DNA from: a virus | Taxonomy: Duplodnaviria; Heunggongvirae; Uroviricota; Caudoviricetes | Direction: 5' to 3' (one strand) | DNA: 61,778 nucleotides | Virus record (IMG/VR): IMGVR_UViG_2778261381_000005 | Part shown: in pieces, positions 1-61,778 of the stretch | Layout of the letters: the number at the start of each line of letters is the position of its first letter | Numbering within the stretch: position 1 is the stretch's first letter | Translations under genes and position numbers: made by a program | Notes under the pieces: model-generated | Databases searched by the model: none | What the model was told of the DNA's origin: nothing | Seen by the model: only the letters and a program-made list of their open reading frames with translations

Positions 1-6
1 TCTGAG

Positions 7-306
7 GTGAGCATATCACCTCTGTTCAGGTGGCCAAATTCAGTAAACCACTTCAATAAGACCGCCTTCAACAAACTAGCGAAGAATGCCTTCAACGAGA
101 AAACAGGCTGTCGAATGCTCGAAGCGTTCAAGAGAAACATCACGCTAATGAACCTGATTGAGACGAAGTTTCCGCCTACCGAAATCGAAACAATCAAAGG
201 CAATCGTGACGTGAAAGCATTCGAGCAACTGTGCTACGAGCTGAATTTCCGTTCGTTCCTTGAAGACCTTGAAGTGTTTGTTCTTCCATTCGAAAGGTAT
301 TGCTAA
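7..306 (+). CDS. hypothetical protein (may continue upstream of window)
   Basis: ORF only; no recognisable motif. Confidence 0.3.
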   Translation: MSISPLFRWPNSVNHFNKTAFNKLAKNAFNEKTGCRMLEAFKRNITLMNLIETKFPPTEIETIKGNRDVKAFEQLCYELNFRSFLEDLEVFVLPFERYC

Positions 307-572
307 TGCTTAAATCGATTATTAATGGCGCTACAACCACCCCCACCCAACTGGCAAAAGAGATTGTCTTTTATCACGGTGAGTACGCTGTCATCGCACT
401 GCCGTCAATTCTAGGCGCTGCCGGAATGAAAGCGACAGATCGCGAGTTTGGATTAGTCAGCGAGCAGGTCGTAAAAATCCTCGCTCGTGTATCCAGACTC
501 CTTAATCACGATGCGATTGTATTAGACGAATCCGCCGCTTTAAAACGAATCAACGAAACAAAAGGAGCCTGA
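300..572 (+). CDS. hypothetical protein
   Basis: ORF abutting previous stop; no recognisable motif. Confidence 0.3.
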   Translation: MLMLKSIINGATTTPTQLAKEIVFYHGEYAVIALPSILGAAGMKATDREFGLVSEQVVKILARVSRLLNHDAIVLDESAALKRINETKGA

Positions 573-574
573 TC

Positions 575-2914
575 ATGGCAAAAGGAAAATCCGCACTGGC
601 ACTTGCTCTGAAAAAGAAAATCGGTAGCAACGACGAAATTCAGAAAGTAACTCATTGGATTGACACAGGCTTTCCTCCGTTAAACAAAGCTATTTCCGGT
701 CGTTACGATGGCGGTTTCCCATGTGGTCGTATCGTAGAAGTATTCGGGCCACCAAGCGCGGGGAAATGTGTTACCGCAGACACCATGCTGCTGACGGAGC
801 GTGGAATGGTAACAGTGAAAGAGTTGTTTGAGATTGAAGGGTACAAAGCGACATGCACTACTCGCGATGTAGAGCATAACGTTGGACTCATCAATGAAAA
901 TGGCGTGATAGAGAAGACCTCACACCTGACATGGAACAACCGTCGCAAATTCAAGCGTATTAAGCTGGCATCAGGCGGTTATATCGAGGCTACGTTCCGT
1001 CACCCAATCCGTGTGGTTGACGACTTAGGTAATGTCGTCTGGCGACATGCTGAAAAAATCAGTGTAGGCGACACGATTCCTTCAATGGTTGGCACACATC
1101 AATTCGGCGATCAGCACCTGGATGCCAATATCGCAAAACTGATGGGCTATTTAATTGCTGACGGATACGTGGCCTCTGAAAATTCAGTGAATTTTTCTAA
1201 CACAGATCCTTTCATCAAGGATGAGTACTACCGCCTCATTTCGCTGGTATCAGACAAGATGCCAGTTACGAGAAAACATAACGGCTCGGAAGACCATGTG
1301 CTGTTTAGCAAAGAGGTGCGTTCGCTGCTTTTTAAAGAATATGGTCTGGAGTATGAGAAAGCTGCTGGCAAGCAGGTTCCGTTGAGTGTGCGTCGCGCCA
1401 ATAGCGAGGCTCAAATTGCATTCCTTCGCGGCTACTTTGAGCTGGAATGCCACGTCAATGATGGTCGCTGCATTGAGGTTGTGAGCGCGAGTGGGCTGCT
1501 GCTACAGCAAATTCGCCTCATGCTCCTGAATCTGGGGATTACGTCAACTATCTCTGAAAAACACGTCGCGGGTTATGAAAATACATATTACCGGCTGTCA
1601 TTCAGTGGCTCTAATTACGACCTTTTTCTGTCAACGATTGGTTTCGAATCTCCGGCACGTTTATCAGTGGCAACCAAACGGGACATTGGTTTTGACCGCA
1701 CTTACTCAGGCTATGTTCCGCACATCAGCGGCTTAGTGAAATCACTCTACGAGTCGCTCACCAAGACCACCCGTGAAGACTACGCTCTGGTAGACCACGT
1801 TATTGGCCGCGGCGATCGTGTCGGAATAGACAAACTGCGAGAAATCTATGTCTCCTTCATTGGCAGAAAGAATCGTTTTAACGAGCATCTGTTTGCACAA
1901 CTGGCAGCGGTAATTGGCTCTAACTTGTTCTACGACGAAGTCGTGGCTATTGAGGAAGGTGAAGCACCAACGTTCGACGTAGCGATGCCGGAAACACACT
2001 CTTTCTGGTCTAACGGGATTATCAGCCACAACACATTCCTTGCAACAGCAGCGATGATCTCCGCTCAAAAACAAGATGGTCTGGCGGTATTCCTCGATCA
2101 TGAAAACAGTTTTGACGTTGGCCTGGCTGTAGCCAATGGCCTGAACGCAGATGAGGATGACGGTCAGTGGGTATACAAGCAGCCAGATACCTTCGAAGAC
2201 TCTGTAGAGTTGATCGGCACAATACTTAAATTGGTTCGTGATGAAGAGCTTATCCCCGAATCAGCACCTATCTGTATCGTGGCTGACTCTCTTGCGTCTA
2301 TGGTTCCGAACTCCAAAGCCGAGAAGTTCGAAAAGATGGCTGAAGGCACAGCCAAAGACAAAGATCAGCTAAACATGAACGACAATACGGCACTGGCTCG
2401 TGCGACGAGTGCGAACTTCCCTACTCTGGCTTTGTGGGCACGCAAATACAACGCCTGCATCATCTTCTTGAATCAGGTTCGCACAAAAATCGGTGTAATG
2501 TTTGGCGACCCTACTACGTCGCCAGGTGGAGATTCACCGAAGTTCTACGCTTCTGTACGTATCCGTCTTGGTGCATCGGTGATGAAGGATGGTAAAGAGA
2601 AGATCGGCCAGGACGTAGGCGCAGAATGCATCAAAAACAAAGTTGCACCACCGTATGGCAAATGCACCTGGAAATTCTACTTCGATCCTACTCGTGGCCT
2701 CGACGTTATCGAATCGCTCGTCGAGTACATGCTGGAAGAAGGATACCTGCCAAAGAACGCCAGCGGGCGAGTTGAAATTGGTGACAAGAAATACACCAAA
2801 TCGCAGATCGTCGAGATGTATCGGGAGAAGCCACTGGCTGAAATCATTGCGGCTTTGCAGGCAATCGACGACCGAAGAGCAAAAGACAACCCCACCGAGT
2901 CAGTAGAAGAGTAA
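575..2914 (+). CDS. RecA/UvsX-family recombinase (Sak4-like ATPase) interrupted by an intein
   Basis: RBS aaaggag 8 nt upstream; P-loop GPPSAGK then Cys...His-Asn insert, then T-FLATAAMISAQ...FLDHENSFD RecA-like core. Confidence 0.8.
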   Translation: MAKGKSALALALKKKIGSNDEIQKVTHWIDTGFPPLNKAISGRYDGGFPCGRIVEVFGPPSAGKCVTADTMLLTERGMVTVKELFEIEGYKATCTTRDVEHNVGLINENGVIEKTSHLTWNNRRKFKRIKLASGGYIEATFRHPIRVVDDLGNVVWRHAEKISVGDTIPSMVGTHQFGDQHLDANIAKLMGYLIADGYVASENSVNFSNTDPFIKDEYYRLISLVSDKMPVTRKHNGSEDHVLFSKEVRSLLFKEYGLEYEKAAGKQVPLSVRRANSEAQIAFLRGYFELECHVNDGRCIEVVSASGLLLQQIRLMLLNLGITSTISEKHVAGYENTYYRLSFSGSNYDLFLSTIGFESPARLSVATKRDIGFDRTYSGYVPHISGLVKSLYESLTKTTREDYALVDHVIGRGDRVGIDKLREIYVSFIGRKNRFNEHLFAQLAAVIGSNLFYDEVVAIEEGEAPTFDVAMPETHSFWSNGIISHNTFLATAAMISAQKQDGLAVFLDHENSFDVGLAVANGLNADEDDGQWVYKQPDTFEDSVELIGTILKLVRDEELIPESAPICIVADSLASMVPNSKAEKFEKMAEGTAKDKDQLNMNDNTALARATSANFPTLALWARKYNACIIFLNQVRTKIGVMFGDPTTSPGGDSPKFYASVRIRLGASVMKDGKEKIGQDVGAECIKNKVAPPYGKCTWKFYFDPTRGLDVIESLVEYMLEEGYLPKNASGRVEIGDKKYTKSQIVEMYREKPLAEIIAALQAIDDRRAKDNPTESVEE
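767..2032 (+). mobile_element. intein (about 422 aa) with LAGLIDADG homing-endonuclease motifs, inserted in the Walker A motif
   Basis: Begins with Cys directly after GPPSAGK, ends His-Asn followed by Thr; motifs LMGYLIADGYV and LRGYFELECHV. Confidence 0.75.
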
Positions 2915-2920
2915 ACACAA

Positions 2921-2943
2921 GGCGTCCACAGGACGCCTTTTTA
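2921..2943 (+). terminator. rho-independent terminator
   Basis: GGCGTCC aca GGACGCC hairpin followed by T-run, just after recombinase stop. Confidence 0.65.
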
Positions 2944-3005
2944 TCTCTTGAAAATATATAAGTACTTACTTATTATTTTCACATAACAACCACATAGGAA
3001 AACAC

Positions 3006-3206
3006 ATGATCAAAATCTATCTATTGGCAGTAGCCACAGGCCTTTCAGTGGCTCTCATCTACGGTTTACTGGTTCCGTCGCTGATTTCTACCAAGAGTGA
3101 TTTAGCCGTCATGTTTGGAGTTGTCGTTGGTTTTGGTGCTCCTGTAATCGGTCTTATTGCTGGTCGTAAGTTTATCAACTCATTAATCAAAGCAAAGGGG
3201 AAATAA
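3006..3206 (+). CDS. small membrane protein (possible NfeD-like partner of the downstream SPFH protein)
   Basis: 66 aa, two hydrophobic segments; immediately upstream of SPFH lipoprotein. Confidence 0.4.
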   Translation: MIKIYLLAVATGLSVALIYGLLVPSLISTKSDLAVMFGVVVGFGAPVIGLIAGRKFINSLIKAKGK

Positions 3207-3209
3207 GTA

Positions 3210-4040
3210 ATGAAGAAAGGTTTACTTGCAGTTGCTCTGGCGGCTATTTGCACAATGGGTCTTACTGGCTGTGATCGCGTGGAGCCTGGATACGTTGGCA
3301 TCAAAGTAAACAAATTAGGTGAAGACAAAGGGATTGGTGAAGTGGTTGGCGTTGGTCGCCAATGGACAGGTCTTAACACCGAACTTTACGTATTCCCGAC
3401 CTTCAAACAAATAAAGACCTACGACGAGCCGTTCACATTCCAGATGAGTGACGGTACTGCTATTGGTCACAAAATTGGCGTTGCGTATCTGGTTAATCGT
3501 GACAAGGTAACGACGGTGTTCCAGACCTATCGCAAAGGCGTAGACGATATCACCGAATCAGATCTGCGTCAGAAAATTGCCGACTCTCTAAACCGTTTGG
3601 CCAGCCGTATGACCACTGACTCATTTATCGACGGTGGTAAGGCACAATTGCTGGACAACGCACTGAAAGATATTCAGAAAGAGATGTCTCCGGTTGGTAT
3701 TGAGGTACTGAGCCTGTCATGGGTTGGAAAGCCTGATTACCCAAAAACTGTCATTGAATCTATTAACGCCAAAGTAACGGCTAACCAGCGTACTCTGCAA
3801 CGTCAGCAGGAAGTTGAACAACGTAAAGCTGAGGCGAATATGCTACGTGAACAGGCTAATGGTGAAGCTGATGCTATCCGTGCTCGTGCGCAAGCAGAAG
3901 CAGACGCCATTCGTCTGCGCGGTGAAGCTCTGCGTCAAAACCCGAACGTTATGGAACTGGAAGCCATCAATAAATGGAATGGCCAGTTACCGCAGTACAT
4001 GACTCAAGGGGCTAACACTCCTTTCATTACAGTGAAATAA
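3210..4040 (+). CDS. lipoprotein with SPFH/band-7 (prohibitin/HflC-like) domain
   Basis: Signal peptide with lipobox LTGC; C-terminal Ala/Glu/Arg-rich coiled region typical of SPFH proteins. Confidence 0.55.
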   Translation: MKKGLLAVALAAICTMGLTGCDRVEPGYVGIKVNKLGEDKGIGEVVGVGRQWTGLNTELYVFPTFKQIKTYDEPFTFQMSDGTAIGHKIGVAYLVNRDKVTTVFQTYRKGVDDITESDLRQKIADSLNRLASRMTTDSFIDGGKAQLLDNALKDIQKEMSPVGIEVLSLSWVGKPDYPKTVIESINAKVTANQRTLQRQQEVEQRKAEANMLREQANGEADAIRARAQAEADAIRLRGEALRQNPNVMELEAINKWNGQLPQYMTQGANTPFITVK

Positions 4041-4056
4041 CTCCCCTAAAAAGTTC

Positions 4057-4081
4057 AGGCGTCCAGTTGGACGCCTTTTTT
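4057..4081 (+). terminator. rho-independent terminator
   Basis: GGCGTCC agtt GGACGCC hairpin plus T-run; same stem as terminator at 2921. Confidence 0.65.
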
Positions 4082-4100
4082 ATCGCAATTATCTTATTAA

Positions 4101-4117
4101 GAAAACAATTTGTTTAA
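4101..4117 (+). promoter_or_regulatory. conserved palindrome AAAACAAnnTGTTT (motif 1) about 15 nt upstream of start codon
   Basis: gaaaacaatttgtttaa; same motif recurs before at least 12 other genes. Confidence 0.45.
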
Positions 4118-4131
4118 AAGGATAAGAAAAC

Positions 4132-4557
4132 ATGGCAGCTATTAAGAAACTCTACGATGCCGCAAACGTGGCTCTGGATGTTATTGATGATGAAGTAGCA
4201 AAAGGCTTTCCTGAACCTGATTGGGCGCATCAGCTACGAAACGCTATCGCAGAAATGACCCCACCAGATCCAACCCCCGACGAGACAGACTGGCAGCGAT
4301 TCATCCGTATGTACGCTCAGGAAATAGGTCCAACGCCAACGGCAGAGCAGGCAATGCTGCTGAAATACTTCAAAGAGGCGGGAGAGGATTTACCAATTGA
4401 TGACTCAGCATATTGGTTCCACTGCGCATGGCGTAAGTATGACGTGATATTCACACAAGGCATGGGAAGCAAAGATATGGTTGTGTGGCATCTACTCCAT
4501 ATAGACACAGCCGTTGACAGAGTTATTGAACAGTTTTTCCCTAAACAAGAAGATTGA
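4132..4557 (+). CDS. hypothetical protein
   Basis: ORF behind motif 1 and RBS. Confidence 0.5.
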   Translation: MAAIKKLYDAANVALDVIDDEVAKGFPEPDWAHQLRNAIAEMTPPDPTPDETDWQRFIRMYAQEIGPTPTAEQAMLLKYFKEAGEDLPIDDSAYWFHCAWRKYDVIFTQGMGSKDMVVWHLLHIDTAVDRVIEQFFPKQED

Positions 4558-4612
4558 TCGCCTATTCATAACTAACAAAATAAGTAAACACTAACCACAA
4601 AAGGAAAAACAC

Positions 4613-4888
4613 ATGAGAGTTTTAGTTCGAATCGTTACCAGCACTGTCTATGACGTGTTTCCGCTTTTTATGGTCAAAGCCGATGGCCTTAACGACGAAG
4701 AAACTGACGCGCTGATCCAGCGTATTCTCGTTGAATATACAGGTCATGACGCTGATTCAGTGATGGTTGATGATGATGGTGTTTGTTGGCATAACGGCAA
4801 CTGTTGGTACGTAGAAGAGACTCAACAAATCAGTGATGAAGATGCCGAACATCTTGAGCGTATTTTAAGCATCAGCACTTTTGAGTGA
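4613..4888 (+). CDS. hypothetical acidic protein
   Basis: ORF with conserved leader aaaggaaaaacacATG. Confidence 0.5.
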   Translation: MRVLVRIVTSTVYDVFPLFMVKADGLNDEETDALIQRILVEYTGHDADSVMVDDDGVCWHNGNCWYVEETQQISDEDAEHLERILSISTFE

Positions 4889-5103
4889 GTTTACAGTAAA
4901 ATTTATATAAGTTAGTATCTACCTATCATGAAGATTTTTATTGAATACTTGTTACTCATCGTTTCAATAGCTTTTGTCATCGACTGCATTTTCACTGGTG
5001 TCATTCGTAAAGTCTTTTCCCCGGTGCACGACGTAGTCATAAACGCTTTGGCTATCGTGCTCGTATTTAATTCAGCATTTGATGTAATCAAAGAGGTGGC
5101 AGC

Positions 5104-5439
5104 ATGAAGGCCATCCCATTCGCGCTGTTGTTCCTTTCTTCGATCGTTGTGGCCGACACCACTGTTTATCAGTGTGAAATGTCTGTAGCCGACGTTAAGA
5201 ATGGCGCTCTTACCGACGTCATAAAAGCACCATATGGAGCGATGGTCGTAGACAGCGGCGACCAGTTCTATGTTGTGCGTGACGATCGAGTGTTGTCATC
5301 CCCATATCTCACAAATCGTAATGGCAAATTAACCGGCGTCGGAGAAGACCACTTCGTATACAACAAATACAAGGGCTTCTATGGCGTTCACGCTTCTCAG
5401 CAAAGCTACCTTTTCGATGACTGCAAGGAGGTTGGATAA
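5104..5439 (+). CDS. hypothetical secreted protein
   Basis: N-terminal signal-peptide-like segment MKAIPFALLFLSSIVVA. Confidence 0.45.
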   Translation: MKAIPFALLFLSSIVVADTTVYQCEMSVADVKNGALTDVIKAPYGAMVVDSGDQFYVVRDDRVLSSPYLTNRNGKLTGVGEDHFVYNKYKGFYGVHASQQSYLFDDCKEVG

Positions 5440-5651
5440 TGGCATTAACACTGGCAGGTCTGGAAATCGAGAAAACAAGCGGATACTGGCGTGCTAAGGG
5501 TTTCAAGCAGCCTGGCATTCTTGAGCGTCTGGAACGTGAAGATGGGTATATCGTCCACCAGCGGCGTGAATGGCGTATGTACGATCCAGAAACAGGAAAA
5601 CTGACTACAAAAGCCGGAACACTTTGGGGTCTGTTGAAGAAAATACACTAA
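5439..5651 (+). CDS. hypothetical protein
   Basis: ORF overlapping previous stop. Confidence 0.4.
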   Translation: MALTLAGLEIEKTSGYWRAKGFKQPGILERLEREDGYIVHQRREWRMYDPETGKLTTKAGTLWGLLKKIH

Positions 5652-5696
5652 ATGCAAACTGACTGCGGCACGTTCCGCAGTCATATTTCATAGTCG

Positions 5697-6231
5697 TCAC
5701 CGCTGACAGCATACACAATCAACTGCCGCTGATAGCATATCGAGAGTCTATCTCACCGCTCACAGCATACTTTACTCGATTTTTTACCGCTGACAGCATA
5801 CTTAAGACATTGCATGAATAATGTGTACCGGTATGGGTATAACCAGAACAAAATTACCGCTGGCAGCATACGAAGGTCTGACATATGCCATTAATTACCG
5901 CTGATAGCATATCCAAACAAAAATTCCTCAATAAAACACCGCTGACAGCATACGTTCTATCAGGGAGCAGCAGGCAATAAATACCTTTCACTACAAGTAA
6001 TCAGCGCAATGGGAATAGAATGTTAGTGAGCGCAAACCTATATGGAATGCACTCTTCGAGGTTAGTAACCACTGGGGAGGTATAAAAGAGCATTGAGTGG
6101 TGATAGATGATTTACCGCTCACAGCATACGTTTATCTCACTATACCGCTGGTAGCATATCTTTAACCGTTCACAGCATACTTTTCAGAAAAATAGCCGCT
6201 GATAGCATACATTTCACCGCTGACAGCATAT
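5697..6231. repeat. iteron array, about 12 copies of ~17-bp unit (C/T)ACCGCTGACAGCATAC and variants, on the 3' side of rep
   Basis: Direct repeats e.g. at 5697, 5786, 5855, 5896, 5937, 6113, 6143, 6164, 6193, 6215. Confidence 0.75.
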
Positions 6232-7325
6232 CAAAGCAGTTTGAGACTATTGGAAAGGATCTCAATCATCTTGATATTTTCAGGCGTCAAATTCTGCGAA
6301 AGTTCGGTTATCTTATTGATAATGTTCTGTTTGGCATCAATTTCCCCGGCTTTCTCATCTGGTTTTTTGGGTTCGATGTCTTCAGGTTTTGGCGGTGCGA
6401 CTTTGAGTTTTGGATTGCGGCTGTGAATCTGGATATAGATCGACCGCCCACGCTTAATCTCGCTGTATTCGAGATAGCCCAAATCTTGGAGAGCTTTTAA
6501 GCCGTTACGTATAGTCTGATTCTGCGAGCTGACATTCCTGCTACTCAAATTGAGTCGCGCACGCAATCGAGCAAGCGATACCGGCGCAGGCTTGGTTGGA
6601 AGACTTTCGATGAAGGTGTACAGAGCCTGTGCTGTTTCTTTGCGTGGTAGCTTATTGATAACCTTTAACTGCAAAAGAACCTTATGGTCAAAGCGATATA
6701 GTTCGGCCAGCTTCGGTTCTGCATAGAACACCACCGTATCTTTCTGCTCGTTGTAGTCCACGCTATTGATGAGGTGCACCATCAGAAGCGAGATCTTGTT
6801 AGAGCCGTCGACGTTCTTTTCTTCATACGTTCTCTGGAAAGACAGAGTTGTACGCATGATCTTCAAAAGACTGTTTGTAAGCCGGTCGCGGAGTGTTTTG
6901 CGGATCTGTGACGATGGATAGCCACAAAACTTCGCAAATTTCGTGATGCTTAACTCGACACGACCATTAGGTTCGCCGTATTCTGCCAGCGAACGCACAA
7001 CGCCCACCCACGTTTTGAAATCATGATCCATGTCCAGGCGAGGACCGGTTATCTTGATATCGGAATAGCCTTCAGAACGGGCTACTTCGAGCTGGACAAG
7101 CTCCTTTGAAGCATCGATCTCATTTGGCTTGTTACGTTTACTGTATTTTGTTCCCTTAAGCGTGGGGACGAACAACCCCAGTCGCATCAACGCAATTGGT
7201 TGGACTGTATTGTTGCTATTAGGGACAAGTTCCCCTGTGTACAATTCAAGGGAACCTTCTTCAAAGTTGTCGATGTTATCTTCTACTTCTTTGTTATTTT
7301 TACCTTTTTTATTTTTTGTGGACAT
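6231..7325 (-). CDS. plasmid-type replication initiator (iteron-binding Rep), tentative
   Basis: Flanked on both sides by iterons; RBS aaaggtg before MSTKNKK start; basic protein; ORF-track start at 7445 rejected because it runs into iterons. Confidence 0.55.
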   Translation of the reverse strand: MSTKNKKGKNNKEVEDNIDNFEEGSLELYTGELVPNSNNTVQPIALMRLGLFVPTLKGTKYSKRNKPNEIDASKELVQLEVARSEGYSDIKITGPRLDMDHDFKTWVGVVRSLAEYGEPNGRVELSITKFAKFCGYPSSQIRKTLRDRLTNSLLKIMRTTLSFQRTYEEKNVDGSNKISLLMVHLINSVDYNEQKDTVVFYAEPKLAELYRFDHKVLLQLKVINKLPRKETAQALYTFIESLPTKPAPVSLARLRARLNLSSRNVSSQNQTIRNGLKALQDLGYLEYSEIKRGRSIYIQIHSRNPKLKVAPPKPEDIEPKKPDEKAGEIDAKQNIINKITELSQNLTPENIKMIEILSNSLKLL

Positions 7326-7344
7326 GTGGACACCTTTGTCATTC

Positions 7345-7446
7345 AACCGCTGACAGCATACTTGATTTGCCGCTGACAGAATACCAAAAACAGTTGGCAG
7401 CATACGGTGAACCGCTGACAGACTATCAATTACCGCTGACAGCATA
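7345..7446. repeat. iteron array (5 copies) immediately upstream of rep start
   Basis: aaccgctgacagcatac, tgccgctgacagaatac, gttggcagcatac, aaccgctgacagactat, taccgctgacagcatac. Confidence 0.75.
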
Positions 7447-7494
7447 CATGAACATGACTTCAGACCAGTCGTGGCGCGGCTTACAGCGATCGGG

Positions 7495-7560
7495 GATCTT
7501 ATTTGATCTATATAAGGATCTATCTATGGATCTCTTTATTAGGATCTATCCTGTGGATAT
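7495..7560. promoter_or_regulatory. origin-like GATC cluster (5 GATC in about 52 bp) plus DnaA-box-like TGTGGATAT
   Basis: GGATCT-containing repeats at 7495, 7505, 7517, 7529, 7543; TGTGGATAT at 7552-7560 (8/9 to DnaA box). Confidence 0.5.
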
Positions 7561-7646
7561 GTGAATAATTAAAACAGGCATTTACTACCTTCGGCGCACC
7601 TGGTGGGTTATCGTTGCCTCGGCTAACAATCACAGAAAAATGACAT

Positions 7647-8291
7647 ATGGATCTAAAACGCACGCGCTGGGTTCGTCGTCTTGAAGACGGCTCCTACACT
7701 ATCGAATCAAATTCCAACCTGAATAAGCAGAAGTTGCTTTGTGACATCTGCGGTATAGCGGCGAAGTGCCCGATCTACGAAACCAGAATTAAACTTGATA
7801 AGGCTGGTGTGAATTTTCATTTAAACAGTTGCATCAGGTACGTTCCATTACTCGCATTTCGTAAACCGATCATCGGATTGGATGCTCCCTACTTCAACAC
7901 ACTCCGTTCAGGTGTGACGTGGCGAGATCGTTTATCACCAGACAAGCTGATTTGCCTCGTATCCGCAGACACAGGGAAAATCATCCGTTTTGGGAAAGTA
8001 GACAAGGTTTACTCAGGCCCAGTAGACGAAATGTTGCGGAAACACAGCCGGTTTAATCATCTCTGTATGGGTGGTGAGAAAATCGAGAAAGTAGAAGAAG
8101 TGATCCGCAAATCCTACGGACACTTTCTGACCAAAGATAGCCTGCTCACCGCAATCTACATCAGACATGTAAAACGTGAGTTCGACCTCGAATACCACAG
8201 CGAAGAAGAGCTTAACCTTGTTGACCCACGTCCAAAAGCTGGCGTCATAAGCATAAACGCAGCGCGTAAAAAGCCCACTGACGCGCTGTAA
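7647..8291 (+). CDS. hypothetical protein
   Basis: ORF adjacent to origin-like region. Confidence 0.5.
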   Translation: MDLKRTRWVRRLEDGSYTIESNSNLNKQKLLCDICGIAAKCPIYETRIKLDKAGVNFHLNSCIRYVPLLAFRKPIIGLDAPYFNTLRSGVTWRDRLSPDKLICLVSADTGKIIRFGKVDKVYSGPVDEMLRKHSRFNHLCMGGEKIEKVEEVIRKSYGHFLTKDSLLTAIYIRHVKREFDLEYHSEEELNLVDPRPKAGVISINAARKKPTDAL

Positions 8292-8545
8292 CCCTCCAGA
8301 TCGTATATTGGCGTAGATAGAATCTACGCCCCCTCAAAATAGCTCTCATAGCGTTCTACAGTGATCCTGTCTTATTTTTAGTCATACAGACAAGCAAAGT
8401 TGCGCCACGATAAATAGGTATATACTTACTTATAAATTTTGTATATTAAGGCGCTCGTTTCATTCCTAACATACCGTTATGCATAGTTGTTTACCTCCTC
8501 ATTGCTCTTAGAATTTGTATCAAAATAACCACAAAGGAAAAATAC

Positions 8546-9631
8546 ATGACTTTGCCATACGGCGTCATTTCTGACTGCCACTACCACAAATGGGATGCGT
8601 TCTCCACGACGAACGCTGAGGGGCTTAACTCCAGACTTGAAATACAGTTGGAAGCAACGAAAGAAGCAGCCATCGCCATGAAGAAGGCCGGTTGTAAGTA
8701 CATGTTGGTTGCCGGTGATACATTTCACGTCCGAGGAACTGTGTCCCCTTCTGTTTTGCATTACGTAACTGAAACGTACAAGTGGATTATCAACGAGCTT
8801 GATCTGACAGTAGTAATGCTGGCCGGTAATCACGATCTTGAAACCAACGATTCAGTATATAGCGCCAACGCAGCAGCATCGCTGAGTTCTATCGGCGTGG
8901 TAATCGTATGTGGCAAGCGCCCACACTCAATAAAAATTGGTGATGTGACTGTCCACCTGATTAGCTGGCGTAACAATCATGCGGAGCTTATCAGCGATCT
9001 GAAAGCATTACGTAAGAGCGTAGAAGGTGATAATCATGACGTTGTTATCCATACATCCATTAACAAAGCCATTCCAACAATGCCTGACGTCGGTATCGAT
9101 GCGCAGGAGTTAAAGGATATCGGCTTTCGTCTCGTGCTTAGTGGGCATTACCACAACCACAAAGAGGTCATTCCTGGAGTTATCAGTGTCGGTGCACTGA
9201 CTCATCAAAATTGGGGAGATGTTGGATCTCTGGCTGGCTACATGATCGTAAACCCGGACGGCAGTTTCAGTCACTACGAAACCAGTGCGCCTAAATTCAT
9301 TAACCTGGAAGATGATGTTGCTGATGACCAAATTCGCGGCAACTACGTGCGTTTCCGCGCCGTAATTGAGAACGATGAAGAAGGCATTAAGTACCAGAAC
9401 ATCCTCAAAACAATGGGTGCAAAAGGTGTCGTGTGCAACTTCATCCGTAAGTCATCAATGATGGAAGGGACAGCCAGCACAACTGAAACCAGCAAAATCG
9501 ATAGCCTGGGAGAGTCGGTATCTGCTTATTGCAAGATTGTCCACGATACTGACGGCGGATTTGATCTGAGCAAATTGGATATTTTGTGTCAGGAAATCCT
9601 CACCGAAGCGGAGAGTTCGGAGGCTGTGTGA
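8546..9631 (+). CDS. sbcD: SbcD/Mre11-like nuclease (calcineurin-like phosphoesterase)
   Basis: Phosphoesterase motifs DCHYH, GDTFH, GNHD, GHYH; leader aaaggaaaaatacATG. Confidence 0.75.
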   Translation: MTLPYGVISDCHYHKWDAFSTTNAEGLNSRLEIQLEATKEAAIAMKKAGCKYMLVAGDTFHVRGTVSPSVLHYVTETYKWIINELDLTVVMLAGNHDLETNDSVYSANAAASLSSIGVVIVCGKRPHSIKIGDVTVHLISWRNNHAELISDLKALRKSVEGDNHDVVIHTSINKAIPTMPDVGIDAQELKDIGFRLVLSGHYHNHKEVIPGVISVGALTHQNWGDVGSLAGYMIVNPDGSFSHYETSAPKFINLEDDVADDQIRGNYVRFRAVIENDEEGIKYQNILKTMGAKGVVCNFIRKSSMMEGTASTTETSKIDSLGESVSAYCKIVHDTDGGFDLSKLDILCQEILTEAESSEAV

Positions 9632-9864
9632 AGCAAAGTCGTTATGGGAGCTTTCGAGACTTTGCCATCACGATGAAAAGACTTGAACGAGGCCAGACGG
9701 TGATGTTTCACAAGCCCTACCCGCCACAAGGAAATCCCGTAGCGTTTTATCTTGGAAGGTTAACAAGAAAAGGCGTATTGAGGCGCAGATCCTTCCCGGC
9801 GCATACGGAGTTCAGATTGAAAGAAGGCCAAAAGCTAACACACGGTATCAGAGGTGTTATATGA
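9628..9864 (+). CDS. small basic protein (GTG start), tentative
   Basis: ORF bridging sbcD stop and sbcC start; ATGA overlap with sbcC start. Confidence 0.3.
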   Translation: MKQSRYGSFRDFAITMKRLERGQTVMFHKPYPPQGNPVAFYLGRLTRKGVLRRRSFPAHTEFRLKEGQKLTHGIRGVI

Positions 9865-11777
9865 AGTTTTTAAAGCTCCAGGTTGAGAATTTTATGGCTA
9901 TCGCCAGCGCGGAGGTCGAGTTAGATCAGCGTGGTTTAGTGCTTATTCAGGGTGTTAATAGTGATGATAGTTCCGCATCAAGTAATGGCTCTGGAAAGTC
10001 AACTCTAATGAATAGCCTGATGTGGTGTCTTTATGGCGAAACAGCTCATGGTGTGAAGGGTGACGATGTGTTGTCTACCGACCATGAAAAGAACTGTCGT
10101 GTTGCAGTAACCATCGAGGATGAAGGCAAGAGATACGCAATCATTCGTCACCGTAAACACAAAGAGTTCAAAAATCGTCTTATCGTTCGTGGTGAAGATG
10201 GCGATATGACGAAAGGCAAAGATGCGCTGACGCAGGAGTTCGTCGAGCGTCTGATCGGTGCATCTAAAGAGGTTTTCATGGCTTCCATCTATGCGAGCCA
10301 AGAAGCTATGCCAGATTTACCTGGAATGTCCGACAAAAACCTCAAAACCATCGTAGAAGAAGCCGCTGGCGTTGACAGACTGACACGCGCCTACGCTATT
10401 GCTCGTGAGCGAGCTAATGCAGCTGCCGCACGTATGGATGTGGTTAAAACCAAATTGGAGTCGACAATCTCGACCATTGAGGCAACACAGTCAGAAATTG
10501 AGTCAGCGAAAGCCTCCTCTGAATCATGGGAGCAAGAGCGTTCTAAACGTTATGACGATGCCCTGGCTGGGCTGGCCAGTGCCGAAGTTGAGTTAACGGA
10601 AGTTGAACTTGAGATCCGCACTCTTCCCGAACAGATACGTGATACCGAGAAGGCAATCGAAAGTGAGCGCAAAAAGTTAGCCTCAAAAGAAGAACATGAC
10701 GCCAAGTTGCTCAAAGTTCGTGGTGCGATAACTGATATTCGGGCAAGCATCAAAGCTACAGAAAATAGTCAGGCTGATGCAATGAGCCGCGCGCGCAATT
10801 TTAAGACCAAAGCAGAAGAGGTTGGTACTAAAGTAGGATCACCATGCCCTACTTGTGGCAAAGCCTACTGCGAAGAAGATCTATCAACGGTGAAGGAGAA
10901 TTTCATTGAACAAGCACGTCAGGAAATTGGTCAGGCGAAGACACTTGCAGAGGCAATGGCTAAACACAAAACGAATCTTGAGAAAGCGTTAAGCATTGAG
11001 TCTGCCCTTGTTAAAACGACACCTGATGTAACGGCTATCATTGCCCGGATTGAAGAGCTTACGAAACAACTCTCATCTTTGCGTCATCGTGAGAAGGAGG
11101 TTGTTGCTATTGAGTCTCTTGTGACTCGTGCTCGTACTGAGGTCGATCGTATATCAAAAGAGATTAATCCGTTTATTGCTCTTATCGCCAGACACGAAGA
11201 TAACTTGGTATCCAGTAAGTCTACCTTCAAGTCCTTAAAAGATGAGTTGAAGGCTATTCAGGAACAAACGTTGCTATTGGAAAAAGCTCGTCAGGTCTAC
11301 TCTCCTGCCGGGGTGCGTTCTCATATTTTGACGTCTGTTACGCCTTTCCTGAATACACGCACTGCCGAGTATCTCAATACGTTGTCTGACGGGAATATTA
11401 CTGCTGAGTGGTCGACGATGGATGTCACTAAAAAAGGTGAGTATCGCGACAAATTCAACATTAGTGTGCAGAAGAAAGGTTCAAGTAAGTCGTTCCAGAC
11501 CCTCTCTGGTGGTGAGAAGCGGAAGGTTCGCATTGCGTGTTCTTTGGCATTGCAGGATCTGGTTAGTAACCGGGCGAGTAAAAACATCGATTTGTTTATC
11601 GGCGACGAAATTGACGATGCACTCGATACAGCCGGTCTTGAACGCCTCATGGGTATTCTGGAGTCCAAAGCTCGCGAGCGAGGTACTGTGCTGATTATCT
11701 CCCATAAAGAGATGAAGTCATGGTTCCGGGAAACTATTACGCTGGAAGTTAAAGAGGGGCGCAGCTATGTCGTTTAA
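9861..11777 (+). CDS. sbcC: SbcC/Rad50-like ATPase
   Basis: Walker A NGSGKST, central coiled-coil with CPTCGK zinc hook, signature SGGEKRK, Walker B IGDEIDDALD. Confidence 0.8.
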   Translation: MKFLKLQVENFMAIASAEVELDQRGLVLIQGVNSDDSSASSNGSGKSTLMNSLMWCLYGETAHGVKGDDVLSTDHEKNCRVAVTIEDEGKRYAIIRHRKHKEFKNRLIVRGEDGDMTKGKDALTQEFVERLIGASKEVFMASIYASQEAMPDLPGMSDKNLKTIVEEAAGVDRLTRAYAIARERANAAAARMDVVKTKLESTISTIEATQSEIESAKASSESWEQERSKRYDDALAGLASAEVELTEVELEIRTLPEQIRDTEKAIESERKKLASKEEHDAKLLKVRGAITDIRASIKATENSQADAMSRARNFKTKAEEVGTKVGSPCPTCGKAYCEEDLSTVKENFIEQARQEIGQAKTLAEAMAKHKTNLEKALSIESALVKTTPDVTAIIARIEELTKQLSSLRHREKEVVAIESLVTRARTEVDRISKEINPFIALIARHEDNLVSSKSTFKSLKDELKAIQEQTLLLEKARQVYSPAGVRSHILTSVTPFLNTRTAEYLNTLSDGNITAEWSTMDVTKKGEYRDKFNISVQKKGSSKSFQTLSGGEKRKVRIACSLALQDLVSNRASKNIDLFIGDEIDDALDTAGLERLMGILESKARERGTVLIISHKEMKSWFRETITLEVKEGRSYVV

Positions 11778-12510
11778 ATTAAGCCGCTCGCAGTTTTTGC
11801 AGGTATTTGCAGTGATGCAGTCGATAAAACTGATCAATGGGCATACTTCCAATGGTGCGGCTCCACGTATTCTGTGGGGCAGCAACAATATTGACGGAGT
11901 ACAATTCGCCGCGTTGCTTGGTCTAATATCCGAGACGCCATTGATGCAAAGTTTGAAATCACTACCACCTGGATGTATTGCGCCGATCCTGATTAATCCT
12001 TTTGTTGAGGGGGGATATCTTCCCAACGTCGGGCCTGGGTTTATTGCATCCCATGAAACTGAAGATCTTAACATTAATAGCGAAGGGTTCTTTGGGGGAA
12101 TGGGTGCGCATCACTGTATGGCTTTCACGAACCTTATTCGACTTGCCAATAAGCGGGTGGATAGTTTGGCATCGCCAGGTGATGCTTTTACTGGTTTCCT
12201 TATCCAAAGGAGGGATAAAAAGTACAGTGCGGACAAACTACAGTTTGTTGGTAAGTATGGAGAAATGGTAGAAATCGAACTTCAGCTCCCTCATGTTTTA
12301 GCAAACGATAGTGCAGACAGTCGGAGGCTATTGGGCATCATGCGTCATTTCATAGCAAGTGGTGTTAAACATGCCGCAGATAAACGTGTCACGCAGGAAA
12401 ATGAGTATTCAGACTTTGCAAACTATCCCCAACCAACGTTGCAAACGGCAATAGTAGCCAATTCGTTGGAGGCGAGATTATTGGAAAACCCTATATGGGG
12501 AACATGGTAA
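11767..12510 (+). CDS. hypothetical protein
   Basis: ORF overlapping sbcC stop. Confidence 0.5.
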   Translation: MSFKLSRSQFLQVFAVMQSIKLINGHTSNGAAPRILWGSNNIDGVQFAALLGLISETPLMQSLKSLPPGCIAPILINPFVEGGYLPNVGPGFIASHETEDLNINSEGFFGGMGAHHCMAFTNLIRLANKRVDSLASPGDAFTGFLIQRRDKKYSADKLQFVGKYGEMVEIELQLPHVLANDSADSRRLLGIMRHFIASGVKHAADKRVTQENEYSDFANYPQPTLQTAIVANSLEARLLENPIWGTW

Positions 12511-12519
12511 GGAGACTAT

Positions 12520-13089
12520 ATGAGTAAAAAAATCAGCGTAGTTGGTGTTGATCCCTCTATGAGCAACTTTGGGCTTGCTGTGGGCACTTTAGACCTTGAA
12601 ACGGACGAACTTGAGATTCACGGCCTTACTCTTGTTGAGACTAAAGCGGGGAGTAACAAAAAGACCGTTCGTGTGAACAGTGACGATCTGCGCCGCGCCA
12701 GTGAAATATGGCGTGTTGCGAAGCCAATCATTGATAAGGCAAATATGGTTTTTTGTGAGCTACCGGTTGGGAGCCAAAACTCTCGTTCGCAGACGTCTTA
12801 CGGTATTTGTATCGGTGTACTTGCGTGTGTGGATAAGCCATTGATCCAGGTTACTCCAAACGAAATCAAGCATTTTGTCGGCAATAAACTTACTACATCG
12901 AAAGAAGAGATTATCCAGTGGGCTACGAAAAAACACCCTAAAGCACCGTGGCTGCGTCGTAAGCAATCTGGACAGGATGTTCTCGTGAACAAAAACGAAC
13001 ATTTGGCTGATGCGGTGGCTGCCATCCATACCGGTATGCAAACAGATCAGTTCCGCCAGGTGCGCGATGTTCTTAAGTCTCTCATTTGA
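12520..13089 (+). CDS. RuvC-like Holliday junction resolvase
   Basis: N-terminal VVGVDPSMSNFGLAV and conserved acidic residues (FCELP, HLADAV). Confidence 0.6.
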   Translation: MSKKISVVGVDPSMSNFGLAVGTLDLETDELEIHGLTLVETKAGSNKKTVRVNSDDLRRASEIWRVAKPIIDKANMVFCELPVGSQNSRSQTSYGICIGVLACVDKPLIQVTPNEIKHFVGNKLTTSKEEIIQWATKKHPKAPWLRRKQSGQDVLVNKNEHLADAVAAIHTGMQTDQFRQVRDVLKSLI

Positions 13090-13096
13090 TTTCATT

Positions 13097-13118
13097 GATA
13101 GGTAAGTACTTATCTATT
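13097..13118. promoter_or_regulatory. intergenic palindrome ATAGGTAAGTAnTTAcCTAT (motif 2)
   Basis: gataggtaagtacttatctatt; recurs in at least 12 intergenic positions. Confidence 0.4.
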
Positions 13119-13162
13119 AACATGGGCCACTATATTTAGTGGCCCTCTTTATTTGGTGATAC

Positions 13163-15478
13163 ATGATAAGCATCGTAAAACGTAACGGCCAAACAGAGCC
13201 GTTATCCGAAGAAAAATACAACCGCGTCGTAATGTATGGCGTAGAAGGCATTCGTGGTGTAAGCGCATCCGCTGTAGCAATGGGAGCTGCGGCCAGCATT
13301 TTTGATGGGATTACCACCAGCCAGTTGCATGAGGCTTTGGTTAAATCTGCCGCTGATTTGATCTCACCAGAAGCACCAAATTACTCACAGGTGGCTGCCC
13401 GCCTGAACATTTTTAAAATCCGCAAAGATGCCTTCGGTCGTTACGACTATCCGAACTTCTACCAACACATTGTCAAGAACGTTAACAAGGGCGTTTATGA
13501 CAAGGATTTGCTGACACATTATTCGTTTGAAGAGATCGAAGAACTCGGCAATTACATTAAGCCGAAACGTGACGATCTTTTTGGCTATGCAGCTACGGTG
13601 CAGTTGCAAAGCAAATACCTCGTTCAAAACCGTGTTACTGGTGAGATTCACGAAGGCCCGCAACATATCTATATGCTGGTGGGCATGTGTCTGTTCCAGA
13701 ATTGGGAAGACGACTGCGCGGGCAAAACACGTATGGAGATGGTCAAAGGTTTCTATGACGTTACAAGTACGTTCAAACTGTCTCTGCCCACACCAATCAT
13801 GGCTGGCGTCCGTACTCCAACCCGTCAGTTCTCCAGTTGTGTGCTGATTGAGTCTGGCGATAGTCTGAAAGGGATTAGTGCAGCTTCAGCCGCAATTATC
13901 GACTACGTTTCACGTCGTGCTGGAATTGGTATTGGTTTTGGCCGTATCCGTGCGCTGGGCAGTGAGATCCGCAATGGTGAAGCCACCCATACCGGAGTTA
14001 TTCCATTCCTGAAGCATTTCCAGACTGCTGTTAAATCTTGCTCGCAAGGTGGTGTTCGTGGTGGCGCAGCAACAGCGTTTTACCCGATCTGGCATCTTGA
14101 AGTTGAAAGTCTGCTGGTGGTGAAAAATAACCGTGGTATTGATGAAAACCGCGTTCGCCATCTTGATTACGGCGTCATGAGTAACCGTCTAATGTACCGT
14201 CGACTCGTCAGAAGCGAGAACATCACTCTGTTCAGCCCGCATGATGTGCCTGATATGTACGAAGCCTTCTTCACAGACCAGGATCTGTTTGAAAAGCTGT
14301 ACCATAAATACGAAGCCGATGATTCAATTCGCAAGAAGTCAGTACCTGCCATTGAGCTGTTCTCATCTCTGATGCAGGAACGAGCGTCCACGGGCCGAAT
14401 TTATATTGCGAACGTCGATCATATTAATGAGCATGGCGCTTTCATTCCTGCTCTTGCACCTGTCCGCCAGTCAAACCTGTGCATGGAGATCACTCTACCC
14501 ACTCGTCCACTGGCATTTACCGACGACCCGAACGGTGAGATCGCGCTATGCACTTTATCCGCTTTTAACCTCGGAGCCATCCGTTCACTGGAGTCTCTTA
14601 AAGAGGTGGCGTTCTATGCCGTTGCTGCACTGGATTCGTTACTGGATTATCAAGACTATCCGATGGAGGCAGCCGAAGTGCCTGCCAAAGCTCGTCGTAG
14701 CTTGGGAATTGGTGTAACCAACTTTGCTTATTACCTGGCAAAGAATGGCGTTCGTTATTCTGATACCGCTGGCAATAAACTGGTGCATGAAACGTTCGAA
14801 GCTATCCAGTATTACCTTCTTGATGCCAGCTGCCGACTTGCTGAAGCAAAAGGTGAGTGTGACTGGTTTGAGCAGACCAAGTACGCAATTGGTCAGTTGC
14901 CGATCGACCATTACCGTTCTTCATTAGACGAAAGTGGCGAAACCAACTTTGAGTTAAAGATGCCGTGGGAAGAACTGCGTGAACGTATTGCAAAATACGG
15001 CCTTCGCAACTCCACACTGACGGCACAAATGCCATGCGAGACTTCCAGCCAGATCACTAATTCCACCAACGGCATCGAACCGCCTCGTGGCCCGGTGTCG
15101 GTGAAATCTTCTAAGGACGGCATCGTTAAGATGGTCGTGCCTGAGTTTGAAAAACTGAAGGAACAGTATGAATACCTGTGGGATATGCCGGACAACCGCG
15201 GCTATCTGACAAAGGTGGCGATCATCCAGAAGTTCTTTGACCAGGCTATTTCAGCCAATACCAACTATGACCCTTCTCGCTTTGAAGGCGATAAAGTCCC
15301 AATGATGACGCTACTGTCAGATTTGCTTCTCGCCTACAAGATGGGAGTTAAAACGCTTTACTACCACAACACCAGAGATGGGGCAGGAAAGCGTGATGAC
15401 GACGAACCGCAGAATCCACTGACGCAAGCTGTAGCCGTCGAGCCAGAAGATGAGTGCGACGGAGCCTGCAAAATCTGA
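13163..15478 (+). CDS. nrdA: ribonucleotide reductase class Ia alpha subunit
   Basis: N-terminal ATP-cone-like region; motifs SCVLIES, NLCMEI, PCETSSQ; size 771 aa. Confidence 0.9.
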   Translation: MISIVKRNGQTEPLSEEKYNRVVMYGVEGIRGVSASAVAMGAAASIFDGITTSQLHEALVKSAADLISPEAPNYSQVAARLNIFKIRKDAFGRYDYPNFYQHIVKNVNKGVYDKDLLTHYSFEEIEELGNYIKPKRDDLFGYAATVQLQSKYLVQNRVTGEIHEGPQHIYMLVGMCLFQNWEDDCAGKTRMEMVKGFYDVTSTFKLSLPTPIMAGVRTPTRQFSSCVLIESGDSLKGISAASAAIIDYVSRRAGIGIGFGRIRALGSEIRNGEATHTGVIPFLKHFQTAVKSCSQGGVRGGAATAFYPIWHLEVESLLVVKNNRGIDENRVRHLDYGVMSNRLMYRRLVRSENITLFSPHDVPDMYEAFFTDQDLFEKLYHKYEADDSIRKKSVPAIELFSSLMQERASTGRIYIANVDHINEHGAFIPALAPVRQSNLCMEITLPTRPLAFTDDPNGEIALCTLSAFNLGAIRSLESLKEVAFYAVAALDSLLDYQDYPMEAAEVPAKARRSLGIGVTNFAYYLAKNGVRYSDTAGNKLVHETFEAIQYYLLDASCRLAEAKGECDWFEQTKYAIGQLPIDHYRSSLDESGETNFELKMPWEELRERIAKYGLRNSTLTAQMPCETSSQITNSTNGIEPPRGPVSVKSSKDGIVKMVVPEFEKLKEQYEYLWDMPDNRGYLTKVAIIQKFFDQAISANTNYDPSRFEGDKVPMMTLLSDLLLAYKMGVKTLYYHNTRDGAGKRDDDEPQNPLTQAVAVEPEDECDGACKI

Positions 15479-15536
15479 CATATGGTGGGGGATATCCCCA
15501 CCTTCTCTTTGATTTGTAAGCCTTGTTTAAACACAT

Positions 15537-15558
15537 AAGATAACAACTTGTTTAAACG
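15537..15558 (+). promoter_or_regulatory. motif 1 palindrome upstream of nrdB
   Basis: agataacaacttgtttaaacg followed by leader aaaaaggaaaaacacATG. Confidence 0.45.
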
Positions 15559-15584
15559 CACCAAAAAAGAAAAAGGAAAAACAC

Positions 15585-16727
15585 ATGTCATATTCAACGT
15601 TCCGTTTGGGTGCTAATGATGCAACCAAAGAGCCTATGTTCCTCGGACAATCTGTCAACGTGGCACGTTACGATCAGCAAAAATACCGTGATTTTGAAAA
15701 GTTGATTGAACGTCAATTGTCTTTCTTCTGGCGGCCGGAAGAAGTTGATATTTCGAGCGATCGTATCGACTTCAACACGAAGCTGCGGGACCACGAACGT
15801 CACATTTTTCTGAGCAATCTCCGTTATCAAACGTTACTCGATTCAGTTCAGGGACGTAGCCCAAATGCAACGCTGCTGCCGCTTATCTCTATTCCTGAAC
15901 TGGAAACGTGGGTTGAAACATGGTCTTTCTCTGAGACTATCCATAGCCGCAGCTACACCCACATTATTCGTGGCATGGTGGACGATCCGAGTATTGTTTT
16001 TGACGGTATTGTTACGGATGAAGAAATCATCAACCGAGCGATCAGTATCTCTGCTGAATATGACAGGCTTTATAGGATGACCTGCGAGCGCCAGTCGTTA
16101 GGTGAGAAAGAGTTTGAACGTCTGTACGTAAATGAATATGGCTGGGAGCCATACCCTTTGCACCGTCAGCTTTTCCGCACGTTGGTGTCCATTAATGCGC
16201 TTGAGGCGATCCGTTTCTATGTAAGTTTTGCATGTACGTTTGCCTTTGGCGAACGGAAGTTGCTTGAGGGTAACACCAAAATTATGCGCTTTATTGCCCG
16301 TGATGAAGCTCTGCATTGCGAAGGAACTGAACGCATGATCCGCTTCATGCGTACCGGTCGCGAAGGTTTATTGTGGAAAGAGATTGCTGCTGATGAAGAA
16401 AACGTCATTTACGACACCATGAAATCAGTCGCCGAACAAGAAATGAACTGGGCAGACTATCTCTTCAAAGACGGTTCGATGATTGGTTTAAACGCGGATA
16501 TTCTGAAGACCTATGTAAAATACCGCACCAATCTGGCTATGAATCGTCTTGGCCTGAAGGCTTTATTTCCAGAAGTTACCACAGATCCGCTGGTCTGGAT
16601 GAACAAGTGGTTGTTAACCGACACACTGCAAATTGCACCACAAGAGGCAGAGCAAAGCACATATCTGGTAGGTCAGATCGATTCTACCGTGGACAAGGCT
16701 TCTCTAAGCCAGTTTGCAGACCTGTAA
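15585..16727 (+). CDS. nrdB: ribonucleotide reductase class Ia beta subunit
   Basis: 380 aa directly after nrdA; di-iron ligand-like E/H pattern ([18 protein letters not shown]). Confidence 0.85.
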
Positions 16728-16804
16728 ACCGATACAAAGCATTATGTGGCCTGGCAACGCTGGGCCACAATGGATCACAAGAATTAAGAAGGAACAAAAC
16801 TAGC

Positions 16805-17674
16805 ATGAACTTTACCAAACTGACTGACCACCTGAAACTTGCCACCGATCGACTCATTGGATTTAAGCCAGAACCATATGAGTTGCATGAAGGTCATGGT
16901 GTAGCTACTGAAAGTATTTACAAGATGGTCGATCAGTTTCATGAACTCTTCCAGCATCCGAGACGCGTTATGCCGACACCAGAGCTGCTTCGTCTCCGTG
17001 CAAGCCTGATTCATGAAGAAGCTGTAGTGGAAGGTATTCCAGCCGCAATGAATGGGGATATTGAGCAACTGCTGGATGCAATGGCCGACTTTTTATACGT
17101 TGGTGTTGGTACGATGGTCGCCATCAAAGGTGGTATTTCTACCGGCATGACCTATTACACGCAGGAACAGAGCATTGATCGCTTTATGCAGACAATTTTT
17201 GTGCCCGGTAACACTGTTTTCGATGATATGGCAATGCCATTTCAGGAAGCTCGTGAGGCGTCATGTATGCTCGAAGAGCTGGCAGATAAACTTGAGAAGA
17301 AGACTGTTAAGGATTCTGAGCTGATTCAGGAACTGCGCCGTGTAATGAACAAAATCTATGTGGCGTGCATGATGACTTATCGACTGGCTGATTTCCTCGG
17401 TATCAATGTCGTCGAGCTGGTTGGCGAAATTCATCGGTCTAACATGACAAAATTATGGCCTGCTGATGTTGAGGAACGTCGCCAGGCTGTGGCCAACTGC
17501 AAATACGACTCTTCAGATCTGGGATTCCGCCATGCTGATGGCACCGATAAGATGATCGGTTTTCGAATTTCCGATGGAAAGATTCTGAAGTCTCCAACCT
17601 ATAGTGATGTCGATTTATCCTCCTTTGTTGAGCAAGCTAAAGCCTCAGCAATGTACGGAATGATCAAAAAATAA
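16805..17674 (+). CDS. hypothetical protein, possibly MazG-like nucleotide pyrophosphohydrolase
   Basis: RBS aagaaggaa before ATG at 16805 (ORF-track start at 16607 overlaps nrdB and is rejected); EExxE-like acidic helices. Confidence 0.45.
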   Translation: MNFTKLTDHLKLATDRLIGFKPEPYELHEGHGVATESIYKMVDQFHELFQHPRRVMPTPELLRLRASLIHEEAVVEGIPAAMNGDIEQLLDAMADFLYVGVGTMVAIKGGISTGMTYYTQEQSIDRFMQTIFVPGNTVFDDMAMPFQEAREASCMLEELADKLEKKTVKDSELIQELRRVMNKIYVACMMTYRLADFLGINVVELVGEIHRSNMTKLWPADVEERRQAVANCKYDSSDLGFRHADGTDKMIGFRISDGKILKSPTYSDVDLSSFVEQAKASAMYGMIKK

Positions 17675-17742
17675 TTGTAGGTAGTTATCTATCTGTGTAT
17701 ATTTAACATGCGTAATAAAACTCTGGAATGACTATTCGTTTT

Positions 17743-17767
17743 GGTGGCCTATGGCCACCATTTTTTT
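17743..17767 (+). terminator. rho-independent terminator
   Basis: GGTGGCC tat GGCCACC followed by TTTTTTT. Confidence 0.65.
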
Positions 17768-17844
17768 ATCTGTCTGGTCTTGTTCTCTCAATGAATGTAA
17801 ACTCACACGATGAATAAGTAATTACTTATCTTTGTGAGGTTTTT

Positions 17845-18948
17845 GTGTCACTCCTTTTGAATCGAGAGCATACGAACGGTCAGGTAACAAACGCATCGTA
17901 TGCAAAAGTTATTGAGACGGTGCTTAAAAGCGGCGTGCAGGCTGATGATCGCACAGGCACTGGTACTTTAAGCACCTGCTACGTTCCCTCTTACTACATG
18001 CTTACTGGTGGGACTGTGCCGCTTATTTCTGGAAAGGCGGTAAATCTTAAGCCACTACTTGTCGAACTTGAGTGGTATCTGAAAGGCACGGGCAACATCC
18101 AATTTCTCAAGGATAACGGCGTTAAGATTTGGGATGCATGGGCCGATGAGAATGGCGATTTGGGGCCGGTTTACGGTAAGCAGTGGCGTCGATGGGAAGA
18201 TACCCGCATCGTGAGCCATAGTGAATATCTGAGCAAGATCGCTACTTTCCGTGAACGCGGGTACAAAGTCGAGGGATACCTGGGTATCAGTGAAGATCGC
18301 GTAGTGCTGTCCCGTGAAATCGATCAGCTACAGCGTATTGTCGATACACTGCGCACGAACCCTACCGATCGTCGCATCATGCTTAACGCATGGAACGTAG
18401 GCGAGCTTGAGGATATGAAACTGCCACCTTGCCACTTTGTCTTCTCTTTGTGGAGTCGTGAGCTGGATTTTGAAACCCGTTTAACGATGGCAACTGACAT
18501 TGGTCTTCAACACAGTCGCCTCGGTTACGAGTCTATCTACACCAAGATGCTATACGATCTGGAGATGGACGGCAGTGTTACTGAAGCTGAACTGGATGAA
18601 CTTGGAATCCCCAAACGCATCCTCAACTCCTGCCTCGTACAGCGTAGCGTAGACACTTTTGTTGGTATGCCATTCAATATTGCTGGCTATGGCATTCTCA
18701 CTCATTTTCTCGCGAAGATTACGGGTCACATGGCCGGTGCATTTGTGCATTTTGGCTTTGACGTGCATTTGTACAACAACCACATGGAAGGTGTGTGTGA
18801 GCTAATGAAACGACAGGCTCCAGAGCATTCAGATCCGGTCGTTATTTTCCCTCATGAATGGTCAGAGTTGGATGATTTCAAATGGGACGAGGTTTTAATT
18901 CTTGGCTATGACCCTCTACCGTGGATCAAGGTTCCAGTGGCGGTGTGA
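17845..18948 (+). CDS. thyA: thymidylate synthase (ThyA family) with two internal insertions
   Basis: DRTGTGT, IWDAWADENGDLGPVYGKQWR, RRIMLNAWNVGEL, LPPCH, QRSVD, PFNIAGY, HLYNNH, GYDPLPWIKVPVAV. Confidence 0.85.
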   Translation: MSLLLNREHTNGQVTNASYAKVIETVLKSGVQADDRTGTGTLSTCYVPSYYMLTGGTVPLISGKAVNLKPLLVELEWYLKGTGNIQFLKDNGVKIWDAWADENGDLGPVYGKQWRRWEDTRIVSHSEYLSKIATFRERGYKVEGYLGISEDRVVLSREIDQLQRIVDTLRTNPTDRRIMLNAWNVGELEDMKLPPCHFVFSLWSRELDFETRLTMATDIGLQHSRLGYESIYTKMLYDLEMDGSVTEAELDELGIPKRILNSCLVQRSVDTFVGMPFNIAGYGILTHFLAKITGHMAGAFVHFGFDVHLYNNHMEGVCELMKRQAPEHSDPVVIFPHEWSELDDFKWDEVLILGYDPLPWIKVPVAV

Positions 18949-18949
18949 T

Positions 18950-19363
18950 ATGGCAAGAGGTATGTATGTCTTATGCGAAATTGAAGGTGTGCTGGCAAAT
19001 GCCAGCCATCGTAAATCAGTATCTGACGCGGATGCAGGCCAGCTCATTGCCGGTGATGAACTCATTTTCCCCACCAGCCGTATGTTGCGTGGTTTTGCTC
19101 GCTCAGGGGCTGAAGTGGTGCTTATCAGTAGCCGCTCTGAAACTCTTGAAGCGCCAACTAAACGATGGCTGAAAGATTTTGGCGTTGATTATGACTGGCT
19201 TCATCTCGTACCGAATGGCACCAGTTATGAGAAGCATATTAAGCGCACATTAGCGGAGCATAAAGGCGATCTGCTTATCGCTGCGCTGGTGCACGATCCT
19301 CGACTCCGTGCCGCTTTAGCCGACTCTCACCATCGACCGGTCATCTATGAGGTGAGCAAATGA
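18950..19363 (+). CDS. hypothetical protein
   Basis: ATG 2 nt after thyA stop; overlaps DHFR start. Confidence 0.45.
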   Translation: MARGMYVLCEIEGVLANASHRKSVSDADAGQLIAGDELIFPTSRMLRGFARSGAEVVLISSRSETLEAPTKRWLKDFGVDYDWLHLVPNGTSYEKHIKRTLAEHKGDLLIAALVHDPRLRAALADSHHRPVIYEVSK

Positions 19364-19836
19364 AGATGATCGCTGCTGTTGGCCGTAACTATGAGATCGG
19401 CATAGCGAACGAACTGCCCTGGCGTTGTTCTACCGATCTGAAGCTATTTAAGAGACTCACCAAAAACGCCACTGTCGTTATGGGGCGTAAAACGATGGAA
19501 AGTCTCAAACGCCCTCTTCCAGAGCGTCATAACCTCGTTTTGACGCGCTCTCATGGCTTTGTACCAAATGGATTCTACCCTGCTGGTGTGGATGATGTGT
19601 TGCGATTACCAGAGCCTGTGTGGGTGATTGGCGGGGAACAAATTTACTCGCTATTCATGCCGCATGTTGAAGAGATTTGGCTCTCCCACATCGGCGTTGA
19701 TGTACCAAACGCCGATGCATTCTTCCCGGCAAGCATGATGCGTAACTTAGGCTTTGTGCCTGTTGAAACAGCTTATACCCAACGAGCCAGCGAGGAAGAG
19801 CCTGGCTTTTCGCAGATCGTATACAGAAGGTCGTAA
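19360..19836 (+). CDS. folA: dihydrofolate reductase
   Basis: IAAVGRNYEIG, LPW, VVMGRKT, VIGGEQIY motifs; 158 aa. Confidence 0.85.
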   Translation: MKMIAAVGRNYEIGIANELPWRCSTDLKLFKRLTKNATVVMGRKTMESLKRPLPERHNLVLTRSHGFVPNGFYPAGVDDVLRLPEPVWVIGGEQIYSLFMPHVEEIWLSHIGVDVPNADAFFPASMMRNLGFVPVETAYTQRASEEEPGFSQIVYRRS

Positions 19837-20480
19837 TGGATTACCGGATTGGGATCACTGGTGCTCAGGGCAGTGGGAAAACAACCCTGGCTAAATATAT
19901 CGACAAACATTACGGAATCCCTTACGTGGATGCTGGTGTCGGAAGTTTGATGAGCCGCCTCGGTGTTCGAGTAGGTGAGTCTATGCCTCTATATGAGCGG
20001 CTTCAGATTCAAATGGAAATAGCAAAGCATATAGAGCTACTTACACGTGGTGTTGAAGGCTTTGTTATCGATCGCACACCTGCTGATGTTATGGCCTACA
20101 CGTTGGATTTGGTCGGCCATACAAATGAAGATCGGTGTATTGAGTTAGCCCTCGATATCGAAAAGTTTTGCCACAAAACTGCTATTTCAAACTTTAACGC
20201 CATTGCTGGCCTACGCCCGGGGGTCGCTCTCTCAGAGCGAGATTACTTGCGATCACAACGAGCATCATTAGACCGTCTGTATGTCGCTCGTATTGATGCG
20301 TTGATGTGCGGGGAACTGACAAAAATTCACCTGCATCCGCAAAGGGGAGATCTGCAAACCTTCGTCGTTTCCAACCGATATCGCACGGTTGAAGCAAGAG
20401 CCAGATCAGTGATGAGAATGCTAGATAACGCTGTAGAAAAGATAGAAAACCGGTTCTGTGGCCGAGTAACCGTTCATTAG
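19836..20480 (+). CDS. P-loop nucleotide kinase-like protein
   Basis: Walker A GITGAQGSGKTT near N-terminus; position in nucleotide metabolism cluster. Confidence 0.5.
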   Translation: MDYRIGITGAQGSGKTTLAKYIDKHYGIPYVDAGVGSLMSRLGVRVGESMPLYERLQIQMEIAKHIELLTRGVEGFVIDRTPADVMAYTLDLVGHTNEDRCIELALDIEKFCHKTAISNFNAIAGLRPGVALSERDYLRSQRASLDRLYVARIDALMCGELTKIHLHPQRGDLQTFVVSNRYRTVEARARSVMRMLDNAVEKIENRFCGRVTVH

Positions 20481-20541
20481 AAATTGTTCGCCTCTTCGAC
20501 ATTGCGACAATAAAACTCTCAAAATGGGTTAAGGATAAAAA

Positions 20542-20961
20542 ATGTTTAGTGAAATGTTGCTTGAAGATGAACTGGATCGGAAAACAACAGAGGCTTTGAT
20601 TCGTGTAGCGGACGAACATTCCCGGTCGCTTATGAGCGATCGAGAGGCTCGTCTGGCTATTCGTGCCATATTCGAAACTGCGCAGGGGCTTGTTGGCGCA
20701 CAAGTAGGTGAAGCCATTAACATCGCCATGTCTCAGTTCAGTGAAGGCAGTAAAAAGCCTCTGTTTCCTATGCATTTGATGCTGGCTGGTGGCACGGTGC
20801 TTTATATCTCTGTTTGTCTGGATAGCAACCAAATCAATATTCTCAACACTGCGTCAGGTAAGTGGAAAGATCCGATTGTCTGTGAAACCAGTGAAGAAAC
20901 TTTGAAAAAAGCGGCTCAATTTGTACGTAGCGCACTACTTAAGGGCGCTAAGAAGTTGTAA
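20542..20961 (+). CDS. hypothetical protein
   Basis: ORF only. Confidence 0.45.
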   Translation: MFSEMLLEDELDRKTTEALIRVADEHSRSLMSDREARLAIRAIFETAQGLVGAQVGEAINIAMSQFSEGSKKPLFPMHLMLAGGTVLYISVCLDSNQINILNTASGKWKDPIVCETSEETLKKAAQFVRSALLKGAKKL

Positions 20962-20970
20962 GGAGTTCTG

Positions 20971-21528
20971 ATGACAACGATTGTTGCAGGCATCGATATC
21001 GAGTCTACGGGACTGGATTTCCTTGCTGGTCATAAAATTATTGAAATCGCAATTACCCGCTATGAACTGGAGACACAGAGACATATTGATAGTCTGGAGA
21101 TGCGTTTTAACCCTCGCAGAAACATAGATCCGAAAGCTCAAGCCGTTCATGGCATTTCATTGGAACAGCTCGCAGCTGAACCTTTGTTGTCAAATCATGC
21201 CAGCGAAATTGGCGCTTATATGGGGGCATGTAGTGTGTGGGTTGCTCATAACGGCGAAGCATTTGATATACCATTTATTCGACACGAGTTTTCAGGGTAT
21301 GGAGTAAGACTGCCAGAAGTTCCTGTTATAGATACTATGTTATCGGGATTGTGGGCCACAGAAGACGGTAAACGTCCCCGCCTTGAAGAGTTGGCCTTCT
21401 CTCTTGGCTTTATATACGATCATGCCAAAGCACATAGTGCCTTATATGACACAAACTTAATGATGCAATGCTTCTTTAAGGCACGTAATAAGTACGGATT
21501 TTTTAAATTACCCTCTGAAATTGTGTAA
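20971..21528 (+). CDS. DnaQ-like 3'-5' exonuclease (DEDDh)
   Basis: Exo motifs GIDIESTG, HNGEAFDIPF, HSALYDT. Confidence 0.7.
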   Translation: MTTIVAGIDIESTGLDFLAGHKIIEIAITRYELETQRHIDSLEMRFNPRRNIDPKAQAVHGISLEQLAAEPLLSNHASEIGAYMGACSVWVAHNGEAFDIPFIRHEFSGYGVRLPEVPVIDTMLSGLWATEDGKRPRLEELAFSLGFIYDHAKAHSALYDTNLMMQCFFKARNKYGFFKLPSEIV

Positions 21529-21532
21529 AACA

Positions 21533-21568
21533 AAAGCCTACTTTAAAAAGTTTAAAGTAGGCTTTTTT
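21533..21568 (+). terminator. rho-independent terminator
   Basis: aagcctacttta...taaagtaggctt hairpin followed by TTTTTTTT. Confidence 0.65.
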
Positions 21569-21686
21569 TTAAAGAACAGTCGCCTTTCAATCATTTTCTG
21601 CCTGTATTTAATACTTTTCCGCCTGATAGGTTTAGTCAAAATGCAGCCATCGAAACGCAAATGTAACCAAACAGAAGGAGACTTAC

Positions 21687-22496
21687 ATGAGTTCGGTTGA
21701 AAATGTAATGACAAATGATGATCTGGACGAGCTGACAGCCATGTTGCAATCACTTGATGAACCAGTAAAAAAAGCTGCACAGGTTGAAAATACTGATGAT
21801 ATTGACGATCTGCTGCTCGGCCTAGATGCTGGCGTAGCCATGAGTTCTGATGATGTTGCCGAAGAACTGTTCAATGAAGAAAAAGCAGGTGATTTCAGCT
21901 CTGCTTTAAATGAGTTGGAGTTAGCGCATGAGCCTATAAACGTAATTAACGCTGAAAGTGTTGAAGCTGCCGAAAACGAGCCAGAACAATTGGGATTTAT
22001 TGAGGTTGAAGAGTGTGTTGAGGTTAATGATGAATTAAAAGTTCAACAGTCAAATGATAGCAATACAAATAAAAAAGCGCGTACTGCAAGAGGTCCTCGT
22101 TTTACTTTAAGTGATAAAGATGATTCGTTTTTCAATAAAGCGGGCTTAGAAAAAGATATTTTCTTAGACGCTTACGATAACGCGCCTGTCAAAGCAAAGG
22201 ATAAGATATTAAACCTTCTTAATTGGTTTAGCGGAGGTCCAGATATTAGTGTTTACACGGTAATTTCCATGAGACACCTTCTCACAGAAAAGAAGGCTAC
22301 AAGTAATAGTATTAAGATTGCTTTAATGAGCAATCCAGAAAAACCGTATCCGCTTAACACTGCGTCAACTCAGGCTGGGCAAATGATGGCTGTATTTCCA
22401 GCGACAGGAATTGCCGTTAGAGACGGTGGAAATCTAACATTGAACGAAGAATCACCGATCGTTAAGAAGTTTGTCGCGGAGTACACTATTGGATGA
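21687..22496 (+). CDS. hypothetical acidic protein
   Basis: ORF with RBS aaggag. Confidence 0.5.
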   Translation: MSSVENVMTNDDLDELTAMLQSLDEPVKKAAQVENTDDIDDLLLGLDAGVAMSSDDVAEELFNEEKAGDFSSALNELELAHEPINVINAESVEAAENEPEQLGFIEVEECVEVNDELKVQQSNDSNTNKKARTARGPRFTLSDKDDSFFNKAGLEKDIFLDAYDNAPVKAKDKILNLLNWFSGGPDISVYTVISMRHLLTEKKATSNSIKIALMSNPEKPYPLNTASTQAGQMMAVFPATGIAVRDGGNLTLNEESPIVKKFVAEYTIG

Positions 22497-22679
22497 CGTT
22501 CCCCTACTTAAAATAAAGCCCATAGAGAGCTTTATAGTACTGGGTAAGCCAATCACATACCCAGCACCACAAAAACGCGCCAGAGAGCTTCTCGTTTGCA
22601 TTTCTGGCGCGTTTTATTTGATTGCCAGACATAAAATCAAATGCAAAAATAGGTATATACTTACCTATCGAGAAAGAAG

Positions 22680-23273
22680 ATGATTGCAGCCGAAAAAATC
22701 AAACAGCGAAAGCGCGACAACTCTCTTCGTGACCTCTGGAGAACACCTGACTGGCTGTTTTCTGCCATTCAACGTTATCTTGGAGTGACATTTGATGTTG
22801 ACGTTGCCTGCAACAAGGACAATGCAAAGCTGCCTAATTTCATAGGCGTTGAGCGTGATGCTTTGAAATCTGAATGGGGACAGCCAGGTACAATTGCCTT
22901 CCTCAATCCACCCTACTCCAAAATCTCCCCCTGGATTGATGCGGCTATACGTGAGCAGGCTCGTGGAGTTACAACAGTGATGCTAATTCCTCAATCCCTA
23001 GATACAAAGTGGTATGAGCGTGCAACAGAGTGTGCGAATGAGACGATTATTCTGTCTGGTGGCCGCGTAGCGTTTGTCGAGCCTGACGTAAATCTGGGTC
23101 AGGTAGAAGTAAACATCAACCCAGGTGGCAGTATGCTCGTTGTTTTTCGAGGATTCTGTCAGGACGCTGGGCACTCTATAAGCAAGATCCCTTTGGACGT
23201 CATGAAAAGTCTGGGAGGGTATGATCCTGCGAATGTGATCAGGAAAAAAAGACCATCAAAGAAGGCTGCTTAG
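22680..23273 (+). CDS. phage Dam-like DNA N6-adenine methyltransferase
   Basis: NPPY motif (AFLNPPYSK) and overall size typical of phage Dam-family MTases. Confidence 0.65.
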   Translation: MIAAEKIKQRKRDNSLRDLWRTPDWLFSAIQRYLGVTFDVDVACNKDNAKLPNFIGVERDALKSEWGQPGTIAFLNPPYSKISPWIDAAIREQARGVTTVMLIPQSLDTKWYERATECANETIILSGGRVAFVEPDVNLGQVEVNINPGGSMLVVFRGFCQDAGHSISKIPLDVMKSLGGYDPANVIRKKRPSKKAA

Positions 23274-23293
23274 TTTGTTCTGGCGTCTGTAAT

Positions 23294-23353
23294 TAGCCTG
23301 CTTCTGTATATATAAATAACTACATATTAATTATTAATATACGGAAGCAGGCT
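23294..23353. repeat. about 60-bp imperfect inverted repeat element with TATAAATA core (copy 1 of 2)
   Basis: agcctgcttctgtatatataaata...tatacggaagcaggct; near-identical copy at 52804-52861. Confidence 0.6.
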
Positions 23354-23459
23354 GTTTTATATCAGAGACTCCCAGACCTGAACACCACTACAGAATCCAC
23401 TAGAACCCCTTCCCAGACGCTTTAAAATCGATTTTATGAACCACTTTAAGGAAACCAAC

Positions 23460-23690
23460 ATGTCATACCCGACTAATGTCGTTGCGCTCGTAGAGAGCGA
23501 TTTTCTGGCCCAGGCTCGTGAAATGATGAAAGATCGTGAGCAGGCTTTCAACTTGTACGAATGGGCAATTAAGTGCTTGCATCTTGGGGAGCATCGCGAA
23601 CTTGTTGAACAGCTTTTAGGTGAGTTGATCAACGAGGTGTTTGCCTTGAATGTTCAACTACATGGTCGAAAAAATAATCAATCGAAATGA
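23460..23690 (+). CDS. hypothetical protein
   Basis: RBS aagga before ATG at 23460. Confidence 0.4.
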   Translation: MSYPTNVVALVESDFLAQAREMMKDREQAFNLYEWAIKCLHLGEHRELVEQLLGELINEVFALNVQLHGRKNNQSK

Positions 23691-24275
23691 TAGATAAGTA
23701 CAAACTATTCATAAAGTGAATTGTAAGTGCTAAGATCTGATAGTTTCCAGTCGTAGATTGGAGGCTCGACCTGATGGGTGGGGGTAAGCGTCACTGGCGT
23801 CAGGTTTAAAAAAGCTCACTACCAGCGTAGAACCGGCACCGTTTAGGGGTTGGGGAAGGGGGAACCAAAGTGAGCAGAGACAAGGGTCACTTTATGATTG
23901 TCGAGTCTGGGGTGTTTCGAGAGGTTGAATCCAGTACTCCCCTTCATAAAGTGTGGGAAGATCTCGGTTCTGGGGTGCTGTCATCCATAACTTCCCAAGC
24001 CTAAGCTGGCAGTAGACTTAGGTCATAACTTTTCAGGTTATGAAACGACCAGGTTGGTGAGGAAATTTTGTACTCACCTCCCTGGGAGAGTATTACCTGA
24101 AAAGACAACCTCTCACTTCGTTCGAGGTGAACTTCACTCACTTCGTTCGTTCAGTTCAGGTTTATAAAAACCTGTTCTGGGAAGTAATTTGTTTATTTTA
24201 ATAATTATTAACACGCACGCGTGTGCGCACGCGCGAGGAAAAAAAATCGGCGCGGCGCTTGATTCAGGAGTTTAT

Positions 24276-24866
24276 ATGACGACGAAGACACCAGCCCGAT
24301 CGCAAGCAAAAACTCGCAAAAATGACAAAAACAAAAATTCTCCCCGCACCAATTCCACAACGCCTGTCGTAGAGTTCAATCCCCAGCTTAAAACCGTGAA
24401 AATCTTCAGTGATGGCTCTTGCCTTAAAAATCCGGGTGGCCCGGGCGGTTACGGTATAGTTCTCCAGTATGGTGGTGAGGAACGCGAGTTCTCAGATGGT
24501 TTTCATAGCACCACCAATAACCGCATGGAGATGATGGGGGCACTTATCGGGCTGGAGCGTTTGAAATATCCATGCAACGTTATTTTGTACTCTGATAGCC
24601 AGTATCTGAAAAACGGCATGACACAGTGGATGAAATGGTGGAAACGCAATGGATGGATGACTTCTGACAAAAAACCGGTAAAGAATGTTGATCTGTGGAA
24701 GCGTCTGGATGAGGCCGCAAGTCGACATAATGTTCGCTGGAAGTGGGTTAAAGGTCACGCCGGGCATCGTGAAAATGAAATATGTGATCGACTCGCGAAG
24801 ATCGCAGCTTTTTCAGCAGCAGATATGCCTCACAAGAAAGATATTGGTTTTGTTTATAACAAGTAG
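24276..24866 (+). CDS. rnhA: ribonuclease H (RNase HI-like) with basic N-terminal extension
   Basis: KIFSDGSC...[35 protein letters not shown]; RBS caggag before ATG 24276. Confidence 0.8.
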
Positions 24867-25014
24867 TAAGTAAGTGTTTACCTATCATTTTAAATCATGT
24901 ATCTTATCAGCGTCAGGATGACAATGTGTCGGTAAGACACAGTTCCAGGATGGAACGAGAAAGGCGGCTGGCGATCGCCAGCCGCAACTCTTTCTGACAC
25001 TGGATGGAGTCCAC

Positions 25015-25509
25015 ATGGCACGTCAAACCTATTTCACTTCTGCAACTAAACGTCCTCGTTCTTTACGTCAAATTTTGGCCGAATTGTTTAGCGGTCGTGT
25101 TATGTCACGTCTTGATGAACTAGAGACTACCGTTCGGTTGCTGAATGAACGTTTAGATAATCAAGCGTCAGTTGTTGCGAACGTGGGGGCGATTGTTGCC
25201 TCTGGTTCTTCACGCGAAGCGAAAAGTACACGGCCTTTAGTGAAGGAGAAAAACAACAAGGACAGTTCGAATGGAAAATTTTCAAAGAAAGAGGCTGAAA
25301 CCAATGGCCTACGTTCTCATTATAGTTTCACTGGCGACGGTAGCCGTTCCAGCCGGCCAGAGCCTTTTGATGCCGGGTTCATCCATCACCACACCTCCGT
25401 CGACGACAATTACCACCACTCCAGTAGAGCGTCCTGTCACTCTGGATGGGATGACGGTGGATGCGATACCTCAAGTTCATCCAGTTACTCAGGATCATGT
25501 TGTGACTAA
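25015..25509 (+). CDS. hypothetical protein (C-terminal part overlaps another frame)
   Basis: RBS ggag before ATG; low-complexity Ser/Cys-rich C-terminus. Confidence 0.35.
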   Translation: MARQTYFTSATKRPRSLRQILAELFSGRVMSRLDELETTVRLLNERLDNQASVVANVGAIVASGSSREAKSTRPLVKEKNNKDSSNGKFSKKEAETNGLRSHYSFTGDGSRSSRPEPFDAGFIHHHTSVDDNYHHSSRASCHSGWDDGGCDTSSSSSYSGSCCD

Positions 25510-25522
25510 GGTGGTTGTATGA
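25304..25522 (+). CDS. small secreted/membrane protein, tentative
   Basis: RBS gaaagagg; hydrophobic N-terminus; ATGA-coupled to next ORF. Confidence 0.35.
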   Translation: MAYVLIIVSLATVAVPAGQSLLMPGSSITTPPSTTITTTPVERPVTLDGMTVDAIPQVHPVTQDHVVTKVVV

Positions 25523-25707
25523 ACTGGCTTTCAAATCACTTTGGGAAAATTTGGCTGGCAATTCTGGCTCTCATGGCCGCCGGTTGGGTATCCAACATTA
25601 TAAAACTCGTTTGCTCAGGTGATCTCCAGTTTCAGGCTGGCATGACCTTGGCTCGTGTAGTTGGGATTTTTATTTTTCCAGTCGGTTCGGTACTTGGTTA
25701 TTTCTGA
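25519..25707 (+). CDS. small membrane protein
   Basis: 62 aa, two hydrophobic segments. Confidence 0.45.
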   Translation: MNWLSNHFGKIWLAILALMAAGWVSNIIKLVCSGDLQFQAGMTLARVVGIFIFPVGSVLGYF

Positions 25708-25760
25708 CGGTTGTTAGTGCATATGCATTGACCGTCTTTGCGTAAGCAATTTATGTAACC

Positions 25761-25780
25761 AGAAAACAATTTGTTTTGAC
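25761..25780 (+). promoter_or_regulatory. motif 1 palindrome
   Basis: agaaaacaatttgttttgac followed by aaaggaaaacacATG. Confidence 0.45.
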
Positions 25781-25800
25781 AAATAGCAAAAGGAAAACAC

Positions 25801-26226
25801 ATGTTAGGTTTCTTCAAAAAGAAAACTCGTAAAGCTGTTATCGAAGTCAAAAAAATGGAGAACCGTGATGCGGTTGAAGCCACCGTGTGGGGCGGGTACA
25901 TGATCTCCTATGCCAACGGTACATGCGATGCAAAAGAAATTTCCATTCTTGAGAAAACAATTGCAGCTCTGCCTGCATTTTCTCCTTTTGCTGGTGAGAT
26001 TGCCCAGATGAGCGCCAATATCCGCGCTCAATACGAAGCCTCACCGCGCCGTGCTAATGCCCAGGCTTTACGTGAGCTGGCGGATGTGGCCGGGACTGAT
26101 GATGCAGTAGATGTACTGTGTCTGTGCCTTGATATTGCCGACCAGGACGGCATTGATGAACCAGAAGAGCAGGCGCTGAAAAAGATCGCCCAGGCGCTTC
26201 AGTTGTCACTGGATGCTTATCTCTAA
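25801..26226 (+). CDS. hypothetical protein, possibly TerB-like
   Basis: Acidic helical repeats DGIDEPEEQALKKIA reminiscent of TerB domain; weak. Confidence 0.35.
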   Translation: MLGFFKKKTRKAVIEVKKMENRDAVEATVWGGYMISYANGTCDAKEISILEKTIAALPAFSPFAGEIAQMSANIRAQYEASPRRANAQALRELADVAGTDDAVDVLCLCLDIADQDGIDEPEEQALKKIAQALQLSLDAYL

Positions 26227-26384
26227 TGCTTGAGAGATTCCGGCTTGTGACCGTCATTGCTCTTCTGGTGATAGCGGTGTTGGTGGATTTTACGGGAAAG
26301 ATGATGTCTGTCATTTCTGTTGGCGTCCTCATTGGTCTGGCGATCTACTTCGCTTATCCGCTAGTCCGTAAAGCAACGTGTTAA
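26226..26384 (+). CDS. small membrane protein (52 aa), not in ORF track
   Basis: TAATG overlap with upstream stop; two hydrophobic segments; terminator hairpin follows. Confidence 0.35.
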   Translation: MLERFRLVTVIALLVIAVLVDFTGKMMSVISVGVLIGLAIYFAYPLVRKATC

Positions 26385-26523
26385 TGACAAGGGCCAAATG
26401 GCCCTTGTGTTTCGTTGACCGAAATAGAGAGTTTGCACCTTTACGTTTAGCTTGCTCCCCTTTTATGCCACATCACAATAAAGCCAATAAGAAAACAACT
26501 TGTTTAAGCATTAGGAAAAACAC

Positions 26524-27093
26524 ATGTGCAAGAAATGCAAAGCGATAGCTGATGAACAAAACGCCTTATTCGAAGAAATGGATGCTAATGAACTGGTCAA
26601 AATGTTAGCCATTCTTCGAGGAATAGAAGACGTTTCCATATTTGAGAGAGTGGTTACAGCACTTAATTTTGAGTCCACCTTTGAAGAGCCAACTCAGGTT
26701 GTAGCTTTAGCACATCATTTCGGTGTTCATTATCTTGCTGAAAAAGAGCGCGCTGATAAGTTGCAGGCGACTTTGGATATGGTGAGCGAGACTCAACGAA
26801 CTGATGACACTAACAAGAGTGAGGCGATTATTGCCAGCAAAGATCGTGAAATTGCTGGGCTTAAATCCTCTCTAACGATGTTGATGTCTGCGTTCAATCT
26901 TATGTCTTCTCAGGCGGGTTATAAAATGCCATCACTAAACAGCGATGATCCGATGGCCGTTCGTCAGCTTTTGGGAGCAATGGCCGACCAACTCGACGAC
27001 ACAAAGAGTCGCCTTGAAGACATGATGCGTGAGTTAAGCCATCGACATAACCTCGCAACACAACCACACAAAGTCTTTCAAAGCTCTAATTGA
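26524..27093 (+). CDS. hypothetical protein
   Basis: Motif 1 and conserved leader upstream. Confidence 0.5.
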   Translation: MCKKCKAIADEQNALFEEMDANELVKMLAILRGIEDVSIFERVVTALNFESTFEEPTQVVALAHHFGVHYLAEKERADKLQATLDMVSETQRTDDTNKSEAIIASKDREIAGLKSSLTMLMSAFNLMSSQAGYKMPSLNSDDPMAVRQLLGAMADQLDDTKSRLEDMMRELSHRHNLATQPHKVFQSSN

Positions 27094-27147
27094 TCTGATA
27101 TGGCCGCATGATCGGCCATATTGTGTTGATAAAAACAAGGGTGAAAA

Positions 27148-27429
27148 ATGGCATACGGTACAGGGATTTACAACAATAAAGGAATTAACGTTACTGGCTT
27201 CCTTACACCTATTTTTTTTCTTGATCGATTTACGGCGTCATCAGGCTCTAAGACGTACTCTAATCCGCCACCGGGTAAATCACTACATGCCGTGTGGTCA
27301 TTAATGCCTCTTAACAACGACAACTACATCAATTTACCTGTTCCAAATGTTACTATTAATGGAAATACGGTTAGTTGGTCAAATTTATATACGGGGCTTG
27401 GTTCTTACATATACACATACTGGGGATAA
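27148..27429 (+). CDS. hypothetical protein
   Basis: RBS aagggtga; Tyr/Asn/Gly-rich. Confidence 0.4.
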   Translation: MAYGTGIYNNKGINVTGFLTPIFFLDRFTASSGSKTYSNPPPGKSLHAVWSLMPLNNDNYINLPVPNVTINGNTVSWSNLYTGLGSYIYTYWG

Positions 27430-27431
27430 TT

Positions 27432-28046
27432 ATGTTCGGGATGTCAATTACTCAATCAGATGGAAGTTTGTGGATGAGTCCTGAATTTACTCCGCAAAAT
27501 CTGATTAATAAAGGGACAATGTCTACATCTAAAGGTTCTGTTTTTCAAACATCAATCCCATCAAACAAATCATGCTTTTTCTTCATAAAAAGCAGCAATA
27601 AGGCGAACATGATGTTTATTCATGAACATAGTAACGGATACAATGCTCTCAGATTGCATCAGGTAAATGGTAGCCCCGGAACAATAACAGTTTATGCTTT
27701 TTCTGATATGGTGTTACCACATTCTGGCTATGGCATTGCCATGTATAACAGCGCAGGCGCAATGGTGTATCACGGTGAGATGATGCCCCTTGATGCAAAA
27801 CTTATCACTATTACTGACCCACAATTTACAATAGATATGGGGTATCCGTGCGCAGTAATGCCTGCTATGGTTGGGGTTTATAACTATAGACGAACCGATT
27901 ACGACAGACCTGTCTATGTAACTATGACCGGTGCAACTGGAAACCAAGTATATAACGGTCAATGGTATTCCGGTAATGTCACATGGGATATTAAGAAGAT
28001 TTATACAAACAAAATCCTGGTTATAAATACCTCAAAGTATGATTAG
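27432..28046 (+). CDS. hypothetical protein
   Basis: ATG 3 nt after previous stop; AT-rich codon usage. Confidence 0.45.
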   Translation: MFGMSITQSDGSLWMSPEFTPQNLINKGTMSTSKGSVFQTSIPSNKSCFFFIKSSNKANMMFIHEHSNGYNALRLHQVNGSPGTITVYAFSDMVLPHSGYGIAMYNSAGAMVYHGEMMPLDAKLITITDPQFTIDMGYPCAVMPAMVGVYNYRRTDYDRPVYVTMTGATGNQVYNGQWYSGNVTWDIKKIYTNKILVINTSKYD

Positions 28047-28149
28047 CAAATACCTTTATTTAAAGGATTGCCTGTTAATTTCTATTTAGCACCTTTTCAT
28101 TTTTGAAATAATTGCACTATTAAACAAATCTTTTCTTAATGGTGCAATT

Positions 28150-28626
28150 ATGAATACAGCTCTTTCCATCATCGACGATACCAACTCAAACACTGCTATC
28201 GATTATCGTCAGGAAATGAACGTCATCCACGAAATCGTAGCCGAGTGCGAGAAAGAGATCGCCTTCATGTATCAGGTTCACGACTTCGTTTATGGCGACG
28301 AACGCCACAACATGATTAATCGCCTGCTGCAACTGAACCATCGACCAGATGAAGAACGCTCACGTTTGAATCGAGCTTGGCTGGATAAAGTCGATCTGGA
28401 ATGGGTGAAACAGAATATTTGGGCCGAGTACTGGAGGAAGGTCACGGATATGACTAACGTTTTGCTGATCATGCCAGCTTCCCGTCGCGACGAGTGGCGT
28501 GAGCAGTTTATAGAGGGCAAACAGGAAGTCATCAAAACTGACAGAACCGGCTACCAGATGAAGGTTAAAGAGTTCGTTGGTGTACCTGAGTTCAAAGTGG
28601 ATACAAACATCCCTACGATGGTTTGA
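28150..28626 (+). CDS. hypothetical protein
   Basis: ORF only. Confidence 0.5.
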   Translation: MNTALSIIDDTNSNTAIDYRQEMNVIHEIVAECEKEIAFMYQVHDFVYGDERHNMINRLLQLNHRPDEERSRLNRAWLDKVDLEWVKQNIWAEYWRKVTDMTNVLLIMPASRRDEWREQFIEGKQEVIKTDRTGYQMKVKEFVGVPEFKVDTNIPTMV

Positions 28627-28684
28627 TCTGACAGCTATCTGCAATTTGCACAGATGTCTGCCAGATCTGGTTCAGATTAATACA

Positions 28685-31600
28685 CTATATCTGCCCACCT
28701 ACTCCTTTGAACTTTTCAATAAACGTGACGATTTTCTGGAAAACGGTCTGTTTTTTCGTTTTATATTGCGGGTTTAACGGACTAAGTTTTGGTAATGTCT
28801 CGTTTAATTCTGTGCCATTTTCGGTGGCGTATTCGCGTTTTAAAGACGTGCGAATATAGCGTTTCGCCGCCTCTTCATTGAGATTTTCTTCTTTTATCAA
28901 TGCTTCTGCTTCACGTTGCTGTTCGCGTTGAGCAAACGTAAAGAATGCCTCAATGATACTGGCTTTGTCTGGTAAATCATCCAGGTTCGTTTGCTGAATA
29001 AAATCGACCACCAGGCCCTCTTTCGCCCGGTTCCCCAGGCTTGAACGAATTAAGCGTTTGACCTCTTCGATCATTTCGCCCTTGCCTTTATTTTGTCTGT
29101 TGTGTTCGAAAATCAGTCCAAGGATATAATCCAGGTTTATTTCCTGAGACTTCAGCAAATCGACCTCAAAAACTACGTCATCCCAGTCAGTGGTTGATTT
29201 CTCTTTTTTCTCAGCTTCTTTCTCACGGCGCTGCCAGTCGCGAATATCGTTATAGGCAGAACGATAATCCTGAATCTTGCGTTCAGCAGGGAGACGAATT
29301 GTTTGCAATTCAGCGAACTTTTCATCATCCACATAATGTTCTGCTTTGAATTTTTCTACCGCAACAGGATCGCTAAGATCGATTTGTTGCAGGGCTTTCA
29401 GCGTGGCAAATTCATCATAGTTTTGCAGGATGTTCTCGGCACGCAGGTATTCACCAAACAGTTTTACGAAGTCTTTCTTCTCTTTTTCACTTTCAATACT
29501 GGCAGGGTCAGGGAACCGTTGTTCCAGTTCTGAAACTACTGCCATAAAGCCGCGTTTAGCTTCACCAGTGGCAGCATCTGTAAAGCCTTCCATATACTCA
29601 GCATAACTCTTTTCTAACACCACATTTTTAGTATTTTTATCACCAAACAGCGTTATGGCATCAATGGTTGAGCGTTCCAGATCCCGAAAAGTGACGATGT
29701 TACCGAAGGTTTTAGTAGCGTCATAAATGCGGTTGGTACGGGAGAATGCCTGCATCAGGCCGTGAAAACGCAAGTTTTTATCGACGAATAGCGTGTTCAA
29801 TGTTGGAGCGTCGAAGCCGGTTAAAAACATCCCAACGACAATTAACAGATCGATATCCTGATTTTTAACCCGTTGGGCTAAATCACGATAGTAGTTCTGA
29901 AAACCGTTACTGTCGGTGCTGAAGTTAGTTTTAAAATAGCTGTTATACTCACGAATTGCAGCGTCAAGAAACTCTTTAGCACTGCTGTCCATTGCGCTGG
30001 TATCAAAAGTTTCATCGGAAATTTCACCAATGGCATTTTGTTCTTCATTGGCGGCAAAGGAGAAGATTGTTGCAACACGCAGCGGTTTATAGGTAGCCGA
30101 TTTATTAGCTGCTTCCTCTTGTAACCGTTTAAACGTCGCGTAATAGGCTTTCGCGGCATCCACGCTACTCACTGCCAGCATGGCATTAAAGCCTTTGGAA
30201 CCTGGGAAAGTACGGTGGGTCTTCTGGCGGAAGTTATTCAGAATATATTGCGTAATTTCCTGTATACGCATGGGATGAAGAAATGCCTGCTGATTTTCAG
30301 CCGCACTCAGTTTTTTCTCGTCGGTTTCTGTCTCTAAAGATTTAAACTGTGGCCGCACATCGTTGTAGTCCACCTTGAATTTGAGCACTTTTTCATCACG
30401 AATCGCATCGGTAATTACATACGAATGCAATTCACGACCAAATACGCTGGCGGTCGTTTCTGAGCCTAAGGCGTTTTCCGGGAAAATAGGTGTGCCGGTA
30501 AAACCAAACTGATAATAGCGTTTGAATTTCTTCTTCAGGTTTTTCTGCGCTTCTCCAAACTGGCTGCGGTGACATTCATCAAATATAAACACCACTTGCT
30601 GATTGTATACAGGCAGGTCGCTTTCTGCTTTCATCAGGTTATTAAGTTTCTGAATAGTGGTGACGATAATTTTGTTATCGTCCTTATCCAGATTGCGTTT
30701 AAGACCTGCGGTATTTTCCGAGCCGTTGACGCTGTCTGGCGAAAAACGCTTATATTCATTCATGGTCTGGTAATCGAGGTCTTTCCTGTCGACCACGAAG
30801 AAGACTTTATCAATAAAGTCCAGCTCTGTTGCCAGACGCGCGGCTTTAAAGCTGGTGAGGGTTTTACCTGAACCGGTAGTGTGCCAGATATACCCACCGC
30901 TTTCCGGTTTTGACCAGTTCTTCGCTGTAAAGGAACTCTTAATTTTCCACAGAATGCGCTCAGTGGCGGCAATCTGGTACGGTCGCATCACCAGTAGCGT
31001 TTGGCTAACATCGAATACGCTGTAGTTCACTAAGACATTAAGCAGGGTATGTTTCTGGAAAAAGGTGGCGGTAAAGTCTTTGAGGTCTTTAATCAGCGTG
31101 TTGTCTGATTTCGCCCAATTCATGGTGAAGTCAAAACTGTTTTTATCGCGCTTTGTCGTGTTGGCAAAGTAACGGGTATCGGTGCCGTTGGAAATGACAA
31201 ACAGTTGCAGATACTTAAACAGAGAATTTTCGCTGTTAAAACTCTCTTTGCTGTAACGATGTATCTGGTTAAAGGCCTCACGAATCGCCACGCCGCGCTT
31301 TTTCAGTTCGATTTGTACCAGCGGTAAGCCATTAACCAGGATCGTGACGTCATAACGGTTAGCATGAGAACCCGTCTGTTCAAACTGCTGGATAATCTGC
31401 ACCTTGTTGCGCATGAGATTCTTTTTATCTATCAAATAGATGTTCTCAAGACGCTCGTCATCAAAAATAAAGTCGCAAATATAGTCGATATGGATTTTAC
31501 GGGTCTTATCCAGGATGCCATCGCTCGGGTTATCCAGATACTGCTCCGTGAAACGCCGCCATTCGCTGTCATTAAACACCACACCATTGAGGTTCTGAAG

Positions 31601-31801
31601 CTGTTCCCGAACGTTGGCCAGCATCGCCGACTGAGATTTTACGGAAATAAATTCATAGCCCTGATTCCGCAGATCCTGAATCAGTTCACGTTCCAGGTCC
31701 GATTCGCTCTGGTAGCTGTCGCCTGTTTGCTCGGCTTTGATGTACTTATCAAGAACGATAAAGTTATTGGATTCAGCAATGGTGTGTGTCTGATGAGTCA
31801 T
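28685..31801 (-). CDS. hsdR: type I restriction enzyme R subunit (EcoR124-like, type IC)
   Basis: 1038 aa; helicase motifs TGSGKT, DECHRS, SRTNR; N-terminus resembles EcoR124I HsdR as I recall it. Confidence 0.9.
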
Positions 31802-31922
31802 AGCGCATCCTTTGTGCCGTCTGGCAAGGGCCGGAAGGGCTTTAAGGGCGACTTCCGGCGTGTAAAAAATAGTCTCTATATAGACCGGATGTTAAGGTGA
31901 TCCGGTCGGTAGCAATGGTCAA

Positions 31923-33178
<1,256 letters not shown>

Positions 33179-33182
<4 letters not shown>

Positions 33183-34741
33183 GCCTGTACCTCGCTACCT
33201 TCAATCTCAGCAACAATCGCATCAATATCTTTACGCAACTGGTCGATTTTGCTGACCGTGGTTTTCAGCTCAGCATTCAGCTCAGCGATATCGATAATTT
33301 CGCGAGTATCTTTCGCTTCCACATAGCTGCTCACCGACAGGTTATAGTCATTCGCGACAACAGTCTCAAACGCAACAGATTTCGCCAGATGAGCAACATC
33401 TTCCTTGCTGGCAAATACCTGCATAATCTGTTCGATATGAGCATCGGTCAGAATGTTGTTGTTAGTCTCTTTTTTGAACAGTTCGCTGGCATCAATAAAC
33501 TGAACTTTGGTATCCGTTTTATGTTTAGACAGCACCAGAATATTGACGGCAATAGTGGTGCCAAAGAACAGATTCGGTGCCAGTGAAATCACGGTTTCGA
33601 CATAGTTATTGTCGACCAGATACTGACGGATTTTCTGCTCCGCGCCGCCACGGTAAAAAATGCCTGGGAAGCAGACAATCGCAGCGCGACCTTTGGCCGA
33701 AAGATAGTTCAGCGCATGTAATACAAACGCAAAGTCAGCTTTGGATTTGGGGGCCAGAACGCCAGCCGGGGCAAAACGTTCATCGTTAATCAGCGTCGGG
33801 TCATCGCTGCCAATCCATTTCACCGAATACGGCGGGTTAGAAACGATGGCATCAAACGGTTTTTCATCTCTGAAGTGCGGCTCAGTCAGTGTATTACCCA
33901 GCTTGATATCAAACTTGTCGTAGTTGATGTTGTGCAAAAACATGTTCATACGCGCCAGGTTATAGGTCGTATGGTTGATTTCCTGACCAAAAAAACCTTC
34001 TTCGATGATATGGTCATCAAACTGTTTTTTCGCCTGCAACAACAGCGAACCGGAGCCTGCTGCCGGGTCGTAGATTTTGTTAACGTGGGTCTGCCCGTGC
34101 ATAGCCAGTTGTGCAATCAGCTTAGAGACGTGCTGCGGTGTAAAGAACTCGCCGCCGGACTTACCGGCATTCGCCGCATAGTTAGAAATCAGGAACTCAT
34201 AGGCGTCACCGAACAGGTCAATCTGATGTTCATGGAAGTCACCAAGTTTTAGCCCTTCAACCCCTTTCAGAACCGCAGCCAAGCGGGCATTTTTATCTTT
34301 AACGGTGTTACCCAGGCGGTTACTGGTGGTATCGAAATCAGCAAACAAACCTTTGATGTCAGCTTCTGAAGGATAACCGTAAGCAGAACTTTCGATAGCA
34401 ACGAAGATGCTGTTTAAATCTGCATTCAGTCTGTCATTAGTATTTGCTTTCGCAGCTACGTTGCAGAAAAGCTGACTGGGGTAGATGAAGTAGCCTTTAG
34501 TTTTGATGGCATCGTCTTTAATGTCATCAGTAATTACGCTGTCATCCAGTTTCGCATAACAGATACTGTCATCACCGGCTTCAATATAACTGGAAAAATT
34601 TTCGCTGATAAAACGGTAAAAAAGCGCGCCCAAAACGTACTGCTTAAAATCCCATCCATCGACTGAACCCCTGACATCGTTAGCAATTTGCCAGATCTGG
34701 CGATGAAGCTCTGCACGTTGTTGAATACTTGTCATTTTCAT
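33179..34741 (-). CDS. hsdM: type I restriction-modification methyltransferase subunit
   Basis: 520 aa; N6-adenine MTase motifs DPAAGSGS and NPPY; operon order hsdM-hsdS-hsdR. Confidence 0.9.
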
Positions 34742-35093
34742 CCACTTATTTCAGGTTTAAGTAATTGGATGTGATTCTACAGCAACTTGGATGCTTTAGC
34801 AGTTCGGACATTAGGTAACGAATGACCTAATTAGAGCTTTTTGGAAAAGCGGTATTGTCGGTGCGATTTTAGCTATGTCTGGGTGTGCGATGGTGCAATA
34901 CAATGACGGTGAAAAGGTTAGCATCCAGTTCGATGGCTGGTATTGGCTTGGATAGCCTGCCAAAAAACGCAGATAAAGCCTGTCAGCAATACGGAAAGTC
35001 TAAAGCTGTATATCTGCATAGCGCGAACGCTAACCCTCATCTTGCGCCTGGTACGGGTGTTCAGAATACCATCTGGAAATGTGAGCCTTAAAC

Positions 35094-35345
35094 ATGAGCA
35101 ACTGGAACATAGCAGCCAAAAGCCAGGAAGAAAGGAATAAAGTTAACGTTGACCTGGCTGCCAGGGGGGTTGCCTACAAAGAGCGATTGAACATACCCGT
35201 CATAGCGGAACAGGTAGCCCGTGAGCAACCTGAGAACCTGCGCACCTATTTCATGGAACGGCTACGGCACTACCGGCAGTTAAGCCTCCTGCTGCCAAAA
35301 GGAAACGATCCGGTATATCAGAAAGAAGATATAGCCAAAAAATAA
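35094..35345 (+). CDS. hypothetical protein
   Basis: ORF only; weak RBS. Confidence 0.3.
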
Positions 35346-35405
35346 CGCGCCACCAGACGAGCGCAAAGCATCGCGCTATTGCACACTTCAAGCATCTTTA
35401 ATGTA

Positions 35406-35425
35406 TACTGTATGGATAAACAGTA
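35406..35425 (+). promoter_or_regulatory. LexA (SOS) box
   Basis: TACTGTATGGATAAACAGTA fits CTGT-N8-ACAG; 18 nt upstream of umuD'-like ATG. Confidence 0.7.
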
Positions 35426-35443
35426 CTCTGAGGTGAAAACGCT

Positions 35444-35833
35444 ATGGGCTTCCCTTCTCCTGCGGCGGATTATGCTGAGAGCCGTATTTCTCTTGATCAG
35501 CAGATAATTAGACATCCTTCAGCGACCTACTTCATGAGGGCAGCTGATAGTCATCATCGTGAGGGAATATTACAGGGTGCATTGCTGGTGGTCGATTCCT
35601 CACTTACCCCGGTTGATGGTTCTCTGCTTGTATGCGCTCTGGATGGGGAATATCGCGTAAAAAGATACCGGAAGTACCCACGTCAGCATCTGGAGGATTT
35701 AAGAACCGGTAAGAAGGAAGCATTGCCAAAGGATGACGATGGATGCACGGGCAGCAATGCCGTGTTTGGTGTGATCACTCACATTATCAACGACGCAAGA
35801 AGTGGCGAGTTTGATGATTGTCCCGTGATGTAG
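35444..35833 (+). CDS. UmuD'-like protein (S24 LexA-family fold lacking the N-terminal arm)
   Basis: Starts M-GFPSPAADY, aligning from Gly25 of E. coli UmuD (recalled); SATYF, VFGVITHII conserved; in-frame stop 13 nt upstream. Confidence 0.6.
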   Translation: MGFPSPAADYAESRISLDQQIIRHPSATYFMRAADSHHREGILQGALLVVDSSLTPVDGSLLVCALDGEYRVKRYRKYPRQHLEDLRTGKKEALPKDDDGCTGSNAVFGVITHIINDARSGEFDDCPVM

Positions 35834-35845
35834 GAGAACTGATTA

Positions 35846-35869
35846 GGCGGTGCAATGCACCGCCTTTTA
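35846..35869 (+). terminator. rho-independent terminator
   Basis: GGCGGTGCA atg CACCGCC followed by TTTT. Confidence 0.6.
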
Positions 35870-36970
35870 TCACACTGCGCGGAATGCGATTTCGCCAGGT
35901 ATTACTTCACCTTGCCAATACATTTGGGCGGCAACGCGATCTGCGAGGTCACGATAAATAGCCGTAAATTCGCTATCTGGACGACTAATAACGGTTGGTG
36001 TTCCGTTATCCAGATCTTCACGAAGAGAGATATGAAGTGGCATTTGGCCTAACAACTGCGTGTTGTATTTCTCGGCCAGTTTCTGTGCGCCACCGGTGCC
36101 AAAAATTGGCTCGTGATGACCGCAGTTACTGCAAATATGCACACTCATGTTTTCGACGATACCCAGTACCGGCACTTCGACTTTTTCGAACATCACAATG
36201 CCTTTCTTCGCATCGATCAGCGCGATGTCTTGCGGCGTAGTTACCACAACCGCACCAGTTACAGGAATGTTCTGCGCCAGCGTCAACTGAATATCACCAG
36301 TGCCCGGCGGCATATCGAGAACGAGATAGTCCAGATCAGGCCATAGAGTTTCCTGCAACATCTGCATCAGCGCCTTGCTGGCCATCGGTCCACGCCACAC
36401 CATTGCATTGTCGTCGGTGACCAGATAACCAATAGAGTTGGTTGCCAGGCCATGAGACATGATAGGTGCCATGTGAGTACCGTCAGGTGAGGTTGGACGT
36501 TGGTTTTCCGCGCCCAGCATGGTTGGAATTGATGGACCATAGATATCGGCATCCAAAATACCAACTTTCGCACCTTCAGCAGCCAACGCCAGTGCCAGGT
36601 TTACCGCCGTGGAGGATTTACCCACGCCGCCCTTGCCTGAGCTGACGGCGATAATGTTCTTAACGCCATTAATGCCTGGTTGGTTTTTGACGCGCTTAAG
36701 CGTGGCAATGTTGTACGACAGCTTCCAGTCAATAGCCTTTGCGCCAGTGATACGGAGCAGATCACCACTACATTGCTCTTTCAGGTCTTCAAAAGGCTTA
36801 TTCCACACGAAAGGCATGATTAGTTCGACATGCAGTGTGTCATCCATCAACGCAACATGGTGTAACGCTTTAAGCGTAGTCAGGTTGTGTTTCAGGGTTG
36901 GGTGCTGAAAATTAGCCAGCGTACCGGCTACCATTGCTCTCAGGGCATCCGGCGATTTGGACTCGCTCAT
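35870..36970 (-). CDS. mrp: Mrp/ApbC Fe-S cluster carrier ATPase
   Basis: P-loop SGKGGVGKS, C-terminal CSNCGH; divergent from metG as in E. coli. Confidence 0.9.
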   Translation of the reverse strand: MSESKSPDALRAMVAGTLANFQHPTLKHNLTTLKALHHVALMDDTLHVELIMPFVWNKPFEDLKEQCSGDLLRITGAKAIDWKLSYNIATLKRVKNQPGINGVKNIIAVSSGKGGVGKSSTAVNLALALAAEGAKVGILDADIYGPSIPTMLGAENQRPTSPDGTHMAPIMSHGLATNSIGYLVTDDNAMVWRGPMASKALMQMLQETLWPDLDYLVLDMPPGTGDIQLTLAQNIPVTGAVVVTTPQDIALIDAKKGIVMFEKVEVPVLGIVENMSVHICSNCGHHEPIFGTGGAQKLAEKYNTQLLGQMPLHISLREDLDNGTPTVISRPDSEFTAIYRDLADRVAAQMYWQGEVIPGEIAFRAV

Positions 36971-37127
36971 CCCGTCTCCTTTATTTTAATTTGCGCAATT
37001 GTCGCCTTGTAGTGTACTCCAGCTACGACATTTAATCATTTATGAGAAATGCTGTTATCACATGGCAGACATAAGGCCATTTTGTTACTATCAAGCCCCT
37101 TTTCACTACAAAGAAGTAATGCCTACT

Positions 37128-39161
37128 ATGACCCAAGTCGCGAAGAAAATTCTGGTGACGTGCGCGCTGCCGTACGCTAACGGCTCAATCCACCTCGGCC
37201 ATATGCTGGAGCACATCCAGGCTGATGTCTGGGTTCGTTACCAGCGAATGCGCGGCCACGAGGTTAATTTCATCTGTGCCGACGATGCCCACGGTACGCC
37301 GATCATGCTGAAAGCACAGCAGCTTGGTATCACACCGGAGCAGATGATTGGCGAAATGAGTCAGGAACACCAGACTGATTTCGCAGGCTTTAACATCAGC
37401 TATGACAACTATCACTCGACGCACAGCGAAGAGAACCGCCAGCTGTCTGAGCTTATCTATACTCGCCTGAAAGAGAACGGTTTTATTAAAAACCGCACTA
37501 TCTCTCAGTTGTACGACCCGGAAAAAGGCATGTTCCTGCCGGATCGTTTTGTGAAAGGCACCTGCCCGAAATGTAAAGCGCCAGATCAATACGGCGATAA
37601 CTGTGAAGTATGCGGTGCGACTTACAGCCCGACTGAACTGATTGAACCGAAATCGGTGGTTTCTGGCGCTACCCCGGTAATGCGTGATTCCGAACACTTC
37701 TTCTTTGATCTGCCTTCTTTCAGCGAAATGTTGCAGGCATGGACCCGCAGCGGCGCGTTGCAGGAGCAGGTGGCGAACAAAATGCAGGAATGGTTTGAAT
37801 CCGGCCTGCAACAGTGGGATATCTCCCGAGATGCGCCTTACTTCGGTTTTGAAATTCCGAACGCGCCGGGCAAATATTTCTACGTCTGGCTGGACGCGCC
37901 GATTGGCTACATGGGTTCCTTCAAGAATCTGTGCGACAAGCGCGGCGATACCACCAGCTTCGATGAATACTGGAAGAAAGACTCCACCGCCGAGCTGTAC
38001 CACTTCATCGGTAAAGATATTGTTTACTTCCACAGCCTGTTCTGGCCTGCCATGCTGGAAGGCAGCAACTTCCGCAAGCCGACCAACCTGTTTGTTCACG
38101 GCTATGTGACGGTGAACGGCGCGAAGATGTCCAAGTCTCGCGGCACCTTTATTAAAGCCAGCACCTGGCTGAATCATTTTGACGCCGACAGCCTGCGTTA
38201 CTACTACACTGCGAAACTCTCTTCGCGCATTGATGATATCGATCTCAACCTGGAGGATTTCGTTCAGCGCGTGAATGCCGATATCGTGAACAAAGTGGTT
38301 AACCTGGCCTCCCGTAATGCAGGCTTTATCAACAAGCGTTTTGACGGCGTGCTGGCAAGCGAACTGGCTGACCCGCAACTGTACAAAACCTTTACTGATG
38401 CCGCTGAAGTGATTGGCGAAGCATGGGAAAGCCGCGAATTTGGTAAAGCTATCCGTGAAATCATGGCATTGGCTGACCTGGCTAACCGCTATGTCGATGA
38501 ACAGGCTCCGTGGGTGGTGGCGAAGCAGGAAGGACGCGATGCCGATCTGCAGGCGATTTGCTCTATGGGCATTAACCTGTTCCGCGTGCTGATGACGTAC
38601 CTGAAGCCGGTACTGCCGAAACTGACTGAACGTGCAGAAGCATTCCTGAATACAGAACTGACCTGGGATGGTATCCAGCAACCGCTGCTGGCGCACAAAG
38701 TTAATCCGTTCAAAGCACTGTATAACCGCATCGACATGAAGCAGGTTGAAGCACTGGTGGAAGCCTCTAAAGAAGAAGTGAAAGCCACTGCCGCGCCAGT
38801 TACTGGCCCGCTGGCAGACGATCCGATTCAGGAAACCATCACCTTTGATGACTTCGCCAAAGTTGACCTGCGCGTGGCGCTGATTGAAAACGCGGAGTTT
38901 GTTGAAGGCTCTGACAAACTGCTGCGTCTGACGCTGGATCTAGGTGGTGAAAAACGCAATGTCTTCTCAGGCATCCGTTCTGCTTATCCAGACCCACAGG
39001 CACTGATTGGTCGTCACACCATTATGGTGGCTAACCTGGCTCCGCGTAAAATGCGCTTCGGTATCTCCGAAGGTATGGTGATGGCTGCTGGCCCCGGTGG
39101 GAAAGATATCTTCCTGTTAAGCCCGGATGCTGGTGCTAAACCTGGCCACCAGGTTAAGTAA
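37128..39161 (+). CDS. metG: methionyl-tRNA synthetase
   Basis: HLGHMLEH (HIGH), KMSKS, zinc knuckle CPKC...CEVCG; ORF-track start at 36999 rejected in favour of ATG 37128 (MTQVAKKIL). Confidence 0.95.
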
Positions 39162-39183
39162 TTAAACAACCTCTCTTCGCAAT

Positions 39184-39208
39184 GCCCGGCAACACGCCGG
39201 GCATTTTC
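39184..39208 (+). terminator. rho-independent terminator of metG
   Basis: GCCCGGC aacac GCCGGGC followed by ATTTTCAT. Confidence 0.6.
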
Positions 39209-39293
39209 ATATAGACACAATCCCTTCTGATTTACACAGTACCTAAAACAATTTGTTTTCTGCCTTTTGTTGATGGAGATAATAAACCACATA

Positions 39294-39312
39294 AGAAAAC
39301 AACTTGTTTTGG
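39294..39312 (+). promoter_or_regulatory. motif 1 palindrome (second copy at 39243-39262)
   Basis: aagaaaacaacttgttttgg; first motif 1 after the host-type block. Confidence 0.45.
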
Positions 39313-39313
39313 A

Positions 39314-39622
39314 GTGGTTGAAATGTTGAACATTACCCAAGCCTACCAGGTGGCATTGATCAGCTCATCTCATACATCAGAGGAAGATGCTCGCCGATTC
39401 ATGATCGCAAGCAATGAGCTGGATTGGGTTTCGCAAATTGACGGCGGTTGTATTGTCCACGCCGGGTTACAGGATGATGTCTGGAAAGACGACTTGCGTC
39501 GATATGGTATATCCGAAGGCGCGATTGCTAACATTCAGAAAGTACTTGATGTAGGCTTTGACTCTGTACATTTTGATTGTGGTGCGCCGGTCGTTGAAGG
39601 GCTTGAGTGCTGGAACTGGTAA
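39314..39622 (+). CDS. hypothetical protein
   Basis: RBS ggag then ATG directly after motif 1. Confidence 0.5.
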   Translation: MVEMLNITQAYQVALISSSHTSEEDARRFMIASNELDWVSQIDGGCIVHAGLQDDVWKDDLRRYGISEGAIANIQKVLDVGFDSVHFDCGAPVVEGLECWNW

Positions 39623-39749
39623 ATCTGCAAACAGATTCAAACCGTTGATAATGGCGGTCACAATTTGATTCTTTTCTATAAGAATCCGTTGATCGCCACT
39701 ACTCCCCTTCCATACCCGCAATCACATCCTTAAATATCAATAAGTTATA

Positions 39750-40560
39750 GTTGTTTATACAATCAAGAAAACAACTGAATAACAGATCAACGAAACATCA
39801 ACGCTTTCATCCGATTTGGTCTAAAAAATTGACGTTTTCACACATCACTGCTTATACCCGTAATTCTACGCAGCAGACAGCGCCACAGCGTCCAATTTTC
39901 ACCACAGACGACCCAACACACTACCAACAAAAACACACGCTCAAAATCGTTCCCGTTGCGTTACACAACCATATAAACAACTTATTTTCAGGCATAACAA
40001 AACAACTAAATAACACACATGCCATTCCCCAAAACAACCAACCTCTTTATGGCAGGCTACCGAAAAGACCCACCTCTTCTCCCCAGGCTACCGGACAACC
40101 AACCTAACTTTCACAGGCAATCCGAAAACATTCATACGCGCGATACCCACGACACGCCATTACCCAAACAGCGAAGAAACACCTGAACCGCTGAAACCCC
40201 AACGAAGCCTGTAACCGCAAGGTTTCTCTCAATCCCAAAAGACACGAAACATAACAATCACGGGAAACGCCATTACCCAATACACGAATAACTACAAAAG
40301 CCTTTCACACACTCCAGACAAACAACTCAAACACAATAACGAAAGCAATCGCCCACCTGCCATTACTCCATACACGGAGAAGAACAATCACCAAAACGAC
40401 GAGAACACCCCATAGAAGAACCACCGCAAAACGAACGAAACCATTTACACCGACAGAGAGAACAACACGCCCAATTCACCAACAGAAATAGTCGCCGTAT
40501 AGAACATTCTGGAAGGAGTGAGCATTAACGCCTATAGAGAGGTTGAGACAGATAAAACAC
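39750..40560. repeat. non-coding region with strong C+A over G+T strand skew and dispersed repeats
   Basis: Repeats ACGCCATTACCCAA at 40154, 40269, 40355; CAGGCTACCG at 40040-40110; ORF-track ORFs here are low-complexity. Confidence 0.6.
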
Positions 40561-40679
40561 AACATGTATAGCGAAGAAGCCAGGTATGTATAAGTGGGGA
40601 GGGAAGGAGGGGTGTCGCCTCCTTTTTCGTATTTATTCAACTCCTGATTTTATCCCCCGTAACACCCCTACGGTCAGCC

Positions 40680-40860
40680 TTCGGTCCATACAGGGAAAAG
40701 GTTGCATCCCGCTACAGAAACGGCTGGGTTGCCTTCGGGGAACGGCTGGAGGTTTTCAGGGAAACGGTCGAGTTGCCTGTGTGGGTTTCGGGAAAAGGCT
40801 CGATGCCGGTTCAGGAACGGCGGCGTACCGGTATAGCGTGAGGGAGAGTTGCGGCTACCC
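40680..40860. repeat. degenerate tandem repeats with GGAAACGG core (about 6 copies, 22-30 bp period)
   Basis: ggaaaaggttgc, agaaacggctgg, ggaacggctgg, ggaaacggtcgag, ggaaaaggctcg, gaacggcggc. Confidence 0.55.
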
Positions 40861-41154
40861 ACCTGTAATGTGCGGGAAGAAGAGAGGCGCTCACGTGCAG
40901 GCGAACTTACTTACCGCTGGATTCCCTCTGAATGCCCAGCTACAGCGTAATTGTGCCAGACAGCCAACGGGTCACAATCGATTTCAGTAGGTTTTCGGGG
41001 AGATGATTATTCTGCCCACCAGCCACCTTCGGCCACTAAATCAGAATAATGTAAAAAGTGTTCTCGGTACTGAACCTGAAAACTCACTGCCAAAACCACA
41101 TTCACCGGAATAAAATCCTTTTTCGCCTGTGCGTTATTGCGATAATAACACCAT

Positions 41155-41176
41155 CAAGAAAACATGTTGTTTAAGG
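41155..41176 (+). promoter_or_regulatory. motif 1 palindrome with extended upstream box CGATAATnACACCAnCAAGAAAAC
   Basis: caagaaaacatgttgtttaagg; extended box shared with 43265 and 43755 copies. Confidence 0.45.
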
Positions 41177-41184
41177 ATTGCTTT

Positions 41185-41514
41185 ATGTTTGCACATATCG
41201 ACATCAACCAAATCAAGAAATTGACTCAAAAAGAGTTTGACCAGTTCTATGAGCTGGAAGGTTGGTCTTCCACTCTGATCAATTCGCGGTGGGTGCTTGA
41301 GCTGATGACTCGTGATGATGCACCTGCTTTGATGATTTGCGACATGGGTGAAGATGCTGACTTTATGGATATGAGCGAATTTTGTGTGGACACATACAAC
41401 CGCAGCCAGAAGTACTACTTCACATGCGATAGCGAAAATGACGTGATTTCTAAGGTCTATCTTCACCTCGTCCAGCATTGGGACGTTCAGGAGTTTCTTG
41501 AGGTATTCGCGTAA
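41185..41514 (+). CDS. hypothetical protein
   Basis: RBS aagga; ORF-track ATG at 41164 lies inside motif 1. Confidence 0.5.
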   Translation: MFAHIDINQIKKLTQKEFDQFYELEGWSSTLINSRWVLELMTRDDAPALMICDMGEDADFMDMSEFCVDTYNRSQKYYFTCDSENDVISKVYLHLVQHWDVQEFLEVFA

Positions 41515-41582
41515 TCCCAACCAAAGCCAGCATTGCTGGCTTAATTTCTCTATAGCCGCAGGGAAGAACCTGCATATCGATC

Positions 41583-41978
41583 ATGCACCTGATCATTATG
41601 CTTTGTAGCCGTTTTCTTACTGGTATTATTTACGCCATTGAGAAAACAAGTTGTTTACGGAGTTGTGATGAAAAAATCATTGGTTCTTGGTCTGGACAAA
41701 GACCAGAAGAGAAAGAGAAGCCTGCGCTGGTTGCTCAATTAACTTTGCTGGACATCGTTGCCAATGGAACCTCTATTCGTCTGTTCCGTGAAACAGCGGT
41801 GTCTTTCGATAAAAACACCTTTACTCGTTATGTAATGAATGTTCGTCGCCAGCGTGGAAAAGGCTGGGTGGCATTTCAAAGAATGTGGCCGGAACATCAG
41901 CTCGAACTGGCCTTGATGGAAGTTAACCGCGTGGCCCAGCAAGAGATTCAGAGAGCATCAGTGATGGCAATAGCCTGA
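41583..41978 (+). CDS. hypothetical protein; start uncertain, possible frameshifted gene
   Basis: Motif 1 and RBS point to ATG 41668 in +1 frame, which stops after 24 codons; see findings. Confidence 0.3.
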   Translation: MHLIIMLCSRFLTGIIYAIEKTSCLRSCDEKIIGSWSGQRPEEKEKPALVAQLTLLDIVANGTSIRLFRETAVSFDKNTFTRYVMNVRRQRGKGWVAFQRMWPEHQLELALMEVNRVAQQEIQRASVMAIA

Positions 41979-42012
41979 TAATGTGCAAGTGGTAATTAGT
42001 CGACAGTACGAC

Positions 42013-42040
42013 AGCCCCGCCATCCTTACGGGGCTTTTTT
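42013..42040 (+). terminator. rho-independent terminator
   Basis: GCCCCGC catcctta CGGGGC followed by TTTTTT. Confidence 0.65.
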
Positions 42041-42104
42041 GTATTGTAAGTACATACTTACGATCATAGAATATAAAAATAACCAATACACTACGGAGAG
42101 TGAA

Positions 42105-42500
42105 ATGACCATTAAACGCGAAAAACTGACAGTTGATGTTTACTATGCCTCTGAAACCGCCGAAGGTAAGAATGTGGCAAAAATCACCGTTGTTACGTAC
42201 AACACCGAAACTGGCGCCGAAGTACAGGCCAGTACGATCGTGCGTAAAGGTGATGACTCCGACGGCGAGTACGCGACTCAATACCAGTCCATTCTCGATG
42301 CAACTGACCCGCTGCTGCTGAAAATCGAGAGCTACTTCCGCCAGGTTGATGAAGAGGTGTTTGAAACCATGATGAATATGGTTAACACCGTATTCGCCTC
42401 CAACCTGAATACCAACACTACCTGGATTGGTCAGTACGGCCTGCGCATTACCTCTGGCATTCCTGCCGACACCTTAATCCCTGAAAGCGTATTCGCTTAA
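42105..42500 (+). CDS. hypothetical protein
   Basis: RBS ggagag before ATG at 42105. Confidence 0.5.
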   Translation: MTIKREKLTVDVYYASETAEGKNVAKITVVTYNTETGAEVQASTIVRKGDDSDGEYATQYQSILDATDPLLLKIESYFRQVDEEVFETMMNMVNTVFASNLNTNTTWIGQYGLRITSGIPADTLIPESVFA

Positions 42501-42511
42501 TCCTCTTTAAA

Positions 42512-42537
42512 TGGCGCGTAAACCGCGCCATTTTATT
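42512..42537 (+). terminator. rho-independent terminator
   Basis: ATGGCGCG taaac CGCGCCAT followed by TTTATT. Confidence 0.55.
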
Positions 42538-42617
42538 AAGCCCGATAACAATTTGTTTTCTGCCTTATCTGATTTGTGAAAATGATTTCACTGAAGCAAC
42601 TTAATAAGGAAACCATC

Positions 42618-42992
42618 ATGGGACTTGATATCTATATCGAGACACAGCCTAAAAACGATCTGAATAACGAGGCATCCAGAAAGCAGGTTGCTTACTTCCG
42701 TAAGTTCAATGCGCTCGTTGGGTGGATGGAGCGCAACGTAGGTGAAGTCGAAAATTGTGAGCTTTTAGAATTAACGATGAATGACATTTGTTTTCTGAAG
42801 GCTCATTTGATGCACATAAACGAAAGTAATTGCGAAGAGTACTTGCCTACCCGGGAAGGTTTTTTCTTCGGCAGTCAGGAGTACGATGAAGGTTACTGGC
42901 ATGATGTGGGGGAGTTGAAAGAGCTTGTGGAAGATCTGATTAAGAACCACGACTTTCACAATAACAGACTGACCTTCTGCGCCTGGTGGTAA
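42618..42992 (+). CDS. hypothetical protein
   Basis: RBS aagga before ATG at 42618; motif 1 at 42544-42562. Confidence 0.5.
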   Translation: MGLDIYIETQPKNDLNNEASRKQVAYFRKFNALVGWMERNVGEVENCELLELTMNDICFLKAHLMHINESNCEEYLPTREGFFFGSQEYDEGYWHDVGELKELVEDLIKNHDFHNNRLTFCAWW

Positions 42993-43143
42993 ATATGGGC
43001 GATTTCAAGAAACGCCTGAAGGAAAGAGCCGAGATGGTCAGAAAGCAAAACGCCTCTTCTGTCATCAGATACGCAAGGCAGTTTAGTCGCAACAACAAAT
43101 CAGTTGAGGAAAAGATCCTTAGCGTAATCGGGCGATAATTATT

Positions 43144-43167
43144 AAGGCCACCAGCATTGGTGGTCTT
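43144..43167 (+). terminator. terminator hairpin, copy 1 of duplicated element
   Basis: AAGGCCACCA gcat TGGTGGTCTT; near-identical copy at 43613-43640. Confidence 0.5.
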
Positions 43168-43321
43168 AAATGACTTTTAATAACCGAAGGTTAGTTTGAA
43201 ACCTGGCTATCAACTTCCAGAACCTTTCTTGTGTATTCAGCCTGTATTAACTTCTTTTATGCCTTATCTACACTGCGATAATTACACCAACAAGAAAACA
43301 ACATGTTTACGCAGTGAGGAT

Positions 43322-43609
43322 ATGCTCATGACTGATTTCACCATTACCCCTAAAGCACAAAATGTATTTCTTGAATCATGGCTGGACTTGCCGGAAACAG
43401 AACAGCAAGAAATGGATCATGTGGATTATGACGAGCAGGTAAGCACGCGATTCTTCCACTTTGAGGGATGCGTTTACGACATTGCCGACTTCATGCGAGA
43501 TGACCGCTTCCCTGAATGGCACGCAAGCTATCCACTAAACGCCTTTGCCATGCTGATGATCCGTGTGGATGATTCAGGGGATACCATCGACATCGGTCTG
43601 CTCCACTAA
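43322..43609 (+). CDS. hypothetical acidic protein
   Basis: RBS gagga; motif 1 at 43290-43310. Confidence 0.5.
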   Translation: MLMTDFTITPKAQNVFLESWLDLPETEQQEMDHVDYDEQVSTRFFHFEGCVYDIADFMRDDRFPEWHASYPLNAFAMLMIRVDDSGDTIDIGLLH

Positions 43610-43612
43610 AGA

Positions 43613-43640
43613 TTAAGGCCACCAATGCTGGTGGCCTTAA
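43613..43640 (+). terminator. terminator hairpin, copy 2
   Basis: TTAAGGCCACCA atgc TGGTGGCCTTAA. Confidence 0.5.
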
Positions 43641-43813
43641 ATGACCATCCTGTTTCCCGCAGGCTAAAAACACCAACCTCTTACCTCCAGGCAACCGACA
43701 AACCCACCTGTTCCCGTCCGGCTACCGCAACTTTCCACTTTGACGCCTTATTCGTACAACGATAATTAACACCAACAAGAAAACAATTTGTTATTTACGA
43801 TAAGGAATTAATC

Positions 43814-44296
43814 ATGAATTTTATCGCTACTGTAAACGCACCCGCACATGGCAATATCGCTGTAACGTTCTCTGACATTGAAAAACGAGTACTTGGTGCA
43901 TGGCGCGACAATGAGACGGTAGAACTGTCAGCACAAGAAAAATGCATTATTGCACGCGACATCATTGGCAATCGTCGTTACTCGCGGGTATTTGAGAAAG
44001 CATATGTGGTAAATTCTGGATTCGGAACGTTCGTCTTTCCGGTGCGCTCCGGGCGATTCTGCCAGTCCAAGCTGATTGAGTTCGCTACGCAGATTTCTGT
44101 CTGGATTAAAACTCAATCGTCGTTCAAATTTTCCGACGATGAAGCAGTATCGCAGGGGATGCGGATCGCCAACAATGCGATTAAATGCAAAAACATTACG
44201 TATACCGCTGGCGTTGATACATGGAAACTGTTTTGCGCTAACTTTATGCTGAATGTATACGCAAGCAACCGCATCCACATCCTTGATGGCGTGTAA
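43814..44296 (+). CDS. hypothetical protein
   Basis: RBS aagga; motif 1 at 43785-43806. Confidence 0.55.
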   Translation: MNFIATVNAPAHGNIAVTFSDIEKRVLGAWRDNETVELSAQEKCIIARDIIGNRRYSRVFEKAYVVNSGFGTFVFPVRSGRFCQSKLIEFATQISVWIKTQSSFKFSDDEAVSQGMRIANNAIKCKNITYTAGVDTWKLFCANFMLNVYASNRIHILDGV

Positions 44297-44837
44297 CTGA
44301 GAAGAGGGCCAGAAACGGCCCTTTCTCTATAGCCACCAGCTGCCGCAGGGAAATTTTCAGAAACGGCGAGGAACGTATTCATGAGCCGACGGGAAACGGC
44401 CAGGATTTTTTCGGGAAACGGCTGCATTCGCCTTTATGTAGAAAAAAACATCGGGAAGCTGGTGGAATCCAACCAGCGGTTGTCGGACAGGCGAGCGGGG
44501 AAAATTATGATGACTTTCGTCGCCTGAGACATCCAGATTTCTTTCGTAGCATAATCACATACGTGATTAAGTGGTGTGATTATGTGAAAAATCACGCGCA
44601 CATAATACGCGAGCGGATACGGAACAAAACAAAATGCCGATCCGCGCCGACAAATAAACGCGGATCACATAGCAAGACTAAAAGCCAATGATTAACCATA
44701 CGCTATAGCGCAATATAACGCGTTTTAAGCGCGTTAATGTGTTAAGTAATGGGTATGTACTGGTAAGGATATAAAAGCGCGTTTATGGCGTTATTTTGGC
44801 GCTTATTTTTATGTTGTTGGAGTGAGTTAAAGACAAT

Positions 44838-44912
44838 AAAAAACGCGCCATCAATGGCGCGTTATTGTGGAAGTATTGGAAACGAAAAAAGCGCCCATAG
44901 TGGGCGCTCGAT
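44838..44912 (-). terminator. tandem minus-strand terminators
   Basis: AACGCGCCA tcaa TGGCGCGTT and AGCGCCCA tagt GGGCGCT, each followed by T-run on the minus strand. Confidence 0.55.
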
Positions 44913-44913
44913 T

Positions 44914-45144
44914 TTATTTGTGTAAACTGATTTTAAATCCCATTTCTACAAACGCTTTTAACATTAAAAATATATCAGCGTCGTTCACGTCTGCTTTTTT
45001 TCGCTCCTGGTCGCTCAATAAATCAATTTTACGCGTTGTTTCATCGATAAACTCGACTGCGCGCCCAGCGTAACCAGCGATCCCAGCGATGCGATTAACA
45101 TAATATTCGTTATGGACGTTAACGCCAGCGATAAGAACAAACAT
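44914..45144 (-). CDS. hypothetical protein
   Basis: Strong RBS aaggag; last gene of three-gene minus-strand operon. Confidence 0.5.
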   Translation of the reverse strand: MFVLIAGVNVHNEYYVNRIAGIAGYAGRAVEFIDETTRKIDLLSDQERKKADVNDADIFLMLKAFVEMGFKISLHK

Positions 45145-45164
45145 GATTAAGCTCCTTAAAAAAA

Positions 45165-45368
45165 TTAAATAGAATTTTGAAGTTTTCCGATTAATGCGCT
45201 TAAACGTAAGTATTCACGTTTGCGCTTGCAATCTCGCTTGCTGTTAAGCAAATCAGAAAACGTAAAATTTAATTGGTCGCGTTGCGCGATTAAATCATCG
45301 ATTAATTCTAGTTTATAAGCGCGATACTTTGCGCGATATTCCGCGCGGATCTTGTCATAGCTGACCAT
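45165..45368 (-). CDS. hypothetical basic protein
   Basis: RBS aaggag after intercistronic hairpin AGCGCCCACTATGGGCGCT. Confidence 0.45.
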   Translation of the reverse strand: MVSYDKIRAEYRAKYRAYKLELIDDLIAQRDQLNFTFSDLLNSKRDCKRKREYLRLSALIGKLQNSI

Positions 45369-45416
45369 TTTCAAAGCTCCTTTAAAGCGCCCATAGTGGG
45401 CGCTTGATTCCATTAA

Positions 45417-46067
45417 TTACGCTTTGAAAGCATCAGCTAAATAATTGTAGAAATCATTTTTAATGAAGCGATATTGCTGAGTACCAGCTTTCGCGCTCCC
45501 AGCTCCTTTGACTTTTTCAACAAGTCCAAGACGTTCGCAAAGATTGATCAACTGGTTGGCTTGAGTATAACCAGCGTCCAATTTAATTTCACACGCTTTT
45601 TTAGCTTCATTCATTAAATCGAAAACAGCGCCATTAGTGAACGTGTCGATCTCGTCGTTAATCATATCGATTAAAGCGAATACACGAGATCCAGACATAT
45701 CAGCGATGGAATAAACGCATTTACCAGATTTAATTGATTTAACCAGATAAACCAGTTTTTCCAGAGAATAACTATTAGTCATTGCATCACGGAAAAATAC
45801 TTCTGGCGCTTGTTTGCTTGCTTTAATCGCATAGTAGAAAACAGAGCATAATTTTTCGTCTTCTACTGCGTTTACGACGTTGTTGATGAAGTAAGCAAGT
45901 TTAGTGGTCGCAGCTTGCATATTTGCTTTGTCTGCTTTAGTGTGCGTACCATTTTTATAATGTTCGTTATATGTTTGAGTTGCCAGATCTGCTTTTTCGC
46001 GCAGTTCATCGGATACAATGGAAGCAGCTTCAATGATGGATTTTTTAGAAATGATAATGTTAGCCAT
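45417..46067 (-). CDS. hypothetical protein with highly-expressed-gene codon usage
   Basis: Codons dominated by GCT, GGT, CGT, AAA, GAA, ATC, TTC; AT-rich promoter region upstream. Confidence 0.55.
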   Translation of the reverse strand: MANIIISKKSIIEAASIVSDELREKADLATQTYNEHYKNGTHTKADKANMQAATTKLAYFINNVVNAVEDEKLCSVFYYAIKASKQAPEVFFRDAMTNSYSLEKLVYLVKSIKSGKCVYSIADMSGSRVFALIDMINDEIDTFTNGAVFDLMNEAKKACEIKLDAGYTQANQLINLCERLGLVEKVKGAGSAKAGTQQYRFIKNDFYNYLADAFKA

Positions 46068-46350
46068 GATAATTTTTCCTTATGTAAATTTAAAATTTAT
46101 TGTCGTTAGCGTCTTCGCTTTCGACGAGTTCAATTATCGATATGCGAAAAAAGATTGCAAGTGTTTTTTTTAAATTTTTTGCAGGGATGAAAGTCCTAGA
46201 AATAAAAGCGAGATCGTCGAAGGTGTTCCCTAAATAAATAATTGATTGCGGCTTTAGACCTTATATATATTTAGGTTATTTGATTTGTAGATATAAAGAA
46301 GTGATGTGAAAAATAATAACCGGACTTAGCCGGTTATTAACCTTATAGAT

Positions 46351-46659
46351 TTATTGAACAGACTCTACAGCCTTACGATTGGTGTCAAATAGCGCATCAA
46401 CGAACTGTGCCGATGACTCGCTAGATTCGCAATCCAACATTGCCCGTTCTTCATTTGCCACTTTCTTACACAGTTCCACATTCTCGCCTATCGCTTTTCC
46501 TGCTTTTACGGCTGCCGAAAATTGATACATGCAAACTGATACATTCTGAGACGTTGAGCACACGTCATTCATCAGCGACTGAATGACAGGCTTATAGTCC
46601 ATTGCATTTGCCGCAACTGAGCAAAGTAAAAATAATGGTGGTAACAATATCGATTTCAT
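46351..46659 (-). CDS. hypothetical secreted protein
   Basis: Signal peptide MKSILLPPLFLLCSVAANA; bidirectional hairpin after stop. Confidence 0.5.
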   Translation of the reverse strand: MKSILLPPLFLLCSVAANAMDYKPVIQSLMNDVCSTSQNVSVCMYQFSAAVKAGKAIGENVELCKKVANEERAMLDCESSESSAQFVDALFDTNRKAVESVQ

Positions 46660-46662
46660 AAC

Positions 46663-47187
46663 TCAAAAAGGCAAAATTCGTTCAACCCAATCGAACAAAA
46701 CAACTATTTTTCTACCGTTCTCGACACGTAGTGTAACCTGACAAGCATCTGCGCCTGCTGACACCCCCTCAATTTCACGGCCATCCGCCATGTACACCCT
46801 TATAGATTTGTTTGCTTTGTAGGCTTGGTTGCAAATTGCAAAAAAATCGCGGCGTGATGGCCGATTATCGACATAATCAGGGTGAACTGTTAGTCGACCT
46901 TTGAAATCGTGAGCGATACTGTCAACCACACCTGATTCAATTGTACTAATGCGTTCAAGTGGGAGCCTTATACGATTTTCTTTGTCAAAAGGGGCTGGGC
47001 AAAGGTCAACTTTGTTACGAGATGGCATGAGGCCATAAACGTACATGCAAAACGCCTGGCCATCTTCGAGAGTGACCCTTACAGGAATTTGTTCTCTGCG
47101 CCAGAACATCAGTAGTTTTTCAACGTTAGTGTAATCTCGCGGCCAGAGTTCAGCTTGGATACCGTAGGTAATATCTTTGGTTGTCAT
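46663..47187 (-). CDS. hypothetical protein
   Basis: ATGA overlap with upstream lipoprotein stop; start trimmed from ORF-track 47265. Confidence 0.45.
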   Translation of the reverse strand: MTTKDITYGIQAELWPRDYTNVEKLLMFWRREQIPVRVTLEDGQAFCMYVYGLMPSRNKVDLCPAPFDKENRIRLPLERISTIESGVVDSIAHDFKGRLTVHPDYVDNRPSRRDFFAICNQAYKANKSIRVYMADGREIEGVSAGADACQVTLRVENGRKIVVLFDWVERILPF

Positions 47188-47191
47188 GTCA

Positions 47192-47656
47192 TCACAGAGT
47201 TGTTGGCAGAATGTCGATGTCACCAGAATTGCTGGTAAACACCCTGAACGCTTTTGTGTCTCCATTCTTCAGAGTCGTTTCTCGCTCTTGACGAGCGGGG
47301 TTTAGAGCACATAAACCTGCACCTTCAAGAGATGCACCCACAATTAATTCTCCGGCATTTAAATGGAAAGTCGCTTTTTCGCCTGTAGCCAGTTTTGCGA
47401 CAGTTTCGCCGTTGATGAAAATGGAAGCATCACATCCAGCTCCTACAAAACCTGTGTCTCTCATTACCACCAACGTAGCTGGCGCTGCGCTTTGATACTT
47501 TAACACTTTGGCCTGCGGTGCTGGTTTGGCGTCATGGATTGATATTGGGTGTGATTGGCACGCGGCAAGCATCAACACTGGTAACGTTAGTAGAGGGAGA
47601 AGCGAGTATTTCATGATAGTTTTAGAACAGAAAGTGAACAGTATGGGAGACTTCAT
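47192..47656 (-). CDS. putative lipoprotein
   Basis: RBS agggaga; lipobox-like LAAC after hydrophobic stretch. Confidence 0.45.
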   Translation of the reverse strand: MKSPILFTFCSKTIMKYSLLPLLTLPVLMLAACQSHPISIHDAKPAPQAKVLKYQSAAPATLVVMRDTGFVGAGCDASIFINGETVAKLATGEKATFHLNAGELIVGASLEGAGLCALNPARQERETTLKNGDTKAFRVFTSNSGDIDILPTTL

Positions 47657-47682
47657 CTTTGTCTCCCTAATTGATAGCGTGA

Positions 47683-47961
47683 TTATTTTAATCTGCTTAA
47701 TAGCGTTTCGAGATCTTCCTTTGTCATATTAGAGTTCTCATAGATACGCATGATTTTCTCACGAGTCTTAGCGGAAGCCCCGACAGAAGATATAACCTTG
47801 TCAAAGTCGGCCATTGTCAATTGTTCCAGAATGGTATTTATGACTTCAGCCTTAGACATTTTGATATTTTTTTCTTTTAGTTTCACTTGAAACTTTCCAA
47901 GTTTGTCATTGGCCTTATCAGACAATGCTACCTGACAGTAAGTTGTTTTCTTTTCACTCAT
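47683..47961 (-). CDS. hypothetical protein
   Basis: ORF downstream of helicase gene. Confidence 0.45.
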   Translation of the reverse strand: MSEKKTTYCQVALSDKANDKLGKFQVKLKEKNIKMSKAEVINTILEQLTMADFDKVISSVGASAKTREKIMRIYENSNMTKEDLETLLSRLK

Positions 47962-47963
47962 AA

Positions 47964-49523
47964 CTAATCTCGTTTCAGAACTCCAAAATCGAATGCTCCA
48001 TCAATAGGCAATACACCTTCTGCAAAGCCAGGTGTGGTGTCGATGATGTGTTTTCGCTCATAAGAGTGAGACAACAGGTATTTGTTGCTAATGTCAATGA
48101 AATCGGTGATAAAACACACGTTTGCCTGATTTTTTTTGGCTCGTAAGCCACGACCGACACGCTGTCTCATTTCAACTTCTGCTTTCCCACCACCAGCAAG
48201 AATGACCGCACCAACGCTTGGCACATCAACACCAACATCCAGAATAGTCGAGCCTATTAAAACATCTATTTCACCAGACGCTAAACTATTCAGCTTTGCT
48301 TGCCTTGTCGTCTGGTTAGATTCCCCATAGATGAAATCAACTTTAAGACCTGACTCCTTCATCATCTCCATCAGGATTTGCCCGTGGCGTTTAAGACGAA
48401 CCAGAGTCATGCAGTTGAGTGAATGTTGCTTATAAAGCAATGCCTCGCGCACTATGGCCTCGTTACGTCCCAAATTATACACGATCCCCAACTGATAAGC
48501 CTTTTGGTAGGCGGTGCTCATACCAACTCTAAAATTGAGGTGTTTGTTGGCAAGTTCGGCCTTGATTCTGGCCTCGTCTGGCTTGTAGGCAACTTTATGA
48601 TAAAGGAAGTACGGCTTTGCCAGAATGCCTCGATCAATCAGGTACTTTTCTGTGACTTTAATTTCAATTCGCCCGGCCACCGCCATCAGGCGCATGTTGG
48701 CTTCCGTCGAATCCTTCATGAACGGCGTGGCTGTAAGCGCCAGACGATAGTCTGCGTTCACACATAATCTGGCGATGTCATAGAAATTTGAGCCTGAAGA
48801 CTCATGCGCCTCTTCCAGAATAAGAAGAGAGACACTTGAAAGGAAGCGTTTCACCAACTCCCGACGTTTGAGGTGGTAGCTTTTCTTATCTGGTGTTGCA
48901 TCGCGTGGTGGTTCTTCGAGGAAACTTGCAAGAGTTTGAACTGTAGCGACGTTGATATGTCGTGATACCTGGAACTCACCCGAGCCAATGACTCCAACCT
49001 TTTGGTCTTTTAACCACGGTTCGCCATTTTCGGCGCGGTAGTCGATGGATCTCTGGAAGTTTTCGGCCATTTGAAACATCAGAACAGAGCGGGTTGTTAA
49101 AAATAATGTCATTCGACCGATACGTGCAGCTGCTTTGCAGGCAACGTTAGATTTCCCGCCACCAGTAGCGATCTGCGCAATCATCATTCCCTCTCGAACC
49201 AGTGTTTCCACAGTCTGATCCTGATACGCATAATCAGGATTGTATGGGAATGGGTTAACCGCAGGATTTGGTTTACCAAGCGCCGGGGCTTTGTCTTTGC
49301 GGATATGAACACATTTGATGCCCGCCTTGTTCAAGTTCGCCGCTACAGGCTTGGCAAAGCCAGCAGGGAACGAGTTTTTACTCCAGTTGAACATCGTGCT
49401 TGTGCCCTTCCAGTCGCCAGTCTCGACTTCGTAGCTCAACATTTGCTGCACCAGTTGCTTTACCTTGTCATCTGCGCCAGAAATAAGCGCATTTACTGCG
49501 TTAGATACAATCCGAACAGTCAT
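47964..49523 (-). CDS. superfamily II DNA helicase
   Basis: Motif I ATGGGKS, motif II LEEAHE, motif III TATP, motif VI QRVGRGLR. Confidence 0.75.
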   Translation of the reverse strand: MTVRIVSNAVNALISGADDKVKQLVQQMLSYEVETGDWKGTSTMFNWSKNSFPAGFAKPVAANLNKAGIKCVHIRKDKAPALGKPNPAVNPFPYNPDYAYQDQTVETLVREGMMIAQIATGGGKSNVACKAAARIGRMTLFLTTRSVLMFQMAENFQRSIDYRAENGEPWLKDQKVGVIGSGEFQVSRHINVATVQTLASFLEEPPRDATPDKKSYHLKRRELVKRFLSSVSLLILEEAHESSGSNFYDIARLCVNADYRLALTATPFMKDSTEANMRLMAVAGRIEIKVTEKYLIDRGILAKPYFLYHKVAYKPDEARIKAELANKHLNFRVGMSTAYQKAYQLGIVYNLGRNEAIVREALLYKQHSLNCMTLVRLKRHGQILMEMMKESGLKVDFIYGESNQTTRQAKLNSLASGEIDVLIGSTILDVGVDVPSVGAVILAGGGKAEVEMRQRVGRGLRAKKNQANVCFITDFIDISNKYLLSHSYERKHIIDTTPGFAEGVLPIDGAFDFGVLKRD

Positions 49524-49565
49524 AAACCTCTTTCCTTAGTGCCTTTTGTATGTTATTTGGCTATT

Positions 49566-49591
49566 ATAATAAGTAAGTGATTACTTAGTGG
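49566..49591. promoter_or_regulatory. motif 2 palindrome in divergent region
   Basis: ataataagtaagtgattacttagtgg. Confidence 0.4.
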
Positions 49592-49605
49592 ATTGTAGCA
49601 ATAAA

Positions 49606-50286
49606 ATGGATGTAAAAATCACGATTTTGCAGGTTGATGTTGCCAACCTTCGCCCGAATACCTGGAACACCAATTCGGTTGGTGCGCAGAATTTTGAAAA
49701 ACTGAAAGGTTCTATCGAAAAATTGGGCTTTTTTAAGCCAATTTTGGCTCGTGAACTTGAAGATGGATTTTTTGAAATCCTCGGCGGCGAACATCGCTGG
49801 CGTGCTGCTATTGAGCAAGGAATTTCAACGGTTCCGGTGCTTTCTGTGGGCAAAATTAGCGATGTCGTAGCTAAACAGATGTCACTGGTGGACAACGAGC
49901 GATACGGTGAAGACGACCAAATCGCATTGCAACGCTTCATTGAAGAAATTCAGTCAGAACTTGACTATCAACTGTCTGAAATCGCTCCGTATGACGACGA
50001 AATCTCGATGGTTTTAGCAAAAGAGGCGGCAATCGACCTTGAAGCACTGGAGGCGTTGTCTCGTGGTAGTGATGAGCCTGTCGATACCGACAAACGAGAG
50101 AAAACCGAACGTGTGGGTGCGGAACATCAGACCATGCGCTTCAAAGTAACTTTCGATGCGTCAGATCGTGTTGCAGAAACCATAAAAAACATCATCAAAG
50201 AGCAGGCTATTAACACCGGTAATGAAATGGAGAACGCTGGTGAGGCTCTGGTGTGGCTGGTCGACTACTACAAGGAGCGTATGTAA
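49606..50286 (+). CDS. ParB N-terminal domain protein (ParB/Srx fold)
   Basis: ILGGEHRWRAA box; first gene of four overlapping genes. Confidence 0.55.
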   Translation: MDVKITILQVDVANLRPNTWNTNSVGAQNFEKLKGSIEKLGFFKPILARELEDGFFEILGGEHRWRAAIEQGISTVPVLSVGKISDVVAKQMSLVDNERYGEDDQIALQRFIEEIQSELDYQLSEIAPYDDEISMVLAKEAAIDLEALEALSRGSDEPVDTDKREKTERVGAEHQTMRFKVTFDASDRVAETIKNIIKEQAINTGNEMENAGEALVWLVDYYKERM

Positions 50287-50954
50287 TGACCAAAAAGTTT
50301 GAAATCGTATATCGCGACCCGGCAGATCTTATTCCCTATGAGATGAATGCCAAAAAGCATGATGAACAGCAGATCCGAGATCTAGCCGCAGCCATTAAAA
50401 AGCGCGGATTTGACCAGCCAATTACGGTCGATAAGAACGACGTAATTATTACTGGCCACGGCCGCCGTGAGGCTGCAATTTTTGCTGGACTTGAGCGCGT
50501 ACCGGTTATTGTTCGCGATGATCTCAGTGATGACGAGGTTCGTGCGAAGCGCCTTGAAGATAACCGACTTGCCAGCATTGATTACGATGCAATTAAGCTA
50601 CAGAAAGAGCTTGAGTCGCTTGTTCTGGACGATATCGAGGTTTTCGGCTTTGAAGAGCGTGAGTTGAATGTTCTCGTTGGCAGTATGACAGAAGAAATGG
50701 ACACCGACTCGCTAGTTATCGATCTTGGCGAAGAAACTAAACGACAGAAGGATGAACACACCGAGATCAGTCGTGAAGTTGCAGCGGAAGAAGTACGTGT
50801 TGTCGACGTATTGGGCTTTAAAACGCTCCCTGCTGGCTCTGCCATTGTTGTTGGTGATTTGCTTGCCCATATGGAAGAAATGACGGGAGAAAGCGGGGTA
50901 GACGCATTTGTGGCATATGCGGAGAAGATCTCTTCCGGGGAGATGGCTGCATGA
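50286..50954 (+). CDS. second ParB N-terminal domain protein
   Basis: ITGHGRREAA box; TAATG overlap with previous gene. Confidence 0.55.
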   Translation: MTKKFEIVYRDPADLIPYEMNAKKHDEQQIRDLAAAIKKRGFDQPITVDKNDVIITGHGRREAAIFAGLERVPVIVRDDLSDDEVRAKRLEDNRLASIDYDAIKLQKELESLVLDDIEVFGFEERELNVLVGSMTEEMDTDSLVIDLGEETKRQKDEHTEISREVAAEEVRVVDVLGFKTLPAGSAIVVGDLLAHMEEMTGESGVDAFVAYAEKISSGEMAA

Positions 50955-51616
50955 GCAAATACATCATCAACGTATCGTTTCAGACACGCGTAAATAAAAC
51001 CACGCGCACGTTGGAAATCGCTGAGTCGTTCGGGCTTGGCCTGGACGAAAAAGAGTGGACGCTTTACGACAATCTGGAGCTGGAAGTGAAGCAGGGCGAT
51101 GTGGTGTACATCACCGGCCAATCCGGTTCCGGCAAATCCGTTGTGCTGCGCGAGTTGCAACGACAGATGAAGGATGAAGGGCTGTCTGTAGCCTCCATCG
51201 ATGATTTTACCTTCGATAATGAGGTTAACGTCATCGATCAGTTGGGCAAAACGACCAGTGATGCGCTTGGGTTGTTATCTATGGCTGGTCTGAACGATGC
51301 ATATCTGTTTGTTCGCAAGCCTTCTGAAATGTCAGACGGCCAGAAATATCGTCTCAAGATTGCCAAACTGATTGAGTCAGGCGCTAAAGTATGGGCTGCT
51401 GACGAGTTCGGCGCTGTTCTCGACCGTGTAACCGCTCAGGTTGTGGCGTCTAACCTCCAGCGTGCCGCTCGAAAGGTTGGTGCGACGGTAATGGTGGCGA
51501 CGACTCACGAAGACCTGAAGAACGCGCTGCGCCCTGATATGCAGATCACCAAGCACTACAAAGAACGCGTGAAGGTGGAATATCACAATGGTAGTCATGA
51601 TGAGGTCCATTCATGA
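50951..51616 (+). CDS. small ABC-type ATPase
   Basis: Walker A GQSGSGKS, signature SDGQKYR, Walker B VWAADEF, H-loop TTHEDL; ATGA overlap. Confidence 0.6.
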   Translation: MSKYIINVSFQTRVNKTTRTLEIAESFGLGLDEKEWTLYDNLELEVKQGDVVYITGQSGSGKSVVLRELQRQMKDEGLSVASIDDFTFDNEVNVIDQLGKTTSDALGLLSMAGLNDAYLFVRKPSEMSDGQKYRLKIAKLIESGAKVWAADEFGAVLDRVTAQVVASNLQRAARKVGATVMVATTHEDLKNALRPDMQITKHYKERVKVEYHNGSHDEVHS

Positions 51617-52503
51617 CGGACATCATCATTAAACGCTACCGCCCTGAAGAGTTTCCGCGTCATCTGGACTTTCTGGAGCGAATGACTGTTACAAAGGGAA
51701 CTGTAGAGGACTGGCACGCTCTTAAGTCGCTTCACTACAAAACAGACGGCAAACCTTTCGCGCCAACTTACTATCGCTGCGAACTTGATGACCGTCTGGT
51801 GGGCGTCGTGGTTATGGCTTACCCGAAACTACTGTTGGCACCTCGCCACCGCATGTTTCCTAAGTTGAAACCAACCACTAATACCACCGTGGCTAACCAG
51901 TACTGGGGTCGGTACGTGAATAACAACTTTGCGGTGATCAGTCGCTCAGTTGTGGATACTCAGTATCGTGGCGTAGGCGTCTCTTATAGAATGATTAACC
52001 TGGTTAGCAGGATGCATGACCGGCCAATCATTGAGATCCAGTCCTCGATGAGCAAATACAATCCCTTCGCCATGAAAGCAGGGTTTAAGTTCATCCGCCC
52101 TGAGCGACCGAAGAGCTATGAAAGTGCACTGCGTGTGTTCCAGCGCCATTTCCGCTCCGACCCGGGTGATAACGAGGCGATCGTCAAAGAGTTGTTCGCT
52201 ATGAGCGAGTCTCGTCGTCGCCGTGCGCTGCGCGATTTGGTGGCGGACTACCATAAGAACAGTTCCCTGGCAAAAGCTGGGCGGAATCGTGGCACGACGA
52301 TTCAGGACATTGCCGACAGTCTGGTGGACGAGGCCAGCATTGTGAAGCTGCTCAAGGACATTCACAACCTGAGCTTTACGTCTCCGTTGTATGGTGTGTA
52401 CCGAAACCCTGACTTTGGCCGTCGACTGCCTGACACGCTGCCACTGCTGGCATTCGACAAACAACCTTTGGATAAACCGTTAGAAATTGCTTTACCGGCA
52501 TAA
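51613..52503 (+). CDS. protein with N-terminal GNAT-like acetyltransferase fold
   Basis: QYRGVGVS (motif A-like) and NPFAMKAGFKFI (motif B-like); ATGA overlap. Confidence 0.45.
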   Translation: MTDIIIKRYRPEEFPRHLDFLERMTVTKGTVEDWHALKSLHYKTDGKPFAPTYYRCELDDRLVGVVVMAYPKLLLAPRHRMFPKLKPTTNTTVANQYWGRYVNNNFAVISRSVVDTQYRGVGVSYRMINLVSRMHDRPIIEIQSSMSKYNPFAMKAGFKFIRPERPKSYESALRVFQRHFRSDPGDNEAIVKELFAMSESRRRRALRDLVADYHKNSSLAKAGRNRGTTIQDIADSLVDEASIVKLLKDIHNLSFTSPLYGVYRNPDFGRRLPDTLPLLAFDKQPLDKPLEIALPA

Positions 52504-52512
52504 GGATTTGCC

Positions 52513-52779
52513 ATGACGTTAACCGACAAACAAAAGGACATCATCAAAACGCTCAATCTCGGTTATGAGCGAGGTCATCTACTTGACCTGGACGAATTGC
52601 TTGAAGTTTTGCCGTACAAGACAACCAAGCAAAGTATCCAGTTCTCAATTCGCGCTCTGATAAAAAAGGGGCTGGTGGAGAAAGGGCATACGCGCCAACG
52701 CAGTGACAATCGCTATCACCGCCGGACTCTTGGGTTAACCACTTTAGGTCGAGCCAAAGCGAAGTTACTGGTGATGTAA
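52513..52779 (+). CDS. small DNA-binding protein, winged-helix-like
   Basis: 88 aa, basic C-terminus. Confidence 0.4.
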   Translation: MTLTDKQKDIIKTLNLGYERGHLLDLDELLEVLPYKTTKQSIQFSIRALIKKGLVEKGHTRQRSDNRYHRRTLGLTTLGRAKAKLLVM

Positions 52780-52803
52780 TCGGTCTGGGAGCTTATTTAA
52801 AGA

Positions 52804-52861
52804 CCTGCATCTGTATATATAAATAATAAGTAACTTATTAAATATATACGGAAGCAGGCTT
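52804..52861. repeat. about 60-bp inverted repeat element with TATAAATA core (copy 2 of 2), upstream of packaging genes
   Basis: cctgcatctgtatatataaataataagtaacttattaaatatatacggaagcaggct. Confidence 0.6.
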
Positions 52862-52974
52862 CGTAAGACATGCCAGACCTAATTAAACACCCCAGAAAAC
52901 AAGTTGGTTAGCAGATGCAGTAAACAAGTTGTTTTAGAGCGCATGGACGCGCTCTGTGTGTTTTAGAGGGATCT

Positions 52975-53607
52975 ATGACGGTCGAAAAAGACGAGGTAAA
53001 AACTCGCCTGACACCAGCGGAGTGGGCCGAAGCTGAAGCCAAATGGACGTCAGGCGAATATACACTCTCAAAGCTGGAGGAAGAGTACGGCATTCGTCGT
53101 GAAACACTCTCCAGACATTTCAAAAAGCGAGGATTAGAGAAAGGCGCGGACTCTGTTGGGAAGATGGTTCGTGAGTCTCTTAAATCTGACGCAGAGCTTC
53201 GCGCTAAAGCCCGTGCGGAAAAGATAGAAGAACGTCGTACACGTTATGACGGCTGGGCGTATGCGTTGGGGCAGATGGTGATGGTCGAAGTCACTACGGC
53301 CAAACGTGAGGGTAAGCCTTTAGGGGCGATTGAGGATTCTCTCAAGAGCTTACAGAGAGCCAGTAATACCCTTGCAAAATGCTTTGAAGTTTCGTCCAAA
53401 GCATTGGGCATGGATCATGCGGAAAATGACGAGGAAGAAATTCCGAACCTGGTATTTGGTGAGCTTACGCCTTCCCAGGTGGCGAAATTACGTCAGGAAG
53501 ACGACGAGCCTGAAATCATCGATGACGAATTGCTTGAGACGTTGGAAGAAGAAGCTCTAAGCGAATTTGATGCGACAGATGATGGAAGTGAAGGGGAGGA
53601 CGAATAA
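52975..53607 (+). CDS. terminase small subunit, tentative
   Basis: Directly upstream of terL; acidic C-terminal tail. Confidence 0.5.
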   Translation: MTVEKDEVKTRLTPAEWAEAEAKWTSGEYTLSKLEEEYGIRRETLSRHFKKRGLEKGADSVGKMVRESLKSDAELRAKARAEKIEERRTRYDGWAYALGQMVMVEVTTAKREGKPLGAIEDSLKSLQRASNTLAKCFEVSSKALGMDHAENDEEEIPNLVFGELTPSQVAKLRQEDDEPEIIDDELLETLEEEALSEFDATDDGSEGEDE

Positions 53608-54863
53608 TGGCAATCCCGTCCTCGCTCAGTCTTGTGCAACTGCATTCTGGACAGATGAAAGTCTTCCAGTCTCCGCATCGATTTAAAGTTGTTTGTGCTG
53701 GTCGACGCTGGGGAAAATCCCGGTTGTCGATCTCCACTATTATTCGTGCGGCGGCAAAGGAAAAAAAGCAAAGAGTCTGGTATGTCGCTCCTACTTACCA
53801 GATGGCTCGCCAGATTTTGTGGGACGATCTACAGGAAGTTCTGCCTCGTAAGTGGGTTAGGAAAAAGAACGACACCACGATGACAATCGTGTTGAAGAAC
53901 GGTTCGGAGATCGCCCTCAAAGGTGCTGATAAGCCTGACACTCTGCGCGGCGTAGCGTTGCATTTTGTAGTGCTTGATGAATTTCAGGATATGAAGGCTG
54001 ACACCTGGTACAAGGTGTTACGACCTACTCTTTCATCGACACGCGGCGGTGCACTGATCATTGGTACGCCAAAAGGCTTCTCGGAATTTCACAAACTGTG
54101 GACTATAGGCCAGAACGTAGAGCTGCAAAGAAAGGGACAGTGGAAGAGCTGGCAGTTTGTAACTGCCGATTCTCCGTTTGTACCTACGGCGGAAATTGAA
54201 GCTGCTAAGAACGATATGGACCCGAAATCGTTCGCTCAGGAGTACCTGGCGAGCTTTGAGAACATGTCCGGGCGCGTTTACTACCCGTTCGATCGTAACG
54301 TGCATGTAAAACCGCTTCAGTTCAACCCTCGGTTGCCTATATGGGTAGGGCAGGACTTCAACATTGACCCGATGTCTTCAGTAATTTTGCAACCTCAGCC
54401 AAATGGTGAGCTATGGGCAATTGATGAATTGGTGCTCTTTTCCTCTAACACGGCAGAGGTTTGTGATGAGCTTGAGAGACGCTTCTGGCGCTGGAAATCA
54501 CAGATAACGGTATTTCCAGATCCGGCAGGTGCTTATCGCCAACATGCTCGCGGGGAGTCTGACGTCGACATATTCAAAGAGAAGGGATTCTTACGTGTCG
54601 ATTATTCGAAAAAGCACCCGCCAATTGCGGATCGTGTTAATGCTGTTAACCGAATGCTGATGACCGCATCTGGAGATATCCGGCTGTATATCGATCCGAA
54701 GTGCAAGCATTTGATTGATTCACTGGAAAAAGTCATCTACAAGCCTGGAACACGAGATATGGATAAGACAGGTGGCATTGAGCATAGTGCAGACGCATTG
54801 GGCTATCCAGTACATCGTAGGTATCCAGTCAAAAACCGTGTTATTCTTGGTGGTTCTCGATAG
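53607..54863 (+). CDS. terL: terminase large subunit
   Basis: Walker A-like CAGRRWGKS, Walker B VVLDEFQDM; followed by portal gene. Confidence 0.8.
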   Translation: MAIPSSLSLVQLHSGQMKVFQSPHRFKVVCAGRRWGKSRLSISTIIRAAAKEKKQRVWYVAPTYQMARQILWDDLQEVLPRKWVRKKNDTTMTIVLKNGSEIALKGADKPDTLRGVALHFVVLDEFQDMKADTWYKVLRPTLSSTRGGALIIGTPKGFSEFHKLWTIGQNVELQRKGQWKSWQFVTADSPFVPTAEIEAAKNDMDPKSFAQEYLASFENMSGRVYYPFDRNVHVKPLQFNPRLPIWVGQDFNIDPMSSVILQPQPNGELWAIDELVLFSSNTAEVCDELERRFWRWKSQITVFPDPAGAYRQHARGESDVDIFKEKGFLRVDYSKKHPPIADRVNAVNRMLMTASGDIRLYIDPKCKHLIDSLEKVIYKPGTRDMDKTGGIEHSADALGYPVHRRYPVKNRVILGGSR

Positions 54864-54882
54864 GTAAGTAATTATCTAAGGT
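54859..54882. promoter_or_regulatory. motif 2 palindrome between terL and portal
   Basis: cgataggtaagtaattatctaagg. Confidence 0.4.
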
Positions 54883-54889
54883 TATTCAA

Positions 54890-56464
54890 ATGGAATTGAA
54901 CGACAAACAAATTAAGGATCTGGTGGCGCGACGCCACCCGGAATACGAAAAGAAAAAAGAACATTGGGACTTCCTCGCCAGCACTTACGCTGGCGGGCGT
55001 GGTTGGTTTACAGACAATATCTTTCGTTACTTTAAAGAGGGAGATCAGGAGTTTAAGGAGCGAGTTGAACGTGCTTATCGCTTCAACCACACTCGTGAGG
55101 TGGTAAACCTCATCAACAAATATCTCTTTAAAGAAGACATTCATAGAAATATCGAAGAGGCACCAGAGCAGATCCGCAATTTCTGGAAACGTGCGACTCG
55201 CCAGAATGCCTCTATTGACTCATTTATGGCCGCTATTGATTTGCAGTCGTCTATTTACGGTCGCATATGGGTTGTTGTCGATAGCACGATGAGTGGTGAT
55301 GTTGAGTCAGTAGCTGACGAGAAAAAGAAAGATGCTCGCGCCTACGCCTACTGGATTTCACCTCAGCAAATGCTGGATGTGGCATGGGACGACGACGGGA
55401 ATATGTTGTGGGCGTTAATTGTGGAAGTCGCTCGTGATGACGCAGATCCTTTTACTTCTACAGGTCAGGAATACCAACGTTATCGTCTGTGGACACAAAA
55501 CGAGTGGTATCTGTTCCGTGAGGAAGTGAAGAAGGGCGCTGGTGGAGCAGGTCGCCGTCAGGCAAAAGTTATTTTAGAGGATAGCGGTGAGCATAATCTC
55601 GGCGTAGTTCCTGTGTTTCCTGTTGATTGTATTGGAGAAAGTGAATCACCGTATTTCAGCCCATCGTTGATCGATGATATCGCTTATCTTGATCGTGCGG
55701 TTGCAAACTATCTGTCAAACCTTGATGCCATTATTCAGGATCAGACATTTAGCCAGTTGGCTATACCGGTACAGTCGCTTTTACCTGGTGATGAAAACCA
55801 CACTAAAGTGCTTGAAATGGGCACAAAGCGAGTCTTCACCTACGATTCTGAAGGTGGAAACCAGCCGTTTTATCTGTCACCAGACCCGAAACAAGCTCAG
55901 ATGATCATCACTACGATTAAGACGGTGATTAACGAAATCTACCATTCAGTTGGTGTAGCTGGTGAGCGAACGAAGCAGGACAACGCACAGGGAATCGATA
56001 ATTCATCTGGTGCCGCAAAAATGTATGACTTCCAGCGTGTAAATAGCTTGCTTGTCACAAAAGCAGAGCGTCTGGAAAGGGCTGAACGCCAAATCATGCT
56101 ACTGGTTGCGAAATGGATGGGGGTAGATCTGGACGAAGACCACTCTTTAATTGCATATCCAGAAAGTTTCGATATTCGTGGCCTTACTGATGAATTTTCT
56201 GTTGCCGAGAAACTGTCATTACTTCAGGCACCGGACTCTGTACGTCGTCACCAGATGGAAATGCTTATTGAGAAGATTTTCCCGAACATTACTGAGGCGA
56301 TGAAAAAGGAATTTGATAAAGATCTCTTGAATTTTCCTCCAAAAAATGATCTAAATACCCTTGAAAATAAGTCAGTACTTACTTATGATCGTGGTGCAGC
56401 CCAAGAAAGCGGGCAAGATCAACCCCGAGGGAATGGGGACTCATCTACTCAAGAGAACGAGTGA
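54890..56464 (+). CDS. portal protein
   Basis: 524 aa between terL and scaffold gene. Confidence 0.7.
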   Translation: MELNDKQIKDLVARRHPEYEKKKEHWDFLASTYAGGRGWFTDNIFRYFKEGDQEFKERVERAYRFNHTREVVNLINKYLFKEDIHRNIEEAPEQIRNFWKRATRQNASIDSFMAAIDLQSSIYGRIWVVVDSTMSGDVESVADEKKKDARAYAYWISPQQMLDVAWDDDGNMLWALIVEVARDDADPFTSTGQEYQRYRLWTQNEWYLFREEVKKGAGGAGRRQAKVILEDSGEHNLGVVPVFPVDCIGESESPYFSPSLIDDIAYLDRAVANYLSNLDAIIQDQTFSQLAIPVQSLLPGDENHTKVLEMGTKRVFTYDSEGGNQPFYLSPDPKQAQMIITTIKTVINEIYHSVGVAGERTKQDNAQGIDNSSGAAKMYDFQRVNSLLVTKAERLERAERQIMLLVAKWMGVDLDEDHSLIAYPESFDIRGLTDEFSVAEKLSLLQAPDSVRRHQMEMLIEKIFPNITEAMKKEFDKDLLNFPPKNDLNTLENKSVLTYDRGAAQESGQDQPRGNGDSSTQENE

Positions 56465-56485
56465 TAAGTAACAAAAGGAATTTTT

Positions 56486-57373
56486 ATGAATCTGTGGCAA
56501 ATGCTTTTGGCCCGTCGTGGTCTGATGGATGTCGCTGAAGCGCATGAGCGTGGAGGCGCTGGCGGTGTAGCTGCTGATAATGAGCAGAGTACACAAGATC
56601 CTGACAAACAGGGTGAACAAAAAGAGCAGCCGAAGGGCGATGACGAATACGCTGGCATGACTCAGGAAGAGTTACTGGCCGAACTTCGTAAAACCAAGAA
56701 AGCTGGTGCTGAACTGCTGAAGGAGAACATGAAGCGCAAAGAGAAAGAGCGCACATTGGCCGATCAGCTTGCTCAGTACGGTGATATCGATCCGGCTCGT
56801 GCTCGCCAGCTTTTAGAAGCTGAACAGGCCGCAGAAAACGCACGTCGTGAGGCGGAGCAAGCTGAACTGGAGCGTCGTGGTGAGTTCGATGCTGTTAAAA
56901 AACAGATGATCGAAGCACACCAGGCAGAGCTGGCACAGCGTGACGAACGTTATGCAGCACTGGAAAGTGAAAACGCATCACTGAAATCTCAATTAGTCGA
57001 GATGACCGTGGGCGCTTCCTTCAGTAACTCTCTCTTCCTACGTGACAAAGTTCTGATGACCCCGGCAAAAGCCCGCGTGATCTACGGTTCTCATTTTGAA
57101 GTGGGTGAAGACGGTAGCGTAGTGGGTTATGACAAACCGGCAGGTCACAAAGAACGAGCTGTTCTGGTTGACGGTGAAGGTAAGCCGTTGCCGTTTGAAT
57201 CCGCGATTGAACGCATTGTGCGGGCAGATCCGGAAGCTGACGCATTGATGCGTAGCGAAGCCAAGCAGGGTGTAGGCTCACATTCCAAATCGACCTACAC
57301 AATATCCCAACCGAAGAACAAGTCGACTATGGATAAGTTGGCCTCCGGTCTGGGGAAAATTGGACTTAAGTAA
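56486..57373 (+). CDS. scaffolding protein
   Basis: Long Ala/Glu/Arg/Gln-rich coiled-coil region; between portal and capsid genes. Confidence 0.6.
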   Translation: MNLWQMLLARRGLMDVAEAHERGGAGGVAADNEQSTQDPDKQGEQKEQPKGDDEYAGMTQEELLAELRKTKKAGAELLKENMKRKEKERTLADQLAQYGDIDPARARQLLEAEQAAENARREAEQAELERRGEFDAVKKQMIEAHQAELAQRDERYAALESENASLKSQLVEMTVGASFSNSLFLRDKVLMTPAKARVIYGSHFEVGEDGSVVGYDKPAGHKERAVLVDGEGKPLPFESAIERIVRADPEADALMRSEAKQGVGSHSKSTYTISQPKNKSTMDKLASGLGKIGLK

Positions 57374-57398
57374 CATCTAAATCAAAGGGAATTGATAG

Positions 57399-58274
57399 AT
57401 GCCATTACTGCGTGAAGAAGCTGAAAAGCTGTCTAACAACGAACTTGAACAGGGTGTGATCGAAACTATCATCGATCGCGATGACCTGTTTGCCATCCTG
57501 CCTTTTATGAAAATTAATTCAAAGGCATATCTGTACAACCGTGAAAAAACGCTGAGTGAAGCTACCTTCATCGACGTTAACGACACCATCCCTGAAGGTG
57601 CAGCAACCTTCGAAGAATGCGTTGCGAAACTGCGTATTCTGGCTGGTGACGTAGACGTTGATAAATTCCTGGCGACCACTATGGCCGACACCAACAACCA
57701 GTTGGCTATTCAGGTTCGTCAGAAAGTTAAAGGTCTGGCTCGTGCGTTCCGTCGCAACCTGATTTTGGGTGACTCCAGCTCCAACAACAAGGCGTTTGAC
57801 GGCATTCCACGCCTGATGCACGCAGATCAGAAGATCGATATCGCCGGTGCATCTATGACTTTCTCTATGTTCGACGAACTGGTCGATGCGGTGAAAGATC
57901 TTGGTGCTGACTGCATCATGATGCGTTCAGAGCACCTGCGTGCTTACCGTGCGCTGCTGCGTACAGTAAACGTAGGTCCGTCTGAAATCATGATGGAGAA
58001 CTTCGGTCGTCCGATGCTGTGTCATAACGGCGTTCCGTTCATCATCAACGACTTCATCCCGACCGATTCTGGCAAAGCAAGCATCTACTGCCTGCATCTG
58101 TCAGAAGAGAACGGCGTTACTGGTCTGTATGGCGGCGACAACGCAGGTATCGTTGTTGAAAACATTGGTACTGTACAGAACAAAGACGCAGTACGTACCC
58201 GTGTGAAGTGGTACTGCTCTCTGGCGAATAAGCACGATAAGGCTATCGCTGCACTGACCAATGTAAAAATTTAA
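57399..58274 (+). CDS. major capsid protein
   Basis: Position after scaffold; RBS aaaggga; strong terminator downstream. Confidence 0.65.
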   Translation: MPLLREEAEKLSNNELEQGVIETIIDRDDLFAILPFMKINSKAYLYNREKTLSEATFIDVNDTIPEGAATFEECVAKLRILAGDVDVDKFLATTMADTNNQLAIQVRQKVKGLARAFRRNLILGDSSSNNKAFDGIPRLMHADQKIDIAGASMTFSMFDELVDAVKDLGADCIMMRSEHLRAYRALLRTVNVGPSEIMMENFGRPMLCHNGVPFIINDFIPTDSGKASIYCLHLSEENGVTGLYGGDNAGIVVENIGTVQNKDAVRTRVKWYCSLANKHDKAIAALTNVKI

Positions 58275-58279
58275 TCAGT

Positions 58280-58303
58280 GAAGTAGATAAGTAATTATCT
58301 ATG
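58280..58303. promoter_or_regulatory. motif 2 palindrome
   Basis: gaagtagataagtaattatctatg. Confidence 0.4.
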
Positions 58304-58307
58304 TTAA

Positions 58308-58335
58308 AGGGTGGGCTATACGCCCACCCTTTTTG
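58308..58335 (+). terminator. rho-independent terminator after capsid gene
   Basis: AGGGTGGGC tata CGCCCACCCT followed by TTTTT. Confidence 0.7.
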
Positions 58336-58347
58336 TAGGAGCGAGAA

Positions 58348-59268
58348 ATGCCAGAACAAAAGATGAAGATTACGGAAGAGGCATTTTCGGATTTTACGGG
58401 GCATATGTGCCGTGCCGGATTTACCAATTCTATCTCCGATGAACCTTTAACCGAGCGACAACAAAGTCAGCTATCTGCTTGTTTGCAGGCGGTTCCCTTC
58501 TCCCAATCCGTAAACATAACCCCGGCTTCACCGTCAGTTTTGGTTGGGAAAACTGTTCAACTTAGTGCAGGTATTACTATGGGTAAGAGTGCCAGTTCAT
58601 TCACCTGGAAGTCAGCCAATGATCAAATTGCAACCGTCAACGGCACTGGATTAGTAACTGGCGTAGCACCAGGCAAAGTGAAAATTACCGCAACTGATCA
58701 GGAAACCCAGCTTTCCGCGTCAGTGGAAGTCACCGTAAATCCGGTAGCCGTTCAATCCGTAACGGTAACGCCAGACTCAACCTCTGTTGAGAAAGGGAAA
58801 TCAGTCAGTCTGAAAGCGAATGTTCAGCCGTCAAATGCGACGAATAAGGCAGTTACTTGGTCTTCCAAAAATGAAGACAAGGCAACGGTAGACCAGAGCG
58901 GGAACGTTACTGGTGTAGAAGTTGGCACTGCGACGATTGAGATCGTTTCCCAAGATGGCAGCAAAAAGGGAACTGCAACGGTGGAAGTAACTGCGCCTGT
59001 TGTGGCTGTTACCGGCGTCGAAATCGACCCAAATAGCACAACCGTTGAGGCAAACAAAACTGTTCAGCTGACCGCAAATGTCGAGCCGGCAGGAGCAACA
59101 AATAAAACCGTTACTTGGGAATCCAAAAATACCGAGTTTGCAACGGTGGATAGCGAAACCGGTGTTGTAACTGGCGTTGCGGCTGGTACTGCCACAATCG
59201 AGGTTACTACCCAAGATGGTAGCCACAAAGCGACAGCGACCGTAGAAGTCACTGCTGCACAGGAATAA
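58348..59268 (+). CDS. Ig-like (Big_2) repeat protein, probable head decoration protein
   Basis: Three ~90-aa repeats (VTP...VTGV..GTATIEV); RBS aggag. Confidence 0.7.
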   Translation: MPEQKMKITEEAFSDFTGHMCRAGFTNSISDEPLTERQQSQLSACLQAVPFSQSVNITPASPSVLVGKTVQLSAGITMGKSASSFTWKSANDQIATVNGTGLVTGVAPGKVKITATDQETQLSASVEVTVNPVAVQSVTVTPDSTSVEKGKSVSLKANVQPSNATNKAVTWSSKNEDKATVDQSGNVTGVEVGTATIEIVSQDGSKKGTATVEVTAPVVAVTGVEIDPNSTTVEANKTVQLTANVEPAGATNKTVTWESKNTEFATVDSETGVVTGVAAGTATIEVTTQDGSHKATATVEVTAAQE

Positions 59269-59312
59269 TCAATATTGGGCGGCGAAAGCCGCCCAAGTAG
59301 AGAGAATGCGTT

Positions 59313-59747
59313 ATGAAACCAGCAAAAATTGTTTTATTAGAACCGCAATTTTCCGGTTATTCGGGAATGTTGTGCGGCGTTCAGTTCGAGAACGGGGTGT
59401 CCGTAGCGGAGTTGCCTTTTATCGATCAGCAAAGGATTTGTGCCTCAATGCGAGCATCAACAGTCGAGGGCAAAAATGTTTCTCCGTCTGCCGCATACAG
59501 TGATCGTGGCGAGTTGACCGCAGACCTGATTACCGAGCCAGCAGCACCTGACATTGTGCCAATGAAACGTGGGACACCAGATGAACCGGCCAAACAGATC
59601 CAGACTTTCACACGAGAAGAGTTGGAGTCAATTGCAGACAATGAAGGCATTGCCGGTCTACGTGTGATTGGTAATCAGGTTGGTGTCAAAGCGAAAGGAA
59701 TTGTCGAGATGATTGAAGGCATCCTGAAAGCACAAGGCGGTGAGTAA
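59313..59747 (+). CDS. hypothetical head-associated protein
   Basis: Position in head module. Confidence 0.45.
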   Translation: MKPAKIVLLEPQFSGYSGMLCGVQFENGVSVAELPFIDQQRICASMRASTVEGKNVSPSAAYSDRGELTADLITEPAAPDIVPMKRGTPDEPAKQIQTFTREELESIADNEGIAGLRVIGNQVGVKAKGIVEMIEGILKAQGGE

Positions 59748-60580
59748 TGGCGCAGATCGACTCGTATCGTAGCGGTGAAGCTGTTTCCCTTTCATTTGCC
59801 TTCAACGTGCTGGATATCGAATCTGCTACCTACACAGTAAAGGACAGCACCGGGGCTATTCTCGTTGATGGCGAGCCGCTAGAAATTACCAGCGGTCAAA
59901 TGTCGATTCCGGTTGTCGTGTCGGCTGAATATAACCAGCTCTCTGAGAAAGAACGCGATCTGCGGTACGTCATTGTGAAGGCTGTTGCATCGGGTCTGAC
60001 GCATGAAGAGCGGCAAATGTATGTTCTGCTGAATAGTTTTGAACTGTCGATACCAGAACAGTCGTTTGCAACTGTCGCTGATGCTCAAATGCAGGCGATC
60101 GATATGCTGAATGGGGACACTTTGCTGTCGGATGGTGAAGGCTTAATGCGCAAGCGTCTCATTGAGGCTACCAGACGAATTAAAACTTTACCGTTCTCAA
60201 TCCGCAAAATTCTACGTATCGACTTTGACCGATACGATCGCCCTCAAAATATGCTGAATGTGTATGACATTCCGTGGGGAGCAGATGGAGCGTACCGGCA
60301 TGATTTAGTCGATTGGGAAAAGATGACGCAGGAGCAGTTTGAAGAGTTCCCTGACTACTTCAAAGAAGCGTTGATGCTTGCCGTTGTCAACGAAGCGTGT
60401 GAGATCGCAAATGGCAATGATGTTGCCGCAGCACGAGAGGATGGCATTTTGTCAGAGTCAATCGGTGAAACAACCAACATGTACCGTACCGGTAAAGCTG
60501 CAAACGTTCATGTGGCTCGCAGTACCTGGCGCTTGCTGGTCAGTTACATCAACAACCGTATGATTGTTCGCCGTGCGTAA
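59747..60580 (+). CDS. hypothetical head-associated protein
   Basis: ATGA overlap with previous gene. Confidence 0.45.
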   Translation: MAQIDSYRSGEAVSLSFAFNVLDIESATYTVKDSTGAILVDGEPLEITSGQMSIPVVVSAEYNQLSEKERDLRYVIVKAVASGLTHEERQMYVLLNSFELSIPEQSFATVADAQMQAIDMLNGDTLLSDGEGLMRKRLIEATRRIKTLPFSIRKILRIDFDRYDRPQNMLNVYDIPWGADGAYRHDLVDWEKMTQEQFEEFPDYFKEALMLAVVNEACEIANGNDVAAAREDGILSESIGETTNMYRTGKAANVHVARSTWRLLVSYINNRMIVRRA

Positions 60581-60659
60581 CGCCAGTCGCATTATTTACT
60601 TTTGGTCGAAAGGGTTTTTGGCCAGTAATGAGAGCGACCGACAACAACAGAGAGAGAGC

Positions 60660-61004
60660 ATGAATATTTCGTGGCAAACAGAAATTGCGATCTACCGCTT
60701 TGGCGCAAAGAACGTTTACGGCGAGGCGCAATTACAATTCGTCAGGAAGACGAATGTCGGCGTGGTTAAGTTCGAACAGAGTAATGAGAAATCGTCAGTT
60801 CGTGCTGATAGCTCTGGTAGTCGTGGTAAGGCGAGTCTGGAGCTGTTTGATGCTGTGTTAGTTGTCCCTTTAGAAGCGGCTGTACAACTTGATGATGTGC
60901 TGATCCTTGAAGGTCAAAAATTAAAGGTGTCCAGTGTTCATCGCCGCTGGGGGCTACGAGGAAGACCTGGGCATCTTGAAGTAGGGGCGAATATATGGGT
61001 CTGA
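60660..61004 (+). CDS. hypothetical head-tail joining protein
   Basis: RBS gagagaga before ATG 60660; ORF-track start 60564 overlaps previous gene. Confidence 0.4.
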   Translation: MNISWQTEIAIYRFGAKNVYGEAQLQFVRKTNVGVVKFEQSNEKSSVRADSSGSRGKASLELFDAVLVVPLEAAVQLDDVLILEGQKLKVSSVHRRWGLRGRPGHLEVGANIWV

Positions 61005-61468
61005 AATACGATGCGCATCAGTTCAAACGTGCGGGGAATCGACTCAACAACAGCCAGAAAGCATTTAAGCGATATCTTATCCGGGACATGGAAAAGCTGG
61101 CGCGTTTGGTTGAGCGTCTCAGCCGTGCAATGGCTCCGCTGGAAACCGGATCTCTGGAGACAGCTATCTTTGCCAGGGTGATTAAAGAAGGTTATTCAGG
61201 GCTGCGCATTGAGCTTTCTGTGTCTGGAGCAAAACCACGTCAGGGGCATCCGGGCGTAGAAGTAGGTGACTATGCTAAGTACATGGAGCTGGGTAAATAC
61301 CGACTCGGTTATCTTTCTCGAATGAAGAACGTGACAAACCCACCAATTGCCGGTGTTAAACCTCGTGTTGGGCCACACTTTCTGGAAAGAGCGGTGGAAA
61401 TTAGCGAGAAGCAGTTCTCAGAAGCGATTCTGGAGGCTGCCAGAAAAGCCGGTTTTACGAGAGGTTAA
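60995..61468 (+). CDS. hypothetical head-tail joining protein
   Basis: Overlaps previous stop. Confidence 0.45.
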   Translation: MGLKYDAHQFKRAGNRLNNSQKAFKRYLIRDMEKLARLVERLSRAMAPLETGSLETAIFARVIKEGYSGLRIELSVSGAKPRQGHPGVEVGDYAKYMELGKYRLGYLSRMKNVTNPPIAGVKPRVGPHFLERAVEISEKQFSEAILEAARKAGFTRG

Positions 61469-61778
61469 TGTGTTTATTGAAGCGTTTGCAAGTTTGATGC
61501 AGAAGGCAAAGATTGGCACGGTCGGGACTGATATTTTCTGTCACTACTTGCCTGCCAATGTGAAATCTGGCGTCCTGCTTATTAACCCAAATACCGGTAT
61601 CAGCATCGATCATGAGCTACAGGGCTTTTATCACGAATCATTCACAATCATTGTGCGTGGTTCGTTGAAGTGGTCAACAAAAACTGGCCACCGAGTTAGA
61701 GTTTTTTCCAGTATCGATTTTCCGATTCGTTTGGTGGTAACCCACCATTATATTCGTGCGGTCTTAGTGCGCTGTAAT
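61469..61778 (+). CDS. hypothetical protein, 3' end beyond window (GTG start assumed)
   Basis: Open frame from GTG at 61469 to window end with no stop. Confidence 0.3.

Follow-up and report, generated by a model that had tools for sequence, protein, structure and literature searches.

A predicted class-1 intein with a two-motif LAGLIDADG endonuclease in the Walker A motif of a phage-plasmid RecA/UvsX-like recombinase

The window (the whole stretch of 61,778 nt that was analysed) belongs to an SSU5-like phage-plasmid, an element whose replicon is of the Rep3/IncFIB type and which lives as a plasmid of ~110 kb in Enterobacteriaceae. A sequence-only reading of this DNA had placed the locus in a phage, a description that holds in part, the element being a phage-plasmid and not simply a phage. 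On the forward strand, an open reading frame of 2340 nt (575-2914) encodes a RecA/UvsX-like recombinase of 779 aa, into which an insert of 1266 nt (767-2032; 422 aa, residues 65-486) is placed in frame and without stop codons (Table 1). The boundaries read VFGPPSAGK(64) / C65 VTADTML ... GIISHN486 / T487 FLATAA, where the slashes mark the junctions. The insertion point is thus located between Lys64 and the Thr of the Walker A motif, and excision gives GPPSAGKT. The first codon of the C-extein (ACA, Thr+1) supplies both the splice nucleophile and the final Walker A residue. The intein limits proposed by the sequence-only reading, with Cys1 at one end and His-Asn/Thr+1 at the other, were confirmed to the base.

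The Pfam RecA profile matches the 779-aa protein with 125.5 bits (cut-off 27; E 3.3e-36), the match being split around the insert, and the spliced recombinase presents a RecA ATPase core with a Walker A motif of the form GxxxxGK[T/S]. The spliced product was assigned to PHROG 97, "UvsX-like recombinase" (1.1e-91), and scored below the cut-off of TIGR02012, the equivalog model of canonical bacterial RecA (153.7 vs 325.3 bits). Judged by these profiles, the recombinase is a diverged phage-type RecA/UvsX-like protein and no orthologue of cellular RecA. The GC contents of intein (48.2%), extein (49.0%) and window (45.9%) are so close that their comparison gives no signal of a foreign base composition for the intein. 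A search for other inteins in the window revealed no Hint or endonuclease domains in the RNR large subunit (771 aa), the terminase large subunit (418 aa), the SbcC-like ATPase, the helicase or the type I R-M subunits.

Table 1. Features of the recombinase locus and its intein, with positions in the window
Feature	Position	Strand	Basis
Shine-Dalgarno AGGAG, 7 nt upstream of the recombinase ATG	563..567	+	Read from sequence
N-extein, aa 1-64 of the recombinase	575..766	+	Translation, Pfam; protein identical to the N-terminal part of CMS-2020a RecA
First seven Walker A residues GPPSAGK, closing the N-extein	746-766	+	Translation
Whole class-1 intein (predicted), 422 aa, Cys1 ... His421-Asn422	767..2032	+	Pfam, NCBIfam, AF2 model; precisely missing from CMS-2020a and SSU5
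Hint domain, N-terminal part, intein aa ~1-110 (limits approximate)	767..1096	+	Beta-strand region 7-107 in the model; conserved among relatives
Block A CVTADTMLL, starting at Cys1	767-793	+	Sequence
Block B ATFRHPIRV with T76 and H79 (TxxH)	989-1015	+	Sequence
LAGLIDADG endonuclease domain and helical extension, intein aa ~111-385 (limits approximate)	1097..1921	+	Pfam LAGLIDADG_3, 7qsu alignment, fold matches, dN/dS
LAGLIDADG motif 1 LMGYLIADGY, intein aa 125-134, acidic D132	1139-1168	+	Sequence
LAGLIDADG motif 2 FLRGYFELECH, intein aa 219-229, acidic E227	1421-1453	+	Sequence
Hint domain, C-terminal part, intein aa 386-422	1922..2032	+	Conservation among relatives; match to the C-terminus of DnaB mini-intein 4o1r
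Block F PTFDVAMPETHSFWSNG with D404 and H411	1967-2017	+	Sequence
Block G IISHN with H421 and N422	2018-2032	+	Sequence
C-extein, aa 487-779 and stop	2033..2914	+	Pfam RecA aa 484-703; protein identical to CMS-2020a
Hairpin GGCGTCC-ACA-GGACGCC followed by TTTTT, intrinsic-terminator-like, just past the stop codon	2921..2942	+	Read from sequence, without terminator-scanner score

Three profiles recognize the insert: Pfam Intein_splicing (E 2.1e-11, aa 73-486, above the curated cut-off and reaching profile position 155 of 155), TIGR01445 intein_Nterm (aa 65-147, 35.5 bits vs a cut-off of 24.5) and Pfam LAGLIDADG_3 (E 2.4e-17, aa 279-356, 63-66 bits vs a cut-off of 22.5). Blocks A, B, F and G, whose lack would have spoken against an intein, are all present according to Pfam, NCBIfam and the relatives, and the C-terminal end PTFDVAMPETHSFWSNG-IISHN/T combines blocks F and G, His-Asn and Thr+1 in the manner of class 1. 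The two LAGLIDADG-type motifs of the sequence-only reading were likewise found. In a residue-level alignment with the V-ATPase intein endonuclease 7qsu, D132 and E227 each close one of the two LAGLIDADG helices, E227 being aligned to an Asp. Motif 2 is atypical, since Glu-Cys replaces the usual Asp-Gly, and given this replacement the endonuclease is likely, though not certain, to be catalytically competent. Besides Cys1, the intein contains the cysteines C30, C228 and C235.

The AF2 model of the intein (pLDDT 81, pTM 0.85) is of low confidence in part of the final 14 residues (pLDDT <50 at 409-412 and 416-422). Its top PDB match in Foldseek was the TliVMA intein (7qss, E 7.8e-20, TM 0.68), followed by 1dq3 (PI-PfuI), 2cw7 (PI-PkoII) and PI-SceI, the top matches all being intein-endonucleases. 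The Hint fold was recovered at a Foldseek probability of 1.00 against full inteins as well as four mini-inteins (4oz6, 1am2, 4e2t and 2in0), and the alpha-beta-beta-alpha-beta-beta-alpha core of the endonuclease, visible at model residues ~120-290, matched PI-PfuI, PI-PkoII and I-DmoI. The agreement being far beyond chance, the insert is confirmed as a class-1 intein, predicted to splice and carrying a two-motif LAGLIDADG endonuclease.

Intein-less alleles give the counterpart of this prediction. The RecA of Escherichia phage CMS-2020a (357 aa) is identical at 357 of 357 residues to the predicted spliced product, whose ligated junction peptide is predicted as ...GPPSAGKTFLATAAMISAQK. The junction GPPSAGK/TFLATAA is uninterrupted in CMS-2020a (junction DNA ...GGTCCTCCAAGTGCAGGGAAA/ACGTTCCTTGCAACAGCAGCG...), in SSU5 (...GGTAAA/ACCTTTTTG...) and in 129 E. 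coli genomes. The claim that an insertion between the Lys and Thr of Walker A would give back GPPSAGKT on removal agrees with the CMS-2020a allele, and intein-free alleles, for which related phages had been proposed as the place to look, exist with a precise junction. It is extremely improbable that the insert is no intein at all, i.e. a domain kept permanently in the recombinase, or a free-standing endonuclease gene fused or misassembled into it. Although PGAP often labels the whole ORF simply as "LAGLIDADG family homing endonuclease", the Walker A motif is split between Lys and Thr, which makes ATP binding impossible in the unspliced protein; Hint blocks A, B, F and G lie on both sides of the endonuclease, the empty allele joins precisely, and the same 2340-nt ORF is found in >230 independent complete plasmids.

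The intein is present in ~120 of the 248 E. coli genomes having the recombinase gene (about half), in 248 of the 736 PLSDB plasmids with this gene (a third) and in a quarter of the Klebsiella copies, while it is found in none of 63 Yersinia copies. Across plasmids of Escherichia, Klebsiella, Enterobacter, Citrobacter, Cronobacter, Kluyvera and Salmonella its identity is 92.7-100%, and over half of the host-gene records (380 of 736) match at 80-90% identity. Nearly identical inteins (0.1-0.2% difference) occur in alleles whose exteins are 15-17% apart. Between Kp4727 and C. freundii the intein differs by 0.1% and the extein by 17%, whereas Kp4727 and KpGN02018 show the opposite pattern (intein 6.2%, extein 2.1%); between the window and Kp4727, dS is 0.09 in the intein and ~1.9 in the extein. 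This switch in divergence starts ≤~10 nt from both intein junctions. The dN/dS ratio is 0.09-0.12 in the endonuclease part (dS 0.2-0.3) and 0.03-0.11 in the Hint parts, which indicates purifying selection on the endonuclease domain. Because the histories of intein and extein disagree and the endonuclease dN/dS is ~0.1, homing seems to be ongoing and the element is apparently still mobile. The recombinase gene itself is mosaic, the N-exteins of the window and EcCP53 being identical and their C-exteins diverging from nt +9, and ordinary homologous recombination, with breakpoints inside the gene or close to it, could also account for the discordance between intein and extein.

The flanking DNA of the window and CMS-2020a is ~98-99% identical. 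The exteins differ at 18 positions, all synonymous, nine of which are crowded into the 103 nt on the 5' side of the junction (background ~1%). This cluster was considered as a co-conversion tract left by homing, and rejected, since the 5'-flank haplotypes are shared by intein-containing and intein-less alleles: the intein-less Ec504211 has the 5' flank of the window type, and the intein-containing EcET350 that of the CMS type. The idea that the CMS-type 5' flank resists cleavage through its synonymous changes was likewise discarded, as EcET350 has the intein beside that flank, which is therefore not obviously immune. Linkage to the intein near the junction persists only at the third base of the Thr+1 codon, which is ACA in nine of nine intein-containing alleles and ACG or ACC in six of six intein-less ones (15 alleles that are phylogenetically non-independent); such linkage would fit a very short co-conversion tract.

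Taken together, the locus very probably holds a bifunctional class-1 intein in the P-loop of a phage-plasmid recombinase, with splicing and homing both predicted. Judging from the conserved residues and the fold, the 779-aa precursor would be inactive, its P-loop being broken by the intein. Splicing would start with an N-to-S acyl shift at Cys1, aided by the block B residues T76 and H79, after which the thioester would move to the hydroxyl of Thr+1. Cyclisation of Asn422, with help from His421 and from D404/H411 in block F, and an O-to-N shift closing GPPSAGK-TFLATAA would then yield an active 357-aa recombinase and a free 422-aa intein. The population data suggest that the free intein would act as a monomeric two-motif LAGLIDADG endonuclease, cutting the uninterrupted GGGAAA/AC(G/C)TT... 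of intein-less alleles when two phage-plasmids share one cell. Repair of the break templated by the intein-containing copy would convert the empty allele, possibly through the element's own module of UvsY-like mediator, gp32-like SSB, 5'-3' exonuclease and RecA.

An improbable alternative is a splicing-competent intein with an inactive endonuclease, whose patchy distribution would be the outcome of vertical inheritance with precise loss now and then, and of ordinary homologous recombination among co-resident phage-plasmids. The recombinase gene is indeed strongly mosaic regardless of the intein, motif 2 has its Glu-Cys in place of Asp-Gly, and degeneration does occur in the family, the relatives P0007, P0012 and P0013 being without LAGLIDADG motif 1. 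However, both acidic residues are retained here, a dead endonuclease would be expected to drift towards a dN/dS of 1 instead of remaining at ~0.1 at a dS of 0.2-0.3, and near-identical inteins in exteins 15-17% divergent are more easily produced by conversion initiated by an endonuclease than by chance crossovers.

Inteins at this kind of site are well known, and the classic P-loop inteins share the GK/T insertion point, the Thr+1 nucleophile and a host that is a DNA-metabolism ATPase on a phage or mobile element. They differ in their other host proteins and in their low identity to the window intein, with matches at profile level only. The NCBIfam models of the intein-containing archaeal RFC small subunit and IF-2 align from 7-11 residues ahead of the intein, thus sharing its P-loop context. 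The RadA inteins of Pyrococcus horikoshii and Thermococcus sibericus (4e2t) are also inserted in the P-loop of a RecA-superfamily host, and 4e2t is matched by the modelled Hint domain (E 4e-5, 22% identity). However, these are archaeal mini-inteins without endonuclease and with temperature-conditional splicing, while the window intein, at 422 aa, is a full one that retains its LAGLIDADG domain intact and resides in an enterobacterial phage-plasmid. Conditional splicing is documented in archaeal RadA, and RecA and DnaB inteins have been proposed to behave likewise (PMC5790916, PMC4760082, PMC6195587).

This RadA precedent at the equivalent P-loop site, the Cys1 nucleophile together with C30, C228 and C235, and the high occupancy (~50% in E. 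coli) would all suit an intein co-opted as a conditional-splicing switch, keeping the recombinase inactive until a signal (redox at Cys1, lytic induction) and being kept for its benefit. Such co-option is nevertheless very unlikely: the intein is not needed, since alleles lacking it encode the same mature protein and are just as frequent in the same host species, and a selfish element would be expected to keep its endonuclease intact under selection. A related proposal, given slightly more weight and still rather implausible, is that the intein serves as a post-translational recombination switch in the transition from plasmid to phage, the ~50% polymorphism in E. coli then being due to balancing selection and not to a homing cycle.

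The RecA inteins of M. tuberculosis and M. leprae (PI-MtuI; 2in0; NF007072) resemble the window intein in their bacterial-type RecA host and their Cys1. They are located far downstream in RecA, outside the P-loop. Against NF007072 the window protein scored 100.8 bits (cut-off 1024), with only the extein part aligned (aa 484-691 to profile positions 71-253), and on this alignment the window intein is an insertion independent of, and non-allelic to, the mycobacterial ones. The best matches in both sequence and fold are TliVMA/PhoVMA (7qss, 7qst), PI-PfuI (1dq3), PI-PkoII (2cw7) and PI-SceI (1vde), which share the Hint domain and the pseudo-dimeric LAGLIDADG core, while their identity is 14-21% and their hosts are archaeal or yeast V-ATPase, RNR and polymerase. 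The TM-scores of the model to these solved structures (0.59-0.68) indicate a predicted difference in domain packing or additional helices.

Closer in sequence are the uncharacterised P-loop inteins of metagenome and MAG RecAs (P0004-P0013), all distant relatives with 28-45% identity across the intein and all at the same RecA site (G..GK/C...SHN/T), among which PTFDV.MPETHSFWSNG.ISHN is nearly invariant. P0004 is located in a syntenic phage-like module with gp32-like SSB, 5'-3' exonuclease and RecA. In contrast to the window intein, the hosts of this group are diverged RecAs, several of them canonical bacterial-type with RecA_C, and several of the inteins have degenerate endonuclease domains. 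The deep homologue search by intein, based on a word index, returned 13 clusters and under-reports close relatives, the full-length 779-aa plasmid proteins being absent from its results.

The sequence-only reading had further taken the intein as marking its gene as essential to the phage, which finds no support: an intein at a conserved functional site speaks for conservation, not essentiality, and the recombinase gene copy is truncated in a derivative plasmid of E. albertii, so that plasmid maintenance, at least, does not depend on the gene.

Among phage-plasmids that are otherwise nearly identical and reside in clinically common Enterobacteriaceae, the intein is polymorphic, which offers a convenient natural setting, workable in E. 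coli, for studies of the intein homing cycle, of co-conversion and of super-infection from one phage-plasmid to another. A search of a literature library for inteins in SSU5-like and related phage-plasmids found no paper describing this intein. It is a textbook case of a well-known kind, already recognised by public annotation: PGAP names Enterobacter copies "intein-containing recombinase RecA" and others "LAGLIDADG family homing endonuclease". The latter name, "hypothetical protein" and plain "RecA" are common labels for the 779-aa ORF in RefSeq and phage records, and PHROG 9666, which corresponds to this same protein, carries the label "unknown function"; the ORF is correctly annotated as an intein-containing RecA/UvsX-like recombinase.

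The window contains a single long ORF (779 aa), whose translation runs from ...VFGPPSAGK64 into C65-VTADTML and from GIISH-N486 into T487-FLATAA, and therefore places an in-frame, stop-free insert of 422 aa (1266 nt) exactly where the sequence-only reading had put an intein. That reading is confirmed by the Pfam matches RecA (3.3e-36, split by the insert), LAGLIDADG_3 (2.4e-17) and Intein_splicing (2.1e-11, its alignment reaching the last profile position at Asn486), each of which exceeds its curated cut-off, and by the NCBIfam intein N-terminal domain model, which matches aa 65-147 above its cut-off.

Features of the recombinase locus and of other window genes discussed in the text
Feature	Position (nt)	Strand	Remarks
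AGGAG ribosome-binding site	563-567		5' of the recombinase ORF
Recombinase ORF	575-2914	+	779 aa
Insert (intein)	767-2032	+	1266 nt, 422 aa
Terminator-like hairpin	2921-2942		3' of the recombinase ORF
Rep3-family replication initiator	6231-7445	-	Pfam Rep3_N, 5e-9
Complete type I R-M system	28685-34741	-	HsdR 1038 aa, HsdS 419 aa, HsdM 520 aa

An intein-free allele in related phages, the check that this reading had called for, was found in Escherichia phage CMS-2020a and in SSU5, and cleanly favours an intein. The 357-aa product of CMS-2020a equals the window protein minus residues 65-486 at every residue, with the DNA junction ...GGGAAA|ACGTTC... (GPPSAGK|TFLATAA).

The insert carries the full set of canonical splicing blocks: A (C1-VTADTMLL), B (A-T76-F-R-H79-PIRV), F (PTF-D404-VAMPET-H411-SFWSNG) and G (IIS-H421-N422, followed by Thr+1), and the residues required for class-1 splicing are present. 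The Hint halves enclose a pair of LAGLIDADG-type helices, LMGYLIA-D132-G and FLRGYFEL-E227-C, the second being slightly atypical, with Glu-Cys in place of Asp-Gly. In a residue-by-residue alignment D132 and E227 match the metal-binding acidic residues of the solved V-ATPase intein endonuclease 7qsu. An AlphaFold2 model of the intein, built on an input alignment of 11 relatives, is confident overall (pLDDT 81, pTM 0.85), with the last ~14 residues poorly modelled. Its best PDB matches are without exception bifunctional intein-endonucleases, namely the TliVMA intein (E 7.8e-20, TM 0.68), PI-PfuI, PI-PkoII, the PhoVMA intein and PI-SceI, while mini-inteins, including that of P. horikoshii RadA, and the free-standing LAGLIDADG enzyme I-DmoI rank lower.

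Class-1 splicing combined with endonuclease homing is the most likely mechanism, as judged from sequence. At the protein level, the unspliced precursor would lack a functional P-loop; Cys1 would undergo an N-to-S acyl shift, the thioester would pass to Thr+1, and Asn422 cyclisation followed by an O-to-N shift would regenerate GPPSAGKT and free the intein. This chemistry is the standard class-1 pathway and well established. At the DNA level, the freed intein would act as a monomeric LAGLIDADG enzyme, predicted to cut the uninterrupted Walker-A-coding site, and double-strand-break repair would then copy the intein from a donor allele.

With the insert removed, the protein matches Pfam RecA and PHROG 97, "UvsX-like recombinase" (1e-91), yet its 154 bits fall well short of the 325-bit cut-off of the RecA equivalog TIGR02012, which makes the host protein a diverged RecA/UvsX-like recombinase of phage type. 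Escherichia phages Cyrano and PhiR41_1 share 98-99% identity with the window, to which Salmonella phage SSU5 is also related; in Cyrano, a UvsY-like mediator, a gp32-like SSB and a 5'-3' exonuclease precede the recombinase gene in a recombination module. Other window genes encode an RNR, a SbcC-like ATPase, a terminase, a type I R-M system, which appears to be cargo, and a Rep3-type initiator, which agrees with the IncFIB type of the plasmids that match and confirms that the element lives as a plasmid. Its near-identical counterparts in the databases are plasmids of ~110 kb, mostly IncFIB and non-mobilizable. The host had been described as a phage, but it is more than that, an SSU5-like phage-plasmid.

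The gene had also been considered essential, which a truncated copy in an E. albertii derivative plasmid does not bear out. In this plasmid (p3RM15115, CP043243.1, L006:1309-3651), the copy is intact through the intein and the C-extein frame breaks after ...KFEKMAE. At only 62 kb, compared to ~110 kb for the others, the plasmid has the appearance of a degraded phage-plasmid that does not maintain its recombinase.

The gene was found in 736 PLSDB records, of which 237-248 carry the intein (intein/gene matches: Escherichia 123/229, Klebsiella 71/269, Enterobacter 41/91, Citrobacter 6/21, Salmonella 1/42 and Yersinia 0/63). Across complete E. coli genomes, the junction region yielded 248 records, about 120 with the intein and 129 uninterrupted; all copies are plasmid-borne and none is chromosomal. 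A few PLSDB plasmids (CP059946.1, NZ_CP116971.1, CP057895.1) have interrupted or partial intein copies, probably IS insertions or deletions: one match spans 3120 nt, implying a ~780-nt insertion, and two others are confined to the final 46% and 19% of the intein sequence.

Among all PLSDB plasmids carrying it, identity of the intein is 92.7-100%, while more than half of the host-gene matches (380/736) have identities of 80-90%. When eight alleles with the intein were compared in pairs, intein and extein divergence proved strongly discordant: 0.1% against 17.0% for Kp4727 and C. freundii, 0.2% against 15.3% for Kp4727 and E. hormaechei, and the reverse (6.2% against 2.1%) for Kp4727 and KpGN02018; between window and Kp4727, dS was 0.09 in the intein and about 1.9 in the exteins. 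In pairs with near-identical inteins, the shift starts at most about 10 nt from each junction. The intein is under purifying selection (dN/dS 0.09-0.12 for the endonuclease and 0.03-0.11 for the Hint portions; dS 0.2-0.3). Among 15 sampled alleles, which are not phylogenetically independent, the Thr+1 codon was ACA in all 9 that contain the intein and ACG or ACC in all 6 that lack it, whereas 5'-flank haplotypes were common to both classes, the trace to be expected of a very short co-conversion tract. Taken as sequence evidence for present or recent mobility, and short of proof, these data speak for an active homing endonuclease by which the intein spreads among phage-plasmids sharing a cell. 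Ordinary recombination also contributes, because the gene is generally mosaic, with frequent breakpoints in and around it. Compared with E. coli pCP53-113k, the window has an identical N-extein, while its C-extein diverges from nt +9 past the intein, by about 13% overall; compared with Cyrano, it is identical to +316 nt and then shows 30 differences in the next ~490 nt.

An intein that separates the invariant Lys of Walker A from the Thr occupies what the literature calls the "classic" P-loop position, often used in ATPases of bacteria, archaea and phages, TerL, DnaB, MCM and RFC among them (PMC5050341, PMC4760082). Mini-inteins occur within the P-loop of RadA, the archaeal RecA homologue (PMC5790916), and RecA is among the top intein-bearing bacterial proteins, Proteobacteria included (PMC4760082). 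The window protein aligns to NF007072 through its extein part only, consistent with the mycobacterial RecA inteins lying at another site. These well-known inteins interrupt RecA elsewhere.

The finding is real and the intein interpretation was essentially right apart from essentiality and a plain-phage host; the intein is a standard example of a familiar kind, which automated annotation already detects. PGAP names its copies "intein-containing recombinase RecA", "hint domain-containing protein" or "LAGLIDADG family homing endonuclease", an inconsistency that could be corrected. The 779-position profile phrog_9666, labelled 'unknown function', is matched by the intein (2e-302) and the exteins (1e-243); it is exactly the intein-containing recombinase of the window, and could be annotated as intein-containing UvsX/RecA-like recombinase. 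No paper discussing an intein in SSU5-like phage-plasmids was found in the literature searched. Apart from the product names, the modest value of the finding lies in the roughly 50% polymorphism among near-identical E. coli phage-plasmids, with which intein homing would be convenient to study by experiment.

The closest true relatives are a handful of uncharacterised metagenomic/MAG RecA inteins, 28-45% identical and all at the same site, some with decayed endonuclease domains, the picture expected for an intein family in the homing cycle. The closest non-enterobacterial one, P0004 (metagenome contig ena:ERZ27257820:k141_7541, L016:7380-7470; 44% identity, same RecA site), lies in a syntenic gp32/exonuclease/RecA module. 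It has an in-frame TGA at the block F Trp kept in all homologues (PETHSF*SNGFISHN|T), because of which gene callers split the gene in two. The TGA may have arisen from TGG by nonsense mutation, with a dying intein killing the recombinase, it may be an error of sequencing, or it may be translated as Trp.

Follow-up and report, generated by a model that had tools for sequence, protein, structure and literature searches.

How is the phage genome sampled here kept in its host as a plasmid? The question is raised by a minus-strand gene with arrays of short, co-oriented repeats on both sides, found in a stretch of 61,778 nucleotides from a member of the Caudoviricetes (hereafter the window, meaning the whole stretch analysed). 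The region 5700-7568 is the plasmid-maintenance origin of a known E. coli phage-plasmid of ~110 kb, and the window belongs to the SSU5 supergroup of phage-plasmids, whose replicon is ordinary and already known from earlier catalogues. Judged by its sequence, the locus is very probably a plasmid-prophage replicon of the theta type under iteron control, homologous to oriR/repA/incA of phage P1 and to RepFIB replicons.

The central gene encodes a putative iteron-binding initiator of 364 aa (rep, 6231..7325 on the minus strand, ATG side 7325) from the P1 RepA/RepFIB branch of Rep_3. A first-pass annotation had already placed a rep gene of this length here and had made the proposal depend on a resemblance of the protein to initiators; both the open reading frame and the resemblance stand, since the Pfam search identifies Rep as Rep3_N (PF01051, WH1 domain) above the cut-off (E 3.9e-9) and the protein is a homologue of P1 RepA. 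The BLASTP alignment with P1 RepA has 46% identity (E 3e-86) and covers RepA residues 20-284 of 286, tblastn ties Rep to P1, P7 and SSU5 (48% identity with SSU5 RepA), and all 120 of the homologues listed carry PF01051, many of them named RepA or RepFIB. The part homologous to P1 RepA comprises Rep residues 32-309, so that Rep differs by ~30 extra N-terminal residues and by a C-terminal extension of 55 aa (residues 310-364), consisting of a disordered linker and a helical hairpin. Searching the AlphaFold model of Rep with Foldseek retrieved RctB (probability 1.0, E 5e-8), RepE (1.0, E 1e-4) and pi (0.97) as well as WH1 chains, at 12-14% sequence identity and with TM-scores of 0.35-0.53, modest values that follow from the moderate confidence of the model (mean pLDDT 71). 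Rep is accordingly predicted to share the WH1-WH2 fold of the solved Rep_3 proteins F RepE, R6K pi and Vibrio cholerae RctB (domains 2-3), a fold that it combines with homology to the RepA proteins of P1 and RepFIB. A phmmer search of Rep against PDB chains returned no match, and the NCBIfam search no curated model. The 404-aa version of Rep in RefSeq is probably wrong, its start at 7445 falling within an iteron.

The repeats around rep are 17 copies of a 16-bp iteron within 5700-7568 (RTATGCTGTCAGCGGT in the direction of rep), 12 downstream of the gene and five upstream. Their numbers and places agree with the first-pass annotation (12 at 5700-6230, 3' of rep, and five at 7347-7446, 5' of rep), and its length of ~17 bp is close to the value from the information profile, in which the conserved core measures 16 bp and is nearly invariant at 16 positions. 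Searched as CCGCTGACAGCATA on the plus strand, this core occurs 17 times with at most three mismatches within 5700-7446 and 16 times with at most two, the copy at 7391 having three. Over the whole window, 22 matches with at most three mismatches were found against 4.2 +/- 2.0 expected, a number reached by none of 100 shuffles, and no copy with at most two mismatches exists in the 61.8 kb outside the flanks of rep, to which the 17 iterons are confined.

Upstream of rep, the five iterons form an origin array of the incC type (7346..7448, minus strand; cores starting at 7347, 7370, 7391, 7412 and 7433) with spacings of 23/21/21/21 bp, i.e. two helical turns, compared to 22/21/21/21 bp for the five iterons of P1 incC. 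The 12 downstream iterons, all oriented like rep and like the origin iterons, constitute an incA-like array on the minus strand in two blocks, a proximal one of five (6114..6232; cores starting at 6115, 6145, 6166, 6196 and 6217) and a distal one of seven (5699..5954; 5700, 5726, 5756, 5787, 5857, 5898 and 5939). The last iteron of the proximal block abuts the rep stop codon at 6231, as iteron 9 of P1 incA abuts the stop codon of repA. An iteron-free gap of 162 bp (5953..6114, minus strand) separates the blocks, and the replicon is closed distally by a bidirectional terminator-like hairpin called on both strands (5660..5683; 9-bp stem with six G-C pairs), located between the last iteron and a convergent plus-strand ORF (5439-5651).

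The other parts of the origin are described here outwards from the rep start, on the minus strand. A degenerate DnaA-box-like 9-mer, GTGTCCACA (7/9; 7325..7333), overlaps the rep ATG and is a weak assignment; relatives have better boxes there (GTATCCACA in both Salmonella and Klebsiella, ATATCCACA in the relative with 61% identity), and P1 has CTATCCACA at -27. By transferring the annotated P1 promoter PrepA (TTGCTA-N18-TAGGAT) onto the phase-aligned iterons, we placed a candidate rep promoter at 7358..7387 (-35 TTGGTA at 7387-7382, 18-nt spacer, -10 AAGTAT at 7363-7358), which brackets the fourth iteron. It matches the consensus weakly (7/12), and an automatic consensus scan detected no promoter on the minus strand among these iterons. 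Beyond the iterons, a GC-rich spacer conserved with P1 (7449..7487; GCCGCGCCACGnCTGG) leads to a GATC cluster (7488..7550), a candidate element for unwinding and for sensitivity to Dam and SeqA, which is AT-rich (62-75% A+T) and contains six GATC sites in 59 bp (7488, 7495, 7505, 7517, 7529 and 7543). The first-pass annotation had counted five sites within ~52 bp; five do lie at 7495-7546, but the full cluster is larger by one site. No other site in the window holds at least four GATC per 80 bp, where ~0.34 would be expected.

The outer edge of the origin is marked by two tandem DnaA-box-like 9-mers on the minus strand (7552..7568), TTATTCACA at 7568-7560 and ATATCCACA at 7560-7552. The box at 7552-7560, which reads TGTGGATAT and matches the DnaA consensus at 8/9 positions on the minus strand, had been noticed before, whereas the abutting second box (7560-7568), which fits the relaxed consensus TTWTNCACA, had been missed. 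Both are imperfect, and as the window holds 28 boxes at 8/9, a single one is not significant alone; the pair matters because it is located where P1 has its own tandem pair (TTATCCACA and TTATCCACT).

This brings us to the likeness with P1, which the first-pass annotation had drawn from the layout (incA, repA, incC and a Dam-sensitive origin) and which the comparison supports. The annotated P1 record runs from two DnaA boxes over five Dam sites and five incC iterons with PrepA inside to repA and to incA, which abuts the stop codon, and the window has a counterpart of every part of this replicon (oriR incC, repA, incA; IncY), a candidate one in the case of PrepA, in the identical order. Aligned at the nucleotide level, the segment of DnaA boxes, GATC heptamers and GC-rich spacer is identical to P1 oriR in 96 of 129 columns (74%; z ~12.7 against shuffles), and each of five AGATCnn heptamers, as well as CGATCGC, has its own partner among the heptamers of P1. 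GATC sites number five in P1 and six here. As Rep is 46% and the origin core 74% identical, the P1-like layout reflects homology and not mere resemblance. The differences are minor. P1 has nine downstream iterons, six of them inverted, compared with 12 co-oriented ones split by the gap, so the geometry of iteron pairing may differ from that of P1. The iterons themselves are not the same (GATGTGTGCTGGAGGGAAA in P1 versus RTATGCTGTCAGCGGT), and a different incompatibility specificity is therefore expected. Apart from the Rep extension, a further difference concerns partition, since parAB-parS directly follows incA in P1 while the partition genes of our element are not adjacent to the replicon. 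Both P1 and the window element are temperate phages kept as plasmids, each with its own adenine methyltransferase. In all else the two phages are unrelated, ours being an SSU5-like siphovirus and P1 a myovirus.

The same architecture recurs in Salmonella (92% Rep identity), in Klebsiella (85%) and in the relative with 61% identity, and a similar one in SSU5 and a Providencia relative. Conservation of the rep-iteron module extends over at least five genera. The iteron sequence shifts with Rep divergence, as expected of a cognate pair of initiator and site, and the GATC cluster is conserved in Salmonella, Klebsiella, Rosenbergiella, the 61% relative and SSU5. At the Rosenbergiella locus (78% Rep identity), de novo discovery did not recover the iterons, an AT-rich seed having won, yet the origin core with its DnaA boxes and GATC cluster is kept. 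In SSU5 itself, Rep is 48% identical, the iterons differ and run in both orientations downstream of rep, and the origin core is duplicated in tandem. Among the IncFIB-type replicons of the SSU5 supergroup (pECOH89/p09EL50, “IncpKPHS1”, SSU5/pHCM2), the window is a member without essential difference, and surveys report that typing tools place the rep genes of this group under IncFIB. Klebsiella members (“IncpKPHS1”) possess the iteron sequence and origin core of the window, and the Klebsiella locus has eight downstream iterons; the published description of IncpKPHS1, which mentions only four iterons downstream and does not recognise a Rep domain, under-describes this locus.

The residence of the element as a plasmid is documented in genome collections. 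A search through 5,426 complete E. coli genomes recovered its replicon from 115 of them, at 363 places of which every one is on a plasmid and none on a chromosome, the carriers being circular replicons of ~110 kb, and a search of PLSDB retrieved 207 matching plasmid records. The replicon DNA is ~99% identical to the E. coli phage-plasmids p09EL50 and pECOH89 and to PhiR41_1, a near-identical DNA that was deposited as a phage with MG1655 as host. A terminase large subunit gene lies within the window, and the annotation of p09EL50 includes genes for capsid, portal and tail; phage and plasmid functions are thus united on one extrachromosomal replicon, and the plasmid lifestyle supposed in the first-pass annotation is documented. 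Flanking genes, too, match those of SSU5 (a 70-aa ORF, a 111-aa ORF, an SPFH protein and a metallophosphoesterase). The two plasmids have been described as phage-like, with RepA, parA/parB and dam, with RepA of pECOH89 reportedly identical to that of p09EL50, and were tied to SSU5 and pHCM2 (PMC3999498). A literature search on PhiR41 and pSLy3 yielded nothing useful, and the “pO111” plasmid of a 2026 preprint on O111 is unrelated to this replicon.

Partition and methylation genes lie outside the replicon. Two proteins with a ParB_N domain and an ABC-type ATPase (50253-51616) were set aside as partition genes, as they adjoin the terminase. A better candidate is the operon of a small ParA-type ATPase on p09EL50, beyond the window. 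The Dam-like methyltransferase proposed at 22680-23273 is well founded: this 197-aa protein (plus strand, outside the replicon) matches the Dam-family N6-adenine DNA methyltransferases PF05869 (E 2.5e-38; 131.8 bits, cut-off 28.1) and TIGR01712 (E 5e-33; 113.9 bits, cut-off 97.05). Rfam (5400-7800, E <= 1) revealed no known RNA and hence no sign of antisense-RNA control, and the GC-skew and cumulative-skew profiles follow the direction of transcription, with no origin-specific switch, and add no independent evidence for an origin.

By homology with P1, monomers of Rep would bind the five phased iterons at 7346-7448, while host DnaA would bind the tandem boxes at 7552-7568. Together they would open the adjoining AT-rich GATC heptamers (7488-7550), where the host replisome would load. 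Opening probably requires that all six GATC sites be fully methylated by Dam, and the hemimethylated sites would probably be sequestered by SeqA just after replication, which would limit re-initiation. By occupying the origin iterons, Rep would probably repress its own gene as well, at the candidate promoter among them. The twelve downstream iterons (5699-6232) would serve as the locus of copy-number control and incompatibility, titrating Rep and pairing with the origin iterons (“handcuffing”), a process that Das and Chattoraj reportedly described for P1 in 2004. We infer each of these biochemical steps, as well as the low copy number of the element, from experiments on P1. Origin opening by DnaA together with RepA, and the control of Rep monomers by chaperones, have been described for P1 (PMC5043065).

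How far the methylation step carries over is the point on which the scheme might most plausibly fail. The replicon could work as described with Dam-independent initiation, its heptamers being kept as inherited DNA-unwinding sequence or for reasons independent of SeqA. Dam control of this origin is argued from sequence homology, one P1 heptamer (AGGTCCA) lacks GATC and yet P1 works, which means that individual sites are dispensable, and in Providencia and the proximal SSU5 copy, which are more distant, the GATC clusters are fewer or looser. Nevertheless, the six sites in 59 bp are the sole such cluster in the window, their spacing (~7-14 bp) has stayed similar in P1 and in every close relative although the iterons have turned over, and Dam dependence is reported in the literature both for P1 and for REPI, a RepFIB replicon. 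We therefore consider Dam-independent initiation unlikely and methylation-controlled initiation, by analogy with P1, the preferred reading.

A control layer that P1 lacks might exist in addition, through either the array gap or the phage methyltransferase, but this is improbable. The gap contains a conserved single-copy motif of ~15-19 bp, CCCCAGTGGTTACTAACCTCG (6057-6077, minus strand). Its core (CCAGTG-N3-ACTAAC) is found a single time 3' of rep in the window itself, in p09EL50 and PhiR41_1, in the relatives from Salmonella and Klebsiella and in SSU5, which retains it despite its diverged Rep and iterons; P1 lacks it. A second factor, encoded by phage or host, could bind this motif and modulate iteron pairing. 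The predicted Dam-family enzyme, whose link to the origin is conjecture, could methylate the six GATC sites, so that the replicon would function in Dam-poor hosts or escape sequestration by SeqA on induction. If true, either would couple plasmid copy number to the lysis-lysogeny state. This longer motif is the only noteworthy element of the gap. A palindrome there, GGTTAGTAACC, was rejected as a special element because it is neither enriched nor clustered in the window; its 20 matches (at most two mismatches) exceed the 9.7 expected largely because a palindrome counts on both strands.

Three further readings fare worse. It is quite improbable that the module also, or instead, serves as the origin of lytic (vegetative) replication, even though no lytic origin was identified in the element and the replicon sits among early and DNA-metabolism genes (SbcCD-like nuclease, NrdAB, RecA). 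P1 uses the homologous oriR for plasmid maintenance only and has another origin for its lytic replication; moreover, arrays of iterons that come with a control locus serve to hold copy number down, and the DnaE, DnaB-like helicase, toprim protein and ligase encoded by the near-identical plasmid fit a separate lytic machinery. We regard it as very improbable that the downstream array is mainly something other than a copy-control locus, be it a site that acts like a centromere or organises the nucleoid, a block against transcription from the convergent plus-strand genes or a reservoir for origin repair. Such a role would suit its departures from P1 incA (12 instead of nine iterons, uniform orientation, a conserved iteron-free gap with a conserved 19-bp motif) and a variable iteron number among relatives (12, about 10, eight and six, and nine in PhiR41_1) that suggests weak constraint on the exact number. 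Against it, the downstream repeats have the 16-bp sequence of the origin and should thus bind the same Rep, the array begins right at the stop codon of rep, just like P1 incA, and a separate ParA-type ATPase operon exists elsewhere on the near-identical plasmid. That the module is a decayed relic, with another function maintaining the element, is scarcely credible, as this has no specific support while the rep ORF is intact with a strongly conserved WH1/WH2 core, the iterons are nearly invariant, the module persists across genera and the annotation of the 109-kb p09EL50 includes no second plasmid initiator.

The value of a plasmid-maintenance origin mapped in this way lies mainly in annotation, i.e. 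in exact coordinates for the origin, the iterons and the control array and in the likely true start of Rep, which corrects a RefSeq ORF that extends into the iterons. Better maps aid replicon typing, the prediction of incompatibility, curing strategies and the building of mini-replicons. A natural polymorphism, moreover, offers a simple test of whether iteron number sets copy number, as PhiR41_1 lacks exactly three iterons of the distal block through an iteron-to-iteron deletion of 87 bp, leaving nine downstream iterons instead of 12. For the biology of the family there is little that is new: what maintains a widespread group of ~110 kb phage-plasmids of E. coli, Shigella, Salmonella and Klebsiella, among them some with CTX-M-15, is an origin directly homologous to that of P1.

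The 2.1-kb replicon region is 99% identical to circular plasmids of about 107-127 kb from E. coli and Shigella, including p09EL50 (E. coli O104:H4), and at least 80% of it was recovered in 115 of 5,426 complete E. coli genomes, where all 363 matching places were on plasmids and none on the chromosome. In PLSDB, 207 records match the region, nearly all of them non-mobilizable. The same DNA occurs in Escherichia phage PhiR41_1 (99.7% identical; listed host MG1655), a terminase large subunit is encoded in the window, and the near-identical p09EL50 carries capsid, portal and tail genes. Given plasmid and phage evidence on the same DNA, the element is therefore a known phage-plasmid, and the lifestyle proposed by the first-pass annotation is supported. 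A genome announcement (PMC3999498) reports that the RepA of pECOH89 is identical to that of p09EL50 and links these “phage-like plasmids” with pHCM2 and phage SSU5, with parA, parB and dam in common; surveys assign elements of this kind to the SSU5 supergroup, their rep genes being filed under IncFIB by typing tools.

Direct reading of positions 5300-8000 and a repeat finder both gave a single dominant repeat family, an iteron with the core CCGCTGACAGCATA (plus strand) present in 17 copies between 5700 and 7446. Core matching places 12 of these downstream of rep (5700-6230) and five upstream (7347-7446, start-to-start spacing 23, 21, 21 and 21 bp), on both flanks as originally described. Mismatches number at most two in 16 of the 17 copies and three in the copy at 7391, and the information profile across all copies delimits a conserved core of 16 bp, RTATGCTGTCAGCGGT in the rep direction, close to the first estimate of about 17 bp. 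Elsewhere in the 61.8-kb window there were no copies with two or fewer mismatches; allowing three gave 22 matches window-wide against 4.2 ± 2.0 expected, a count reached in 0 of 100 shuffles. The downstream array forms blocks of five and seven iterons divided by a 162-bp gap. In PhiR41_1, an 87-bp iteron-to-iteron deletion (equivalent to window 5700-5786) has removed exactly three downstream iterons, leaving nine versus 12, apparently through recombination between iterons; the phage is otherwise 99.7% identical.

Beyond the upstream iterons, six GATC sites (7488, 7495, 7505, 7517, 7529 and 7543) fall within 59 bp, one more than first counted, in a segment with 62-75% A+T that is the sole site in the window where an 80-bp span holds at least four GATC, against a background of 0.34. 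The DnaA-like 9-mer noted initially is present at 7552-7560 (TGTGGATAT, 8/9), and since the window holds 28 such 8/9 boxes, a lone one carries little weight; it is abutted by a second 9-mer at 7560-7568 (TGTGAATAA), whose minus strand fits the relaxed consensus TTWTNCACA. Another, degenerate DnaA-like 9-mer overlaps the rep ATG (7325-7333), a position at which relatives have better boxes, the P1 box being at -27. Transferring the P1 repA promoter (PrepA) onto the phase-aligned iterons yields a candidate rep promoter, TTGGTA-N18-AAGTAT (7387-7358), around the fourth iteron; the match is weak and was not reported by an automatic promoter scan, so we can only infer that Rep regulates its own synthesis. 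The initial observation is confirmed in every detail and modestly extended.

Read in the direction of repA, the annotated P1 record runs from a DnaA site (two tandem boxes) through five Dam sites, five incC iterons and repA to nine incA iterons, with 21-bp spacing in incC, PrepA hexamers between its iterons and the first incA iteron abutting the repA stop. The window presents the same series of parts, and Rep is 46% identical to P1 RepA (BLASTP, E 3e-86, RepA residues 20-284 of 286), in line with the proposed P1 oriR layout. Between the DnaA boxes and the first iteron, 96 of 129 alignment columns are identical, including the block GATCCCnGATCGnTGnAnGCCGCGCCACGnCTGG, with a score 12.7 SD above 500 shuffles. 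The heptamers of the window (AGATCCT, AGATCCA, AGATCCT, AGATCAA, AGATCCC, CGATCGC) pair one-to-one with those of P1 (AGATCCA, AGGTCCA, AGATCCC, AGATCCA, AGATCCC, TGATCGT). To judge from this alignment, the cis-acting origin DNA shares ancestry with P1, beyond a likeness of layout. Differences from P1 are the iteron sequence, the five-plus-seven division of the downstream array, six GATC sites instead of five, terminal extensions of Rep, and the orientation of the downstream iterons, six of nine being inverted in P1 whereas 12 of 12 are co-oriented with the origin iterons here. Further, unlike in P1, no parABS adjoins the replicon in the window; p09EL50 encodes a 222-aa ParA-type ATPase and a 117-aa partner away from the replicon, outside the window.

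The rep gene is the sole long ORF between the iteron arrays (minus strand, 7325-6231). RefSeq/PGAP proteins of 404-405 aa begin inside the first upstream iteron (7445, adding window 7326-7445), whereas the start at 7325, seven bases past AAAGGTG, gives 364 aa and agrees with the P1 alignment, the Shine-Dalgarno sequence and the phage record; the RefSeq start likely needs correcting to 7325. The same start-codon choice explains why lengths in the Rep database cluster range from 364 to 407 aa. The RefSeq product name for the ORF is “RepB family plasmid replication initiator protein”, and an HMM search, as suggested at first pass, matched the initiator domain Rep3_N (Pfam WH1 domain, E 3.9e-9). 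PF01051 was found in 120 of 120 listed database homologues, many named RepA or RepFIB, and tblastn against phages recovered SSU5 RepA (48% identity) and P1/P7 RepA. An AlphaFold model (36-sequence alignment, mean pLDDT 71, confident at about residues 70-305) resembles, by Foldseek, RctB domains 2-3, RepE, pi and WH1 domains. Compared with P1 RepA, Rep has about 30 additional disordered N-terminal residues and a 55-aa C-terminal addition, in which a Pro/Lys-rich linker, predicted to be disordered, leads into two helices modelled with confidence.

We compared loci from Salmonella (92% Rep identity), Klebsiella (85%), Rosenbergiella (78%), a 61% relative, Providencia (53%), SSU5 and P1. DnaA-like boxes followed by five or six GATC at 7-14-bp intervals occur in the first four, and phased iterons 5' of rep with a further array from the stop codon in Salmonella, Klebsiella and the 61% relative; the iteron search recovered none in the Rosenbergiella locus. 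SSU5 and the Providencia relative have the same general layout, with GATC sites looser or fewer in some copies. The iteron sequence is constant down to 85% Rep identity, changed at 61% (TATTCTGTAGGCGGT) and different again in SSU5, Providencia and P1, a pattern that would be expected of a cognate protein-site pair. Downstream iterons number 12 in the window, about 10 in Salmonella, eight in Klebsiella, six in the 61% relative and nine in P1. For the Klebsiella sister group “IncpKPHS1”, the published account lists four iterons 3' of repA and reports no known Rep domain, which falls short of the sequence content. In SSU5 (2230-2937), the origin core is tandemly duplicated 5' of repA, the set of DnaA box, GATC cluster and iterons recurring about 375 bp away, and downstream iterons are in both orientations. 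The Rosenbergiella contig (59-2238) carries a P1-type parA-parB (PF08775 ParB) divergently adjoining the origin, an arrangement that the E. coli group lacks, and replication and partition modules have therefore been shuffled within the family.

Within the iteron-free gap (5953-6114), the minus strand carries a single-copy motif of ~19 bp, CCCCAGTGGTTACTAACCTCG, at 6057-6077. The region 3' of rep has one copy, and no more, of the motif core CCAGTG-N3-ACTAAC in the window, p09EL50, PhiR41_1 and the Salmonella and Klebsiella relatives. SSU5 also has a single copy there, in inverted orientation, even though its Rep and iterons have diverged. Across the entire 109-kb p09EL50 the core is unique, and it was not found in P1 or three other relatives.

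A P1-like mechanism is most likely for this replicon, by homology. Rep monomers bound to the five origin iterons would act with DnaA at the flanking boxes to open the AT-rich GATC region, which would then permit loading of the host replisome. Dam methylation is probably needed for initiation, and the Dam of an E. coli host is sufficient for that methylation. The methyltransferase predicted initially (22680-23273, plus strand) belongs to the Dam family by domain matches; its action at the origin is conjecture. SeqA probably sequesters the hemimethylated origin, a step reportedly based on work by Brendler and colleagues in 1995. The downstream array would hold down copy number via titration and handcuffing (Das & Chattoraj 2004, as cited). 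A review (PMC5043065) states that in P1 DnaA alone can begin opening, with RepA a great aid, and that Rep monomer supply is under chaperone control, and a Dam requirement is supported by the titles of Abeles & Austin 1987 and Gammie & Crosa 1991.

Elsewhere in the window, a 779-aa RecA-like protein (575-2914, plus strand) is interrupted by an intein with a LAGLIDADG homing endonuclease (RecA 3e-36, LAGLIDADG_3 2e-17, Intein_splicing 2e-11), a form shared with PhiR41_1, while the p09EL50 gene is intein-free (~357 aa). At 28685-34741 (minus strand), a 1038-aa ORF encodes the R subunit of a type I restriction enzyme (domains HSDR_N, SWI2_SNF2 and EcoR124_C) and is followed by two large minus-strand ORFs (419 and 520 aa) that may be S and M subunits; p09EL50 has other genes annotated at this position, and the locus therefore looks like variable defence cargo. 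Just 5' of the terminase (50253-52503, plus strand) lie a ParB_N-domain protein (50253-50954, 233 aa, Pfam), an ABC/AAA-type ATPase (50951-51616, 221 aa, Pfam) and a 296-aa ORF with no Pfam match, matching in position two ParB-domain proteins and an ABC ATPase annotated in p09EL50; from their location, they probably do not form the plasmid partition system. A 306-aa ORF (58348-59268, plus strand) consists mostly of Big_2 Ig-like repeats (E 1.7e-68), and a decoration or Ig-domain capsid protein would fit better than the “major capsid protein” annotated there in p09EL50.

The replicon family is thoroughly studied, and the element, sequenced, typed and described since 2012-2014, is already known. 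What is added is an exact origin map, a likely correction of the Rep start, a natural polymorphism in iteron number and a small conserved motif.

Follow-up and report, generated by a model that had tools for sequence, protein, structure and literature searches.

Between a RuvC-like gene and nrdA, at positions 13,097 to 13,118 of a 61,778-nucleotide stretch of viral DNA (hereafter the window, meaning this stretch at its full length), lies an AT-rich palindrome of about 20 bp. The question raised by this locus is whether it acts as a DNA site for a regulatory protein or as a structured element of the transcript and, in the former case, which protein would bind it and to what effect. A sequence-only reading had offered both possibilities, i.e. 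middle or late promoter or operator sites, or RNase III-type processing stems.

In megablast searches, nucleotides 9800-17800 of the window were 99.5% identical to Escherichia phage Cyrano (OV696614), an SSU5-like phage-plasmid of E. coli LF82, and approximately 76% identical to Salmonella phage SSU5 and Klebsiella phage-plasmids. Judged by these alignments, the window is part of an SSU5-like E. coli phage-plasmid. Its gene order leads from recombination and replication through nucleotide metabolism to accessory genes and, across the record ends, continues with terminase, portal, head and neck genes. Plasmids of the window's type have a size of about 110-114 kb, occur in E. coli (e.g. NZ_CP010144) and carry a type I restriction-modification insertion without counterpart in Cyrano. 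The complete system (hsdR, hsdS, hsdM) is located at 28685-34741 (- strand) and is found in many E. coli plasmids of about 110 kb of this type; the 12-bp unit CAGCGGTAAG.. is present three times inside hsdS (32597-32632). The repA gene (6231-7445, - strand) is flanked by seven to eight copies of the repeat ACCGCTGACAGCATAC (5699-5960 and 7346-7450), which are probably iterons of the plasmid origin. An unexpected cargo for a phage-plasmid is a gene for a 200-aa protein (46663-47265, - strand) that matches the Pfam family Flag1_repress (FljA, the phase-1 flagellin repressor; E = 2.5e-84) and is conserved in SSU5. Host-like genes at 35094-35833 and 36999-39161 comprise a DNA polymerase III theta homologue, a UmuD-like S24 peptidase gene, which is expressed in the lysogen, and a methionyl-tRNA synthetase-sized gene. 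No Rfam families were found anywhere in the window, nor any tRNA genes, and among 20 window proteins inspected with Pfam and PHROGs there was no annotated helix-turn-helix regulator besides the FljA-like repressor.

The palindrome at 13098 belongs to a family with the consensus ATAGRTAAGTACTTAYCTAT. A copy was present at each of the thirteen positions named in the sequence-only reading (2957, 4905, 8413, 13097, 17676, 17811, 22648, 23689, 24862, 42041, 49566, 54859 and 58280), and a further good copy with three mismatches, not named there, was located at 56367-56386 within the 3' end of the portal gene (Table 1). Motif enumeration with statistics, as that reading had proposed, gave matches far above chance: eight with up to three mismatches (0.00 expected from 100 dinucleotide shuffles), 11 with up to four and 20 with up to five (0.05 and 0.38 expected, respectively, in a second-order Markov control). 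Ten of the 11 sites with up to four mismatches fall in the non-coding 11.9% of the window. The copies at 17673, 23690, 49569 and 42042 are weak; the last of these represents a sub-type, TTGTAAGTAC..AC(T/C)TA, and its SSU5 orthologue has five mismatches. The existence of the AT-rich 20-bp palindrome family is thereby confirmed. Its supposed GGTAAGTA core fared less well, as this exact sequence exists but occurs just six times, and only three of these occurrences are family members. Among 106 distinct site sequences, conservation was strongest in the two outer arms (ATAGGTA, TACCTAT), and a TA step was invariant every 4 bp (positions 2-3, 6-7, 10-11, 14-15 and 18-19), while the centre (positions 8-13) differed even among close relatives. 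No papers describing these palindromes were found in the searchable literature.

Table 1. Members of the palindrome family in the window, listed as putative operators with mismatches to the consensus, predicted promoter hexamers and neighbouring features.
Member	Coordinates	Mismatches	Predicted promoter hexamers	Surroundings
Putative operator ATATATAAGTACTTACTTAT	2954..2973	2	Fills spacer of TTGAAA (2948-2953)-17-TATTAT (2971-2976)	After terminator 2919-2939; ATG at 3006, 32 nt downstream
Putative operator ATAAGTTAGTATCTACCTAT	4907..4926	4	Conserved TTTACA (4890-4895)-17-TAGTAT (4913-4918), -10 in palindrome centre	ATG 4928 begins 1 nt after
Putative operator ATAGGTATATACTTACTTAT	8414..8433	3	-10-like TATAAA at 3' edge; no conserved -35	Upstream of sbcD (8546)
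Perfect-consensus putative operator ATAGGTAAGTACTTATCTAT	13098..13117	0	TTGATA (13095-13100)-17-TAACAT (13118-13123), -35 overlapping left edge	Between RuvC-like gene and nrdA
Weak member AATTGTAGGTAGTTATCTAT	17673..17692	5	-35 TTGTAG (17675-17680) within left arm; -10 TATATT (17698-17703)	Overlaps mazG stop codon
Putative operator ATAAGTAATTACTTATCTTT	17814..17833 (alternative register 17810-17829)	3		thyX GTG (17845) 11 nt downstream
Putative operator ATAGGTATATACTTACCTAT	22649..22668	2	Directly 3' of extended -10 promoter, conserved TTGCCA (22622-22627)-17-TGcAAAAAT (22645-22650); covers predicted start site	dam-type methyltransferase gene (ATG 22680)
Weak member ATAGATAAGTACAAACTATT	23690..23709	5		At stop codon of 23436-23690 gene; upstream of highly conserved, lysogen-expressed non-coding stretch
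Putative operator GTAAGTAAGTGTTTACCTAT	24866..24885	4	Followed by TATCAT	At RNase H-like gene stop codon
Sub-type member TATTGTAAGTACATACTTAC	42042..42061	7	TTGTAA (42044-42049)-17-TAGAAT (42067-42072), -35 within left arm	Immediately follows terminator
Weak member ATAAGTAAGTGATTACTTAG	49569..49588	5	Directly 3' of perfect -10 TATAAT (49565-49570)	Head of operon from ParB-like genes through terminase genes (ATG 49606)
Putative operator ATAGGTAAGTAATTATCTAA	54860..54879	2	No conserved promoter hexamers	Overlaps terL stop codon; portal ATG (54890) 10 nt on
Putative operator ATAAGTCAGTACTTACTTAT	56367..56386	3	Fills spacer of TTGAAA (56361-56366)-17-TATGAT (56384-56389)	In portal gene 3' end; identical in SSU5
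Putative operator GTAGATAAGTAATTATCTAT	58283..58302	2		8 nt past major capsid gene stop codon; directly before terminator hairpin (about 58305-58335)

Whole-genome scans of Cyrano and SSU5, two genomes of about 105 kb with approximately 76% nucleotide identity, yielded 18 and 19 sites with up to four mismatches, respectively, at orthologous intergenic positions and all inside + strand gene blocks. A search of IMG/VR with the RuvC-like protein gave 76 loci (69-100% identity), in which the sites are kept upstream of the same genes while their flanks have diverged. The perfect 20-mer occurred in 26 IMG/VR stretches, most of them on contigs already retrieved as SSU5-like. Conservation of the copies in related phages, on which the sequence-only reading had made its proposal depend, was thus found both in SSU5 and in 76 viral contigs.

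If the palindrome acted as an RNA stem, the transcribed strand should accept G.U but not A.C pairs and show compensatory changes between the arms. In the 106 distinct sites the paired fraction between the arms was 0.7736, compared to 0.7718 +/- 0.0084 in shuffles in which the 3' letters were permuted among sites; 45% of the shuffles reached the observed value, and no covariation between the arms was seen. G.U and A.C combinations were found 57 and 53 times, respectively, in these sites (13 and 13 in Cyrano, eight and 10 in SSU5), and the four combinations at positions 5 and 16 occurred at the frequencies expected under independence. The half-sites match one consensus independently of each other, as is characteristic of repressor operators bound by helix-turn-helix dimers. 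Since the arms vary independently toward one consensus, they point to a symmetric protein dimer on double-stranded DNA. We conclude that the palindrome acts at the level of double-stranded DNA and not as a stem in RNA. Nor do the palindromes resemble intrinsic terminators, as their arms are AT-rich and lack a T run; genuine terminator-like hairpins, separate from the palindromes, adjoin several of the sites.

A consensus scan combined with alignments of relatives showed that σ70-type hexamers overlap the palindrome in no fewer than five registers; being matches to the consensus, these hexamers denote predicted promoters. The palindrome (i) fills the spacer (sites 2954 and 56367); (ii) overlaps the -35 hexamer with its left edge (nrdA promoter at site 13098); (iii) holds the -10 hexamer in its centre (site 4907); (iv) holds the -35 hexamer in its left arm (sites 42042 and 17673); or (v) covers the start site (the methyltransferase gene and the operon head of the ParB-like genes). 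Conservation of the promoters was checked for the groups of sites 2954, 4907, 13098, 17673 and 22649: both hexamers of the nrdA promoter are kept in every relative examined, and TTTACA at site 4907 in nearly all. Predicted -35- and -10-like hexamers overlap eight of the 14 window sites, and the remainder are without. Convincing hexamers were found at none of the sites 54860, 58283, 17814 and 24866, so promoter occlusion cannot be their role. The proposal of promoter or operator sites is borne out to the extent that the palindromes overlap conserved σ70-like hexamers and behave as symmetric double-stranded DNA sites. The assignment to a middle or late class is not supported, as genes for replication, recombination and nucleotide metabolism stand behind the sites no less than those for packaging, head, tail and lysis.

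Some of the sites lie close to terminators. The terminator hairpins at 13124-13145 and about 58305-58335 start 1-7 nt past promoter-like hexamers of the adjacent sites, and the predicted start sites at 13098 and 58283 are located inside the 5' arms of these hairpins. A hairpin over a start site would end incoming upstream transcripts yet let new ones start. Between mazG and thyX (17675-17765), the predicted promoter TTGTAG-17-TATATT is followed about 40 nt on by a strong terminator (17742-17760), an arrangement conserved in relatives; this interval could give rise to a transcript of about 50 nt, possibly a small RNA or leader.

Expression of the genes behind the sites was taken from published RNA-seq data of the LF82 lysogen (PMC9928086, supplementary file 2). 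The first genes behind near-consensus palindrome promoters were at the floor (CYRAN_56 and CYRAN_60, 4.99; nrdA, 7.6), and CYRAN_45, the candidate repressor gene described below, was expressed at 96 compared to a background of 9.8 (PMC9928086). Silence of the controlled genes together with expression of the repressor gene is what repression predicts, and it is also compatible with a missing activator. After 6 h in macrophages, genes behind operators with more mismatches were expressed more highly (Spearman 0.53, p = 0.02, n = 19), a modest correlation with an uncorrected p value, obtained in the leakiest of five conditions, all without real induction. Repressor-bound sites acting as roadblocks that insulate lysogen-expressed operons were considered and are not needed, as a long intrinsic terminator is located where expression drops strongly, at Cyrano 31134-31328.

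Absence of an activator would be the cause of silence if the palindrome were the activator box of lytic promoters that lack a -35, where an activator binds upstream of the -10 and recruits RNA polymerase. The model for such an arrangement is the P1 late promoter, AAGT[G/T]ACTT followed after 4 nt by the -10, whose 9-bp inverted repeat is the Lpa-binding site (PMC10695390). The likeness lies in a short AAGT/ACTT palindrome (-22 box AAGTNACTT, the core AAGTACTT in the present family) just upstream of the -10, often without -35, and in the dispersal of the box, which is repeated about 11 times in the P1 genome. About half of the sites end in a TAT with which a TATnAT hexamer begins, and no -35 is seen. 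A candidate protein is also at hand: P1 lpa lies directly upstream of pacA, and just upstream of terS in the window 52513-52779 encodes an 88-aa winged-helix-like product. This protein belongs to PHROG family 900, which has no assigned function, its winged-helix likeness was judged by eye, and a similar 71-aa protein, CYRAN_37, is encoded outside the window. We nevertheless regard an activator box, the strongest of the rival readings, as unlikely, because the P1 box AAGTNACTT of 9 bp is fixed 4 bp from the -10, whereas the 20-bp palindrome takes the registers described above, including positions over the start site and over the -35. Conservation within the motif is lowest in its 8-bp core, whose offset to -10-like hexamers varies. 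A single geometry with the final TAT as start of the -10 is true of some sites only, and the flanking base preferences are roughly symmetric, the -10-like right edge being mirrored on the left. Near-consensus promoters with 17-bp spacers (TTGAAA/TATGAT, TTGATA/TAACAT) should need no activator, yet they were at the lysogen floor. Moreover, when P1 Lpa was compared by phmmer and blastp with every ORF of Cyrano, SSU5 and the window, no homologue was detected (best E = 0.8). Assignment of the palindromes to the P1 Lpa-box family was therefore rejected: the AAGT/ACTT likeness is real, but spacing and core are variable and an Lpa homologue was not found. There is a rather small chance that the palindromes are the recognition element of an unrecognised class of lytic promoters in which a small winged-helix-like protein replaces -35 recognition. 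Such a class may be a convergent counterpart of P1 Lpa, its protein having no sequence relation to Lpa, and its sites would possibly be shared with a repressor by analogy with CI and Cro in lambda.

A position that varies from -40 to +12 relative to the promoter argues for repressor operators rather than for an activator of fixed geometry, and the multiple registers favour a promoter-blocking operator over an activator box. That the palindromes are DNA operators of an element-encoded regulator is highly probable. The candidate for this regulator is CYRAN_45, a 128-aa XRE-type helix-turn-helix protein whose gene adjoins the integrase gene outside the window; its match to Pfam HTH_19 is sub-threshold (E = 7.8e-4, 19.7 bits, cut-off 30.2). 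Upstream of CYRAN_45, TTTACA-16-TAATAT is immediately followed by ATCGGTAAGCACTTACCAGA, which equals the inner 14 bp of the family consensus and lies over the predicted start site. Of 97 matches to the repressor, 80 loci were listed, encoding repressors 56-100% identical. In 75 of these 80, TTTACA-16-TAATAT is followed by ATC(G/A)GTAAG(C/T)ACTTACCA, so that the family core GGTAAGYACTTACC is kept over the predicted start site of the repressor promoter; many of the loci have an additional ATAGATAAGT over the -35. The placement of GTAAG[CT][AG]CTTAC directly after the -10 of CYRAN_45-type genes is that of an autoregulatory operator. In a comparison of Cyrano with Klebsiella pJN2-26 (56% identity of the two proteins), the promoter block stood out as a conserved island in a diverged intergenic region, and the recognition region GYKNxNxLSLIKxGxIPLP is invariant across the 56-100% identical homologues. 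A rough estimate of the chance of finding a site with up to five mismatches in a 250-bp repressor upstream region, based on an expected rate of about 0.7 such sites per genome, was about 0.0015. A point against CYRAN_45 is that the resemblance of its own site is limited to the inner 14 bp of the consensus, whereas the dispersed sites are best conserved in their outer arms.

Where the sites were found in lysogenic elements, a gene of the CYRAN_45 type was present as well; among complete contigs, each sub-lineage sampled had one, and so did plasmids of the window's type (contig 2718218304_000001, 114,159 bp). SSU5, described as virulent (PMC5427195), has no such gene and lacks exactly the 3.9 kb corresponding to Cyrano 39097-43038; it keeps the sites. 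This segment, outside the window, contains two tRNA genes, the integrase gene, CYRAN_45 and CYRAN_43, whose expression in the lysogen (7084) exceeds that of all other Cyrano genes. A further point against this candidate is that the sites are also kept in a 69%-diverged relative (L076), whose contig is not among the repressor matches listed (80 of 97).

As the site data require just a symmetric dimer, the operators might serve a different protein of the element, in repression or in another role, e.g. a Cro-like lytic regulator, a winged-helix-like protein of the CYRAN_123 or CYRAN_37 type, or the two ParB_N proteins acting in a KorB-like manner. Two small winged-helix-like proteins are conserved in SSU5, which keeps all sites, and both ParB_N proteins are encoded at 49588-50954 with a weak site at their promoter. 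The KorB operators (OB) of RK2 (IncP) offer a precedent, as they are a dozen dispersed palindromes for a global repressor of the ParB family; nothing in the present data links the ParB_N proteins of the window to the palindromes, however, and the OB sequence is unrelated. CYRAN_123 (7.8) and CYRAN_37 (6.4) were at background in the lysogen (PMC9928086) and therefore cannot maintain repression there. The site arrangement of the CYRAN_45 promoter is not shared by any of these genes. A second palindrome family, AGAAAACAAnTTGTTTTCT, also requires a binding protein. Altogether, a regulator other than the CYRAN_45 type seems rather improbable.

Copies of AGAAAACAAnTTGTTTTCT were located in the window at 4100, 15538, 25761, 26490, 39243, 39294, 41157, 41641, 42543, 43293, 43778, 52894 and 52919. 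They lie about 8-10 nt past -10-like hexamers (often extended, TGnGATAAT), i.e. at about +4 to +22, and 10-25 nt ahead of start codons, with two tandem copies before terS. As the genes behind them include lysogen-expressed ones (the parA operon, CYRAN_102 and CYRAN_109), they constitute a regulatory class different from that of the ATAGRTAAGTACTTAYCTAT palindromes.

That the palindromes are bound by a host transcription factor which E. coli, Salmonella and Klebsiella share is very improbable: the consensus is constant across elements from different hosts and the arms ATAGGTA/TACCTAT presumably fit the NarL-type heptamer TACYYMT, but the heptamers face the opposite way with a spacing different from the 7-2-7 of NarL, the perfect site was found only in the 26 IMG/VR stretches mentioned above, most of them SSU5-like, and the site at the element's own repressor promoter points to an element-encoded regulator.

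It is equally hard to maintain that the palindromes are RNA hairpins in polycistronic transcripts, functioning in processing by RNase III or other enzymes, as stabilisers or as translational operators near ribosome-binding sites. Their intercistronic location, in several cases 10-12 nt ahead of a start codon or directly after a stop codon, and the hairpin of 6-11 bp that most sites can form would suit such a role. Predicted stabilities were, however, only 0 to -7.8 kcal/mol, with the member at 4907 unfolded, and the stems are far shorter than those of classical RNase III substrates, which have stems of roughly two helical turns. In addition, the arm sequence itself is conserved over about 25 paralogous sites, and a copy is also present at the start of the repressor gene, whose transcription runs in the opposite direction. 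Together with a paired fraction equal to shuffle expectation, the lack of covariation and G.U counts that equal those of A.C, this led us to reject the RNase III-type processing stems that had been proposed.

From the conservation and symmetry of the sites, their overlap with promoter hexamers and the co-occurrence of the repressor gene, we infer binding, the identity of the bound protein and its repressive effect as follows. Each palindrome would be a double-stranded DNA binding site for a dimer of the element-encoded regulator, which would recognise the half-site ATA[G/A][G/A]TAAGT with its invariant TA steps. The sites would lie on core promoters of lytic units, over the -35, the spacer, the -10 or the start site, such that the bound protein would exclude RNA polymerase. 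One repressor, most likely the CYRAN_45-type protein encoded outside the window, would thus silence roughly 20-25 scattered promoters during plasmid maintenance, and its loss would switch all of them on. By binding a weaker copy over the start site of its own gene, the repressor would also limit its synthesis. This full model, in which a CYRAN_45-type repressor silences lytic promoters through dispersed operators, is in our judgement probable, with considerable room for doubt.

The C1 repressor of P1 is a better analogy for such a system than the P1 Lpa late promoters. According to the P1 record annotation, C1 is the immunity repressor of a plasmid prophage with many operators dispersed over a genome of about 100 kb; each of these operators overlaps part of an individual σ70 promoter, be it the -35, the -10 or the start site, and further operators are located at the repressor's own gene. 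P1 operators are, however, asymmetric 17-bp sequences and C1 has 283 aa, whereas the present family is a 20-bp palindrome with a 128-aa XRE-type candidate, and no sequence relationship between the two systems was found. With the CI/Cro operators of lambdoid phages (lambda, 434, P22) the sites would share the properties of palindromic helix-turn-helix dimer sites of 14-20 bp that overlap promoters, with independently degenerate half-sites, a variable centre and a weaker copy that autoregulates the repressor promoter. Lambdoid operators are grouped at two or three loci (OL, OR), in contrast to the about 20-25 single sites spread throughout the lytic modules of the present element.

A stretch downstream of the weak site at 23690 showed unusual properties. 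Positions 23769-24167 (about 400 bp) are 96-98% identical to SSU5, with flanks at 63-80%. The sole annotation is a 44-aa ORF (CYRAN_81), with a lysogen expression of 117 compared to the background of 9.8. The predicted RNA fold has -149 kcal/mol (z = -3.5), without an Rfam match. We regard this stretch, located a short way 5' of the RNase H-like gene, as a candidate for a structured non-coding RNA.

Among clinical E. coli, Klebsiella and Salmonella, SSU5-like phage-plasmids are widespread, and resistance genes can be part of their cargo; no description of their lysis-lysogeny circuitry was found in the searchable literature. The present analysis provides a map of about 20-25 predicted promoter-operator units together with a candidate master repressor and its putatively autoregulated promoter. 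It suggests that the strategy of P1, with one repressor and many scattered operators, arose independently with a palindromic site and an XRE-type protein. If the model is true, the virulence of SSU5 would be explained by the missing 3.9-kb module with the repressor gene, and the operator consensus would be usable for annotating SSU5-like elements and for engineering their induction.

Follow-up and report, generated by a model that had tools for sequence, protein, structure and literature searches.

A type IC restriction-modification operon and a host-derived apbC-metG pair in a recombination hotspot of an SSU5-like phage-plasmid

The DNA analyzed here (the window), a stretch of 61,778 nucleotides from a virus of the class Caudoviricetes, belongs to a siphovirus phage-plasmid of SSU5-like type, in the Escherichia lineage of a group common in E. 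coli; Cyrano/pLF82 (phage Cyrano of E. coli LF82), pECOH89 and p09EL50 are relatives. Its segment 28624-39241 occupies a recombination hotspot, bounded by a DUF4942 methylase gene and by the backbone gene that follows under palindrome control, in which the accessory genes vary among relatives. The hotspot is filled by at least four modules with different ages and histories, which are respectively 95-97%, 89%, 87% and 82-94% identical to their nearest outside relatives. The account that we consider probable is a structural and evolutionary patchwork, in which these modules, namely hsd, a upf remnant with hot, humD, and apbC-metG, would have arrived separately. The single 10.5-kb block of the original prediction thereby gives way to a recent, swappable hsd module and an older humD-apbC-metG set that is fixed in the Escherichia lineage.

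The backbone encodes RepA, NrdAB, ThyA, Dam and RNase H in the left flank and a helicase, terminase and portal in the right flank. SSU5, Cyrano, p09EL50, pMTY18780-3 and the Klebsiella phage vB_KpnS_p4727 share collinear flanks around the hotspot but differ in its contents, and 226 plasmid places were matched among 5426 complete E. coli genomes. The closest elements, Cyrano (OV696614), pECOH89, p09EL50 and p788309_2, have backbones 97-99.9% identical to the window on both sides, and share with it the humD-apbC-metG triad, the terminator and the downstream palindromes. However, in Cyrano and p09EL50 the place of hsdMSR, the upf remnant and hot is taken by a full-length DUF4942 methylase and ead/ea22-type genes. 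Cyrano forms siphovirus particles, is inducible by ciprofloxacin and is present at about 5.5 copies per cell (PMC9928086). In the prototype of the group, Salmonella phage SSU5 (JQ965645), the DNA-metabolism and structural backbone is collinear with the window at an identity of only 68-86%. Its hotspot has the same limits (methylase gene at left, palindrome region at right), but SSU5 lacks hsd, hot, humD, apbC and metG, and has in the hotspot the remainder of the methylase gene, together with eaa, small ORFs and a RelA/SpoT-like gene.

SSU5 homology breaks off at 28620 and picks up again at 39242; on the left side, Cyrano homology is lost at 28623. The ORF at 28150..28626 (plus strand), which had been described as the last phage ORF, is the 5' part (158 codons, matching positions 1-150 of 548 in phrog_6263) of an SSU5-backbone gene for a DUF4942 DNA methyltransferase of roughly 550 aa; the full-length homologues SSU5_095 and CYRAN_90 have 561 aa each. 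The left junction thus lies inside a gene. The predicted 58-bp gap between the end of this ORF and the hsdR stop codon at 28685 is correct. The 61-bp junction filler at 28624..28684 (minus strand) forms a strong hairpin 3' of hsdR, which lacks a U-tract (RNA fold -23.6 kcal/mol, z -3.9), and the hsd copies of P1-like phages and IncF plasmids, whose homology starts at 28685, do not share it. The right edge (39245..39310, plus strand) contains two copies of the palindrome AAACAANTTGTTT, at 39246 and 39297, within a stretch of SSU5 homology at 39242-39309; the first lies 36 bp past 39210, the predicted end of the block, in line with the distance of about 40 bp given for the first such motif after metG. 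As predicted, the palindrome occurs on both sides of the block, with 14 sites counted in the window where 0.62 would be expected; the interval from 26506 to 39245 has none. An uncertain candidate for a second palindrome mentioned in the same prediction is ATAAGTA-NN-TACTTAT, at 2958 and 17814, with an additional copy of its 6-nt core TAAGTA-NN-TACTTA at 42047. The reported absence of a transposase and of direct repeats was likewise borne out, in that a repeat search recovered no direct repeats flanking the block and the block ORFs scanned gave zero matches to transposase families and none to integrases. The GC content, for which a comparison of block and flanks had been suggested, shows no contrast (0.460 against 0.459 in the flanks), so bulk composition is no marker of it.

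The leftmost module is, as had been recognized, a complete type IC restriction-modification operon, oriented antisense to the backbone as hsdM-hsdS-hsdR. The gene hsdM (33179..34741, minus strand) encodes an N6-adenine methylase subunit of 520 aa (Pfam N6_Mtase and HsdM_N; 1151 bits to EcoR124II HsdM, 7BST_D), hsdS (31923..33182, minus strand) a specificity subunit of 419 aa (Pfam Methylase_S; 12-nt repeat at 32593-32628), and hsdR (28685..31801, minus strand) a restriction/translocase subunit of 1038 aa (Pfam EcoR124_C, T1R_D3-like, SWI2_SNF2 and HSDR_N; 2274 bits over 1-1038 to EcoR124I HsdR, 2W00). HsdR and HsdM are near-identical in sequence, and essentially the same in length, to the chains of EcoR124I/EcoR124II from plasmid R124 (PDB 2W00, 7BST), in which the gene order is also the same, with hsdM and hsdS overlapping and a gap before hsdR. 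HsdS resembles its EcoR124I/II counterparts in having conserved N-terminal, central and C-terminal regions with TAEL repeats, but its translation has three such repeats as against two in the solved EcoR124II chain 7BST_A, and only the conserved regions align with that chain. As both target-recognition domains are unlike those of EcoR124I/II, a different DNA target is indicated. Furthermore, the operon resides on a phage-plasmid, whereas EcoR124 is carried by a conjugative plasmid. The operon is 95-97% identical to that of the P1-like phage vB_EcoM-673R5, in a match that begins exactly at the hsdR stop, and the homology of P1-like phages to the block is confined to 28685-34840, with no homology in hsdS over 32058-32509 or 32715-33128, which correspond to the target-recognition domains. 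According to the P1 record, the phd-doc region of P1 has 98% identity to sequence lying upstream of hsd in the type IC system EcoDXXI. These EcoR124-family operons appear to circulate among P1-like phages, SSU5-like phage-plasmids and IncF plasmids, and the present copy probably arrived by illegitimate recombination, with deletion of the 3' two-thirds of the methylase gene. Its products would presumably methylate the element and the host chromosome and cut unmodified incoming DNA.

A P1-type segment (34832..35395, plus strand) comprises two ORFs that had been overlooked: a 5'-truncated upf-like ORF (34885-35091; phrog_7757 positions 22-74 of 74) and hot (35094-35345), a homologue of the DNA polymerase III theta subunit (Pfam DNA_pol3_theta, 1e-31). 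Its part at 34832-35347 is 89% identical to P1-like plasmids, whose homology to the block is confined to that stretch, and the upf remnant and hot are missing from Cyrano. The UmuD'-like gene that had been noticed is humD (35444..35833, plus strand), which encodes a pre-processed S24 protein of 129 aa (Pfam Peptidase_S24), is 86-88% identical in nucleotide sequence to humD of P1, P7, D6 and SJ46, and is also found in Cyrano, p09EL50 and pMTY18780-3. A LexA (SOS) box, TACTGTATGGATAAACAGTA (35406..35425, plus strand), is located 18 nt 5' of humD, as the sole perfect match in the window against 0.03 expected, and is placed like the annotated LexA site of P1 humD. Both hot and humD are SOS-repair genes of P1 type. 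The arrangement is comparable to hot-lxr-humD of P1, whose hot and humD have 86-89% nucleotide identity to the window, whose LexA box likewise precedes humD by about 20 nt, and in whose record HumD is annotated as complementing UmuD'. However, lxr is absent in the window, upf, which lies upstream, is cut by the hsd junction, and humD is followed by apbC rather than by phd-doc. Lying behind a LexA box, humD would be made while the SOS response, which is also the inducer of the phage, is on; its Cyrano homologue is induced about 30-fold in macrophages (log2 from about 7 to about 12). A hairpin with a 9-bp GC-rich stem and a T-run lies where humD and apbC converge (35845..35865; -18.9 kcal/mol, z -4.6), and is likely to be a bidirectional terminator.

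The last module consists of apbC (mrp; 35870..36970, minus strand), which encodes an Fe-S cluster carrier ATPase of 366 aa (Pfam ParA/NUBPL, 2e-102), and metG (37128..39161, plus strand), which encodes a full-length methionyl-tRNA synthetase of 677 aa (Pfam tRNA-synt_1g, 5e-166, and tRNA_bind) with HIGH and KMSKS motifs, a zinc knuckle and a C-terminal tRNA-binding domain. An intrinsic terminator 3' of metG (39181..39205, plus strand; 10-bp GC stem and UUUU, -19.1 kcal/mol, z -5.65) and the humD/apbC hairpin agree with the claim that these genes have their own terminators. The former is not homologous to the region downstream of chromosomal metG; homology to chromosomes stops at 39162-39169, and within the block it is confined to 35874-39162. 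The divergent intergenic region (36971..37127) is 55-64% identical to E. coli in sliding windows, is Escherichia-like solely in the last ~47 nt before the metG start, finds its best partial matches in Citrobacter (77-79%), and yielded no strong consensus in a sigma-70 scan. At an identity of at least 95%, apbC-metG is present in 191 plasmids, all from Escherichia or Shigella, and terminase-portal in 186, whereas all 572 more distant SSU5-like plasmids lack the pair, as do relatives from Salmonella, Klebsiella, Enterobacter and Yersinia. The pair marks the Escherichia lineage of SSU5-like phage-plasmids, and every E. coli genome retains its chromosomal counterpart.

The description of both products as near-native housekeeping proteins holds at the protein level, with MetG 98.7% and ApbC 94.8% identical in amino acids to E. 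coli K-12 (dN/dS 0.02 for each). At the nucleotide level (94.0% and 82%) it does not, as the large synonymous divergence implies that there was no recent pick-up from the present host. The dS values are discordant (about 1.5 for apbC against 0.30 for metG, the chromosomal apbC:metG ratio being only about 2), and sliding windows reveal a sharp identity step at the metG start. The GC3 of apbC is 0.53, as against 0.62 in the K-12 copy, 0.60-0.66 on chromosomes and 0.43-0.52 in backbone genes; that of metG (0.614) is about the host value. The apbC gene is host-derived, long resident and compositionally ameliorated towards the backbone. In p09EL50, a 427-bp tract of metG has an identity of at least 99% to 3267 E. 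coli records, whereas in the other phage-plasmid copies the corresponding stretch is 93-95% identical to K-12; at least one relative thus carries metG sequence copied from an E. coli chromosome. On the basis of five phage-plasmid copies and of NJ trees without bootstrap values, we infer a single capture of the divergent chromosomal pair, from one stop codon to the other, in an ancestor of the Escherichia lineage. Thereafter apbC would have aged in place, its synonymous divergence reaching saturation and its GC3 drifting towards that of the backbone, and metG would have been held near the host allele via occasional gene conversion from the resident chromosome.

An unlikely alternative is that apbC and the intergenic region came from a non-Escherichia enterobacterium, and that an Escherichia chromosome later supplied metG, either as a new acquisition or as a replacement of the whole gene, the low divergence of metG then involving no ongoing patchy conversion. 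The abrupt change at the metG start would fit such origins, as would the near-equal identity of apbC to E. coli (82.4%) and Citrobacter werkmanii (82.6%), the Citrobacter affinity of the intergenic region, and the identity to E. coli of at least about 88% in all 150-bp metG windows. However, apbC and metG are divergent neighbours in all enterobacterial chromosomes sampled, which makes one capture more parsimonious; the NJ tree groups the phage-plasmid apbC clade with Escherichia, albeit on a long branch; the GC3 shift is a directional change that inflates apparent distance; and the conversion tract is directly seen in p09EL50. Moreover, the two explanations overlap, since homologous recombination that replaces the whole gene counts as conversion. 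The 80 chromosomal loci compared exclude E. albertii, E. fergusonii and E. marmotae, and a donor at their distance could explain the metG divergence in place of gene conversion, just as the long apbC branch could reflect an origin outside Escherichia.

Under the single-capture account, purifying selection would have retained the pair, and, as judged from dN/dS values of about 0.00-0.03, both genes are under strong purifying selection. That they are neutral baggage, kept merely by their position between useful genes and intact through recurrent chromosomal repair, seems rather improbable to us. It would accord with the redundancy of the plasmid copy, with the single lineage-fixed amino-acid change in MetG (V442I), and with RNA-seq of LF82, in which, subject to possible cross-mapping from the chromosomal paralogue, Cyrano metG barely rises above the detection floor under any lysogenic condition sampled. 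MetG conservation could indeed stem partly from repeated import of functional chromosomal sequence rather than from selection on the plasmid copy. But apbC, at 82%, is too diverged for chromosomal repair, and yet its protein is identical in four of the five phage-plasmid copies at a dS of up to 0.12 (0.18 including the fifth), with dN/dS of at most 0.02 in all comparisons. Furthermore, the pair is kept in about 190 plasmids despite free turnover of the adjacent region, and Cyrano apbC is expressed in LF82 about 9-fold over the prophage background, with the same potential for cross-mapping.

It is very improbable that hsd, humD, apbC and metG came in one recent acquisition, as a 10.5-kb mobile island from an enterobacterial chromosome or plasmid. 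Although the block is contiguous, is free of the backbone palindrome and stands in for a contiguous SSU5 segment, hsd and hot are both absent from Cyrano, p09EL50 and pMTY18780-3, which do have humD-apbC-metG, and the Klebsiella relative vB_KpnS_p4727 has hsd without humD-apbC-metG. The stretches shared with P1-like phages (28685-34840), P1-like plasmids (34832-35347) and chromosomes (35874-39162) differ, as does nearest-relative identity from module to module, and transposase, integrase and flanking repeats are all absent. The patchwork is nevertheless genuine cargo of a phage-plasmid, a defence island plus host genes, as one of the two original readings held: 42 plasmids span at least 80% of 28000-40000, the left junction is intact in 48 public plasmids and the hsdM/hot junction is present in 67, these being complete, independently sequenced plasmids from humans, pigs, poultry, dogs and water. 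The other reading, an assembly or construct chimera in which a piece of chromosome or plasmid would have been wrongly joined to a phage contig, could draw on the oddity of metG and apbC within a phage backbone and on the mere handful of credible MetRS-encoding records among 50,697 phage records (several apparent matches being mislabelled bacterial contigs), but merits virtually no credence and is already refuted at the level of the lineage by the identical junctions in these and about 190 independent plasmids from many hosts and countries, by the virion-producing phage Cyrano with the same humD-apbC-metG, and by the 88-90% identity of apbC-metG to any of 5430 E. coli chromosomal places, which makes contaminating host DNA impossible.

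The component genes are all annotated in GenBank already; our literature search found no paper on metG carried by SSU5-like phage-plasmids. Virus-encoded aminoacyl-tRNA synthetases are mainly those of giant viruses and jumbo or mega-phages, and the other credible phage MetRS matches are from Microcystis phage MaAM05 (274 kb) and uncultured megaphages of about 635 kb. As in jumbo phages, metG in the window encodes a complete synthetase, but it lies on a 110-kb temperate phage-plasmid, next to apbC as on the chromosome; identity to the jumbo-phage enzymes is only 24-29%, in contrast to the closeness of MetG to the current host's own enzyme, and the metG copy of a relative (p09EL50) has a tract converted from the host chromosome. 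As Cyrano metG is almost silent in lysogens, sequence conservation is all that the idea of extra charging capacity draws on. We tentatively suggest that the likeliest benefit of the pair would be an extra Fe-S carrier in the lysogen, together with extra Met-tRNA charging during amplification of the element or its entry into a new cell.

By its backbone the window is an SSU5-like phage-plasmid of the SSU5/pHCM2 group, with predicted extrachromosomal maintenance and virion production. It is collinear with the Salmonella phage SSU5, the prototype of this group, on both sides of a block of bacterial-type genes at 28627-39210. The left flank encodes an intein-bearing RecA-like protein, RepA with associated iterons, SbcCD-like proteins, NrdA/NrdB, ThyA, Dam and RNase H, and the right flank a helicase, the large terminase, the portal and structural proteins; the terminase-portal segment was recovered from 758 plasmids of Klebsiella, Escherichia, Enterobacter, Yersinia and Salmonella. 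The E. coli plasmid p788309_2 (CP091393.1) is 99.9% identical to the 12-kb region 28000-40000, of which 80% or more is spanned by at least 42 PLSDB plasmids about 110 kb in size. The top phage match of this region is Escherichia phage Cyrano, the phage-plasmid pLF82 of E. coli LF82 and a relative of SSU5. Cyrano is 97-98% identical to the window, and its extrachromosomal maintenance and virions have been demonstrated by qPCR and electron microscopy (PMC9928086), with siphovirus particles, induction by ciprofloxacin and about 5.5 copies per cell (PMC9928086). The RecA-like protein (575-2914, plus strand; 779 aa) is split by an intein, which contains a homing-endonuclease domain of the LAGLIDADG type (Pfam RecA, Intein_splicing and LAGLIDADG_3). 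Seven copies of ACCGCTGACAG(CATAC) over 5699-7437, which flank a Rep3-type repA gene (6231-7445, minus strand), are probably iterons of a plasmid origin. In p788309_2, the closest relative of the window, ISEcp1-blaCTX-M-15 lies immediately upstream of rnhA (1-1732); this insertion appears to be absent from the window, because the latter is collinear there with Cyrano, which has no such insert. The window contains no tRNA genes, so that metG lacks a tRNA-Met partner here.

The limits of the block are true homology breakpoints, as similarity to SSU5 stops at 28620 and restarts at 39242. ORF translation and Pfam searches recovered all the genes of the original prediction, namely hsdR (28685-31801, minus), hsdS (31923-33182, minus), hsdM (33179-34741, minus), humD (35444-35833, plus), apbC (35870-36970, minus) and metG (37128-39161, plus), and added two that it had overlooked: a 5'-truncated, P1-type upf-like ORF (34885-35091) and hot (35094-35345), which encodes a homologue of the theta subunit. 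Together these genes explain all un-nested ORFs of at least 80 aa in the block. The ORF at 28150-28626, which had been taken for the last phage ORF before the block, comprises only the first 158 codons of a DUF4942 methyltransferase gene of about 550 codons that is full-length in SSU5 and Cyrano, so that the left junction falls inside a gene. A comparison of GC content, suggested earlier as a check, revealed no difference between block and flanks (0.460 versus 0.459), because the low-GC hsdS (0.357) and the high-GC metG (0.525) cancel each other. Hairpin terminators after metG (z -5.65) and between humD and apbC (z -4.6) are supported by folding. A consensus scan for sigma-70 promoters and terminators over 28000-39800 returned no more sites than in shuffles, and the sigma-70 scan gave no clear promoter in the apbC-metG spacer.

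Two regulatory palindromes had been reported to recur in the phage genes on either side of the block, and one of them, AAACAANTTGTTT, is indeed present on both sides, with 14 sites against 0.62 expected (4103, 15541, 25764, 26493, 39246, 39297, 39975, 41160, 41644, 42546, 43296, 43781, 52897 and 52922). There are zero sites between 26506 and 39245, the next two being those at 39246 and 39297. Most sites precede a backbone gene on the plus strand by a few tens of bases, and at the right edge of the hotspot the motif is also retained in SSU5; it is probably the binding site of a phage regulator. Two sequences were discounted as the second palindrome: ATTGCAC...GTGCAAT (28111-28148) occurs just once and TAATTGCAC displays no enrichment. 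No match to an Rfam family was obtained in 28000-41500, and no tandem repeats in 39600-41300. The stretch 40001-41000 is of odd composition (AT skew 0.287, GC skew -0.12), and right next to the block three loosely similar 31-nt units occupy 40029-40120, where searches for tandem repeats and Rfam families gave no hits.

The block had been viewed either as captured cargo or as an assembly or construct chimera, and the latter is contradicted by the recurrence of both junctions and cargo across independent plasmids and Cyrano. The left junction (28500-28800) is complete in 48 plasmids and the hsdM/hot junction (34700-35460) in 67. Copies of apbC-metG with an identity of 95% or more are present in 191 plasmids, from E. 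coli, Shigella sonnei and E. albertii. A survey of 5426 complete E. coli genomes yielded 226 plasmid-borne copies of this pair in addition to the chromosomal one; the plasmid copy reaches just 88-90% identity to any E. coli chromosome, so it does not represent contaminating host DNA, and the virion-producing Cyrano carries humD-apbC-metG. The initial reading that no transposase is present and no repeats flank the block holds, and the borders of the individual modules are likewise free of flanking direct or inverted repeats. A transposon, integron or integrative island was rejected, as the ORFs of the block are accounted for without a transposase or integrase and no repeats mark its borders in the way of terminal inverted repeats or a target-site duplication.

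The picture of a single block is not retained, since relatives share different sub-segments of it, which divide it into modules. The P1-like phage vB_EcoM-673R5 has only the hsd operon (28685-34840) in common with it, at 95-97% identity except in both target-recognition domains of hsdS; P1-like plasmids share the upf remnant and hot (34832-35347) at 89%; humD is common to P1, P7, D6 and SJ46 at 86-88% nucleotide identity; and chromosomes share only 35874-39162. Cyrano and the plasmids p09EL50 and pMTY18780-3 possess humD-apbC-metG and are devoid of hsd and hot, in whose place they show a full methylase gene along with varied ead/ea22, DUF551 or toprim genes. SSU5 codes for a RelA/SpoT-like protein in this interval, and the Klebsiella phage vB_KpnS_p4727 (PQ492289.1) contains at the same spot, after a truncated methylase gene, an hsd operon 80-83% identical to that of the window, and is without humD-apbC-metG. 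In the latter phage the type IC hsd operon is followed, within 4111-12133, by an uncharacterised 625-aa minus-strand ORF (10256-12133) that replaces these three genes. As the relatives differ in this manner between collinear flanks, the interval defines an accessory-gene hotspot, and the humD-apbC-metG triad at its right end is fixed among SSU5-like phage-plasmids of the Escherichia lineage. With a threshold of 95% identity the terminase-portal segment was found in 186 plasmids and apbC-metG in 191, counts which come from separate searches and are approximate, and no copy of the pair at this threshold was found in the 572 more distant SSU5-like plasmids. The match of the counts in the close group and the absence of the pair from the distant one imply that apbC-metG marks the Escherichia lineage. 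The plasmid pTIC (MF554642.1) is 100% identical to the window in the three segments tested (28500-28800, 34700-35460 and 53607-56464), and its annotation lists a shortened apbC and after it, in place of metG, a CDS named 'DNA replication protein'; the pair may have been disrupted by an insertion or rearrangement.

The hsdMSR genes encode a type IC restriction-modification system of the EcoR124 family by all features assessed in sequence, with predicted ATP-dependent restriction and N6-adenine methylation at a bipartite target. hsdM (34741-33179) and hsdS (33182-31923) overlap by 4 nt, and hsdR (31801-28685) follows after a gap of 121 bp. HsdR (1038 aa) matches EcoR124I HsdR (2W00) over its full length with 2274 bits and contains the Pfam EcoR124_C domain, and HsdM scores 1151 bits against EcoR124II HsdM as opposed to 68 bits against EcoKI M; the two subunits thus fall with EcoR124I/II and not with types IA (EcoKI), IB or ID. 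Alignment of HsdS with its EcoR124II counterpart is restricted to the conserved N-terminal, central and C-terminal regions; its target-recognition domains are new, and so, by prediction, is its DNA target. The central conserved region has three tandem TAEL repeats (DNA repeat at 32593-32628), in contrast to two in the solved EcoR124II chain; the TAEL repeats of HsdS set the spacer length. The neighbouring humD is predicted to encode a HumD/UmuD'-type protein: the Pfam Peptidase_S24 domain starts at residue 1, and the N-terminus MGFPSPAADY corresponds to the UmuD' processing point. A perfect LexA box (TACTGTATGGATAAACAGTA, 35406-35425), the sole such site in the window, lies 18 nt upstream of humD in the same position as the annotated LexA site in P1. 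In LF82 the Cyrano homologue of humD rises from a log2 expression of about 7 in LB to about 12 within macrophages. The reference annotation of P1 records 98% identity between its phd-doc region and the sequence that precedes the type IC EcoDXXI hsd locus, and in vB_EcoM-673R5 phd-doc adjoins the hsd operon. These arrangements suggest that the hsd/hot/humD neighborhood was put together among P1-like elements, and an SSU5-like element could have received it by recombination within or close to humD.

The apbC and metG products are both complete. MetG, with the HLGH and KMSKS motifs, a zinc knuckle (CPKC...CEVC) and the Pfam tRNA-synt_1g, Anticodon_3 and C-terminal tRNA_bind domains, is predicted to be an E. 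coli-type dimeric methionyl-tRNA synthetase (98.7% amino acid identity to K-12). ApbC, with a deviant Walker A motif GKGGVGKS (in SSGKGGVGKSS), a CxxC motif (CSNCGH) and a Pfam ParA/NUBPL match (2e-102), is a putative ApbC/Mrp Fe-S cluster carrier (94.8%). The two genes differ sharply in their divergence from K-12: metG is 94.0% identical in nucleotide sequence with a dS of 0.30, whereas apbC is 82% identical, no closer than to Citrobacter, with a dS of about 1.5; dN/dS is 0.02 for both. Sliding windows place the step in identity exactly at the metG start, and identity to E. coli in the intergenic region amounts to only 55-64%. A comparison of the chromosomes of E. coli and Escherichia sp. E1V33 gives an apbC:metG dS ratio of no more than about 2, so gene-specific rates do not account for the fivefold gap in the phage-plasmid copies. 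GC3 of the phage-plasmid metG is 0.614 (0.625 in K-12) and that of apbC 0.53 (0.60-0.66 in chromosomal copies); with a backbone GC3 of 0.43-0.52, apbC has shifted towards the backbone and metG has not. In neighbor-joining trees displayed without support values, the phage-plasmid apbC genes form a long-branched sister group of Escherichia, while metG is nested within Escherichia. The ApbC protein is identical in four of the five phage-plasmid copies, among which dS reaches 0.12, and the fifth, from pMTY18780-3, shows an apbC dS of up to 0.18 with dN/dS of at most 0.02. For metG, dS among the five copies rises to 0.29 at a dN/dS of 0.01-0.02, and identity is blocky. Relative to Escherichia chromosomes MetG has a single lineage-fixed substitution (V442I), and ApbC has 17 fixed substitutions, most of them in residues 1-86, and a new start codon. 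CP170191.1, labelled as an Enterobacter hormaechei strain B56 chromosome, gave apbC-metG alignment statistics equal to those of E. coli K-12 BW25113 (88.353%, 3297 nt), and the record looks mislabelled or to be E. coli.

In the metG of p09EL50 the tract corresponding to 37334-37760 matches K-12 at 99-100% identity, as against 93-95% for the other phage-plasmid copies (permutation P = 0.0055). A search of all complete E. coli genomes recovered this 427-bp tract (NC_018651.1, 10465-10891) at 99% identity or better in 3267 records, with just 219 of the matching places being plasmid-borne. Its match to chromosomes indicates chromosome-to-plasmid gene conversion, whereby a chromosomal allele has been copied into a phage-plasmid metG once or more. 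It is possible instead that metG was wholly replaced later, or that the donor was an Escherichia species outside the sample; among the matches listed, none of the chromosomal loci used for donor comparison came from E. albertii, E. fergusonii or E. marmotae. In the most economical history, an ancestor of the Escherichia lineage would have captured the divergent apbC-metG pair a single time, apbC would then have aged on the AT-richer element, and metG would have been refreshed repeatedly from resident chromosomes.

All genes of the region are already annotated in many GenBank records, that of Cyrano naming the MetRS, and they belong to well-known kinds: a phage-plasmid variable region with a defence system, P1-type SOS genes and host-derived auxiliary genes. 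A full-text literature search found no paper linking metG, MetRS or apbC to SSU5-like elements. The lineage-wide retention of the pair, the contrasting fates of its members and the conversion tract are new observations of modest scope. Credible MetRS genes in a set of 50,697 phage records are restricted to these elements of E. coli, a single Microcystis jumbo phage and two uncultured megaphages, the last three at 24-29% identity. The MetRS of Acinetobacter phage MD-2021a was dismissed as a convergent capture because its contig (CAKLQF020000011.1) is bacterial chromosome, with dcd, pfs, mrp, emrB and dcyD around metG; filed as phage, the record is probably mislabelled. That of Pseudomonas phage Y5 was not counted either, its record being UNVERIFIED and unannotated.

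In LF82, apbC of Cyrano (annotated as a septum-site protein) is a listed moron expressed 9-fold above the prophage background, and the MetRS gene is close to the detection floor in all five conditions. Our best guess, of low confidence, is that the lysogen makes use of ApbC and that MetRS would matter during amplification of the element or upon its entry into a new cell. A drug- or toxin-resistant MetRS variant is unlikely, since MetG has only V442I fixed. It seems doubtful to us that the lineage domesticated the essential metG of its host together with apbC and keeps it, in ongoing exchange with chromosomes, as a functional auxiliary translation gene. Were this so, the element would provide an essential gene of translation with a second locus that is mobile, and could shuttle metG alleles between strains; metG variants are tied to antibiotic tolerance and persistence in one report (PMC11004401). 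It could also supply MetRS and an Fe-S carrier while the phage grows lytically, or whenever Met-tRNA charging is shut off by a system of the host or of a competitor. The region illustrates defence-system swaps at a fixed hotspot among phage-plasmid families and conjugative plasmids, together with retention of a host housekeeping pair under selection through a whole lineage. About 4% of complete E. coli genomes bear one such phage-plasmid (226 plasmid places among 5426 genomes), and some relatives of the window also carry blaCTX-M-15. A second, recombining metG is of relevance to the typing and evolution of an essential gene, to read mapping and variant calling at metG in carrier strains, and to the question of why a temperate phage keeps a tRNA synthetase.
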